Source: Malacoraja senta
Taxonomy: Eukaryota
DNA: 64,000 nt
NCBI GenBank assembly: GCA_038087875.1
Contig: CM075993.1
Span: 2,916,001-2,980,000 of the forward strand
Reading direction: 5' to 3'
Under the pieces are notes generated by a model that was given only the letters and a program-made list of their open reading frames with translations, did not search any database and had not been told where the DNA came from. A program made the translations under genes and the position numbers. How positions within the stretch are numbered: the first letter of the stretch is position 1; every line of letters begins with the position of its first letter. Shown here piece by piece: positions 1 through 64,000 of the stretch.

Positions 1-129
1 AAAGTGCCAGGGACGTTGTCAAGACAACATGCTCTGCTTTTAGCGTAGGAAGGAACTGCAGATGCTGGTTTACACCGAAAATAGACACAAAATGCTGGAG
101 TAATTAATGAGGAAAAATATTCTGAGGAA

Positions 130-556
130 AACCTATGAGAAACATTTACGAGGATGTTGCCAGAACTAGAGGGTGTGAGCTACAGGGAGAGGTTGAGCAG
201 GCTGGGTCTCGATTCCCTGGAGCGCAGGAGGATGAGGGGTGATCTTATAGAGGTGTACAAAATCAGGAGAGGAATAGATCGGGTAGACGCACAGAGGCTC
301 TTGCCCGGAGTAGGGGAATCGAGGACCAGAGGACACAGGTTTTAGGTGAAGGGGAAAAGATTTAATAGGAATCTGAGGGTTAACTTTTTCACACAAAGGG
401 TGGTGGGTGTATGGAACAAGCTGCCAGAGGAGGTAGTTGAGGCTGGGACTATTCCAACAGTTAAGAAACAGTTAGACAGGTACATGGATAGGACGGGTTT
501 GGAGGGATATGGACCAAACGCAGGCAGGTGGGACTAGTGTAGCTGGGATATGTTGG
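130..556 (+). mobile_element. CR1/HER1-like LINE 3' fragment
   Basis: Translates as CR1 ORF2 C-terminus (SYRERLSRLGL...RMRGDLIEVYKI...FFTQRVVGVWNKLP) followed by a 3' UTR; the shared tail continues to ~615. Confidence 0.85.
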
Positions 557-1652
557 CCGGTGTGGGCAAGTTGGGCCGAAGGGCCCGTTTCCTCACTGTG
601 CCACTGTATGACTCTACACAAGATGCTTTCCGAGTCAAAGACAGACAAAGTGAATTACAAAGTCCACGGTGAAACGTGGGCAACTCAATTAAAAAACAGC
701 GTGAAGCGGAGTGTAAACAGGTCATCGCCAGCATAGTCCACAAACCCTAGCTCATCATCTCTGTGCAAACATTTACATTTCGGCTCGATTACCCTTTGCT
801 TAAATAATCTTGATGAAGGAGCAGATTCACAAGGGCTCACGACTAGCATAACAGGGATGGCTTGTGGTGCCCAGCATCTGTTCCCCTTGTTTGAGGTGCT
901 GTAACCTTCACACTTTGATAACAGATTATTGCACTGGATGACAGAAGCCTCCTCGTGGCGATCCCTGGAAGCGATGGCGCGATGCACACTGCGACGCGTC
1001 GGGCGACAATTCTGTCCACGTCGGACGAGGACAGAAGCCGACAGCGAGCTGCATCGTCTGACACGCGAGCGAACAATCGCTCTGGGTCTAGAGGGCAGCT
1101 CTTTGAACCAAAGTCTTCATTCACAGATGTGTGAGAAGGAACTGCAGATGCCGATTTCAACCGACAGACTGCTGGAGGAACTCAGCGGGATAGGCAGCAT
1201 CTCTGGAGAGAAGGAATGGGTCAAGATGGGACTTGACCCGAAACTTCTCTCCAGAGTCTTCCCTCGCAGGTACCTTGTTCCCAGATCTATCACCAGAACC
1301 AAAGTCGCTCGAGTCCCACCCGGCTCTGCCGACCAAATAGAAATATTTATCATTCACTTCCAGCCCTACTTAACGCCCATCTGTTCTCTAATTGTTCTCC
1401 ACTGTGGAAACAGCAGCGTGCAGTTACAGTAGTTAGTGGAGTTTGGCACTGATCAACATGTAGGAAGGAACTGCAGATGCTGATTTACACCGAAGATGGA
1501 CACAAAATGCTGGAGTAACTCAGCGGGACAGGCAGCATCTCTGGAGAGAAGGAATGGGTGACGTTTTGGGACACAGAATCTCTTGCCCAGAGCAGGGGAA
1601 TCGAGGACCAGAGGGCATAGGTTTAAGGTGAAGGGGAAAAGATGTAATGGGT

Positions 1653-1866
1653 TTGTGGAATTCTCTGCCTCAGAGGGCGGTGGAGGCAGGTTCTCTGGAT
1701 GCTTTCAAGAGAGAGCTAGATAGGGCTCTTAAAAATAGCGGAGTCAGGGGATATGGGAAGAAGGCAGGAACGGGGTACTGATTGGGGATGATCAGCCATG
1801 ATCACATTGAATGGCGGTGCTAGCTCGAAGGGCCGAATGGCCTACTCCTGCACCTATTGTCTATTG
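1653..1866 (+). mobile_element. CR1-like LINE 3' end (second subfamily) nested in another CR1 fragment
   Basis: Ends in a (CTATTGT)n tail; interrupts the CR1 fragment running 1573-2410. Confidence 0.75.
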
Positions 1867-1989
1867 TATCTGAGGGGTAACTTTCTTACACAAAAGGTGG
1901 TGAATGTATGGAACAAGCTGTCAGAAGAGGTAGTTGAGGCAGGGACTATCCTAACGCTTAAGAAACAGTCAGGCAGGTACATGGATAGG

Positions 1990-2285
1990 TACACAAAAAT
2001 GCTGGAGAAACTCAGCGGGTGCAGCAGCATCTATGGAGCGAAGGAAATAGGCAACGTTTTGGGCCGAAACCCTTCTTCTATGGAGCGAAGGAAATAGGCA
2101 ACGTTTCGGGCCGAAACCCTTCTTCTATGGAGCGAAGGAAATAGGCAACGTTTCGGGCCGAAACCCTTTTTCAGACGAAACGTTGCCTATTTCCTTCGCT
2201 CCATAGATGCTGCTGCACCCGCTGAGTTTCTCCAGCATTTTTGTGTACCTTCGATTTTCCAGCATCTGCAGTTCCTTCTTTAACA
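1990..2285. mobile_element. Penelope-derived fold-back element with 3 tandem 47-bp units
   Basis: Inverted arms around tandem units; flanked by the 16-bp direct repeat caggtacatggatagg (1974-1989 and 2286-2301). Confidence 0.7.
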
Positions 2286-4637
2286 CAGGTACATGGATAG
2301 GACAGGTTTGGAGGGATATGGACCAAACGCGGGCAGGTGGGACTAGTGTAGTTGGGACAAGTTGGCCGGCGTGGGCAAGTTGGGCCGAAGGACCCATTTC
2401 CACGCTGTATCACCCTCGGACTAACACGTCACCTATTTCCTTCGCTCCATAGATGCTGCCTCACCCGCTGAGTTTCTCCAGCATTTTTGTCTACCTTCGA
2501 TTTTTCCAGCAACAGCAGTTCCCTCTTAAACACGACTAAAAGTTGTAATTCTGGTTTTAAACGGTTCTGCTCTCTGCCCCTGTAACAGCCACTCTTGCAC
2601 AAATCCCATTTTTCTGTAAATAACAAAGGCTCAAACCTAAAATTTCCGCATTACCAGTTTGAGCCCTTGGCTTCTTGTGAGATTTTATTCCAAGCAATTT
2701 GGAGGATTTAGCTTTCCCAGTAACATTAACTGTTTTATATGCATGAGGATTATTATTTGTTTTTTTTTTTGAAAAGCAGCAAGTTGTGACAGAAGTTGTG
2801 GTTGAGGCAAATTCAATGAATTAGATAAATACTGCAAGAGGGGAAAGTGGTCGGGGCTCTGAGGAGAGACTTGGGTGGGTGATTAATTGGAAGAATCTTT
2901 CACACTGTGAGTGGATGAACAACAGGCCAAGTGGCTTCCTGCATTTTAATTCCATGATAATAGAGGCATGGAGCTTAATGTTATCTTTCAATATTTTTGA
3001 GAAAGGGCAATTTAAAAAATGGCAATGCTACAAGATTAATAACCTGTATTTTGTATCTCCGCTGCATTGTACAATGTTGGCGAGACACTTGAAGTTCAGT
3101 TTTTGTCAGAAAGGAGAACCAGATTTTAATTTGAACCAACTTGCACTTAATATTGTGTAAGAAGGAACTGCAGCTGCTGGTTTAAACCAAAGATAGACAC
3201 AAAAAGCAGGAGTATCTCAACGGGACAGGCAACCATCAGGCTATTAGACTTGCCAACAAACAGACTCTGAACTGCAACAGCTTTAACTGCTTATTTATGT
3301 GTAAATTGAACTGAACTGATCCGTATTTATGCCCACAATATTCTGTTGTGCTGCAGCAAAGCAAGAATTTCATTGTCCTATCTGGGACACATGACAATAA
3401 ACTCTCTTGACCTGACCCTGGAGAGAAGGAACGGGTGACGTTTCGGGCCGAGGCCCTTCATCGGATATGGACAAAGATGCGGAGAGATAAACCTGCACGT
3501 CTTTGGAGTGCGGGAGGCAACCGAAGATTTCGGAGGAAACCCACGCAGGTCGCGGGGAGAGCGGGCAAACTCCGTACAAGCAGCACCCGTAGGCGGGATC
3601 GAACCCGGGTCTCCGGCGCTGCGCCACCCTGCTGCCCATTTCTTGATTTAAATCTCCAAACGGCCAAGATTACTGGTGTGAAGAGAGGGAGATGATGAAC
3701 CCAGTCACGTGGAATTCCTTCAAGTCAGCGGACAGATGTCAACCCATTTACAGCTGATTTAGCAAACACCCATTTCACATCAACACGTTAACATTTATGC
3801 TGTTAAGTATGACATGAATCATACTCTATTGGTAACATCCAAGGTGAACAAATCACTGTGCTAACTACATCTTAGGCAGTCCCTGGGGATCAAGGCTAAC
3901 TTGCTTCCTCTCTGGTTTTGTGGGATTGTGGCATGCGATGATAGGAATCTGGGATAAACTGGGCAGGTAATAAGACAGAGACAACCTCTCCTCCTGCCAT
4001 TTACACACTGTTTCTCCTGCTCCACAGAGTGATACAGTGTGGAAACTCGACCTTCAGCCCAAATTGCCCACAACGGCCAACATGTCCCAGCTACACTGAT
4101 CACCACATGCACTCCTGATCCACTCCGATTCTGCTGCCTGGATAGCAAGCAACAAAAGCTTTTCAATGTAGCTCACAAGTTAGGCCATTCGGTCCACTCC
4201 GCCATTCAATCATGGCTGATCTCTGCCTAACAATCCCATTTTCCTGCCTTCTCCCCATAACCCTTGACACCCATTCTAATCAAGAATATTTTTATCTCTG
4301 CCTTTTTAAAAATATCGAGACTTGGCCTCTACAACCCTCTGTGGCAATGAGTTCCACAGATTAACTACCCTCTGACTAAAGAAGTTCCTCCTCACCTCCT
4401 TTCTAAAAGAGCGGCCTTTAATTCTGAGGCTGTGACCTCTGGTCCTAGACTCTCCCACCAGTGGAAACATCCTCTCCACATCCACTCTATCTATGCCGAT
4501 CACTGTCTTCACAATATCATGTCTTTTGAAGCATTTCTTGGGCCAGCTACAGTATGTTAAAGAGTTTGTGTCAGAGCTTTCATCAAGAGAAGCATCTTGC
4601 AAGGGCTGGAGGTTCGGTGACTACTGCAGACTGATAC

Positions 4638-5158
4638 GTGGCACTGTGGCGCAGCGGTAGAGTTGCTGCCTCACGGTGCCAGAGACCCGCGTTCGATCCT
4701 CACCACCGGTGCTGCCTGTACAGAGTTTGCACGTTCTCCCCGGGTTTTCTCTGGGAAGCTCCGGTTTCCTCCCACTCTCCAAAGACGTACAAATTTGTAA
4801 GTAAAGGGCCTGTCCCACTTGCCGATTTTTTTTCGCCGACTGCCGGCGTCACATCAGGGTCGCCAAAAGATTTTGAACATTTCGAAATCCAGCAGCGACA
4901 AAAAAAATGTCCCGACACTTGAAAAAAACTAGTCACCACCACGACACACCGCAAATTTTTCGGTGACTTGATACGTCAGTCAATGATGCCAGCAGTCGCC
5001 GAAGAAAAACGCCAAGTGGGACAGGCCCTTAAATTGGCTTGGTAGAATAGTAAATTGTCCCCAGTGTGTGTAGGATAGCGGTTAGTGTGCGGGGATGTCT
5101 GGTCGGCACGGGCTCGGTGGGACGAAGGGCCTGATTCCGCGCTGTATCTCTGAACTAA
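4638..5158 (+). mobile_element. tRNA-derived V-SINE (HE1-like) interrupted by a MITE
   Basis: A box (tggcgcagcgg), B box (gttcgatcc), central domain and CR1-like tail. Confidence 0.75.
4805..5029. mobile_element. PIF/Harbinger-like MITE
   Basis: TIR AGGGCCTGTCCCACTTG...CAAGTGGGACAGGCCCT with TAA on both sides. Confidence 0.8.
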
Positions 5159-5442
5159 GGTAAATGTCAAAATAATGCAGCATTGGAAGGGCGAGGAGAA
5201 ATTCTTTGATGTGGCAAGATGCCATGATCAGAAACATTCTGGCTACATGGGTGATGGGAACAGATTCAATAACACGCCTTAAAAGGAGGTGAATAAATAT
5301 TTGAAATGCAAAAATCTGAAGGCTATGTGGAAAGAACTGAGTGGAACTAATTGGCTAGCTTCTTCAAACAGTCAACACTGGAGCAGAGTATCGAACAGCC
5401 TGCATCTAAACTGAGTGATACTGCAGGCAGATTATACCAAAG

Positions 5443-5875
5443 AGGGAGTGAGCTATAGGGAGAGGTTGAGCAGGCTGGGTCTCTATTCCTTGGCGTGCAG
5501 GAGGATGAGGGGTGATCTTATAGAGGTGTATAAAACGATGAGAGGAATAGATCGGGTAGATGCACAGAGTCTCTTGCCCAGTGTAGGGGAATCGAGGACC
5601 AGTGGACATAGGTTCAAGGTTAAGGGGAAAAGATTTAATAGGAACCCGAGGGGTAACTTTTTCACACAAAAGGTGGTGGTTGTATGGAACAAGCTGCCAG
5701 AGGAAGTAGTTGAGGCCGGGACTATACCAACGTTTAAGAAACAGTTAAACAGGGACATGGGATAGGACAGGTTTGGAGGGATATGGACCAAACGCTGGCA
5801 GATGGGACATGTTGGCCGGTGTGGGCAAGTTGGGCCGAAGGGCCCGTTTCCACGCTGTATCATTCTATGACTCTG
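5443..5875 (+). mobile_element. CR1/HER1-like LINE 3' fragment
   Basis: ORF 5415-5765 is the CR1 RT C-terminus; followed by the 3' tail. Confidence 0.85.
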
Positions 5876-6774
5876 CCGGTCAGCTTAAAGAACCACAGAC
5901 ACAAGAACTGGCGGCACAGAGGCACAGCTGTCACCTTAGAGCTCCTTAGACCCTGGTTCGATCCCGACCTCGGGTACCGTCCGCGTGGAGTTTGCACGTT
6001 CTCCTGGTGACCGAGTGGGTTTCCTCCGGGTGCTCTGGGTTCCTCCCACATACCAAAGATGTGCAGTTTATCAGGTTAATTGGCCTCTAAAGAGGAGGCA
6101 AAATGGGAGAACATAGAACAGGTGATCGAGGTCAAGCCAGTGGATATTTAAGGCAGAGATAGATAGATTCTTGATTAGTACGGGTGTGAGGGGTTATGGG
6201 GAGAAGGCAGGAGAATGGGGTAAGAAGATAGCTCAGCCATGAGTGAATGGCGGAATAGACTTGATGGGCAAAATGGCCTAATTCTTCTCCTATCACTTAT
6301 GTCCTCGTGTTCCAACTGTTTGGCTGCTTTATACAATTAAGGATGGACAACACGTATTAATATGAAACATTCTACTCACATTAGTCCTTGGCTTCTTTTA
6401 TATTCAATAATCTGACATTATTTATTGCGCTCTCCCTAAACCTATTAAGAGTTTAAAATGCTGGCCCTTCGATCAAGTTGAAATACGACAGATTTTCCTC
6501 TTTTTTTTGTGTCCAAATCTTGGATAGAGATTCATTTTTGTATTTTCTCTAATTGCAGATTTAAATTATTAGCATCCTGCGTGGCAGGTACATTTATAAG
6601 TTACCAGCATGTAAAGCTTAAAAAAAATAATATTTAAAAGTTATTTAGTTTTCGAGATACGGTGTGGAAACAGGCCCTTCGGCCCATCAAGTCCATACCA
6701 ATCATCGACCACCTGTACACTTGTTCCACTTTTGCATCTTAAAACACCAGGGGCAATTTACAGAAGCCAATTAA

Positions 6775-7056
6775 AGGGCCCGTCCCATTTTCCCGAGCTG
6801 CTCACGAATTCTCCCGAGCTTTCCCCTCGATTCAAACTCGGAGAATGTCCGTAGCAAGGCTGTAGGTATATCGTAGCGGCTCGCTATGTCAGCCGTAGGT
6901 ACTCGGGGCATCAGGTAAGTCGGGACTTTTATTCCAGCGTGACAAAAAAATGTCCACAATTAAAAAGATAGTCGGGAGGAGAAAAATTGCAACATTTAAT
7001 GCCCCGAGTACTGACGGCTGACATAACGAGCCGCTCGGGAAAGTGGGACAGGCCCT
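6775..7056. mobile_element. PIF/Harbinger-like MITE
   Basis: AGGGCCCGTCCCA...TGGGACAGGCCCT with TAA TSD, inside a SINE motif (ccaatTAActtgc). Confidence 0.8.
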
Positions 7057-7707
7057 TAACTTGCAAAGCTGCACGAGTTTGGAATGGGAGGAATGACTGG
7101 TGTGGGAATTCTGTCGGCTGCTTTCCCAAGGCAATGGCAAAGTGTGGATGGAGTCAAGGGTGGGGAGGCTGGTCTGTGCGATGGACTTGGCTACAACCAC
7201 AACGTCTTAGAATCTCATCGACATCGCCCCATATCCTGACTGTTCATTGTCGACTGTTTGGGGATTTCCTGAGAAGGTGCTATAAAAATGCAAAGCCTTC
7301 TCTAGTTTTAGCTTTAAGAAGATTTGGAAATACAGCGTGGGAACAGGCCCTTTGGCCCACCGAGTCTGAACTGACCAGCAATCCCCACGCTTTAATGCTA
7401 TCTTACACATACTAGGGACAATGTTTTGCACTTGCAGATTAACCTGGGAGATTGCAACCTTCATGTGGTCCACCCTGTTTCAACTACTAATGCTTTTAAA
7501 CCGACGTGCACAAACACGATCAAATAGAACAAGTTGACCACGCTGTGCACGCCATACGCAAGAAGAAGAACCTGCCAAACCTGCACGTCTTTGGAGCGTG
7601 GGAGAAAACCGAAGACCTCGGAGGAAACCCACGCAGGTCACGGGGAGAACGTACCAGATCCCGTGGTTGGGATCGAACCCGGGTCCCTAGCGCTGCAAAC
7701 GCTGTTA

Positions 7708-8026
7708 TGAGCCCATCCCACTTACGCGACCATTTCGGCGACTGCGGACACCCGTCATAGTCGCAGCAGGTCTCCGAAAACTTTCAACAGGTTGAAAATC
7801 CAGCAGCGACCAGAAGAAGGTACGACTCTTTGGGCGACTACTCACGACCATACAGGCATCACCCCGCGACATGTCGCCTGTATGGCCGTGAGTCGTCTCC
7901 TTTGTCGCCCAAAGAGGCGTAGCGTCTTTCTGGTCGCCGCTGGATTTTCAACATGTTGAACATTTTCGCCGACCTACGACGGGTGCCGGCAGTCGCCGAA
8001 AAAGTCGCGTAAGTGGGACAGCCCCA
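7708..8026. mobile_element. PIF/Harbinger-like MITE
   Basis: TIR ...TCCCACTTACGCGAC / GTCGCGTAAGTGGGA...; TTA/TAA flanks; splits a SINE at gctgTAAggcagc. Confidence 0.75.
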
Positions 8027-9347
8027 TAAGGCAGCAACTACTGTGCCACCCCTTCTTGCAGCCTCCTCCCTGGGGTAACCCGTCTCAAACCAACCGCATA
8101 TTTGATGCTCTCACAGATACTGATCGTTAAATTATTATACACTTCAATGGATCTGAAACATTGATTTAAAAAAAGGAAGATCCATAAATACACACACAGT
8201 ATCAATGCTGGCTGGACCACCACCGAACCAGTGACGAATATATGCAGATGTTAGTTTTCATGCATGTTTGGTGCAGGGGGTAAAAAAATGAACTAAAATT
8301 CATTTCTATGCAAATCTAGCAATGCTCGCATTGCTTGCTGCCAAGATTAAACCTATTGGAATCTAATGAACTTTACAGCAAATCCTATTTCAATTAAAAA
8401 GCATCAATTAGTCTAGCATTATTCAAAATATATGGATGAATATTCATTCACTTATTAATGGTCTTCCAGACTTTGAATTGGATTTAGAGGGCCGTTAAAA
8501 AGAGAAAGAGAGAAAGAGTTGGCAGGGAAGGAGGTGGTGGTGGGTGGTGGGGGGCGGGGGGAGGGAATGGTGGGCATTGAGGAGGGGAAGATATTGCTGG
8601 TTTACAAGTGACACAATATTAATGGAACCAACCTGGTGAACACACAATGGTTTTTGTTTTTTAAATGAATTATGTGGAGATCTATGGTGGACACAAAAAT
8701 CTGGAGTAGCTCAGTGGGACAGGCAGCATCTCTGGAGAGAAGGAACGGGTGATGTTTCGGGTCGAGACCCTTCTTCAATGAATGTACAGCTCAGTCAAGA
8801 CCACCGTGAGTGGCAGTAAATGGACATGATCGCTACCGGGATCAGATGAGATAATTTGGACTAAGATGGGCAAAGTACCTCTTGACTGATGGACAATAGG
8901 ACTCGCACCAAGGGCACAGTGCACAGCAGAAAGGAATGGGTTAATAAAAGCTGGGGAGGACATTCCTTGCTGGACACAAAGCTGGAGCAACTCAGCGGGA
9001 CAGGCAACATCGCTGGAGAGAAGGAACGGGCGACGTTTCGGGTCGAGACCCTTCTTCAGACTGGTTCAGTCCATAACTAGCCTGAAGAAAGGTCTCGTCC
9101 CGGCCATTTCACAAAAAACACGACAAATTTACATTTTACATTGAGAAGGATGACAGAGTTTAAAAAAAATAATAAACCATCCTTGTTCCATCGTGAATGG
9201 AAACAAAGATTAAGCAGAAATGAAATTAGTAAATAATTGATGTAAACGTCAGATTTTCCACAGTAACTCAATCCAATTCAGACATGAGAAATCTGCACGC
9301 AAGTCCTTGCCAGCCAAAGCCAAGATGCCAGGTTCTGTACCTGTTCT

Positions 9348-9637
9348 AGAGTCATCGGGTGATACAGCATGGAAACAGGCCCTTCGGCCCAACTTGCCCA
9401 CACCAGCCAACATGTCCCAGCTACACTAGTCCCACCTGCCTGCGTTTGGTCCATATCCCTCCAAACCCGTCCTATCCATATACCTGTCCAACTGTTTCTT
9501 AACCTTTGGGATAGTCCCAGCCTCAACTACCTCCTCTGGCAGCTTGTTCCATACCCCCACCACCCTTTGTGTGAAAAAGTTACCCCTCACATTCCTATTA
9601 AATCTTTTCCCCTTCACCTTGAACCTATGTCCTCGAT
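9348..9637 (-). mobile_element. CR1/HER1-like LINE 3' fragment
   Basis: Minus-strand ORF RGHRFKVKGKRFNRNVRGNFFTQRVVGVWNKLP. Confidence 0.85.
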
Positions 9638-10329
9638 TCACCTGCGTACCACACACCTACCACCCTTTGTGTGAAAAAATCAATTCATTTTTTCTAGAGA
9701 TGCCGCCTGTCCCACTGAGCTACTCCACCATTGTGTGTGTCTATGTTCCGTGTAAACCTACTCATTTTGTTTGCTCCACTGTGAGATCTCCTCAGGTCTC
9801 TTTGAAGTCTACTTTGAAGATCTTCTCTCTCCAATGGGAGTTCTGCCACACCCTCAACAGTGCCAGCTCTAATTTGTTCAGAACTTCTTCCATACCTCTC
9901 CTATCCCTCTCCCCCGACTCTCAATTTGACGAAGGGGGCTTGACCCAAAATGTCTGTTCCTTTTCTCCAGATATCCTGCATGTCCCACTGAGTTACTCCA
10001 GCATTTTGGGTCTAGTTCAGGCAGGATCGCGTGGGGTCCTTTGTGTACGAGCCACCATCTCCAATTTAGAGATACAGCGTGGAATGAGGCCCTTCAGCCT
10101 ATCGAGTCCAAACCGACCAGCGATCCCCGCACATTAACATTTTACAATTATATCGAGCCAATCAACCTACAAACCGGCACGTGTTTGGTGTGTGGGAGGA
10201 AACCGGAGCACCCGGCAACTTTACCGCTGCGCCACCGTGCCGCCCACTAATTCTTTGTTTCTGCAGATAAACGGCTGAAACAAGAAACTCCACAGATACT
10301 GGTTTATACACAAAAGGGCCTCAATTGCA

Positions 10330-10846
10330 CTCCATAGAGGGAGTGCAGAGAAGGTTCACCAGACTGATTCCTGGGATGTCAGGACTTTCATATGAAGAAA
10401 GACTGGATAGACTTGGCTTATACTCGCTAGAATTTAAGAGATTGAGAGGGGATCTTATAGAAACGTACAAAATTCTTATGGGGTTGGACAGGCTAGATGC
10501 AGGAAGATTGTTCCCGATGTTGGGGAAGTCCAGGACAAGGGGTCACAGCTTAAGGATAAGGGGGAAATCGTTTAAGACCGAGATGAGAAAAAACTTTTTC
10601 ACACAGAGAGTGGTGAATCTGTGGAACTCTCTGCCACAGAGGGTAGTTGAGGCCAGTTCATTGGCTATATTTAAGAGGGAGTTAGATGTGGCCCTTGTGG
10701 CTAAAGGGATCAGGGGGTATGGAGAGAAGGCAGGTACGGGATACTGAGTTGGATGATCAGCCATGATCATATTGAATGGCGGTGCAGGCTCGAAGGGCCG
10801 AATGGCCTACTCCTGCACCTATTTTCTATGTATCTATATTTCTATG
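10330..10846 (+). mobile_element. CR1 LINE 3' fragment (young subfamily)
   Basis: Uninterrupted 140-aa ORF2 C-terminus; near-identical to copies at 19365-19725, 38815-39335 and 61620-62210. Confidence 0.9.
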
Positions 10847-11571
10847 TAATTGCTCGAGCCAACCAGCAGTTCAGGCACCATCCCTGGAGGACATGGAAGG
10901 GCTCAGTTCAGAGATGCAGTGCGGAAAGTGCTAAATAAGACAACTGTTGAACAAGTTTCCAGGGTTATGGCCAACTCCAAATTATTTTTTTTGTTTTAAA
11001 TCCACTGGCAATTTAGATACCATAAATTATTCATAAATGAAAAATGCATAATCCATTTATTAAAATCAAGGGAAATATGGGCAAATGGGGGTGGGTGGGG
11101 AGGGGTGGGGAGGGGGGGGGTGGGGGGGGGGATGGAGGACAAGGGTAATTACACTGCCAAGTTGCCAGAATTGTATCTGAGGACTGCTTGGCAGGGAGAC
11201 CAAATTAATATGCGTTGAGCATTGCAAGTTAATGATAATTCCGTAAATTAAAATGAGGGTCGGAAGGAGACACTGAGCTGACAACACGAGGTAACTTAAT
11301 TAATATGCATAGTTCATTATGCCTCAGCTCCCCAGTTCTCCGTCTCAATCGAGCAATGAGAGCCTTAAAACTTTAGTCGTAGACCCCTGGAAATGCTCAT
11401 AATGAGCAAGGCATCTGACGACTTCAATCAGTTCAAAACCATGGCCCTAATTATCACCATAACCCCAATCTGAACTTTCCACTGCATCTTGGAAGGCAAC
11501 TTGGAAATATTCATTCCCCCGTCCTAATCTCAAGCTCTGCATGTGGATCATAAAGGCTGACAATTAAATAA

Positions 11572-11976
11572 TATATACATACATAAATACACACATATAT
11601 GTATATATACATATACATATATGTATGTATATATACATATATGTATGTATACATATATATATACACATATATACATATATATATACACATATACATATAT
11701 ATATACACATATATACATATATATACACACATATATACATATATATACACACATATATACATATATATATACACATATATACATATATATATACACATAT
11801 ATACATATATATATACACATATATACATATATATACACACATATATACATATATATATACACATATATACATGTATATACATACATATACACACACATAT
11901 ATATACACATATATATATACACACACATATATATACACATATATATATACACACACACATATATATACACATATAC

Positions 11977-12007
<31 letters not shown>

Positions 12008-12012
12008 TATAC
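11572..12012. repeat. Compound (TA)n/(CA)n microsatellite
   Basis: About 440 bp of TATATACACA-type units. Confidence 0.95.
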
Positions 12013-12322
12013 ACTCACGCAGCAACTAAACTCATGACTAAAGAATTTAAACTGATCTTTGCTGTCCAACCTCTTCCCAGAGACACTTTTTTCAGACGAT
12101 AGTCCTCGATGGAGAAAATGTTGGTTTGATGAACTGTGAAATAAAGCATGCTTTCACTGCTCATTAATACTGCCACACCTACAGCCCCCGACTCTGTCTA
12201 AAGAAGGGTTTCAACCCAAAACCTCACCTATTCCTTCTCTCCAGAGATGCTGCCTGTCCCGCTGGGTTACTCCAGCATTTTGTGTTTATCTTAGATTTAA
12301 ACCAGCATCTGCAGTTCCTTTC

Positions 12323-13046
12323 TACACATATATACAACACACATATATACAACACACATATATACATATATAAATATATATGTGTATCCCCACCCCCCCC
12401 CACACACACACACCCACCCCCCACACACACACCCACCCCCCCACACACACACCCAGCCCCCACACACACACCCACCCCCCCCACACACACACCCACCCCC
12501 CCCACACACACACCCACCCCCCCCCCACACACACACCCACCCCCCCCACACACACACACCCACCCCCCCACACACCCCCCCACCCACCCCCCCACACACA
12601 CCCCCCCACCCACCCCCCCACACACACCCACCCCCACACCCCCCACCCACCCCCCCACACACACCCACCCCCACACCCCCCCCCACACCCCCCCCCCACA
12701 CCCCCCCCCCACACACCCCCCCCCCACACACCCCCCCCCACACACCCCCCCCCACACACCCCCCCCCCACACACCCCCCCCCACACACCCCCCCCCACAC
12801 ACCCCCCCCCACACACCCCCCCCCACACACCCCCCCCCACACACCCCCCCCACACACACACCCCCCACACACACACATATATACATACACATATACACAC
12901 ATATATACACACATATATACATACACATATACATACACATATACATACACATACATACACATACATACACATACATACACATACATACACATATATACAC
13001 ATATACACACATACATACACATACACATATACATACACATACACAT
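12323..13046. repeat. C-rich (CCCCCCACACA)n tract flanked by (TACA)n
   Basis: Direct reading; the minus strand is G/GT-rich. Confidence 0.95.
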
Positions 13047-14070
13047 AGTTGATGGAAATGGATACAATAAACAGAGACATGCTTAAACTTCAAAATAAAA
13101 GTCCTGGATAATCTTCCCTTTAAGATTCAGAGATGGACCGACAGGTCTGAACTGACCTTTTCACTTCCTCATTTGAGACTGGGTATTAATGAGCAGTGAA
13201 ATCATGCTTTAATTTACAATTCCTCAAACATTGTCAGGACTATTGTCTAGAAAAAAAAAAAGTATCTTCGGGAAGAAGACAACACTGGGCCTCTACGCGC
13301 TGGAGGTTAGGTTGAGGGGGGACCTCATTGAGACTAACAGAATAATGAAAGGCATAGAGTGGATGAGTTAGAGTTTCTGTGGTCAGAGGGTGGTGACCAG
13401 CGATCCCCGCACATTAACACCATCCTACACAAATGAGGGACAATTTACACCGAGCCAATTAACCTACAAAGCTGTACGTCTTTGCAGTGTGGGAGGAAAC
13501 CGAAGATCTCGGAGAAAACCTATGCAGCCACGGGGAGAACGTACAAACTCCATACAGACAGCACCCGTAGTCGGGATTGAACCCGGGTCTCTGGCGCTGC
13601 AAGTGCTGTAAGGCAGCAACTCTACCGCTGCGCCACCGTGCTCTGGTTCCCTCCCACATACCAAATACGTACAGGTTTGTAAGTTAATTGGCTTGTGTAG
13701 TGTGTAGGATAGTTCTAGTGTACGGGGGTCTAGGGAGTTTCTACGTTCTCCCCGTGACCCGCGTGGGTTTTCTCCGGGCGCTCCGGTTTCCCTCCCACAT
13801 CCCAAAAGACATGCCGGTTTGCAGGTTAATTGGCTTCTGTAAAATTACCCCCTGGTGTGTAGGATGCAAAACTGGAATAACATAAAACTAGTGTATAAGA
13901 AAGAACTGCAGTTGCTGGAAAAATTGAAGGTAGACAAAAAAGCTGCAGAAACTCAGTGGGTGAGGCAGCATCCATGGGGAGAATGAATAGGTGACGTTTC
14001 CTTCTCTCCATAGATGCTGCCTCACCCGCTGAGTTTCTCCAGCTTTTTTGTCCACCTAGAACTAGTGTCT

Positions 14071-14623
14071 AGAAAGTCGTTCCAGGTGCGACAGAGGTTC
14101 ACCTGCATCTCCTCCAACCTCATCTATTGCATTCGCTGCTCTAGATGCCAGCTGATCTACATCGGTGAGACCAAGCGGAGGCTTGGCGATCGTTTCGCCG
14201 AACACCTCCGGTCGGTCCGCAATAACCAACCTGAACTCCCGGTGGCTCAGCACTTCAACTCCCCCTCCCATTCCGTATCTGACCTCTCTGTCCTGGGTCT
14301 CCTCCATGCCCACAGCGAGCAACACCGTAAATTGGAGGAAATGCACCTCATATTCCGCTTGGGCAGTCTACATCCTGGGGGTTTGAACATTGAATTCTCC
14401 CAATTCTGCTAGCCCTTGCTGTCCCCTCCCCTTCATCAGCCATCTGGTTGTCTCCTCCCCTCCCCCAGCCCTTGGGCTCCTCCTCCGCCTTTTTCCTTTT
14501 TTCCTTTCTTCTCCCCACCCCCTATCAGTCTGAAGAAGGGTTTCGGCCCGAAACGTCACCCATTTCCTTCGCTCCATAGATGCTGCCTCACCCACTGAGT
14601 TTCTCCAGCATTTTTGTGTACCT
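14071..14623 (+). mobile_element. Penelope-like retroelement 3' fragment (GIY-YIG endonuclease plus terminal module)
   Basis: FTCISSNLIYCIRCSRCQLIYIGETKRRLGDRFAEHLRSV...HF...LEEMHLIFRLGSLHPGGLN is a PLE GIY-YIG domain; stop at 14412, then a pyrimidine tract and the terminal repeat. Flanked by tagaactagtgtct (14057-14070 and 14624-14637). Confidence 0.9.
14530..14557 (+). ncRNA. Minimal type I hammerhead ribozyme motif (Penelope-associated)
   Basis: CTGAAGA-A-GGG(tttcgg)CCC-GAAA-C-GTC: conserved core boxes, stem II, palindromic ACGT in place of helix III, GUC cleavage triplet. Confidence 0.65.
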
Positions 14624-16144
14624 TAGAACTAGTGTCTGGTTGGTTTTCATTGTACCTAGGTACATTTAATAATAAAGTATCATTGATTCATTGAGAGGTT
14701 TTGGGTCAGGACACCTCATCCCAATGGCCCACAACATCACCCATCCATGATCTCCGGAGATGCTGCCTGACCTACTGAGTTACTCCTGCACTTTTATTGC
14801 ATCTGCACTTCCTCACTTCACCACACAATCTCCATTGGGTATCCCCTAGTCTGATCTCCACCAGTCAAAGCTCAAAACTCTTCCTTGAGTTACTGCTTTA
14901 ACGACCATCTATCCACCATCTACAAATTCGCAAGTTCAACTAAGGGGAGAACTAGGCCGTTCGACCCAACGAGTCCAGTCCGCCATTCAATCATGGCTGA
15001 TCTCTGCCTCCTAATCCCATTTATCTGCCTTCTCCCCATAACCCTCGACACCCGTTCTAATCAAGAATTTGTCTGCCTCTGCCTTAAAAATAGCCACCAA
15101 AATAAAAATATCCAAATTATATCAACGCTAGGGAAATATAACTGTTTTTTTTTAAATGACCATTTGAATTGGTTTCTCTGTCACAGACTAATGGATCTCT
15201 GAAACAAAACACGCAAAATTAAACATCTCTCCCTTTCAGATAAGTAATAAATTTACGAAATGATGTTGGTTCCTTGCCAGTGGTGTGAGATGACTTAAAG
15301 GCCAAGGCAAGTGCCAAAATGGTCTACAGAGCAACACTTTAATACTCTAGAATGCAAAGGCTAATGGATCCCAGGACCGATTTAAATTAGTGTCTTGCAG
15401 TGTCACATTTAGACAAGATGTTAATCTAAGGCCCCAGATATGACAGGCATTTAGATAGATAATCTTATCCCACTCCAGAGATTTCAACATAATAATCTAA
15501 ACCGTGTCTTTGAGTCCAGGACAGTGTTTCCTTGGAATGAAATGTTAAACCAGAGGCACTCATTTGAATGGAAAAGACAGCAAGGTAATATTTCAAAAAT
15601 TAACCTTGCCGTATGAGTTAAATCTTTTAATCAATATCGGTTTAAAAACATATTTGTGTGGAAATTAGATTATTTGTGCCCACCTCCAACATGAAACTAG
15701 CACAAAGTGCTTTAGAGAACTTGCCCATTCCTTGAACAGCCGTCACTAGAAAGTTTTTAGCCTTTGTTCCGATTCACCTTGAGCAGGTGTTATTTCTCCT
15801 TGTTTAAGAAGGAACTGCAGATGCTGGAAAATCGAAGGTAGACAAAAGTGCTGGAGAAACTCAGCGGGTGAGGAAGCATCTATGGAGCGAAGGGAATAGG
15901 CGACGTTTCGGGCCGAAACCCTTCTCCATCATGTTTTACTCTCAATGAATCAAGTGTGCGTGCGCGCGGGTCTCATTTTAATCTGTGCGGCACGGTGGCG
16001 CAGTGGTAGAGTTGCTGCCTGATAGCGCTTGCAACGCCGGATTTGATCCTGACCGTCCGTCTGTCTGTAGGGAGTTCGCACGTTCTCCCCGTGACTGCGA
16101 GGGCTTTTTCGGAGATCTTCGATTCCCTCCCACACTCCAAAGAC

Positions 16145-16640
16145 ATAGAAACATAGAAAATAGGTGCAGGAGGAGTCCATTCGGCCCTTCGAGCCAGCAC
16201 CGCCATTTATTGTGATCATGGCTGATCGTCCCCAATCAATAACCCGTGCCTGCCTTCTCCCCATATCCTTTGATTCCACTAGCCCCTAGAGCTCTATCTA
16301 GCTCTCTCTTAAATCCATCCAGTGATTTGTGGATCACTGGGGATCCCACAAATTCACAACTCTCTGGGAGAAAAAGTTTTTTTTCTCACCACAGTCTTAA
16401 ATGGCCTCCCCTTTATTCTAAGACTGTGGCCCCTGGTTCTGGACTCACTCAACATTGGGAACATTTTTCCTGCATCTAGCTTGTCCAGTCCTTTTATAAT
16501 TTTATATGTTTCTATAAGATACCCCATCATCCTTCTAAACGCCAGTGGATACAAGCCTAGTCTTTTCAATCTTTCCTCATATGACAGTCCCGTCATCCCA
16601 GGCATCAATCTCGTGAACCTACGCTGCACTGCCTCAATCA
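16145..16640 (-). mobile_element. CR1 LINE 3' fragment nested in a SINE
   Basis: ORF IEAVQRRFTRLMPGMTGLSYEERL...; SINE halves lie at 15988-16144 and ~16643-16790. Confidence 0.85.
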
Positions 16641-18676
16641 CAAAGATGTACAGGTTTGCAGGTTAAGTGGCTTTGTACAAGTGAACATTGGACATAGTGC
16701 GTGTAGGCTTGTGTTATTGCACGGGGATCGCTGGTCAATGCAGACTCGGTGGGCCGAAGGGCCTGTTTCCACGCTGTATCTCTAAACTAATCCACTGTAG
16801 AAATTGGATCAGTGGATCACCCATTAAACCTCCAGCAATAACGCTCTCAGCTACTCCAGCATTTCCATTCTCCATTCCATTGACTCCATCTACACTCCAC
16901 GCTGCCTCGGCAAGGCCACCAGCATAATCAAGGACTAGTCTCATCCCCGCTCACTCCCTCTCCCATCTGGCAAGAGGCACAGAAGTGTGAAAATACACAA
17001 CTCCAGATTCAGAGACAGTTTATAGACAATAGGTGCAGGAGCAGGCCATTTGGCCCTTCGAGCCAGCACCGCCATTCAATGTGATCATGGCTGATCATCC
17101 CCAATCAGTACCCCGTTCCTGCCTTCTCCCCATATCCCCTGACTCCGCTATTTTTAAGAGCCCTATCTAGCTCTCTTGAAAGCATCCAGAGAACCAGCCT
17201 CCACCGCCCTCCGAGGCAGAGAATTCCACAGACTCACCACTCTCTGTGAGAAAAAGTGTTTCCTCGTCTCCGTTCTAAATGGCTTACTCCTTATTCTTAG
17301 ACTGTGGCCCCTGGTTCTGGACTCCCCCAACACTCTTCCCATCTGTTACCAGTATACGAACCACCCTATCCTAACGAGTGAGTGGTCCTGAGCCACCATC
17401 CACCTCATTGGAGACCTTCAAACTTGCAGTGAAACAAGAACTTCACGCTGAATTTGGTCGGCTGGGCAAGTTTAAAGCAGTCTCCATAGAAAATGGTTTC
17501 ACAGTGTGCAAAAGGATTTTTTTTTTTAAGTTTTAAGTTAAAAATAAATCACTGGGTATTCAGATGGGTCTCTGAAGACCAAGGCACCTGTGAGCTACAA
17601 GCTGTAGCCCAGGGATACCATGCTACTTCATCTAAAGGATGAAACAAGGATCTGCAGATGTAGGTTTACAAAGGAAACTGAAAGAACTGAAGAGGGATCC
17701 CGACCCAAACTGTTGCCTGTCCGTGTTCTCCGGAGATGCTGCCCAATCCAGTTGAGTTACTCCAAACTCAAAAGACTACTGGATATGCAGGGAATGGGGG
17801 AGGATTTGGCTTATGTGCCGGTTTAGTTTAGAGATACAGCGTGGAAACAGGCCCTTCGGCCCACCGAGTCCGCGCCGACTAGCGATCCCCGCACACTAAC
17901 ACTATCCTACACACACACACACGAGGGACAATTTGACATTGACACCTAGCCAATTAACCTACAAACCTGCACGTCTTTGGAGTGTGGGAGGAAACCGAAG
18001 ATCTCGGAGAAAACCCACACAGGTCGCAGGCCCCAGACAGCAAGGGTCGATATGCTTGGAGACAAATCCAAACACAAGACATCGATTTAGGTTTAAAATA
18101 GACTATGCTGGAAACACTCTGCAGGTTAGGCTGCATCTGTGGAAGAGAAAACCTAACACATTTCTGACAAAGGCACTTTGACCCAAAACATTAACGGACC
18201 AAACTCCAGTCAAGCTAGACAGAAAATGCTGGAGTAACTCAGTGGGACAGGCAGCATCTCTGGACGGAAGGAATGGGTGACGTTTTCTCGGGTCGAGACC
18301 CTTCTTCAGATTGAGAGTCGGTGGGGGGGGAGAGCGAGACACAGAGATAAGGAAGGGCAAGGTGTGAAAACAAGTCAAAGGGGACAAAGATTACATAGAA
18401 CAGATCATCGTTAACTAGGGGATGGTGACAATGAAGCATACTAAAGGTGAAATTTAATCAGGGATAAAATTGAATTTAAACCAAACTACAGCACAAAACA
18501 GGCTCTTTGGCCCAACTTTCCCATCAAGATGCCCCATATTTGCTCATTTCTCCCCCCCGACATATGGATAATTTTCCTCAAAACCTTCTCTATTCATGCA
18601 CCTCTAGAGATTCAGCACGGAAACAGGCCCTTCGGCCCCTCGAGTCTGCGCCGACCAGCGATCGCCCAGATTCAGT

Positions 18677-18704
18677 CTGAAGAGGGGTCTCGACCCGAAA
18701 CGTC
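18677..18704 (+). ncRNA. Minimal hammerhead ribozyme motif
   Basis: CTGAAGA-G-GGGT(ctcg)ACCC-GAAA-C-GTC. Confidence 0.6.
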
Positions 18705-19364
18705 ACCCATTCCTTCTCTGCAGAGATGCTGCCCGCCCCGCCGAGTTACTCCGGCATTTTGTGTCGATCTTCAGAGACAAGATACATGTGGGATGAAGGA
18801 ATACGAGCAGGCTAAAGTGGTCAAATGTCAACCTTTTTAATTCTGGGCTTCTGATTAGTTTGAACCCAGGTCTGGTGTGAAGATAGATGCAGATGAGAAG
18901 GGCAACTTTCAAAGTTTCCAATTATGAGACAGTTTCATGATAATTAGCTGAGCTGAAAGGATGCATTAGAGATTTCCACAGGCTAGCGTGCTGTCATACG
19001 TCTAATGGCTTTTTACACCCGGTTACACTAATCAATAACCTCAGCCAGCAAGATCACTTTGAGCTTCCAATTAACCACCAATTAAAAACAGACGCAACAG
19101 CGCGTGGATCGACAGTGAAGGATGTACATTTCTGACAATTCGCACTAAAGACAACTTGAAGCCAGTTTTTAAATGGAGTCGTGTACTATCAGAACGAGGA
19201 CCCTTCCAGTTACGATACGATAAGACGTTATTCACCCGCGGAGGGAAAGTGGTCGGCCGACAGTCACAACTCACAAGGCACACGAAAACTTGAGATTCAA
19301 ATTTAAATTTGAAAAAAAAAGACAAGCCACTGTTGGCTGGCTGCCGTTCACACAGCGCCTTCAT

Positions 19365-19725
19365 AGATACATAGATACATAGAAAATAGGTGCAGGAGTA
19401 GGCCATTCGGCCCTTCGAGCCTGCACCGCCATTCAATATGATCATGGCTGATCATCCAACTCAGTATCCCGTACCTGCCTTCTCTCCATACCCCCTGATC
19501 CCCTTAGCCACAAGGGCCACATCTAACTCCCTCTTAAATATAGCCAATGAACTGGCCTCAACTACCTTCTGTGGCAGAGAGTTCCAGAGATTCACCACTC
19601 TCCGTGTGAAAAAGTTTTTCCTCATCTCGGTCTTAAAGGATTTCCCCCTTATCCTTAAGCTGTGACCCCTTGTCCTGGACTTCCCCAACATCGGGAACAA
19701 TCTTCCTGCATCTAGCCTGTCCAAC
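19365..19725 (-). mobile_element. CR1 LINE 3' fragment
   Basis: ORF 19461-19724; abuts an oppositely oriented CR1 3' piece at ~19726-19885. Confidence 0.85.
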
Positions 19726-20197
19726 CTTCAAGAGAGAGCTAGATGGGGCTCCTAAAAATAGCAGAGTCAGGGGATATGGGGAGAAGGCAGGAACGGGGTT
19801 ACTGATTGGGGATGATCAGCCATGATCACATTGAATGGCGGTGCTGGCTCGAAGGGCCGAATGGCCTACTCCTGCACCTATTGTCTTCACCAGAATGAAC
19901 GAAGAAACAAAGGAATGAATGCAGGCTTATCCCCTGGTCAGAAGATTCTAAAACTAGAGTTGCCACACCCACCTCCCCCACACCAGGTCCCCCTTTGGTC
20001 TCCCACCATCCCTCATGGTGGTCCCCCCCCTATTGTCTTCCCCTCACGCTCATCGACAGCGGGTCAATCGCGAGTAGCCCCCCACCCGTCGACAAGGCTC
20101 CTGCTGCCACCGAGGCTCCACCACCGCCGAGGCTCCTGCTGCCGTCCAGGGTACAGGTAAAGGAGAGAGAGTACAACACTTACACATTTAAGTGTAA

Positions 20198-20773
20198 AAG
20201 GCCTGTCTCACGAGTCTGCGGTCATTGGCGGCAAAACGGGAAGAATCTGCCGCCATAGACCGCGCACTCGTGAGAACGTACAATTCCCGAGCCGTGCGGC
20301 GGTGTTCCCAACACCGCGCGGTGCTAAAATAAAATCGACAATGTCGAAAACTATATACAACCTCCACCAGTGATGCACAAGTGCGGCACGGCCGCCCGCA
20401 CGGGCCGCCGCCAGTGTGGCTCGAGCGCCGTGCGTCAAACTTCCACTGCCACAGCCTCCGCCAGTGAGGCACGTGTGCGACACGGCCGCAGGCACAGCCA
20501 CCGCTACAGCGCCGCGATCAGGACGGCCGCCGCCACAGCCGCCGCTGGTGAGTCACGTGCGGCGGGCCGACGTCATCGCAGTCGGCCCGCCCTTTTTTTT
20601 ACTTACCGCAAGCACGTGGGACCCGCCGTGTTTGAATTAACTCGGCCCCCGCGCAGCATCCGTGCGGCGCTCCGGTGGATAGGCTCGGCGCTCTCGCCGT
20701 TGCCGCGCGGTCCCCGCTACCGGCGACGCCGCGCTTCACCGCCGATGACCGCAAACAGGTGAGACAGAGCCTT
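20198..20773. mobile_element. GC/CpG-rich Harbinger-like non-autonomous element
   Basis: ~35-bp imperfect TIR (aaggcctgtctcacgagtctgcggtcattggcgg / ccgccgatgaccgcaaacaggtgagacagagcctt) with TAA on both sides. Confidence 0.75.
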
Positions 20774-20789
20774 TAAGAGTAACTTGGGG

Positions 20790-21118
20790 TTACTGAACAT
20801 CCCGCGGTCCAGGCATAAGCTCAGGGGCGACCGCGCCTTTGCGGTTGCAGCTCCTAGACTGTGGAACAGTATCCCCCCTTCCCATCAGAACTGCCCCCTC
20901 CATCGACTCCTTTAAGTCGAGACTTAAAACTCATCTCTACTCCCAAGCCTTTCTTGACGTCCTCTGAGCGAGGGCTATATGTGTGTAGTGATGTATGTAT
21001 TTAATTGACGAACCACTGTTGTATAATGTTAGTATCTCCACCAATGTAAAGCACTTTGGCCAACGAGAGTTGTTTTTTAAATGTGCTATAGAAATAAAAG
21101 TGACTTGACTTGACTTGA
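20790..21118 (+). mobile_element. L2-like LINE 3' end
   Basis: Encodes GDRAFAVAAPRLWNS...SFKSRLKTHL, then a 3' UTR with aataaa and a (GACTT)n tail. Confidence 0.7.
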
Positions 21119-21589
21119 CTAAGAAGGAACTACTGAACAGATGCCGATTTAAACCGAAGACACACACAAAAAGCTGGAGTAACTCAGCGGGACAGGCAGC
21201 ATCTCTGGAGAGAAGGAATGGGCGACATTTCGGGTTGAGACTCTTCTTACATAAGATTACAAGAGTTACCAAAACCAAATCCGGTTTGTGTTGTCCAGGT
21301 GGTTTACCATTTACAAATTGGCATCAGAAGTAGCACACAGATTTGATGAGTTGGCATTCAGGAGAGAGAAACATAATTTTCCTTCAGTCTTTATGAGAAA
21401 GGATATTGTATTGAGGAAGAGGAAATTAAAGAAGAGCAATGTCTGGCTTGTTATCATGGCGATCTTTATCAGGTTATCTGATACGATAAGTTATAACCTT
21501 ATCTTTATATTTTGGTACTGGGAGAAATATTCCACAGTCAACTATTAGTTTGCTCTCCAAAGCAACATATTCATTATTGAAAGACAGTA

Positions 21590-21965
21590 TCATAGACAAT
21601 AGACAATAGACAATAGGTGCAGGAGGAGGCCATTTGGCCCTTCGAGACAGCAACGCCATTCAATGTGATCATGGCTGATCATCCCCAATCAATACCCCGT
21701 TCCTGCCTTCTCCCCATATCCCCTGACTCCGCTATCTTTAAGAGCCCTATCCAGCTCTCTCTTGAAAGTATCCAGAGAACCTGCCTCCACCGCCCTCTGA
21801 GGCAGAGAATTCCACAGACTCACCACTCTCTGTGAGAAAAAGTGTTTCCTCGTCTCCGTTCTAAATGGCTTACCCCTTATTCGTAAACTGTGTGGCCCCT
21901 GGTTCTGGACTCCCCCAACATCGGGAACACGTTTCCTGCCTCTAGCATGTCCGAACCCTTAACAA
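21590..21965 (-). mobile_element. CR1-like LINE 3' fragment
   Basis: (AGACAAT)n tail and CR1 3' sequence; same subfamily as 17022-17330, 40880-41130 and 59762-60020. Confidence 0.8.
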
Positions 21966-22716
21966 TCACCCCATGGTATGGACATGAACAGTGATTGAAT
22001 TGATTTACTACATCAATCAGGGTGCTGAAAAGATTTGAGGGACAAAGTTGCAAGGGACAAAGTTATGGCGATTTGGATCGCGACCCTTCTTCAGACTCGA
22101 GAAGTGATGACCTCCCTGCAATATCTGGTGCAAGTAAGCAACTAAAAACAACTTTATTCTTCAGTAAAGCCTGGAAGAAATTAACCAGCAGTGGGATGAC
22201 ATTTTTAATAAGCCCGCTTGAATAGTGCCTGCTTACTTTCCAGCTTTATCCGCGATGTTTAATAAAGTGCTGAAGTCCGGGCAACTGCTGGTGTAATTAT
22301 TCCGAGAATCTCATTATCAGTAATTATCAGTGATCAAACCGCCAACCCCCAAGAGGAAAATGCAAAGTTAGAGACAAAAGGATTCATCCTCCTTCACTCT
22401 TCAGAGAAAGGGAGCATCAGGAATTAAGTTGCAGCAAATTCAATTAAATAATTCAGTAACCGCATCCGGTTTTTTTTTGCTCATTTGGAAATTTGCACCA
22501 AATCAAACTTTTCTCCCACCCAGTCATCCGTGGTTGGAAGTGCGGAGAACCGATCCCAAGAGCTGGGATTGTGTCGGAAGGAACTGCAGATGCCGGTTAA
22601 CACAGAAGGAAGACACAACATGCTGGAGTAACTCAGCGGGACAGGCAGCATCTCTGGAGAGAAGGAATAGGTGACGTTTCAGATTGAGTAGGGTCCGTCT
22701 CCCTATCTCCCTATCT

Positions 22717-22757
<41 letters not shown>

Positions 22758-25700
22758 TCCCCTCCACAGAGGCTGCCTGACCTGCTGGGTTCTACTGACA
22801 TTTTATATTTATTTTCTGTTTCACAAGGCTGTGGAGGCCAAGTCAGTGGATATTTTTAAGGCAGATATAGACAGATTCTTGATTAGTACGGGTGTCGGGG
22901 GTTATGGGGAGGAGGCAGGAGAATGGGGTTAGAAGGGAGAGTTAGATCAGCCATGATTGAATGGTGGAGTAGACTTGAATGGCCTAACTCTGCTCCTATC
23001 ACCTGTGAATTTATAAGCCAGCAAAGGCACAACCAAAGGACCAGAGACTTGGCTTCAATCCAGAATTGGTTGCCATCTGGGTTGAATTTATACATTCACA
23101 CGATGACTGCATGGTTTTCCCCCCAAATGCTCCATTACCAAGACACAGGCGAGTTTGGAGGAAGACGCAAAATGCTGGAGTAACTCAGGGGGACAGGCAG
23201 CATCACTGGAGAGAAGGAATGAGTGATGCTTCGGGTCGAGACCCTTCTTCTGGCCCTCGCGTGCAAAAGTGGGCTAACATTAAAACTAGTGTGAACAGGT
23301 CAGCGTGGACTCGGTGGGCTGAAGGGCCTGTTTCCAGGAAGTATTTTCAATTTATGGTGTAGATCGGCTGGGAACAGATGTAGCATGGCATGGAGCCATA
23401 CAGCATTGAAACAGGCCCTTCGGCCCATCCTGCCCATGACAGAAAGCTATTCATTTGTAAAGATGTTTTCAGATCTTGTCACCCCCACAAGTTTGGTTCT
23501 TGTACCAAGGCAACAATTAGTCATTGATATCAGAAGGCTGTGGTGGCCAAGTCAATGGATTAAAAAAAAAAATTTTTAAGGCTGATATAGAAACATTCTT
23601 GATTAGTACGGGTGTCGGGAGTTATGGGGAGAAGGCAGGAGAATGGTTTTGAGAAGGATGGATAGATCAGTCATTATTGAATGGCGGAGTAGACTTGAAG
23701 GGCCGAACGGCCTAATTCTGCTCCCAAAATATATGGTCTGTAAGACAGCCATCTTGAAATTAATTTATTCGTATGTCGCCCACAACATTGAGTCAACAAG
23801 TTTAAATGATGCAGAGATTAACAGCAGGTTGGGACTTGATCTGTTCCAACTTCAACCAGCGAGCAATGCTGAACTACTATCTACCTCCTTGATGTCCCTC
23901 GGACTATCCTTGCTGGCTTTACCTTGCACTAAACCTTATTCCCTTACCATGTGTCTATACACTGTAAATGGCTCAATTATAATCATGTATTGTCTTTCTG
24001 TTGACCGGTTAGCAGGCAACAACAAGCTTTTCACTGCACCTCGGTAAATAAGAGACAATAAACCAAACTAAAGTTTAGGGGGTTGGTTGTGAAAATTAAA
24101 AAGGAGCACCAAAAAAAAGGAAATAAAATTATAAAAGTACAAGCCTTTCTCAGGGAACACAAGCAGGCTAAAATTGACAACTGCAGTCACAGTATGAGCA
24201 GCATAGTAATTTAATGCGTTTGACGTCAGTCATGAGCCTTCCAAAAGCACGGGTGACAGAAAAACAGGACAGGGAGGATCAAAGCTGCGCTCAGCTCTTC
24301 ACACAGAAGAGGTTTGTTTTTCTTGTGAAGTGCCGGCTGAGCCTTGAAATCTGTCTGCTCACACCTGCTGCTGTGTGCAGTGCAGGCAGACATCATCATG
24401 GTCAGCGAAGACAGGCACAAATTGCTGGAGCAACTCAGCGGGTCAGGCAGCATGTCTGGAGGGAAGGAATGGGTGACGGTTTCGTGTTGGAGACCCTTCC
24501 TCAGACTGGGGGGGGGGGGGGCGAGGGAAACGAGAGATATGGGCGGTGATGTAGAGAGGGAGAGAGATAGAACAAGTGGATGAAAGATAGGCAAAAAAGT
24601 TAACGATGATGAAGGAAACAGGCCATTGTTAGCTGTTTGCTAGGTGAGAACGAGAAGCTGGTGTGACTTGGGTGGGGGAGGAATAGAGAGAGGGAATGCA
24701 GGGGTTACTTGAAGTTAGATAAATCAATATTCGTACCACTGGGCTGTAAGCTGCCCAAGCGAAATATGAGATACTGATCCACCAATTTGCGTTTAGCCTC
24801 ACTCTGACAATGGAGGAGACCAACTCTTAGTAATGGCAGACTCCACGCATGCCTCTAACAAGGCTGCATTAAATACACTAGGAGGAGTTGGCAAGAACAG
24901 AGAAGGGGCTTAAATTAATTGACAAAGAGGCACAGAATGCTGGAGTAACTCAGCGGGACAGGCAGCATCTCTGGAGAGAAGGAATGGATGACATGATCTC
25001 CTAGCTAACAATGATCTGTTCTATATTTTCCTTGATCTCCACCCACTTTGTCTTGTTTTCGCACCTCACACTTCCTTATCTCTAAATGTCCCTCCCCCCA
25101 GACTCGGTCTGAAAAAGGGTCTCGTCCCGAAACGTCACCCATTCATTCTCTCCAGAGATGCTGCCTGTCCCACTGAGTTGCTCCAGAATGTTGTGTGTGT
25201 CTTCGGTTTAAACCAGCATCTGCAGTTCCTTCCTAAACAACTAATCTGACGTTCCCTGTGAGGCTGTGCGGTGCTAACAGTGGTACTGCCTCTTGAATAG
25301 ATATCAAACGTGGGTCCCTGTCTTGTTTGTAAGGTTAATATGAAAGCCGCTATAAATCGTGAGTGGCGCAGCGGTAGAGTTGCTGCCTCGCTGCACTTGC
25401 AGCCTCGGAGACCCGGGTTCGATCCCGACTACGGGTGCTGTCTGTACGGAGTTAGTACGTTCTCCCCGTGGGTTTTCTCCGAGATCTTCGGTTCCCTCCC
25501 ACACTCCAAAGACGTACAGGTTTGTAGGTTAATTGGCTCGGTGTAAGTGTAAATTGTCGCGTGCGCAGGGATCGCTGGTAGGCGCGGACTTGGCGGGCCG
25601 AAGGGCCTGTTTCCAAGCTGTACCCCTGAACAAAACTACGGCTGCTACCTGTACCGCTGAGTTACGCCAACATTTTGTATCCATCTTCGATTTAAACCAG

Positions 25701-26133
25701 CATCTGCAGCTCCTTCCTGACAAGGAGGCATCTTGTTTGGAGGTGGGGTGACGGGAGAAAATGCTATTTGGGAAACTTTGCACTGAGGCGCGCTGCGTAT
25801 TTTTCCGGAGAGGGAAGGGATCGGAGGTTGCTTCGGCAAAGAAGCAGCTCTGTTGGAATGCTGGAAACATGACAAGATTGGAGCCCTGCAGGAGCATGTG
25901 GTAGAGTATTACACACACTGTGCAAACTCCCAGAGTGTGATTGGCAACCCTGCCACGGTTTGAAAGCACAAAAACACACACTTGATGTTTCAGCACGAGA
26001 TCGCTCTGCACGGTAGTGTACGTGCGAACTCGCCCAAAGCGTTGCCTTAGCAACAGAGGAGAAGGTAAAACCCATACAAGACGAAGGGAGTGTTTTTTTA
26101 GTTTTTAGACAGACGTAAAAAAAGCTGGTGTAA

Positions 26134-26531
26134 AGGGCCCGTCCCACTTTCTCCGAGTTATTCACGAATTCTCCCGAGTTTCCAAACCGAGGTGCAGTGA
26201 AAAGCTTGTTGTTGCCTGCTAACCTCGGTCAACAGAAAGACAATACATGATTACAATCGAGCCATTTACAGTGTACAGATATATCGTAGCGGCTCGTTAC
26301 GCCAGCCGTAGGTACTCGGGGCATCAGGTAAGTCGGGACGGTTTTTTCCAGCCCGATGAAAAATGTCCACGGGTTTTTTAAAAAAGCCCCGCGTACCTAC
26401 AGCTGGCGTAGCGAGCCGCTACGATATATCCACGGACTCGTTACGAACATTCTGCGAGTTTGAAATCTTCGGAGAACTCGTGAATAATTCAGGAGAATTC
26501 GTGAATAACACGGGAAAGTGGGACAGGCCCT
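26134..26531. mobile_element. PIF/Harbinger-like MITE with an internal insertion
   Basis: TIR AGGGCCCGTCCCACTTTC/GAAAGTGGGACAGGCCCT; splits a Penelope-derived module at TAA; unrelated fragment at ~26186-26278. Confidence 0.75.
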
Positions 26532-27011
26532 CAAATCAGCAGGACAGGTAGCATCTCTGGAGAGAAGGAACGGGTGACCACATGCCAATTAACCTACAAA
26601 CCTGCACACATCTTGAGGGAATGATGTTTCAGACCTCAAGACATTTCAATCATTTTGACCGGCTTTGGTACTGTGGTCATCTTTTTACCGCGTTAAACCC
26701 AAAGTTAACTTGCAAAGTAAAACAAAAATAACTTCAAAGACGTACAGGTTAGGAGGTTAATTCAGTGGATGTTTTTAAGGCAGAGATAGACAAATCCTTG
26801 AGATGCACGGGTGTCAAGGGTTGTGGGGAGAAGGCAGGAAAATGGCATTATCCCCTTAAATCTTCTCTGTACTCTTTCCCACGCTTATTTGTGGGCAAGA
26901 AACAACAGCACCAATACCAATATCATCCCCCTTCCTCTTGTACTTAAAGGAATAAAGCTCGGCCTGAAATGGAGGATATCTCCCCTTAGATAAACACAAG
27001 AAGCTGGTGTA

Positions 27012-27549
27012 ACTCAGCGGGACAGGCAGTATCTCTGGAGAGAAGGAATGGGTCGATGCATTTCTAAGAAGGAGTAAGGAGGTCAGGCAGCATCTCTGGA
27101 GAACAAAGATAGGTGACATTTGAGGTCGGGACCCTTCCCCAGTCCGAAGGATCTCGACCCGAAACGTCACCCATTCCTTCTCTCCAGAGATGCTGCCTGT
27201 CCTGCTGAGTTACTCCAGCTATTTGTGTCTATCTTCGGTTTAAACCAGCATCTGCAGTTCCTTCCTACACAGGACTTATCTCCCTCTTTGCTCGGGGGTC
27301 TTTTGTAGCTTTGGATTGTTTTGCAAAGAAACCGTTCCAAATGAAAGCACTAGATGTTCACAGTCCACACACCCACCTCCTCCACAAAACATGCCTGTTG
27401 GCAGCTCCAGCCATTGCAAGCTGCTCTAGATACTGGATAAACAAAAAAGGACAAAAAGCTCGAGAATACTCAGCAGCTCAGGCAGCATCTGTGGAGACGG
27501 GCGTCTCAGGCCAAGGGGTGGTAGAAGCAAGATTGGTTTAGTTTAGAGA
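27012..27549 (+). repeat. Segment duplicated in inverted orientation at 57549-58091
   Basis: Shares the otherwise unique core (aggacttatctccctctttgctcggggg...gtagaagcaagattgg). Confidence 0.9.
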
Positions 27550-28268
27550 AACAGGCCCTTCGGCCCACCGGGTCTGCACCAACCAGCAACCCCCACACAC
27601 TAACACTATCCTACACACACTAGGGACAATTTACATTTACACCAAGTGAATTAACCTATAAATCTGTACGTCTTTGGAGTGTGGGAGGAAACCGAAGATG
27701 TCGGTGAAATCCCACGCAGTCACGGAGAGAACGTCCAATATTTGTACAGGCAGAACCCATAGTCGGGATCGAACCCGGCGCTGTAAGGCAGCAACTCTAC
27801 TGCTGTGCCACCATATGTCCCTTATACATTGGGTCTAAAAATGTTCTGCTTAGATAGTCTGTAGGTGGCACTGTGGTAGAGTTGCTGCCTTACAGTGCCA
27901 GAGACCCAGGTTCAATTTTGACCATGGGTGCTGCATGTACGTTCTCCCTGTGACCTGCGTGGGTCAACTCTGGAACATCCAGTTTCCTTGCACACACCAA
28001 AGACGTACAGGTTTCTGGGCTAATTGGCTTTGGTAAAGATTGTCAATTGTCCCCAGTGTGTGTAGGATTGTGTTAATGTGCAGGGATCGCTGGCCGGCAC
28101 GGACTCGGTGGGCCGAAGGGCCCGTTTCCACGCTCTATCTCTAAAGCTAAACACACAATCTGCACATTTTGGATCCAACAACGTTGACTTTTAAGTGATC
28201 ATTTATCAATGGCCAAAAACCTCTTCAGTACAGCTTGCCACTTCACATGCTGAAATACACGATACTAA

Positions 28269-28590
28269 AAGCCCTGTCCCACTGTACGAGCTAATTCAAG
28301 AGTCCTCCCGAGTTTGCCCCGATTCGAACACGGAGATTTACGGCAATGGCCGCTCGTCGGTACTCGGGGCTCTCGTGGACATTTTTCAACATGTTGAAAA
28401 ATCTTCACGAGTCTTCCCGAGGTTACCGCGTTTCCCGATTACCTGCTGTTAGTGTTACGAGCCGCTAAGAGATGTCCCCGAGCTCCGATGTACCCGCTAC
28501 GTACATTCTCCGTGCTTATCACGAGTTTGATGGGGGGGTTTTAAAACTCAGGAGAGCTCTTGAATGAACTCGTACATTGGGACAGGGCTT
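28269..28590. mobile_element. PIF/Harbinger-like MITE
   Basis: AAGCCCTGTCCCACTGTACGAG / CTCGTACATTGGGACAGGGCTT with TAA TSD. Confidence 0.8.
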
Positions 28591-29204
28591 TAAAGCATAT
28601 CGCAAGACTGGACATTCTGCTCAAAAAACAACAGTATCCAGGAACAAATCCCCTTTATAAATCAAGAAGTGCTTATATTTTAATTCCTGGCTCTGACCGA
28701 AATCCAGCTGTGTGCAAAACAGCTGGCATTGGACATTCCCAATCAAACCACAGGCAGACTTTAACGGAGAATGTGACCGCAGGATCATAGAGAAGAAATA
28801 TTAAAGTAACTAAAAAAAAATCAAAGGTTACATGGTGGAGTGGAGTCAGTGGTGGGAAGTCTGGCGTGTATTAAAGACCAGATCTAAATATTTCCCAGCA
28901 CATGGCCGATAATCTCAGTCATTTCAGTTCAGAGATACAGCGTGGAAACAGGCCCTTCGTCCCACCGATTACGCGCTGACCAGCGATCCCCGCACACTAA
29001 CACTATCCCACACACACTAGGGACATTTTACATTTATACCAAGCCAATTAACCTACAAACCTGTACGTCTTTGGAGTGTGGGAGGACACTGGAGAACCCG
29101 GAGTAAACCCACGCAGGTCACGGGGAGAACGTACAAACTCCGTACAGACAGCACCCGTAGTGAGGATCGGACCCGGGTCTCCGGGGCTGTGATGCAGCAA
29201 CTCT

Positions 29205-29530
29205 ACCGAGGTAGATAGTAGTTCAGCACTGCTCTCTGGTTGTGGTAGGATGGTTCAGTTGCCTGATAACAGCTGGGAAGAAACTGCCCCTGAATCTGGA
29301 GGTGTGCGTTTTCACACTTTCTGTACCTTTGGCCTGATGGGAGAGGGGAGAAGAGGGAGTGACCGGGGTGCGACTGGTCCTTGATTGTGCTGCTGGCCTT
29401 GCCGAGGCAGCGCGAGGTGTAGATGGAGTCAATTGAAGGGAGGTTGGTTCGGGCTGCGTCCACAATTCGCTGCGATTTTGTGCGGTCTTGGATGGAGTTG
29501 TTCCTAAACCAAGCCGTGATGCATCCTGAG
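29205..29530 (-). mobile_element. Rex1/Babar-like LINE 3' fragment
   Basis: TNLPSIDSIYTSRCLGKASSTIKDQSHPGHSLFSPLPSG. Confidence 0.75.
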
Positions 29531-30114
29531 GATCCATCATCAGGAGGATTGGCCCAATGGGTTTTTTATTTTATTTAAAAAAATATATATTTCCCCTCCC
29601 CAATGTATTTATTTATTTATTTATTTATTTAACTTGGCAATCTGTGCTAACTAACAGGTTAAAAGTTAAATTAATATTTGCGGAATATATTAATAATCGC
29701 TTAACTACCGAACGGGTGCCAACATGGATCGTGGCCACACAGACTGGAGAAGTCTCTGGTAGATTTGTTGGTCTGTGCATCGAACAGAACTCAAACTGGG
29801 ACCAGTTAACGGAGAATTGGCCTCAATGGCCCTGGGAAACAGAGAGGGTTCCCCACCCTCCACGTCCACATTGGATCGCCCTAGAATTAAAAAAGATGAA
29901 TTACCAGCGTAGAAACCCAAGAGACAAAGAAAAAGTTCGCATTTTCTTTGAGCAATTATTAGATTATTGGAGGCAGGGTTAAAAGATTGGCCGATTTGTT
30001 AAGTCAACATCTGATCCAACTGGTAGACAGAAATGCTGGAGAAACTCAGCGGGTGCGGCAGCATCTATGGAGCGAAGGAAATAGGCAACGTTTCGGGCCG
30101 AAACCCTTCTTCCC

Positions 30115-30240
30115 TCCACTCACTCGGTAACAACCCAGACTGGGTGATCAAACCCGCGGACAAGGGAGGTGCCGTGGTAGTCTGGCACGCTGATCTCTAC
30201 AAGGCTGAGGCCACGCGCCAACTCTCAGACACCTCCTCTT
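30115..30240 (+). mobile_element. Penelope-like RT N-terminal fragment
   Basis: LGNNPDWVIKPADKGGAVVVW contains the PLE 'DKG' motif. Confidence 0.75.
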
Positions 30241-31387
30241 GGTTCTTGGTTTCTTGGTCCTCCAAAATATTCCAAATGGAATTTAAACTGGAGGTGGTGG
30301 AGGGAGGACTTAAGCCAGAAAGGGTTCCTATTTGTCCTTGTACCATGACCCCACAGACGAGCACCAGGCCACTATCTCTAGCACCATCAAAGCAGTCTGA
30401 AGAAGGGTTTCGACCCGAAACGTCGCCCGTTTCTTTCACTCCAGAGATGCTGCCGCACCCGCTGTGTTTCTCCAGCATTTTTGTCTACCTTCGATTTTCC
30501 AGCATCTGCAGTTCCTTCTTAAACATCTTATCCAACTGGTCCATGTCCCACCAAACCTTCCCAATCCTCGTATCTGCCCAAGAATCATTGTCTAACTCAT
30601 TTTCACCTCGCCCACAGCTGACAATGGCCTGTTTCCTTCATCATTGTTGCTTTTTTGCTTAAGTTTCATTAATTTGTTCTATATCTCTCTCTCTCTCTCT
30701 ATCACCGTCTATATCTCTCGTTTCCCTATCCCCCGAACTTTCAGTGGCCGGTGTGGACAAGTTGGGCCAAAGGGCCTGTTTCCACACTGCATCACTCTAT
30801 TGATGAAGAGTCTCGACCCGAAACGTCACCCATTCCTTCTCTCCAGAGACGCTGCCTGTCCCGCTGAGTTACTCCAGCTTTTTGTATCAATCTTCAGTTT
30901 AAACCACCATCTGTAGTGCCTTCCTACACAAGAGTCTTGGGTGCTGTTATAATACCTGCCTCAACTACCTCCTCTGGCAGCTTGTTCCGTACACCCACCA
31001 CCCGATGCCTTCACACGTTCATAAGTGATAGGATCAGTGTTAGGCCATTCGGCCCATCAAGTCTGCTCCACCATTCAATCTCTCCCTCCTAACCCCATTC
31101 TCCTGCCTTCTCCCCATAACCCGACACCCGTACTAATCAAGAATCTATCTATCTCTGCCTTAAGAATAACCATCGACTTGGACTCCACAGCCGTCTGTGG
31201 CAATTAATCCCACAGATTCACCACCCGCTGGCTAATGAGAGGGTGAGTTGCTCTTCAGGTTCATATTAAATCTTGCCCCTCTCACTTTAAACACGCGTCC
31301 ACTGGTTTCACGCTTCCTTTACCCTGGGTAAAGGATTCTGTGCCTTCCCCCATCTAATCCCCTCATGAATCGATAAACCTTTACAAG

Positions 31388-31700
31388 GCAGTCACGGTGG
31401 CGCAGCGGTAGAGTTGCTGCCTCACAGCGCTGGAGACCCGGGTTCGATCCCGGCTACGGGTGCTGTCTGTATGGAGTTTGTACGTTTTCTCCCCGGGACC
31501 TGCGTGGGTTTTCTCCGAGATCTTTGGATTCCTCCCGCACTCCAAAGACGTGCAGGTTTGTAGGTTAATTGGCTTGGCGTAAATGTAAATATTGTCCCTA
31601 GTGGGTGTAGGATGGTGTTAGTGTGCGGGGATCGCTGGTCAGCGCGGACCCGGTGGGCCGGTGGGCCTGTTTCCGCGCTGCATCTCTAAACTAAATTAAA
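31388..31700 (+). mobile_element. Full-length tRNA-derived V-SINE (HE1-like)
   Basis: A/B boxes, central domain and CR1-like tail ending ctaaactaaa; flanked by ttacaag on both sides. Confidence 0.85.
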
Positions 31701-31886
31701 CTTACAAGCAACACAGGGACCTTTGTTTGATATATCTTCAAATGACATTACCACTGTTGGCACAGCCTCACAGGGGACATCAGATTAGAATCAGTTGTGT
31801 AGGAAGGAACTGCAGATGCAGCTTTAAACCGAAGACAGACACAAAATGCTGGAGTAACTCAGCAGGACAGGAAGTAAGTCAGCAGG

Positions 31887-32164
31887 TCTGAAGAAGGGTT
31901 TCGGCCTATTTCCTTCGCTCCATAGATGCTGCTGCACCCGCTGAGTTTCTCCAGCATTTTTGTGTACCTGCTGGAGAAACTCAGCGGGTGCAGCAGCATC
32001 TATGGAGCGAAGGAAATAGGCAACGTTTCGGGCCGAAACCCTGAAGGAAATAGGCAACGTTTCGGGACGAAACCCGGAAGGGTTTCGGGCAGAAACGTTG
32101 CCTATTTCCTTCGCTCCACAGACGCTGCTGCACCCGCTGAGTTACTCCAGCATTTTTGTGTACC
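31887..32164. mobile_element. Compound Penelope-derived fold-back element (first central orientation)
   Basis: A direct module followed by an inverted pair; caggacaggaag is duplicated on the flanks. Confidence 0.7.
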
Positions 32165-33470
32165 CAGGACAGGAAGCATTACTGGTTAGAAGATATGGGA
32201 GATGTTTCGGGTCGAGACCCCTCTTCAGATGGGGAGGGGAACATACAGAGATAAGGAAGTGCAAGGTGTAAAAACGAGGGGGGGTGGAGGTAAAGGAAAA
32301 TGTATTAGATCATGGTGAAGGTAGACAAAAATGCTGGAGAAACTCAGCGGGTGAGGCATCATCTATGGAGTAGGCGATCTTTCCCGGGTCGAGACCCTTC
32401 TTCAGACTCGAACAAAAACATTGCCTGCTCCCTTTCTCCTTAGCCGCTCCCTCACCCGCTGAGTTTCTCCAACATTTTTTTTCTACTTTCGATTTTTCCA
32501 GCATCTGCAGTTCCAATAGACAACAGACAGCAGGCGCAGGAGTAGGCCATTCGGCCCTTTTAGCCAGCACCGCCATTCAATGTGATCATGGCTGATGATC
32601 CTTCTTAAACATTGAGAGCTTGGACATCAGATTAGGTTTGTTCCTTGGATTTCAAGCCAGCGTTGTCCCAGTTCAAAAAAAGGCAAGAGCTACACTTATT
32701 AAAACCCAAGGGGGCAGGGAGAAAAATGAACCAAATCTGTTAGCTTTGGGGGGGGTTTTCTCAACTCTGAAATCTGCTTCTCACAGTGCAGCAGAACACG
32801 CACAACACACAGCTCGAGAAGGACAGGCGAGTGCTATTTGTTAAACTCACGGCCGCCCCACTCTTGTGCTGGGGATGACGTGTCTGCAGATGAATCCAGG
32901 GCCCCGACAGAAACCCAAAACAGGCTCGATGAAGGAACCCTCGTGCTGCGTTCGTCTCCATGGTAAAAATAGTCACACAGACACCCTGGAGCTATTTGTT
33001 GATGGAGCGAGCTGATAGCAACGATTCGAGTCCCTGGGGGGGATGAGAGGACAACATGCAGAGCAAGCGGCTGAAAGAAACAAAGGTAGCCGCCAATAGT
33101 CACAATAAAGTAAGCCATGGCAGGGATAAAGGGAAGAAGAACTGGATGAAATATTTTGCGCGACAGGATTTTAGAGGAAATGATCACGTTTCTTTCATTT
33201 ATCCATCGGACTGCAGGCGGCACAGTGGCGCAGCGGTAGAGTTGCTGCCTCACAGCGCCAGGGACCCGGGTTCGATCCCGACCACGGGTGCTGTCTGTAC
33301 GGAGTTTGTACGTTCTCCCCATGACTGCCATGGGTTTTTATCCGGGTGCCCCGGTTTCCTCCCACAGCCCAAAGACGTACAGGTTTAGAGGTTAATGGTC
33401 GATGTGTCTGTGTCTGTGTCCGTGTGATAGCGTTAGCGCGTGTCAGTGTGTGTTAGCGTTAGCGTGTCAA

Positions 33471-33473
<3 letters not shown>

Positions 33474-33535
<62 letters not shown>

Positions 33536-33950
33536 AATAGACAATAGGTGCAGGAGCAGGCCATTCGGCCCTTCGAGCCAGCACCGCCATTCAATGTGAT
33601 CATGGCTGATCATCCCCAATCAGTACCCCGTTCCTGCCTTCTCCCCATATCCCCTGACCCCGCTATTTTTAGTGTGCGTGATAGCGCGTCTGTGTGTGTG
33701 TGTGTGTGTGTGATAGCGCGTCTGTGTGTGTCTGTGTCTGTGTGATAGCGCGTCTGTGTCTGTGTCTGTGTGTGTCTGTGTCTGTGTGATAGCGCGTCTG
33801 TGTCTGTGTGTGTCTGTGTCTGTGTGATAGCGCGTCTGTGTCTGTGTCTGTGTGTGTCTGTGTCTGTGTCTGTGTGATAGCGCGTCTGCGTCTGCGTCTG
33901 TGTGTCTGTGTGTGTGTGTGCGCGTGTGTGTGCGTTTGCGTGTAATAGCG
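33474..33950. repeat. (TG)n and (GATAGCGCGTCTGTGT...)n minisatellite, interrupted by a CR1 tail
   Basis: Direct reading. Confidence 0.9.
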
Positions 33951-34559
33951 TTCGTGTGCGGGGATCGCTGGTCACCACGGACTCAGTGGGCCCGTTTCCA
34001 CGCTGTATCTCCAAACTAAAACAACTCTCGACTTGGCCACTTAACACGTCATTTATCTTACCTCAACGGCAAGTTTCCACATCCAACAAGTGGTCAAATA
34101 TTTATCAAAGCAAAATTAAATATTATGGCCCGCAAACTAATCTATTGATTTCTTGTTTGGTTTTATATGGATGCTGACCTCCAGAGCTTAACAAAGTGAA
34201 AATAAATATTTAATTATCCCCCTAAATAAAAATCAATATTCCGCAGTTCGCTAAATAAATTGGTCCCATAAATTCTCAAAATGTGACTGCAACAATTGGA
34301 TTCTCCAAAGAGAGTCAACTCTCACTCACTGGAGATGGGAAAGGAGGTGACAATATAACAAAAGAGGCAACATTTATCGTGAGTTTCTCAAGTCGATAGT
34401 TTCCAATTATTTGTCCCAGCAATATCTTTATCATCTTCTGAATTTTTTTTTCTTTCGGGCAAGTCCCCTTGGTATGGACGGCAATTCTGGAGACTCCAGA
34501 AGTAGCTGAAGATCCCAATGTCAGACAGGATGGGGCAGGTTGCATTTGTTGTGGGCAGT

Positions 34560-35725
34560 TGTGACGACACCACCATTGTGGGCTGGATACCAAACAATGA
34601 GACCGAGTACAGGAAAGAGATCGAGAACCTCGGGACCTGGTGTCGAGACAACAACCCTACTCTCAAAGGTAGACATAAATGCTGGAGAAACTCAGCGGGT
34701 GAGGCAGCATCTATGGAGCGAAGGAATAGGTGACGTTTCGGGTAGAGACCCTTCTTCAGACTGATGTGGGGGCGGGAAGAAGAAAGGAAGAGGCGGAGAC
34801 AGTGGGCTGTGGGAGAGCTGGGAAGGGGAGGGGAAAGAGGGAGAAAGCAAGGACTACCTGAAATTGGAGAAGTCAATGTTCATACCGCTGGGGTGTAAAC
34901 TACCCAAGCAAAATGAGGTGCTGCTCCTCCAATTTACAGTGGGACTCACTCTGGCCATGGAGGAGGCCCAGGACAGAAAGGTCGAATTCGGAATGGGAAC
35001 TAGACTAGTCTGAAGATGGGTCTCAACCCGAAAAGTCACCTATTCCTTCGCTCCATAGATGCTGCCTCACCCGCTGAGTTTCTCCAGCATTTTTGTCTAC
35101 CTTCGATTATTCCAGCATCTGCAGTTCTTTCTTAAACCCTTCTCTCAATGTCAGCAAGACAAAGGAGGCCGCGATCGACTTCAGGAAGCCAAACGGTACA
35201 CATACTACAGTTTGCATTGACGGCGTTGAAAACTCCAAATTCCCAGGAGCCAATGTCACCAACAACCTTTCCTGGAACATTCATATTGAAGTAACGAACA
35301 AGAATGCACACCAACGCCTCTACTTCCTTAGGAGGCTTAGGAAGTTTGGCATGTCAATGACAACTCTCACCAACTTCTACAGATGCTCCATAGAAAGCAT
35401 TTTATCAGGATGCATCCCAGCTTGGTTTGGGAACAGCTCCATCCAAGACGGCGAGAAATTGCAGCGAATTGTGTTCGCAGCCCAGACCATCGCACAAACC
35501 AACCTCCCTTCTACTGACTCCATTTATACCTCACGCTGCCTCGGCAAGGCCAGCAGCATAATCAAGGACCAGTCGCACCCTGGCCACTCCCTCTTCTCCC
35601 ATCGGGCAAAAGCTATAGGTGTGAAAACGCACACCTCCAGATTCAGGAACAGTTTCTTCCCAGTTTCTTCCCATCAGGCAATGCCATCATCCTACCACAA
35701 CCAGAGAGCAGTACTGAACTACCAC
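34560..35725 (+). mobile_element. Rex1/Babar-like LINE RT fragment interrupted by a Penelope piece (34667-35135)
   Basis: DDTTIVGWIPNNETEYRKEIENLGTWCRDNN...SLNVSKTKE..IDFRK...QRLYFLRRLRKFG...FYRCSIESILSGCIPAWFG; aaccct(a/t)ctctcaa is repeated at the insertion borders. Confidence 0.85.
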
Positions 35726-36429
35726 TGAAGAACGCACAAACTCCACACAGATCGCACCCCGAGTCAGGATCGAACCAGGGACTCTGGCGCTGCAAGGCAG
35801 CAACTCTACCGCTGTGCCACCATGCGTTGGCGAGGAAGATACACTTTCTCTCTCCCCTCCCCCCCCAAATATCTTTCACTGTTCAACTACTTTCAACAAC
35901 TACTACTAGTGGGGTTACACGAGTGAGAGGGGGGGGGAGGGAATCTACAAGGAACCAGAATGGATTCGATTGGGGAAAGAATTCTCCACAAGTTTCAATC
36001 TTAATATTGCAGGGGGAAGTTTCACTCCAAGCGCTTACTTTTATTTTATTTTATTTTTTTAAAGTCTGCGATTCAGCTAGGCCACAAAATGAAAAAGCAA
36101 TAAAATTTTATTAAAACTCGTTTTTGCAGTTCAATTCTCAAGCCTGTCAAATCATTCATTATTCATTGGATTTACAAGGTTTAAAAAAAAATCAACACCA
36201 GTACTAACTGCGTTCAAGGTGAACGTTTAATGGTCTGGAAAGTCTACTAAAATGTCTACAGTATAAAGTCCAATGGTATGGACAGGTATCGTTAGTTCAG
36301 TCCTCCACATTGGGTAGTTCAGACACTCTATTAAAGCCCGTCTCTGTTACTGATCCTCTGAACACTTCGCATTGCACGGCTAGCAGGAATACAAGCCGAA
36401 GATACACAAAAAAGCTGGAGTGACTCATG

Positions 36430-36725
36430 CACCCACTCCAACCTCATCGACTGTATCCGCTGTTCCAGGTGTCAACTCCTCTACATCGGCGAGACCAAGC
36501 GCAGGCTTGGCGATCATTTCGCTGAACACCTCCGCTCAGTCCGCCTAAACCTACCTGATCTCCCGGTGGCTCACCACTTCAACTCCCCCTCCCATTCCCA
36601 ATCTGACCTGGGCCTCCTCCATTGTCAGAGTGAGGCCCAGTGCAAATTGGAGGAACAGCACCTCTATTTCACTTGAGCAGCTTACACCCCAGCGGTATGA
36701 ACATTGACTTCTCTAACTTCAAGTA
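36430..36725 (+). mobile_element. Degenerate Penelope GIY-YIG fragment
   Basis: Homologous to 14100-14412 (SNLIDCIRCSRCQLLYIGETKRRLGDHFAEHLRSV). Confidence 0.85.
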
Positions 36726-36780
36726 GCCCTTGCTTTCCCTCTCTCTCCATACCCTCCCCCTACCCAGTTCTCCCACCCAG

Positions 36781-37071
36781 TCTGAAGAAGGGTTTCGGCC
36801 CGAAACGTTGCCTATTTCCTTCGCTCCATAGATGCTGCTGCACCCGCTGAGTTTCTCCAGCATTTTTGTGTACCTGCTGGAGAAACTCAGCGGGTGCAGC
36901 AGCATCTATGGAGCGAAGGAAATAGGCAACATTTCGGCCCGAAACCCTTCCGGGTTTCGTCCCGAAACGTTGCCTATTTCCTTCAGGTTTCGGCCCGAAA
37001 CGTTGCCTATTTCCTTCGCTCCATAGATGCTGCTGCACCCGCTGAGTTTCTCCAGCATTTTTGTGTACCTT
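36781..37071. mobile_element. Compound Penelope-derived fold-back element (inverted central orientation)
   Basis: Same outer architecture as 31887-32164; cagttctcccacc(c)agtct is duplicated on the flanks. Confidence 0.7.
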
Positions 37072-38814
37072 CAGTTCTCCCACCAGTCTTACTGTCTCCG
37101 ACTACATTCTATCTCTGTACCACCCACTCCCTTGATATCAGTTTGAAGAAGGGTCTCGTCCTGAAACATCACCCATTCCTTCCCTCTAGAGATGCTGCCT
37201 GCCCTGCTGAGTTACTCCAGTTTGTGTCTATCTTCGGTTTAAACCAGCATCTGCAGTTCCTTCCTACACAAGAATACAAGTCGAATGGTCAGGCTTTCAG
37301 GAAGCATTGGTCCCACACACATATCTCACCCTCTCTATCGCCACATATTATCAACATAAGCTGATCCATAAATCACTTATTCTTATTTATGCTAAAACCA
37401 TTACGATCTGGCTTCTGCTAATCATTGAATTTGATGCAGTTACAGCAGTTTAGTGCCACTCACAAGATCAGTCCTTGGCATAAAACATTGCGTTAGAGTC
37501 GTCGCCATTCTATTAGTCTAAGCTGCATCCAGCTCGAGTCGCATTGGTACAGGGTGGGGAGGTTTGCTGCAAGCCGTTTCATCCGGTGTCGTGGTTTACA
37601 ACTTTAAACATGCATCCAAGATAAAAGTCCACAAAGCAGACCAAGTATCTCCTCTCTGGAGCAGTGACAGAGATTCTCTCATCATTCTTTGAGGTATTGA
37701 ATCCCTTGATTCCATTAGCCCCAAGAGCTAAATCTAACTCTTGAAAGCATCCAGTGAATTGGCCTCCGCTGCCTTGTGGCTGAGAATTCCACAGATTTAC
37801 AAATCTCTGGGTGAAAAAGTTCTTCCTCATCCAACACCTAAATGGCCGACCCCTCATTCTTAACCCGTGACCCCTGGTTCTGGACTGCCCCAACATGGGG
37901 AACATTCTTCCTGCATCTCGCCTGTCCAATCCTGTGAGAATTTAATATGTTTCTACAAGATCCCCCCCCTCATCCTTCGAAATTCCAGTCAATACAAGGC
38001 CAGTCGACACAGTCTTTCATCATATGTCAGTCCCGCCATCCCGGGAACTAATCTGCTGAGTTACTCCAGCATTGTGTGTCTACCTTCGATTTAAACCAGC
38101 ATCTGCAGTTCTTTCTTACACAATCAAACCACTGGATCTGCAAGGACTCTGATACAATTAATAACACTTATACATGTCATATACTGCAAAAGGTCACAGC
38201 AGTAGACGTTGTATTAAACTATAAGCGAGGCTGCATGAATACTGATGAACTTTGAAACTTCTAAAAAAGTTTTAAATGTGCAGTTTTACAAACAAAAGGG
38301 GGCGCAAGCCTCCACGTGGCGCATCCCGGGCAAAGCTGATGACAGAAACTGTACCACAGTGTCTGACTGAAGTAGCCAATTCTGCAACCACCGACCGTCA
38401 ACCGTCACTGACCGACCGGAAAGACGTGATATAGAAGATGGCCGGACACGAGGAAGAAGACAAACAAAAGGAGGGAAAATATGGAGGTAGCATCTCCTCA
38501 CCCGGACCGAGAGGATGTCATGCCCAGATTTACAAAGGACAGCATGCTTCTATTGCCTGTGGATTTTAGATGAGGTAGACAAAAGGGATGGTAGACGAAA
38601 ATGCTGGAGAAACTCCGCGGGTGAGGCAGCATCTGTGGAGCGAAGGAAATGGGTAACGTTTCAGGCAGAAACCCTTCTACAAAGAGAGCAAAGGGATCCT
38701 AGGATCGTTCTTGTAAACCTCTCTGGATCCTCTCCAGAACCAGCATATCCTTCCTCAAATATGGGGCCCCAAATTGCTCACAAAACTCCAAATGCAGCCT
38801 GACCAACAGCTTAT

Positions 38815-39335
38815 AGAAACATAGATACATAGAAAATAGGTGCAGGAGTAGGCCATTCGGCCCTTCGAGCCTGCACCGCCATTTGATATGATCATGGCTG
38901 ATCATCCAACTCAGTATCCCATCCCTGCCTTCTCTCCATACCCCCTGATCCCTTTAGCCACAAGGGCCACATCTAACTCCCTCTTAAATATAGCCAATGA
39001 ACTGGCCTCAACTACCTTCTGTGGCAGAGAATTCCACAGATTCACCACTCTCTGTGTAAAAAATGATTTTCTCATCTCAGTCCTAAAAGACTTCCCCCTT
39101 ATCCTTAAGCTGTGACCCCTTGTCCTGGACTTCCCCAACATCGGGAACAATCTTCCTGCATCTAGCCTGTCCAACCCCTTAAGAATTTTGTAAGTTTCCA
39201 TAAGATCCCCCCTCAATCTTCTAAATTCTAGCGAGTACAAGCCGAGTCTATCCAGTCTTTCCTCATATGAAAGTCCTGCCATTCCAGGAATCAGTCTGGT
39301 GAACCTTCTCTGTACTCCCTCTATGGCAAGAATGT
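38815..39335 (-). mobile_element. CR1 LINE 3' fragment (young subfamily)
   Basis: ORF 38911-39282 is the CR1 RT C-terminus. Confidence 0.9.
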
Positions 39336-42059
39336 CTTATAGAAGCTCAGTATTATCTCTTGCCCCAACACCACCCCATTCCTCCCACCACCTCTCAAAA
39401 ATAAAGAGAGATCTCCTAAACCTTCAACTGAGATTTCTAGACCCATTATCCAGCATGGTTAGCATCATGGCAATCTCTTCCTACAGAGTACCTCAAGATG
39501 TTTCAGCCTACATACAGGAGCCATTGCACAAATGGAAATTGTTCACCAAGGTTTTATTTCTAGAGTTGGGTTGCCAAGAAGGGAAGTGCAGTGGCAAGGG
39601 CAGCAGTGACAAGTGGCAGCAACAAAACAGCATCAACAGCACCAAGTAATCACCAAAAATGTTCAACTCCTTGATGAACCACTATGAACTTGCAGTGTCA
39701 AATCTGGTTTCCCCGAGATGTTGCCTAAACCACCAAGGATCCCAAAATTGGATTAAGTTGGGATTTTGACATCAGTTATTTTGCTTATAGAAAAATAAAA
39801 CCATGTGTATAAAATTATGAGAGGAATAAATTGGGTAGATGCACAGAATCTCTTGCCCAGAGTGGTGGTGGTGGTGGTGGGGAGGGGTGGGGGAGAGAGA
39901 AATCGAGCACATAGATTCAGGGTGAAGGAGAAAAGATTTAATGGGAATCTGAGGGGTAACATTATCACACAAAGGGTGGTGGGTGTATGGAACAAGCTGC
40001 CAGAGGAGGTAGTTGAGGCTGGGACTATCCCAGTTAGACATGTACATGGATAGGACAGGTTTGGAGGAATATGGACCAAACGTGGGCAGGTGGGGCTAGT
40101 GTGGCTCTGACATGTTGGCCGGTGTGGGCAAGTTGGGCCGAAGGGCCTGTTTCCACACTGTATCACTCTATGACCCAATTCTCCTAGGTGAAGGAAGTCC
40201 AAGCTGCAGGACTAGAGGAACACGCATTGGAGGCAAATTCAACCAGACTGTACTTTCCCAGGCAGAAACTTCCAAACCCCCGTGGAGAAACAAGACTGTA
40301 TTTCCCACTTTGTGAGGGTGAGCATTTAGCAAGGAAGCCACCCCATTCAAAAAGCCACCCATCCCTGCAAAACAACACAATGCTCACAACATAACATGAC
40401 CCTAATAACAAAGATAGACACAAAAAGCCTGGAGTAACTCAGCGAGACAGGCAGCATCTCTGGAGAGAAGGATGGATGACGTTTTGGGTCGAGACCCTTC
40501 TTCGGACTGGTTAGGGAAAAGGGGTACGAGAGATATAGATGATGTAGAGAGATAAAGAACAATTAATAAAAGTCATCGACATTTTTTTTGCATATCTTAT
40601 GAGAGAAATGTAAAAAAGAAAAAACACAATATTAAGCACGTTAACCAAAAAAGTATTTTTATATAATGGTCAAATTTCACACCCAAAAACTTCATCCCAA
40701 GTCCAATCTCACAAGACACCTTGACCAGAGCAAATATTGTAGAAAATTGTTATCTGCTTATACTAGATCTATTTAACAAATGTGTTAACTGCTCCTCATT
40801 GGGCAAAAGTTTTTTCCCCCCCCCAGAGATAGGAAACAGGTATGTTTACACTAGACACTAGACACTAGAAACTAGACACTAGACACAGGAGTAGGCCATT
40901 CGGCCCTTCAAGCCAGCACTGCCATTCAATGTGATCATGGCTGATCATCCCCAATCAGTACCCCGTTCCTGCCTTCTCCCCATATCCCCCGACTCTGCTA
41001 TTTTTAAGAGCCCTATCTAGCTCTCTCTTGAAAGCATCCAGAGAACCTGCCTCCACCGCCCTCTGAGGCAGAGAATTCCACAGACTCACCACTCTCTGTG
41101 AGAAAAGTGTTTCCTCGTCTCCGTTCCGTTCTAAATGGCATGTAAACTCTGGAATGCAAACTGATACGGGGACGATTCCTCGCCCATTAAATGCTGATCT
41201 AAATACACTAAAACATGTTGAGCAGTCATGTAATTGGAACTGAAGATGGACACCAAAGCTGGAGTGACTCGGCAGGACAGGCAGCGTCTCCGGAGACGAG
41301 GAATGGGTGACGTTTCGGGACGAGACCCTTCTTCAGAAGAGCTGCTGCGTGTAGAGCATGTAATGTCATCATAGAAGAAACCCCCCTTCTTAACACTGAC
41401 GATCACACCACAGACTTACAATATTTAAAGTTTTTAAAAAAAATAAACAGAACGATAAATATTCCTAACTTTTTGTTTTAACGTGAAGCATCAGTAATCG
41501 CAGCATTAGGAAAGTCCTGAAGGGCACTCAGGCCTTATGTAGAGTTTAAGTAATAACATTTTCACCAGCTCCGTGGTGCAAAACCCCTGTCAATCCTTGT
41601 GTGAATAGCTGCTGCAACTTATCAACGGATAGCTTCGGTGGCGAACAATTGTCAGTGGCTTTGAAAAGGAAATGGGTGATTTTCGTGTTGCTAACAGCAG
41701 GGAAATTTAGAGTTTGTGGGCGGGGTAAAAAGGCTGGTGGATTCACCTTCGCTTTCTTTCTCCCCCCCCCCCCCCCCCCCCAACGAACCTCCATCCGTGC
41801 ATCTCCTCCAAAATTGTCTGAAGAAGGGCCTCGACCCAAAACTGATGCTGGTTTAAGCCTATCTTCGGTTTAAACCAGCATCTGCCGTTCATTTCCTACA
41901 ACACGGAAAGTGCTGAAAATGTTGGACAGCTCCCTTGTTAGATAACTCAACGCGGAGACACTGCAGTGGGAACCCGGTCCACAACGTCAGGCAATGTCAC
42001 CCCGTGCAAGCCGTACTCTTGACCACCTTGAAATTAAGGAACGGAGACGCGTGTCATTT

Positions 42060-42590
42060 TGGCAGAGAGTAACTCACGAATTCTCCCGAGTTTTCCCCAC
42101 CTCGATTCGAACTCGCAGAATGTCCGCAGCCCGTCCGTAGGAGGTCGTAGATATTTCGTAGCGGCTCGTAATGCCGGCTGTAGGTACTCGAAGCATCAGG
42201 TAAAAGTGGGGATTTTTTTTCAGCATGTTGAAAAATGTCCACGAGTTTAAAAAAAAAAATAGCCCCGAGTACCTACGGCTGGCATCTCCGAGTTTGAATC
42301 AAGGGGAAAACTCGGGAGAATTTGTGAGTAACTCGGGAAAGTGGGACAGGGCCTTTAAGGCCCTGTCCCACTTTCCCGAGTTACTCACGACTTTTCCCCT
42401 CGATTCAATCTCGGAGAATGCCCGTAGCGAGGTCGTAGGAGTCCGTAGATATTTCGTAGCGGCTCAGCCGTAGGTACTCGAGGCATCAGGTAAAAGCCGG
42501 GACGGTTTTTTTCAGCATGTTGAAAAATGTCCACGAGTAAAAAACAAAAAAAAGCCCCGAGTACCTACGACTGGCATCTCCGACTTTCCC
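42060..42590. mobile_element. Two abutting Harbinger-like MITEs
   Basis: Terminal repeats meet at gggcct-TTA-aggccc (42355-42357). Confidence 0.75.
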
Positions 42591-43399
42591 CATGCAGGAG
42601 AACTCCCCCTTCTCTTTCCCCCCCCCTACAAACGTTGCAATCGACTCGTATCTGCCACAACTTTAATAACATCACCAGACAGCAGATTAGAAATTCCCCC
42701 GTTGTCGTTGCAAAATAATGCAAACGGTGTTTTTCTCAATTAAGCAGGAAAAATATGAATGCTAAAAACAGCCACCCACCCACCCCACCCCACGCTACAG
42801 GCAAGAATAAATACCAGGTACACAAAAATGCTGGAGAAACTCAGCGGGTGCAGCAGCATCTATGGAGCGAAGGAAATAGGCAACGTTTCGGGCCGAAACC
42901 CACATGGGCTTGAGCTTCACATTAAGTACTGCAGTCTCGCTTTGGAAACGGAAGGCAACAATAGATGGAGACGCGACTTGGGTCCCTCGGTTGCTCTGGG
43001 ACGCCTCCCACAACACAGCCCATCATAGTCACAATATCGGCTCAATCGTGTGACTGCCGCGATGCAAATGCTAAATGCAGTAAGGGGCAGCCAACACTTA
43101 ACACAGACCACTATGCCGGAGAGAAAAGATCAAAAATCGGCTGTGTTACGGGCCTGTCGCACTCTTCAGGCGACTGTCAGGGACTAGTGCTAGCATTCAC
43201 CTCGCGACAACCTACGACAAACCTCCGACAGTAAAAATGGTTGCCACTGTCGCTTGTAGTCGCCCAAAAGATCGCCTAAGTGGGACAGGCCCTTTATGCA
43301 GCCCAACAATACGATTTCATCTAACTAGTTGCCACTGCTCAATGTGATCGACGTGCATTTCAAGATTGGTTAGCAAGGCGTGGAGTTTAACCTATAACC

Positions 43400-43803
43400 A
43401 TATAACCATAACAGCACGGAACAGCCATCTCGGCCCTTCAAGTCCGTGCCGAACATTAAAAATAAATAAAAAATACTTCCCCCTAGTCCCATCTACCTGC
43501 ACTCAGACCATAACCCTCCATTCCTTTTCCCGTCCATATACCCATCCAATCTATTTTTAAAGGATAACATCGAACTGCCTCCACCACTTCCACTGGAAGC
43601 TCATTCCACACAGCTACCACTCTCTGAGTAAAGAAGTTCCCCCTAATGTTCCCCCTAAACTTCTGTCCCTTAATTCTCAAGTCATGTCCCCTTGTTTGAA
43701 TCTTCCCTACTCTCAATGGGAAAAGCTTATCCACGTCCACTCTGTCTAACCCGCTCATAATTTTAAAGACCTCTATCAAGTCCCCTCTTAACCTTCTGCG
43801 CTT
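43400..43803 (-). mobile_element. CR1 LINE 3' fragment (third subfamily)
   Basis: IEVFKIMSGLDRVDVDKLFPL...FFTQRVVAVWNELP. Confidence 0.85.
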
Positions 43804-44845
43804 AAACGCAGAGGGGGGGGGGGGGGCGAGAACTCAGTCCCGGGTACAAACTGTACATAATCCGAATTTTCACTCAGGCTATTTGTCCGGTATTGTATTG
43901 TATGACACTTATTTGCACACAGAAAAGTCGTGCAGAATTAGGATTGTGTTTAAAAATTTACAAGACGAGGTCTTTTTTTTCTTTTTTTTTAATAAGTAAA
44001 ACAACTTTGCATATCCAGGGTTATAAGTTGCTCGTTTCAGTGGAAGCAGGACGTCACTTCGCCGACGATCAGCGTGTGAGGATGAGTGTCACATCACGAC
44101 TCGGTTTTAGCAGCGACGGTAACTAACTACACATATTGGGTCAACAAACACATTTGGCGTCTCTCATCCACAAGGAAGTACCTGGTTCACAACCGTGCCC
44201 GGACACGCCAGGGGTATTCATGGAGGCACTTGCCTCGCCACAGATCCGAATATTAACATGTCTGCAACTTGTCACAAGTCACAGAAAGATTCAAACATTG
44301 GAAAGTGGGCAAGTCAAATATCCGCACGGGGAGGGAGGACATAAGCATCGTCGCTCTCCCCCCCCCCCCCCCCCCCCCCCCCAACTCTCCAATGTCCACT
44401 CCAGTTCCCATCTTAACTGGTCAAATACAACAATACAGTTCAAGGAAAACACAAAGCATAATTCAGTGCCAGTTTGAACAGTCTTACAGAGTCGGAGCCA
44501 AAGCGAAAAACAAAACACACACACACACACACATCAGCAATACGTGTTTTTTTCCCCTCAACAGATTTGTCTATTAAGCAAGCAATATACAACGCGAAAT
44601 CTTGCAGCGATCTCGTTGTCGACTGCAATGTCACATCCAGCAACTGACAAGACTGATCGACGTGTTGTTATATAGGAGAAGGGGGAATGAAGTACAGAAA
44701 TCGCTCTCCACCTCTCTCACGTGGAAGCTATTAATGAGAGATCACAGAAGGATTCCACCCAGACAGCGCAACTCGCAACAGGGTGGAGGAGAGGGGAGGG
44801 GGGGGAGGTTTTCCAACACTCTGCAAACAGGCTTCGTCTACTTAC

Positions 44846-44928
44846 CCCTGGTAATGTCTTCTGTTCGTGTAGCGCACTCTGTGCTTTGAGCGCCGAGTCC
44901 CTGGCACAGTACGTGAGAAAGGCACAGC
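44846..44928 (-). CDS. CELF6: CELF-family coding exon 2 (RRM1, including RNP1)
   Basis: Not in the ORF track. Acceptor tttctaacgcag|GC, 83 nt encoding (G)[27 protein letters not shown], donor GGG|gtaagt. Phase matches exon 1 (G+GC=Gly). 'CARDS' is the CELF3/5/6 state (CELF4 has CERES); with '[11 protein letters not shown]' this points to CELF6. Confidence 0.9.
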
Positions 44929-45501
44929 CTGCGTTAGAAAATGAGCAAGTTTACTCTCCACTGGAAACGCCAGTGTATTCAATGCATCGAGTAGCGTCTG
45001 TCTATCTATACGGCAGATAAAACACACACACACACACAAAATGTGTAGGAAGGAACTGCAGGTGCTGGTTTAAACCCAAGATAGACACAGAAAGCTGGAG
45101 TAACTCAGCGGGACAGGCAGCATCTCTGGAGAGAAGGAACGTTTTGGGTCAGAACATTTTCAAACTAGGAGGCTCAGATTCAACAAATTTCACTTTTACC
45201 CGGGCACCTATTATTTTGTTGTGTGTGTGTGGTGTGGTGTGGTGTGTGTGTGTGTGTTTTAAATCTCGCCTCCACTTTACAACCGCCCTCCCCAGTCCAA
45301 GTTAAATTCAGGTCCCTTCACGCAGCGACTCAAAGTACAGGAATGAAACTGTTTAGGAAACGCGTTCGTTCGGATAACTGGTTAATTGAAACTTTTTAAC
45401 GTCTCATGAGAGCAGCTGCCTAATGTCAGAGGAGAGAGGGAGAGGGGGAGAGAGGGAGAGAGGGAGAGAGGGGAGGAGGGGGAGATTCACCACGATGATG
45501 T

Positions 45502-45771
45502 GTTTAAGAAGGAACTGCAGAAGCTGGAAAATCGAAGGTAGACAAAAATGCTGGAGAAACTCAGCGGGTGCAGCAGCATCTATGGAGCGAAGGAAATAGG
45601 CAACGTTTCTGAAGAAGGGTTTCGGCCCGAAACGTTGCCTATTTCCTTCAGGGTTTCGGCCCGAAACGTTGCCTATTTCCTTCGCTCCATAGATGCTGCT
45701 GCACCCGCTGAGTTCCTCCAGCATTTTTGTCTACCTTCGATTTTCCAGCATCTGCAGTTGGTTCTTAAACA
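45502..45771. mobile_element. Penelope-derived fold-back element containing a hammerhead motif (45609-45636, + strand)
   Basis: ~105-bp near-perfect inverted arms around ctgaagaagggtttcggcccgaaacgtt. Confidence 0.75.
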
Positions 45772-46194
45772 ACCTACAAACCTGCACGTCACCCGCTCAC
45801 ACACTAGTTTAGTTTGAAAGATACAGCACGGAAACAGGCCCTTCGGCCCTCCATGCGACACACACACGAGGGGGTGGGGGTGGGAGCAATGGGAAAGGAA
45901 CATGTAACATCCCAGAGAATAACATGCGGACACTTCACACGGTTATGTCTTAGAAGACTCAGTGTGAGTGTGTGAGTGGAGTGTGAGTGTGAGTGTGAGT
46001 GTGAGTGCGAGTGTGAGTGCGAGTGTGAGTGCGAGTGTGAGTGCGAGTGCGTGTGAGTGTGTGTGAGAGAGAATCCAACAAGCTCTTTCTTCCTGCAGGA
46101 AGGAACTGCAGATGCTGGTTTACACCGAAGATAGACACAAAATGCTGGAGTAACTCAGCGGGACAGGCAGCGTCTCCGGAGAGAAGGAATGGGT

Positions 46195-46222
46195 GACGTT
46201 TCGGGTCGAGACCCTTCTTCAG
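46195..46222 (-). ncRNA. Minimal hammerhead motif, sense to CELF intron 1
   Basis: Minus strand reads ggt-CTGAAGA-A-GGGT(ctcg)ACCC-GAAA-C-GTC-acc; stem I is only 3 bp (GGU/ACC). Confidence 0.6.
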
Positions 46223-46649
46223 ACCAAACGTGTGCAGGTTAATTTACAGAATAAAGTTATTGACATCTCCAGTTAGATCTACTCCATAAACCAATGGGAG
46301 GAAACGCATCTCCAATAAGGCCCTCGCTGCACCGGTGATGTAACAAGCTCGGACCAGCCGTGGGGTGTATTCAAGAGAGAGTTCGATTACAGCTCTTGGG
46401 GCTAACGGAATCAAGGGATATGGGGAGAAAGCAGGAACGAGGTGCTGATTTGGGATGATCAGCCACGATCATATTGAATGGCCGACTCCTGCACTGATTT
46501 TCCATGTTTCTACTGATTACACGAGTTGACCATATTTTGTGGTCAGTAACTATCGTGCACTATTACCCGAGGTGGACAATAAATGTTGGAGAAACTCAGC
46601 GGATGCGGCAGCATCTATGGAGCGAAGGAAATAGGCAACGTTTCGGGAC

Positions 46650-47195
46650 GAAACGTTGCCTATTTCCTTTGCTCCATAGAAGGGTTTCGGCCCGAAACGT
46701 TGCCTATTTCCTTCGCTCCATAGAAGAAGGGTTTCGGCCCGAAACGTTGCCCATTTCCTTTGCTCCATAGAAGAAGGGTTTCGGCCCGAAACGTTGCCTA
46801 TTTCCTTTGCTCCATAGAAGAAGGGTTTCGGCCCGAAACGTTGCCGATTTCCTTTGCTCCATAGAAGAAGGGTTTCGGGCCGAAACGTTGCCCATTTCCT
46901 TCGCTCCATAGAAGAAGGGTTTCGGCCCGAAACGTTGCCTATTTCCTTCGCTCCATAGAAGAAGGGTTTCGGGCCAAAACGTTGCCTATTTCCTTCGCTC
47001 CATAGAAGAAGGGTTTCGGCCCGAAACGTTGCCTATTTCCTTCGCTCCATAGAAGAAGGGTTTCGGGCCAAAACGTTGCCTATTTCCTTCGCTCCATAGA
47101 AGAAGGGTTTCGGCCCGAAACGTTGCCTATTTCCTTCGCTCCATAGAAGAAGGGTTTCGGCCCGAAACGTTGCCTATTTCCTTCGCTCCATAGAA
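46650..47195 (+). repeat. Tandem array of twelve ~47-bp units derived from the Penelope terminal module
   Basis: Unit gaaacgttgcctatttccttcgctccatagaagaagggtttcggccc, with starts at ~46650, 46694, 46741 and every 47 bp to 47164. Confidence 0.95.
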
Positions 47196-48284
47196 GCTGC
47201 CTCACCCGCTGAGTTTCTCCAGCATTTTTTGTCTACCTTCGATTTTCCAGCATCTGCAGTTCCTTCTTAAACACACGCAGTGTTACCTAGTGTGGACCTT
47301 CAGTAAGTAGACCAGGTCTGCCTATCCATCTATCTATACACACACACACACACGCCATCAAAAAGAGATTAAAAACAAGGAAAACTCAACATTAGAATAA
47401 GAACAAGGGTTTGAAATGATACAATTTACCTGACCTGTCAGGCCTCAACTATTAATCAGCCGCCGTTTCCACCAATCTACACAAACACACACCAGACAGG
47501 ACTGTGTGCCTTACACCCGCTGGTCCAATATAGAATTTAAAGTAAAGGGGGGATTTAAAATGGAGCTAATTAACAGATTGGACATGAAAAGTGCAATCAG
47601 ACTGATTGGGGGGAAACCCGGTGTTAATTATCGCACGGCACTAGAAGCAAGAATGGATGCATGGACTTGGAGTTTGTACATTTTAGGAAAGGTTTAATCG
47701 CTGTGAATTGGCACAAATGCACTTTAATTCGAGATATTAACACAATCTGGAGAAGGGACAGTCCAGCGTCAGTTTTAAATGCAGGACTACTTTTTGGTTT
47801 TGTTTAGAGATTTACAGCGAAGGCTCAGCTAGAGATCCAGGGTCCAAATCAACGTGAACAAATAATCAACTTTGGACGGGTGATTAGGAAGATCGGTTTA
47901 TTACATTGGATTGTGGGGGTGGGCTTTTTTATTTTTAAGGCGACCGGGGAGTCGCAGATGTGGACATGGTAAACCCATTCCTCCCAACATCTGTAATAAG
48001 TGCCGGGGCAGAGAGGGGCGGACACACACATACACAGCTGGATGTAGTGGGTTTGTACATTCAGGAAACTTTAATGACGGCTTGGTGGATGTTACGGAGA
48101 GGGGAGAGGGGGAGAGGAGAGAGGGAGAGAGGGAGAGAGGGAGAGGGGGAGAGGGGGGAGAGAGAGGGGGCAAAATATAAAGCACAGGAGGGTTTAGACA
48201 GGGGGCAGAGGTGGCAGAGGAGGGGGTGTTGGTGATTGGATATAGGAGAGAAGAGGCATGTCATAGAGAAGCAACCCTTTCCCT

Positions 48285-48719
48285 TTACACACTCACTTAC
48301 ACACACTCTTACACACACACACAATCCCTCACACACCACACTCTCACACCCACACCCACTCACTATCCTCTAACTCACACACACTCTCACTTACACTCTC
48401 ACACACACACACTCAGTCTCACACCCACTCACAATCTCTCACACACACACACACTCTCTCTATCTCTCACACACTCGCTCACACCCACACACACACTCTC
48501 ACACCCACACATTCTCGCATACACACACTCTCTCTCTCTCTCATCCACTCTCACACACACACATTCACAATTTCTCACACAATCTCTCTTGCACACACGC
48601 ACACTCTCTTACACTCACACGCACTCGGTCTCTCTCACACACACTCTCACACACACACACACACTCACAGTCTCTCACACACTCTCTCTTACACACACTC
48701 TCTCTCTACACACACACAA

Positions 48720-48753
<34 letters not shown>

Positions 48754-48790
48754 TCACTCTCATTCTCACCCCCACCCACCCACCCACCCA
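48285..48790. repeat. (CA)/(CT)-rich compound microsatellite at the start of intron 1
   Basis: Direct reading; UG/GA-rich in the pre-mRNA. Confidence 0.9.
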
Positions 48791-48860
48791 CTCCCAGCTC
48801 CGGGTTCGCTGTATCCAGCATCCCCACTCGGAAGGATTTGAATGATGGGCTCACACAGAC

Positions 48861-49102
48861 CTTTGTGCATACCAGTGAAGCGGTCCTTCAGCACAGTCAG
48901 TTCGTAGATTTTACCAAATTCCTCGAACAAGGGCTTTAGGTCCTTCTCCTCCAGGTTGCGGGGAATCTGCCCGATGAACAGTTTGATGGCGTCGTGATCT
49001 TTCATTGGGATGGTGTTCTGACTGTGGCTTAAACCGTTCATCCGCCCGCTGCCCCCACTATTGTTGGTGTCGAGCTGCACACCGGTTGCTCATAGTGGCC
49101 AT
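48861..49102 (-). CDS. CELF6: CELF-family (CUGBP Elav-like) RNA-binding protein, coding exon 1 (N-terminus and first part of RRM1); 1-nt frameshift near the start
   Basis: Reads ...[61 protein letters not shown](G), matching RRM1 of CELF4/CELF6. Phase-1 donor AAAG|gtctgt at 48861/48860. The ATG at 49102 (aagATGG, M-A-T-M-S-N) is 1 nt out of frame; in-frame ATGs lie at 49041 and 49005. The CELF6 call over CELF4 rests on exon 2 residues. Confidence 0.85.
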
Positions 49103-49108
49103 CTTCAA

Positions 49109-49150
<42 letters not shown>

Positions 49151-49258
49151 TCTCTCTCTCTCCCTCCCTCCCTCTCCCCTCTATCCCTCTCTCTCTCTCT
49201 ATCTATCTCTCTCTCTTCGCTAACGTCAGCCCTCTTTAACTAGGAGTCTGCAAAGAAC

Positions 49259-49266
49259 TGACGTCA
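49259..49266. promoter_or_regulatory. Palindromic CRE (TGACGTCA), with a variant site TAACGTCA at 49221-49228
   Basis: Perfect CRE ~160 bp upstream of the CELF ATG, in a short unique island between (GA)n and (CA)n tracts. Function is inferred. Confidence 0.45.
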
Positions 49267-49302
49267 GGGATGCTTGCTTGATGCTGAATTAATATTGCTG
49301 GG

Positions 49303-50013
<711 letters not shown>

Positions 50014-50268
50014 CACTTCTTCAGTCCAGCCTGTGTTGAAGGGGGAAGAGGGAGATTTAAACCAACACACACACACGCCAGGAGCAAGCTGGCATTGCCT
50101 TAACCCACAGCTTGCTGGGTCGGTCCACTACCCTTCATGTATTGAGTGGCAAGTTTCCTCCTTGTTTGGTGCTGCTGGTGCAGGTCTGGTCTCCGGCATA
50201 TTATCCCTCTTCACCAGCCAGAGACACTGCCAGCTGTATCCTGGAGAGCATGTGTCAGAGACAGAGAT

Positions 50269-50700
50269 GGAGAGAGAGAGGGGAGGGGAGGAAGATAGAG
50301 AGAGGAGAGAGGGATGGGGAGGGAGAGGGAGGGGGGGAGAGAGGGAAGGGGGGAGAGAGAGGGGGGGAGAGAGAGGGAGGGAGAGGGGAGAGAGAGAGGG
50401 AGGGGGGGGGAGAGAGGGAGGGAGAGAAAGGGGAGAGAGAGGGAGGGGGGGAGAGAGAGGGGGAGAGAGAGGGAGGGGGGAGGAGAGAGGGAGGGAGAGG
50501 GGGGAGAGAGAGGGAGGGGGGGAGAGAGAGGGAGGGGGAGAGAGAGAGAGGGAGGGGGAGAGAGAGGGAGGGGGAGAGAGAGAGAGGGAGGGGGAGAGAG
50601 AGAGAGGGAGGCAGAGAGAGAGAGAGGGAGGGGGAGAGAGAGAGAGAGGGGGGGGGAGAGAGGGAAGGAGGGGGAGAGAGAGAGAGGGAGTAAGAAAGAG
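50269..50700. repeat. Polypurine (GGA/GA)n tract
   Basis: About 430 bp of almost pure G/A. Confidence 0.95.
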
Positions 50701-51336
50701 GAAAAAAAAATTAGAAGAGCAACGATGAAAGAAATGTGTTAGGGTGGGAGGGGAGTTAAGAGTGATACAGGTGGAACAGGCCCTTCGGCCCAACGCCCAA
50801 ACTAGCCAACATGTCCCAGCTACAAGAGTCCCGCCTGCCTGTGTTTGGCCCATCTTCCTCTAAACCTGTCCTATCCATGTACCTGTCCAAATGTTTTTTA
50901 ACCGTTGTATAAGTCCCTGCCCCAACTACGTCCTCGGCAGAGTAAAGTCAGATTGGTTGTCGATCTTGTTCTCAGTTAGGAGACTGACCTTGCAGTAAAG
51001 CCCATCCCCATCTGGGCTCAGGAAGTTCTCATTACAAGAGCAGTCGGACAGCACTCCAGCGCGTGGTCAACAAAACAAGACAGTGCGGACTTTTTAGCTT
51101 TCAGTTTTACTTAAAATTTGATGCCAGGTCTTCACCTGGTCCAAGGTGAAATTGGGTAGACGAGGGATCGCTTCCAGACGAGTTCAACATCTTCGGCGTA
51201 CACTACACTAAAGGGAGAACAATGATGGGCTCCGACACCTTCTGATGACCCTGCGATCTCAACGTCTGAGGCCAATTGCAGACCATTCTTCACCAGGGTG
51301 AGTCCAAGCGCCTTTGCTTGCAGAGCTGCTGCCTTA

Positions 51337-51741
51337 AGTGCCTGTCCCACTTTCACGACTTAATTCAAAAACCTCTGCCGAGTTTAAAGGACCTAAAAAA
51401 AAATCAAGATCGTGGTAACCGACAAACTCCTAGGACCTTGTCTACGAATTCCTACGACTATTTCGATGCCCTCCTTACGAGTAAAACATTTCTTTTCATT
51501 CCGACCATTTTCTTTCATCCCGACAATTTTAAAAAACTCGTGGACATTTTTTATTGGGCTGGAAAAACCGTCCCGACTTACCTGATGCCACGAGTACCTA
51601 CGGCCGGCGTAACGAGCCGCTACGATATATCTACGAACTCCTACGACCTCCTACGGGCTCGTTACGAACATTCTGCAAGTTTGAATCAAGGGGAAAACTC
51701 CAGAGAATTCATGAATAACTGGTGAAAGTGGGACAGGCCCC
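51337..51741. mobile_element. Harbinger-like MITE
   Basis: GCCTGTCCCACTTTCAC / GTGAAAGTGGGACAGGC terminal repeats; interior related to 6775-7056 and 26134-26531. Confidence 0.75.
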
Positions 51742-52392
51742 TCCCTTTACAGTGCCTGCGACCCAGGTTCGATTCTGACCTTGGGCGTTGTCTGTGCGGA
51801 GTTTGTACATTTCTCCCCGCGACCCGGGTTTTCTCCCGGTGCTCCGTTTTCCTCCAACACTCCGAAGACGTTTGGAGGATAATTGTCTACAATAAAATTG
51901 TAAGATTGTCTGAAGAAGGGTCTCGCCCCAAAACGTCACCCATTCCTTCTCTCCAGAGATGCTGCCTGTCCAACTGAATTACTCCAGCATTTTGTGTCTA
52001 CCTTCGATTAAACCAGCATCTGCAGTACTTTTGATCGCCCTGACGCGGAGGGCCCAAACGCCGCCGGCTACGGGAGTAAGATCGTCCCGTCAACGGAGGG
52101 CTCGAGGCCCCCGACCACTGGAGAACAAAGAAGGGATAGAGATTTGAACTTTTTTTTCACCTTCCATCACAGTGAGGAATGTGGAGGAGTCACTGTGGTG
52201 GATGTTTATGTTAAAATGTATTCTGTGTGTTCTGAAGCTTTTTATTGGTATGACTGACTTGGCAAACTAAATTCCTCGTATGTTGCAAAACATACTTGGC
52301 TAATAAAGTATTATTGTGATTGTATGACCTTCTTTTCTAAGTATGTTTTTGCACTAAGGTCCTGATTTTATCTCAACGCAGTCTTCTTTCTT

Positions 52393-52755
52393 AGAGTCAT
52401 AGAGTGATACAGTGTGGAAACAGGCCCATCAGTCCAACTTGCCCACACTGACCAACATGTCACAATCTACCACTCGTCCCACCTCCCTGCGTTTGGCCCA
52501 TGTCCCTCCAAACCTGTCCCATCCATGTACCTGTCCAAATGTTTCTTAAACTTTGGGATAGTCCCAGCCTCAACTACCTCTTCCGGCAGCTCGTTCAATA
52601 CACCCACCACCCTTTGTGTGAAAAGGTTACCCCTCAGTTTCCTATTAAATCTTTTTCCCCCTTCACCTTAAAGCTATGTCCTCTGGTCCTCGATTCCCCT
52701 ACTCTGGGCAAGAGACTTGGTGCATCTACCCGATCTATTCCTCTCATGATTTTGT
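52393..52755 (-). mobile_element. CR1/HER1-like LINE 3' fragment
   Basis: Reverse complement of the 130-615 type. Confidence 0.8.
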
Positions 52756-55240
52756 ATTTCATGAGTAATTTATGTACGATTTATATGTTGGTGTATGTGT
52801 CTAATTCCATGTGCCTGTGGGGCCCCTGCTGTCCCTGTACAGTTGACTCGAGACACAAGGAACTGCAGAAGCTGGGAATGTTGAGCAATAAGGAAAAGGC
52901 TGGAGGAACCTAGCGAGTCTGGCGACTTCCATGGAGGGAATGAACAGAGGACATTTTGGGTAGATAGACACAAAGTGCTGGAGTAACTCAGCGGGACAGG
53001 CAGCATCTCTGGAGAGAAAGAATCATTCCTTCTATCCAGAGATGCTGCCTGTCCCGCTGAGTTACTCCAGCTTTTTGTGCCTATCTTCGGTGTAAACCAG
53101 CATCTGCAGTTCCTTCCTGGACATTTTGGATAGGCCCCTTCTTCCCTCTATAGCTGTCGCCTGGCCTGCTGAGTTCCTCTTGTTTTTGCTTGACTTGACT
53201 TGACTTGATACCCAATGTCCCAGTAGCCTCTTGTGTAGTGTGGGCTTCCATAACACCCAGCTTAGGTTACACTAACATCCACACACTGCTTAAAACCAAG
53301 TGGATGAAGGGTCGGAGGATGGCATAAAGGTCACGACCCGAAAACTCATGTCAGCCCAGTCTTAAACGACACTTTTCCTCCTGAAGCCTGAGCACTATCT
53401 CTAAAATCCCATTGATCGCAGTCTTGAATGTCCACGGCTAAACATCATGAGGCATAAGCGACAGGAGCAGAATTAGGCCATTCGGCCCATCAAGTCTACT
53501 CTGCCATTCAATCATGGCTGATCTATCTCTCCCTTATAATCCCATTCTCCTGCCTGCTCCCCATAACCTGTGACCCCCGTACTAATCTAGAATTCCCCAT
53601 TAATGAATGAGTAAGTTTATTTGCCAAGTATTCCCATACAAGGAATTTGCCTTGGTGCTCCCGCCCACAAGTGACAACATGATATACAGTGACAGTTAAG
53701 AATGATACATAAAACATTAAACATTAATAAGAAAACATTATTGATTAATTTCCCCTATGTACAACTCTCCGGCCAATACCTATCCACACTAGTCCAGTTT
53801 TTTTACAGCAGCCTTTTAACCAATCATAAATTATCCGGAAGAAAACTTGGCCATTCGGCCCAACGAGTCCACTCCGCCATTCAATCATGGCTGATCTATC
53901 TTTCCCTCTCAACCCCATTCTCCTGCCTTCTCCCCATAACCCCTGACACCCGCACTAATCAAGAATCTATCAATCTCTGTTGTTAAGAAATACCCATTGA
54001 CTTGTCCTCCACCACCTTCTGTGGCAATGAGTTCCACAGATTCACCACCTGTGGATAACACCATTCTACCTCACTTCCAATTTGAAGGCACATGGATAGG
54101 ATAGGTGTAGAGGTGATATGGGCCAAATGCAGGCAGGTGGAACTAGTGTAGATGGGACATGTAGGCCCAAGGGGGCTATTTGCATGCTGTATGACTCTAT
54201 GACTCTCTCGGCAGCGAAAAGACTACGTGTGATAACATTCAAGCTGCCCACAGTGTACGGGTACAGGATAGGAACGTTGTGTAGGATGCGTCTACAACTG
54301 GACGGAACCGGGGATGAGATTGGGTGAGGGGGGAGATGAGGTGGTGTTGGGAGAGCAGCCTACCTGGGCTCCTGCTCTGATCTGGTATCCAGTGACCTCT
54401 GCTGGAAAGCATGTGTAGACAGGAGGAAAATAGCACCAGATGGAGCAGATATAATGTGTGGGAAGACAATAGACAATAGGTGCAGGAGTAGAGGCCATTC
54501 GGCCCTTCAAGCCAGCACCGCCATTCAATGTGATCACGGTTGATCATCCCCAATCAGTACCCCGTTCCTGCCTTCTCCCCATACCCCCTGACTCCGCTAT
54601 CTTTAAGAGCCCTATCTAGTTCTCTCTTGAAAGCATCCAGAGAACCTGCTTCCACCACCCTCTGAGGCAGAGAATTCCACAGACTCACAACTCGCTGTGT
54701 GAAATTCCACAGACTCACAACACACCATATCTGCCCAAACTTGCGGGCTATAAAATCTGCTGATGTGCAGCTGTAGAATGTGATGTTAAATCTTCTCAGC
54801 ATCTGAACAGATATTGCTTTGGCATTGGAAGCAAAGCCACGTCAGATGGGCCCAATGCCAAATGAGTAATACCTAAAGAAATTTTCGGTCATGTTCACAA
54901 TGATATTTATGAATTTCTCTGTATTTATAATTTTGAAATTTTGGAATTTAGGAATCGCAGATGCTGGTTTAAACCAAAGATAGACACGAAAATGCTGGAG
55001 TAACTCAGCGGGACAGGCGGCGTCTCTGGAGAGAAGAATGGGTGAGGTTTCGGGTCGAGACCGTTCGTCAGTCTGGCTGGTGTTGGAGAGGGTCCGGTGG
55101 AGGGTTAATTATTTTTTTTTTAAATATTTATTTTATTAGAAACAATTCTACAAGGAAAAAGTGATCGACATAAAAATTATACAAATTTTCATACAGCTTC
55201 AGTTTTAACATTTTATAAACTAAAAACTTAATCGGAAGGG

Positions 55241-55394
55241 AAAGAAAGAAGAAAAGAAAGAAGAAAAGAAAGAAGAAAAGAAAGAAGAAAAGAAAGAAGA
55301 AAAGAAAGAAGAAAAGAAAGAAGAAAAGAAAGAAGAAAAGAAAGAAGAAAAGAAAGAAAGAAAAGAAAGAAGAAAAGAAAGAAGAAAAGAAAGA
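55241..55394. repeat. 12-bp (AAAGAAAGAAGA)n tandem repeat
   Basis: Direct reading. Confidence 0.95.
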
Positions 55395-57076
55395 ATTTCG
55401 AAAAAGACACGAAAGAGTAAAAAGAAAAAAAACCCAGAACTAATGAAGAAGTGAAAGAAGCGGAGATATATCCCACTACCCTTCCCTACACCCGCTCACC
55501 CGACCCTAGCGTCGGTTTTGAGTTTGTGTTCAACCATTATGTTGTTGAAGAAATTCAAAGACCATATTTTGGAAAATTGATCTGGTTTGCCGAACTATTT
55601 TTTCTAGATGTCGTGTCTCAGTCATTTCTGTGACCCACATCTTCACTGTGGGGACTGTTATCTTTTTTCCAGAATTTAATCCAGGGTTAATTGATTGGGA
55701 TCATTGGGTTAACATATGTTTCAGGGCGTGCATAGGTTAGAAGGATGAAGGGGTGTTTTCATCGAAACCTACCGAATAGTGAAAGGCTTGGATAGAGTGG
55801 ATGTGGAGAGGGCGTTTCCAGCAGGGAGAGGTCTAGGACCAGAGGGCACAACCTCAGAATTAAAGGACGTATCTTTAGAATGGAGATGAGGAGGATTTTC
55901 TTTAGCCAGAGGGTGGTGAATCTATAGCATTCATTGCTACAGATGGTGGTGGAGGTCGTGCCTTTGGGTACTTTAAAGGAGAATGGGGTTGAAAGGAAAA
56001 AAATAGATTAGCCATGATTGACAGGAGGAACAGGCTGAATTCTCTGCCTCAGAGGCAGGTTCTCTGGATACTTTCAAGAGAGAGCTAGATAGGGCTCTTA
56101 AAGATAGCGGAGTCAGGGGATATGGGGAGAAGGCAGGAACGGGGTACTGATTGGGGATGATCAGCCATGATCACATTGAATGGTGCTGGCTCGAAGGGCC
56201 GAATGGCCTACTCCTGCACCTATTGTCTATTGTCTGTTGAAGGGTCGAATGGGCTAATTCTGGCCCCATGTCTTAGGATCTCATGGTGGAAGTCAAAGTA
56301 AAGACCAGGCTTGGCAATAATAATCTAAACTGGACTAAAAGGTAAAATGAAGTCATGTCCGCTTCGTGGAGACGATATTGTGGGGATGGACAGGGGGGGG
56401 GGGTCTCATGCAGGAGGAGGAAGAGACTGTGAGGTCGCTGCACCTGGGACCACGGGCGCTTGTCTGTGTACGGAGTTTGTACGATCTTCCCGGTGACCCG
56501 CGTGGGTTTCACCGGGTGCTCCAGGCTTCTTCACCGGTTTGTAGGTTAATTGGGCCTCCGTGAAATGCCCCCAGTGTGGCGCAGGATGGTGTTGGCGTAC
56601 GGGGATGAGGGCTGGTGGTCACGGACTCGCTGGGCCGAAGGGCCTGCCTCCACTCTGCATCTCGAAAGTCTTCAAAGCCGGATGAAGTGAATGTGGGAGA
56701 TTTGGGTGATTCAGGGAAAACGTCACGATGATGCAAAAAGATGTTCGGAGCTGGGACAGCTGGATCGACGATGAATAATTCCCCCCCCCCCCCTCCCATC
56801 CCCATCCACCCACACATGGCTCCTCCTTCGTGATCTAACAGCAGCCCCTTGCCAGCTGCAGGAGGATATTTTGGGCCCTGGAATCGCTAAAATGCACCCC
56901 CTACTGCAGGAGAGTGACATTTCCATTTCACGCACCAGCCATCCCCGAGACCTCACCCAGAGATACTGCCAATTATGTGCCAATTAGTGGCAGATTATAC
57001 ACAGCCGGGCTACATGGAGATGTGCCCATTAGGAAACAGGTCAAGGCTGTCTGAAGTCATTCCCCTTGGTATGCGG

Positions 57077-57346
57077 AGAGAGAGAGAGAGAGAAAGAAAG
57101 AGAGAGAGAGAGAGAAAGATGGGAGAGAGGGAGAGAGAGAGAGAAATAGAGAGAAATAAAGAAATAAAGATTGGGAGAGTGAAAGAAAGAGAGAGAGAGA
57201 GAGAGAGGGGGGGAGAGGGATAGAGGGAGAGTGGAGAGAAAGATGGAGAGAGAAAGAAAGGAGAGAGAGAGAAAGAAAAAAAGAAAGATGAAGGAAGGAG
57301 AAAGAAAGAAAGAAAGAAAGAATGAAAGAAAGAAAGAAGGATGAAG

Positions 57347-57407
<61 letters not shown>

Positions 57408-57445
57408 AGGGAGGGAGGGAGGGAGGGGGAGGAGAGGGAGAAAGA
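57077..57445. repeat. (GA)n/(GAAA)n polypurine tract
   Basis: Direct reading. Confidence 0.9.
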
Positions 57446-57548
57446 ACATAATAGAAGAGAAATAGAGACCGTGAGGTGCATACAGAGGGACAGACAGTAT
57501 GTTAGTGTGCGGACCCGGTGGGCCGAAGGGCCTGTTTCCGTTGCTCTA

Positions 57549-58091
57549 TCTCTAAACTAAACCAATCTTGCTTCTACCACCCCCTTGGCCTGAGACGCCC
57601 GTCTCCACAGATGCTGCCTGAGCTGCTGAATATTCTCGAGCTTTTTGTCCTTTTTTGTTTATCCAGTATCTAGAGCAGCTTGCAATGGCTGGAGCTGCCA
57701 ACAGCATGTTTTGTGGAGGAGGTGGGTGTGTGGACTGTGAACATCTAGTGCTTTCATTTGGAACGGTTTCTTTGCAAAACAATCCAATGCTACAAAAGAC
57801 CCCCCGAGCAAAGAGGGAGATAAGTCCTGTGTAGGAAGGAACTGCAGATGCTGGTTTAAACCAAAGATAGACACACAACATGCTGGAGTAACTCAGCGGG
57901 ACAGGCAGCATCTCTGGAGAGAAGGAATGGGTGATGTTTCGGGTCGAGATCCTTCTTCGGACTGGGGAAGGGTCCCGACCTCAAATGTCACCTATCTTTG
58001 TTCTCCAGAGATGCTGCCTGACCTCCTTACTCCTTCTTAGAAGTGCCTCGACCCATTCCTCTCTCCAGAGACGCTGCCTGTCCCGCTGAGT
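57549..58091 (-). repeat. Inverted copy of 27012-27549
   Basis: The ORF track gives the same peptide pieces on opposite strands (e.g. LLAAPAIASCSRYWINKKGQKAREYSAAQAASVETGVSGQG). Confidence 0.9.
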
Positions 58092-58093
58092 AA

Positions 58094-58327
58094 AGGGCCT
58101 GTCCCATTTTCACGACCTAATTCACCACCTTTTTTACTCGTGGACATTTTTCATCAGGCTAGAAACACGCCCCGACCTACTTGATGCCACGAGTACCTAC
58201 GACTAGCATCACGGCCTTCTACGACCTCCTACGACCTCCCATGACCTCGTGACGACCATGCTGCGAGTATGTCAATGGCAAACTCGGTAGAGGTCGTGAA
58301 TTAGGTCGTGGAAGTGGGACGGGCCCT
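58094..58327. mobile_element. Harbinger-like MITE
   Basis: AGGGCCTGTCCCA / TGGGACGGGCCCT with TAA TSD. Confidence 0.8.
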
Positions 58328-58834
58328 TAACTCAGCGGGTCAGACAGGGATGCCGCCCGTCCTGCTGAGATACTCCAGCTTTTTGGGTGTCCATCTAAGG
58401 AGATATATGTCCTCGTCATTTCTTTGGAGTGTGGGAGGAAACCGGAGCTCTCGGAGAAAACCCACGCAGGTCACGGGGAGAAGGTGCCAACTCCGCACAG
58501 AGGGTACCAATAGTCAGGGTCGAACCCGGGTCTCTGGCGCTGTGAGGCAGTAACTCTACCGCAGCGCCACTCAAAGTACCGCCCAAGGATGGGTGAAAAA
58601 CTTCGGCTGAGCATCTATTTGTAGGCCGGTGTGCGAGTGTGAGTGTAATTGGTGCAGTGGGAAGGGATGACACGATATCCCCCTACAAACCCCATTATGA
58701 ATCAGCCATGATGTTAGACTCAGAGCTCAGAGCAGAATACACACAAAGGCAATAGTGAGTTTATCCAGCCTTACACATGTTGACCCTGTCAGCCTCTGTG
58801 TGTGTGTGTGTGTGTGTGCGTGTGTGTGTGTGTG

Positions 58835-58906
<72 letters not shown>

Positions 58907-59347
58907 GTGTGTGTGTGTGTTTCACATCTCGGACAGGAGGCCTGAATTTTGGACCCCGTATCTGAGGAAGGATGTGCTGGCTCTGGAGAGGGTCCAGAGG
59001 AAGTTTACAAGAACGATCCCAGGAACGAGTGGGTTAACTTATGATGAGACGTTTGCCGGCACCGGGCCTGTACTTGCTGGAGTTTAGAAGATTGAGGGGG
59101 GGTGGGCCTCATTGAAACTTACCAAATAGTGAAAGGCCTGGCTAGAGTGGATGTGGAGAGGATGTTTGCACCAGTGGGAGAGTCTAGGACTATAGGTCAC
59201 AGCCTCGGAATTGAAGGACATTCCTTTCGGAAGGAGATGAGAAGGAATTTCTTCAGCACCGCCATTCAATATAATCATGGCTGATCATCCAGAATCAGTT
59301 CCCCGTTCCTGCTTTCTCCCCATATCCCTTGATTCCGTTATCCCTAA

Positions 59348-59577
59348 AGGGCCCTGGCGATTTTTTTCGGCGACTGCCTGCGTCATATCAGGGTCGCCAA
59401 GAGATTTTGAACATTACAAAATTCAGCGGCGACAAAAGAAATGTCGCGTCACTTGAAAAAACACCGTGCGTCAATACGTCATCACGCCGCGTCACGCCAC
59501 GAATTTTTCGGTGACCTGATACGTCAGTCAATGATGCCGGCAGTCGCCGAAAAAAATCGCTAAGTGGGACAGGCCCT
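59348..59577. mobile_element. Harbinger-like MITE (same subfamily as 4805-5029)
   Basis: Shared interior (cagggtcgccaa...gatacgtcagtcaatgatgcc), right TIR intact, TAA flanks. Confidence 0.75.
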
Positions 59578-61619
59578 TAAGAGCCGCAGTATATCCAACC
59601 TTCTCTTGAAGACATCCAGTGAATTGGCCTCCACTGCCTTCTGTGGCAGAGAACGCACAAACTCCGCGCAGACAGCGCCCGTGGTCACGATCGACCCCGT
59701 GTCCCTGGCGCTCTACTGCTGCGCCACCATGCCGCCCTTGTGATCTTGTATGACTGTACAATTTTTCTCACAGAGAGTGGTGAGTCTGTGGAATTCTGTG
59801 CCTCAGAGGGCGGTGGAGGCAGGTTCTCTGGATGCTTTCAAGAGAGAGCTAGATAGGGCTCTTAAAGATAGCGGAGTCAGGGGATATGGGGAGAAGGCAG
59901 GAACGGGGTACTGATTGGGGATGATCAGCCATGATCACATTGAATGGCGGTGCTGGCTCGAAGGGCCAAATGGCCTACTCCTGCACCTATTGTCTATTGT
60001 CTATTGTCTATTGTCTATTGTACAGCAATATAATCTACCCAGAAGATCCACGCGTTAAAATTAGATTATTTTACTCCACCCTTGATTTGAATTTGTTCTA
60101 ATCAACTAATCAAGGCATAATTGCAGTTCTTTCTACCCGTCAAGGGTGTAAACGTCCCATAATTAACCGAGAGCTGATATCGCAGATATTACTGTGAGGG
60201 GCACACTCACATCTGAAAGGAATAGAGTTTGGCTGAGCCTCGGAGAGTGAAATCCAACAATGGAAACGTGGCCTTAAATCAAGGGCAAACTAAATATTAA
60301 TAAAACAGCATGAAGCCAAGGGAACTGGATTTTTTAAAATGTAATGAATGTGAAATAAAACTGAAGGCAAGCCGAACCAGCAACCCCTGTAACCAGTTCA
60401 TTCACATACAGTCAACTAACCTAATCACAGAAGGTGGGATTTTTTTCAAGTGCATATATGAATTCCATTAAAGCTTTAATATATTATTTATTACTTCGTC
60501 TGTAATGATTTATTAAAAGTCGGTAATTTGGCACAAGTTTGAGATTGGGGTTTTCTTCCCCTGCCTGCGGCGGGCTGCAAGAAACCGCTTCGCGGGGGGA
60601 CTCTTTCCAAAGTGAAGTGCTCACCTCTGTCTAAACGCATGGATGTTCAACAGGAGACGAAGAGGATCTCATTCTCCCCGTTCCAGCTTGAAGCAAAGGG
60701 CTTGAAGCAAGAGTAGAAATAAACGGAGAAAATTGCGCAGATGGACAGGCGAATGAGTGAATAAGGTGGTGAAGTGGGTAGAGCCGCTACCTCACGGCGC
60801 CAGAGACCCCGGGTTCGATCCTGACCTCGGGTGCTGCGCGAGTGGAGCTCGCACGTTCTCCCTGTGACCTGCGTGGGTTTCCTCCGGGAGTTCCGGTTTC
60901 CTCCACATCCTAAAGACGTGCGTGTTTGTAGGTTAATTGGACTCTGAATTGCCCCTAGTGTGTAGGGAGTGGGTGAAAGTTTAGTTTGGTTTAGGGGTAC
61001 ATAGCGGAAACAGGCCCTTCGGCCCACCAAGTCCGTGCCGACCATCGATCCCCACACCTTAACACTACCCTACACACACCAGGGACAAATTTTTAACATT
61101 CATAGCGAGCTAATTAAACCACAAACCTGTACATATTTGGAGAGTGGCAGGAAACCGGAGAACCCGGAGAAAACTCACGGGGAGAACGTACAAACTCCGT
61201 ACAGACGGCACCCGTAGTCAGGATCGAACCCGGGTCTCTGGTACTGTAAAGCAGAAGCTTACCGCTACACCACCCTGCCGTTGAACTAGTGTGAATGCAT
61301 GATCGATGGTCAGCGTGGTCTCGGTCTATTTCCATCTATCGGTATTTTTCAATCAAACGATCAAAACTAAAACAAATTTAACTTGGCTTCTTGTTTCTTC
61401 TCCTAAACAAGATAGCCGGTGGTTTGAAAGAATGCATCAGGGTGAATGCATTAGTGAGCTTCCAACCTACCTCCTTGCGACCCTTGCGCTTTTTTTTGTA
61501 ACTGCACTTTCTCTGCAGCTGTAACACTGTAATTGTAACACTGTAATTCCTTTCTCTTTCTACAGTAGCTGCTGTACTCACATATAGCTGTCCTCGCTGG
61601 AGTTTAGAAGGATGAGAGG

Positions 61620-62210
61620 GTATTTCCGTTGTACAGGGTCTTGGTGAGACCACACCTGGAGTATTGCGTACAGTTTTGGTCTCCAAATCTGAGGAAGGAC
61701 ATTATTGCCATAGAGGGAGTACAGAGAAGGTTCACCAGACTGATTCCTCGGATGGCAGGACTTTCATATGAAGACTGGATAGACTCGGCTTATACTCGCT
61801 AGAATTTAGGAGATTGAGAGGGGATCTTATAGAAACGTACAAAATTCTTATGGGGTTGGACAGGCTAGATGCAGGAAGATTGTTCCCGATGTTAGGGAAG
61901 TCCAGGACAAGGGGTCACAGCTTAAGGATAAGGGGGAAATCCTTTAAGACCAAGATGAGAAAAAATGTTTTCACACAGAGAGTGGTGAATCTCTGGAACT
62001 CTCTGCCACAGAGGGTAGTTGAGGCCAGTTCATTGGCTATATTTAAGAGGGAGTTAGATGTGGCCCTTGTGGCTAAAGGGATCAGGGGGTATGGAGAGAA
62101 GGCAGGTACGGGATACTGAGTTGGATGATCAGCCATGATCATATTGAATGGCGGTGCAGGCTCGAAGGGCCGAATGGCCTACTCCTGCACCTATTTTCTA
62201 TGTTTCTATG
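61620..62210 (+). mobile_element. CR1 LINE 3' fragment (young subfamily) nested in another CR1
   Basis: LVRPHLEYCVQFWSP...RGDLIETYKILMGLDRLDAG; the host CR1 continues at 62213-62590. Confidence 0.9.
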
Positions 62211-64000
62211 TAACCTCACTGAAACTTACCGAATAGTGAAAGGCTTGGATAAAGTGGATGCGGAGAGGATGTTTCCACTAGTGGGAGAGTCTAGGACTAG
62301 AGGTCACAGCCTCAGAATCAAAGGAAGTTCCTTTAGGAAGGAGATGAGGAGAAATTTCTTTAGTCAGAGGGTGGTGAATCTGCGGAATTCTTTGCCACAG
62401 AAGGCTGTGGAGGCCAAGTCAATGGATATATTTAAGGCGGAGATAGACAGATTCTTGATTAGTTACAGGTGTCAGTGGTTATGGGGAGAAGGCAGGAGAA
62501 TGGGGTTGGGAGGGAGAGATAGATCAGCCATGATTGAATGGTGGAGTGGTCTTGATGGGCTGAATGGCCTAATTCTGCTCCTATCACTTCTGACCTTATG
62601 GTTTGATTGACCCCGTGTGTTGGGTGTTTGGTCTGGTTATCACGCAAAAACATTTTCACTGAACCTCAGTGCACGTGACAATTTTAAAAAAGGATATCAA
62701 AAAAATTGCTAGATTTCCAAGAATATTTAAAATTTGGAGAGAAGGAATGGGTGACGTTTCGGGTCGAGACGTCACCCATTCCTTGTCTCCAGGGGTGCTG
62801 CCTGTCCCGCTGAGTGACTCCAGCATTTTGCGTCTGTCTTGAAAAGGTTGGTGTAACTCAGCACCATGTTCAGCATGGCCATTGTGGGCCGAAGGGCCTG
62901 TTCCTCTGCTGTACCGTCCCATGTCCTATGTGTCAGTAAAACAAACTGCTCTTTACCGTATTGCGATCGCTACGAGCATCCTGTGGCTGAAAATTGCCTG
63001 CTGTGTTTCCAGAATTAGATCAATCTCCACTTCAGAACTTGCGAGGTGCCTTGGTCAGGCTTGACACCTTGAAAGGATAGATAGAAAGACAAGTTTCGTT
63101 TTTTAATAAGGTGACAAAACATTCCTGTACATCATTTATTCAGCAAGGAACACGGACGTAGAACATACCCGAGATCTTTTTTTCTTTTATACGATGTGGA
63201 CATCAAGAGACAGGACTGTCAAATGCTCAGGCAGATTAACAATCAAATCCTTCCTTGCTGCAAACGTACGGGCGCAGTAAATGCAACAACGCAACATCCA
63301 CTGGGATTCCCAGCATTTATTATCCATTGAACTGCGTGGAACACTGCTCCTCCATCTTACAGCGGTAGAGTTGCTGCCTCACAGCGCCAGAGACCTGGTT
63401 CGATCCTGACTGCGGGTGCTTGCCTGTACGGAGTTCCCGTGACCTGTGTGGGTTTTCACTGAAGAGGGTTTCGGCCCGAAACGTTGCCTATTTCCTTCGC
63501 TCCATAGATGCTGCTGCACCCGCTGAGTTTCTCCAGCATTTTTGTGTACCTTGGTTTTCACTCATCTGGTTAACGTTGGAGGAAATGGGCTAGGTATTAG
63601 ATGGGCTGAATGGCTTGCCATACTGTATGGTGAAAGAATGGGTCGACTGGGCTTGTATTCACTGGAATTTAGAAGGATGAGAGGGGATCTTATAGAAACA
63701 TATAAAATTCTCAAAGGATTGGACAGGCTAGATACAGGAAAAATGTTCCCGATGTTGGGGGAGTCCAGAACCAGGGGTCACAGTTTAAAAATAAGGGGTC
63801 GGTCATTTAGGACTGAGATGAAGGACTAAAAGCTCTTCACCCAGAGAGTTGTGAATCGGTGGAATTCCTCTGCCACAGAAGGCAGTGGAGGCCAATTCAC
63901 TGGATGTTTTCAAGAGAGAGTTAGATACAGCTCTTAGGCTCATGGCTGATCATCCAGAATCAGTACCCCGTTTCCTGCTTTCTTCCCTATCCCTTGATCC

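What the first reader, a model, noticed from the sequence alone, without database searches (positions are those of the whole stretch)
31887..37071. Two compound fold-back elements are flip/flop isomers
Seen: 31887-32164 and 36781-37071 share outer orientation and the same odd junction (...tttttgtgtacc|tgctggagaaac...). The loop between the inverted arms reads ctgaaggaaataggcaacgtttcgggacgaaacccggaagggtttcggg in the first and the reverse complement (cccgaaacccttccgggtttcgtcccgaaacgttgcctatttccttcag) in the second. The junction atttccttcagggtttcgg reappears at 45641. Each copy has its own flanking duplication (~12 and ~18 bp), suggesting independent insertions. Established: flip/flop loops mark hairpin-primed copying or recombination between inverted arms. 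Inference: a palindromic derivative propagates as a unit through a hairpin or template-switch intermediate.
Basis: partly seen in the sequence, partly recalled or inferred. Interest (0 to 1): 0.75.

Follow-up and report, generated by a model that had tools for sequence, protein, structure and literature searches.

The report
Flipped hairpin in Penelope retroelement fragments
Two neighbouring jumping-gene fragments in a skate-like fish genome are the same three-armed hairpin insert with its centre turned back to front; this is real, but it is built from ordinary Penelope retroelement ends and is most simply explained by known strand-switching at inverted repeats.

Summary
Copies A (31886-32164) and B (36778-37071) share the layout (+arm)(-arm)(loop)(+arm) and an outer junction found nowhere else in the window. 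One inversion of 58-184 bp converts A into B, leaving 5 substitutions and 2 internal deletions. Each has its own target duplication (12 and 13 bp). Head-to-head fold-backs occur about ten times in the window; the tail-to-tail outer junction only in A and B, and one half of it is a preferred family end. The same loop lies in contigs of two related species, so the inner fold-back does spread as a unit. Whether the whole compound does, and whether the flip is tied to reverse transcription, is untested: no genome is held and no run confirmed the locus. Best reading: one compound, two insertions, one ordinary template-switch or arm-exchange inversion. The scan already reported PLE fold-backs in shark-type genomes, and loop flips in giant-virus repeats, as mostly ordinary.

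The parts
31863..31874 (.). Copy A left target-site duplication (12 bp), inside an older PLE end lying on the - strand (about 31797-32229)
   Evidence: older arm pieces 31793-31885 and 32172-32229
31875..31885 (.). 11-nt filler at A's 5' junction, apparently templated from the flank at 31854
   Evidence: 12 of 13 match; 4 such matches in the window on both strands, itself included
31886..31969 (+). A arm 1: young-type pseudo-LTR end; 12-nt deletion near 31903 removes the second half of the hammerhead core; stops at the family's short 3' end
31958..31981 (+). Tail-to-tail outer junction (12-nt loop between arm 1 and arm 2), identical in B
31969..32042 (-). A arm 2 (inverted), 74 of 74 identical to B arm 1
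32043..32076 (-). A short unit: 34-nt partial repeat of the arm's 5' part, without the CUGA core; reversed relative to B
32077..32164 (+). A arm 3; carries the flipped palindrome centre (32089) and four private substitutions (32091, 32119, 32123, 32144)
32165..32176 (.). Copy A right target-site duplication
36431..36673 (+). GIY-YIG endonuclease remnant of the older PLE whose 3' UTR received copy B
   Evidence: 44% identity over 81 aa (E 9e-19) to an RT + GIY-YIG protein
36765..36777 (.). Copy B left target-site duplication (13 bp)
36778..36875 (+). B arm 1 with an intact minimal hammerhead motif (core starts 36782); short 3' end
36875..36950 (-). B arm 2 (inverted); one private CpG-type change (36931) and the flipped palindrome centre (36938)
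36951..36984 (+). B short unit, exact reverse complement of A 32043-32076
36985..37071 (+). B arm 3; 1-nt deletion at its start; ends 2-3 nt further than A arm 3
37072..37084 (.). Copy B right target-site duplication, followed by the rest of the older PLE (3' UTR, hammerhead region, long tail to about 37270)
45501..45776 (.). Copy C: simple head-to-head fold-back sharing only the tandem-duplication junction (45641); different head-to-head junction, no outer arm, both ends long

Best explanation
A and B are two non-autonomous insertions of one compound made of Penelope-like pseudo-LTR ends. Shown: arm identity, layout, shared junctions, separate target duplications, a single inversion. From the literature: PLE protein nicks and extends both target strands and starts reverse transcription at two internal sites, which gives short and long ('tail') ends and direct/inverted compounds. 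Inferred: (1) an older, widespread head-to-head fold-back with a 34-nt duplication gained an outer arm once, by snap-back or template jump at the preferred short end; (2) the compound was transcribed and inserted in trans at two sites, both in older PLE ends; (3) the centre was inverted once between the near-perfect 74-bp inner arms by ordinary DNA template switching or arm exchange, in a source copy or after insertion at one locus.
For: Outer junction identical and private to A and B: 0 of 15 other young-type arms stop where arm 2 starts, which favours one origin. Distinct duplications, distinct 5' junction chemistry (filler versus microhomology) and 3' ends differing by 2-3 nt favour separate target-primed events. 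A cannot be B's template in its present form: it lacks B's last bases and has a 12-nt deletion. PLE identity: GIY-YIG with two cysteines in the core and RT + C-terminal GIY-YIG homologues; 12 minimal-hammerhead motifs against 0 in each of 20 shuffles; short/long end classes 8 and 7 of 15. B's inner unit folds as a long DNA hairpin, z -23.5. Loop inversion by template switching is described (PMC8794818 passages).
Against: The loops reported inverted in PMC8794818 were 4-8 nt, here at least 58 bp. Only two copies, so a one-off flip and a recurring flip look the same. Finding both isomers 4.9 kb apart in the same orientation is not explained by this model unless the compound is common or copying was local. 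Tail-to-tail joints near the short end recur in related genomes (tables 5 and 5c), so an independent origin of the outer junction is not excluded. Four of five substitutions fall in A arm 3 (binomial 0.0025 for that arm, about 0.02 over eight segments), unexplained.
Confidence: 0.5

Rival explanations
1. The flip is part of PLE mobilisation (closest to the first reader). The near-palindromic inner unit is transcribed from either strand, or the reverse transcriptase switches strand in the hairpin, and the outer arm is added at a fixed geometric point, so both isomers are produced and spread.
For: Whole-unit reversal fits exactly as well as a loop flip. The loop exists in two other species. One half of the outer junction is a preferred family end. 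Self-priming, antisense templates and possible bidirectional transcription are proposed for PLEs (PMC3846280 Discussion); both strands are cut and extended in vitro (PMC11167929).
Against: Needs the other half of the outer junction to recur to the base; 0 of 15 other young-type arms break there. Arm 1 is not a second pass over arm 3 of the same molecule: its 5' context and A's private changes differ. No third copy of the compound was seen.
Confidence: 0.25
2. Local copying: A was made from B (or from a transcript through B) and inserted 4.9 kb away, the inversion, the 12-nt deletion and the substitutions arising in that one error-prone copy through two hairpins.
For: Proximity and same orientation; B is nearly unmutated and complete, A carries 5 of the 7 differences; the third copy sharing a junction is 8.6 kb from B.
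Against: B has two private changes absent from A (36931, 36985), which must then be later; proximity-biased retrotransposition is not shown by anything I read; the junction shared with copy C is common in related genomes, so C is no evidence of locality.
Confidence: 0.15
3. Assembly or consensus artefact: one loop orientation, or A's private changes, come from hairpin read errors or mis-polishing in a very high-copy family.
For: No run confirmed locus A: its left flank had no depth in X1 and X2, and no listed piece crosses the outer junction. Substitutions cluster in one arm.
Against: Clean target duplications at both loci; four features flip in concert without scars; both loop junctions exist in register in contigs of unrelated runs; the elements are under 300 bp, far shorter than long reads.
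Confidence: 0.07

Closest known systems
Complex insertions of canonical endonuclease-positive Penelope-like elements (direct plus inverted pseudo-LTRs, optional 30-40 bp tail); PMC3846280, PMC8557442
   Same: Two direct arms and one inverted arm inside one target duplication; palindrome at the head-to-head junction; short and long 3' ends; mobilisation in trans of pLTR-only structures; insertion into older PLE copies.
   Different: Usual order has the inverted copy at the 5' end, head-to-head; here it is sandwiched, giving an added tail-to-tail junction, which PMC3846280 treats as the less frequent outcome. No ORF inside. Orientation isomers of one compound were not found in my six paper searches.
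Minimal hammerhead motifs of metazoan PLE pseudo-LTRs; PMC4209133
   Same: Type I core, extra base before stem II, G-C first pair, palindromic helix III; pairs of motifs on opposite strands close together are reported there.
   Different: Only B arm 1 keeps the full core; the inverted arms, short units and A arm 1 lack part of it, so a dimeric ribozyme cannot form within either compound (inference). Cleavage not tested.
Template-switch mutation, 'loop inversion only' class; PMC8794818
   Same: Sequence between inverted arms is reversed while arms and flanks keep their orientation.
   Different: Reported loops are 4-8 nt in rRNA genes; here 58 bp or more between 74-bp arms, in separately inserted retroelement copies.
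Non-LTR retrozymes (bioRxiv 10.64898/2026.07.22.740005)
   Same: Short non-coding PLE-derived repeats around the hammerhead.
   Different: Retrozymes are head-to-tail arrays with a complete hammerhead in each unit; A and B are inverted compounds with at most one complete core.
Flip/flop termini of parvovirus and poxvirus genomes (recalled; named in passing in PMC8794818)
   Same: Two sequence isomers of a hairpin centre.
   Different: Those are genome ends regenerated at each replication round by nicking and extension; these are internal chromosomal insertions with target duplications and no viral gene.

Membership tests
Penelope-like element (canonical EN+), as source of the arms | C-terminal GIY-YIG endonuclease with two cysteines inside the core, upstream of the pseudo-LTR | tested here: met
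   Frames at 36431-36673 and 14104-14409 run into the same arm; homologue P0022 has RVT_1 then GIY-YIG above Pfam cut-offs. The 81-aa window fragment alone gave no Pfam or PDB hit.
Penelope-like element (canonical EN+), as source of the arms | Telomerase-like reverse transcriptase in the same ORF | tested here: inconclusive
   No PLE RT was read from the window; RT is present in database homologues of the endonuclease. No tree was built, so the clade (Poseidon, Neptune, other) is not assigned.
Penelope-like element (canonical EN+), as source of the arms | Minimal hammerhead motif in the pseudo-LTR | tested here: met
   12 motifs with my own descriptor, 0 in each of 20 dinucleotide shuffles; stem II fourth pair U-A 7, U-G 4, mismatch 1; palindromic CG in 10 of 12. 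Rfam listed no hammerhead family among 61 matches in 31000-47500. Descriptor core recalled and fitted after seeing the sequence.
Penelope-like element (canonical EN+), as source of the arms | Optional 30-40 bp tail: two classes of 3' end | tested here: met
   Of 15 young-type arms outside A and B, 8 stop at the short end and 7 run about 36-38 nt further (read).
Penelope-like element (canonical EN+), as source of the arms | Direct and inverted partial copies within a variable-length target duplication | tested here: met
   Duplications of 12 and 13 bp at A and B, 16 bp at 1974/2286, 10 bp at 63451/63553; about ten head-to-head pairs.
Non-LTR retrozyme | At least two consecutive head-to-tail units each with a complete hammerhead | tested here: not met
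   One complete core in B, none in A.
Viral-type flip/flop hairpin replicon | Both isomers regenerated at each round at a free genome end, in about equal numbers | not testable with these tools
   Two copies only, both internal with target duplications; no genome held.
Template-switch loop inversion | Inverted segment bounded by inverted arms, length kept, flanks unchanged | tested here: met
   Single inversion with breakpoints inside the arms explains all concerted differences; length differs only by B's 1-nt deletion. The enzyme responsible cannot be read from sequence.
Self-propagating non-autonomous subfamily (whole three-armed compound) | Many dispersed copies sharing the diagnostic outer junction | tested here: inconclusive
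   2 copies in 64 kb; none in JGI metagenome contigs, which held no sign of this family; one search listed 32 of 453,165 pieces, none across the junction.

The most novel reading that the evidence does not exclude
A protein-less, hairpin-forming Penelope derivative spreads through skate-like genomes as a unit and turns its centre around during retrotransposition, so that counting its isomers gives a direct genomic read-out of the still undefined strand-switch step by which PLEs build inverted repeats.
Probability: 0.2. Interest if true: 0.65.

Novelty: new member of a known kind. Interest (0 to 1): 0.3.

Why it matters
How Penelope-like elements form their tandem and inverted structures is stated to be unresolved (PMC8557442 passages; PMC11167929). 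A short compound with several diagnostic junctions in a genome with a huge PLE load is a cheap natural marker: the genome-wide ratio of the two isomers would tell whether inversion happens during mobilisation or afterwards. If it is a one-off DNA-level flip, it is only a neat example of two known processes.

Tried and rejected
Own genome: none held, so no genome-wide junction count. Rfam on 31000-47500: only sub-threshold hairpin matches (mostly microRNA models), no hammerhead; read as long stems, not microRNAs. Pfam and PDB on the 81-aa endonuclease remnant: nothing. Outer junction in JGI metagenome contigs: 0; arm motif in viral contigs: 0; arm motif in metagenome contigs: 1 match with unrelated flanks, taken as chance; these collections do not hold this animal, so the blanks say nothing. 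Sequencing runs: no RNA holder listed. Contigs of X1-X4 on 31690-32320: the family swamped the tables (104,850-141,897 records laid per run); left flank without depth in X1 and X2; no empty-site joint among the 15 of 534 joints shown; summed depth not used as copy number. Only copy A was laid; B was not. Rejected ideas: arm 1 as a second pass over arm 3 of the same RNA (contexts differ); A-to-I editing as the source of A's T-to-C changes (wrong strand for the templates considered; two sites only); the single-base variant in the short unit as a private marker (it also occurs at 46655 and is common in contigs); copy C as a third isomer (shares one junction only).
Full report
What is there. The window is repeat-rich animal DNA; the closest protein relative of its endonuclease remnants is from a skate (89% identity). 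One roughly 95-135 bp module recurs throughout (79 local matches to one copy). Copies A and B each consist of a + arm, an inverted arm, a 34-nt partial arm and a final + arm. The quoted strings are correct. The 24-mer across the outer junction is found at 31958 and 36864 only; the 25-mer across the head-to-head junction is on + in B and on - in A. Testing every inversion with ends in 31969-32074 and 32050-32164, one inversion halves the alignment cost (23.4 to 12.1); 64 symmetric breakpoint pairs tie, from 58 bp to the whole 184-bp inner fold-back. What remains is a 12-nt deletion and four substitutions in A, and one substitution and a 1-nt deletion in B.

What the arms are. Upstream of B the + strand reads as a GIY-YIG domain with two cysteines in the core; a second such remnant at 14104-14409 runs into the same arm. 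That remnant matched 25 of 59 candidate longer proteins, mostly from sharks and rays, one of them a 902-aa protein with RT followed by GIY-YIG. The arm begins with a minimal hammerhead motif: 12 matches in the window, none in 20 shuffles, with U-A/U-G variation in stem II and a palindromic helix III in 10 of 12, as described for PLE pseudo-LTRs (PMC4209133, first two of four parts read). Young-type arms end either at a short site (8 of 15) or about 36-38 nt further (7 of 15), the PLE 'tail' signature that PMC11167929 (first two of four parts read) traces to two internal start sites of reverse transcription. So these are PLE ends. The clade was not determined.

How ordinary the architecture is. 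PMC3846280 (passages and Discussion) describes two direct plus one inverted pseudo-LTR within one target duplication, palindromes at inverted junctions, mobilisation in trans, and says head-to-head is the frequent and tail-to-tail the alternative product of self-priming. PMC8557442 (passages) calls tandem/inverted insertions typical and their origin undefined; PMC2377424 (passages) reports inverted termini as the most frequent form in Drosophila virilis. In the window, neighbouring arms within 60 bp were 11 head-to-head, 3 tail-to-tail and 18 direct; one of the 11 and one of the 3 are A abutting the older copy it landed in, leaving 10 and 2. The only true tail-to-tail junctions are therefore those of A and B. 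Half of that junction is the preferred short end; the other half is not shared by any of the 15 other young-type arms.

Independent insertions. A has a 12-bp duplication and an 11-nt filler resembling the flank; B has a 13-bp duplication and joins by microhomology; both sit in older PLE ends. B ends 2-3 nt further than A. These are marks of two target-primed events from a shared template (inference). A cannot be the template of B as it stands; B could be the template of A.

Outside evidence. No genome is held. Of 24 runs listed, the best held 0.59 of the sampled words and 13 others about 0.3. Four were laid on copy A, all as short-read contigs. They did not confirm the locus: no depth on the left flank in two runs, and no listed piece across the outer junction, with only 32 of 453,165 pieces shown. 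They did show the loop elsewhere: an 83-nt piece from X2 (32017-32099, 5 differences, no gap) and an 85-nt piece from X3 (32023-32107, 8 differences) cross both loop junctions; in the window the nearest match other than A or B has 22 and 27 mismatches. Pieces crossing the duplication junction alone occur in X1, X3 and X4. Other head-to-head and tail-to-tail joints near the same sites recur in all four runs (tables 5, 5c; most rows not shown). So the inner fold-back is an older, shared unit, and the junction at 45641 is a common family feature, not a sign of a third isomer.

Mechanism. The simplest history is one origin of the three-armed compound, two insertions, and one inversion between the inner arms, which fold strongly as DNA (z -23.5). 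Loop inversion by template switching is described (PMC8794818, passages), though for much shorter loops. Because the inner unit is nearly palindromic, copying it from the other strand gives the same picture, so a flip tied to PLE reverse transcription stays possible, as does local copying of B to A. Unexplained: the closeness of the two copies and the clustering of four of five substitutions in A arm 3.

Novelty. Six paper searches found no report of orientation isomers of a PLE compound or of these elements in skates; the library lacks most subscription papers, and I did not open supplements, where PMC4209133 and PMC8557442 may list cartilaginous-fish examples. The retrozyme preprint (first part and passages) sampled one chondrichthyan and concerns head-to-tail arrays. 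Earlier notes of this scan reported PLE fold-backs in shark-type genomes and loop flips in giant-virus repeats as mostly ordinary; I reached the same reading before seeing them and do not count them as support. Verdict: real, a new member of a known kind, interest 0.3.

Noticed in passing
window 13886-14636: Compound PLE insertion with the 9-11 bp target sequence present three times: before a head-to-head fold-back, between it and a 5'-truncated GIY-YIG-bearing copy, and after it; suggests repeated priming at one site.
   Followed up: partly
window 1987-2285, 13892-14057, 32317-32514, 34663-35137, 46570-47273, 52962-53127, 45501-45776: Six of these seven clear head-to-head fold-backs have one short and one long (tailed) end; 45501-45776 has two long ends; A and B have two short outer ends (read). 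Fits priming of the two target strands at the two start sites.
   Followed up: partly
window 46631-47240 and 2077-2176: 47-nt head-to-tail arrays (about 11-12 and 2 extra units) of the hammerhead half of the arm, inside fold-backs; units lack the CUGA core, so retrozyme-like in layout but not by the published criterion.
   Followed up: partly
window 34663-35137 and 35093-35728: A fold-back with a long PLE endonuclease/UTR loop interrupts a coding remnant that matches Pfam PF09004; that this family marks the C-terminal part of LINE reverse transcriptases is recalled, not tested.
   Followed up: no
window 31797-32229, 36431-37270: Both compounds landed inside older PLE ends; PMC11167929 proposes nicking in the element's own pseudo-LTR. 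Two cases only, in a window dense with such ends.
   Followed up: no
window 36791-36805 and all young arms: Stem II of the young hammerhead overlaps a 15-nt quasi-palindrome (7-bp arms, one centre base) and a second short palindrome at helix III; several head-to-head junctions fall in or next to them.
   Followed up: partly
window 31384-31700 and 33215-33400: Copies of a second abundant short repeat with a tRNA-like head, probably a SINE (resemblance recalled, not tested).
   Followed up: no
window 42307-42406: A separate hairpin of about 38-bp arms, unrelated to the PLE arm, picked up by Rfam microRNA models below threshold; possibly a MITE-like repeat.
   Followed up: no
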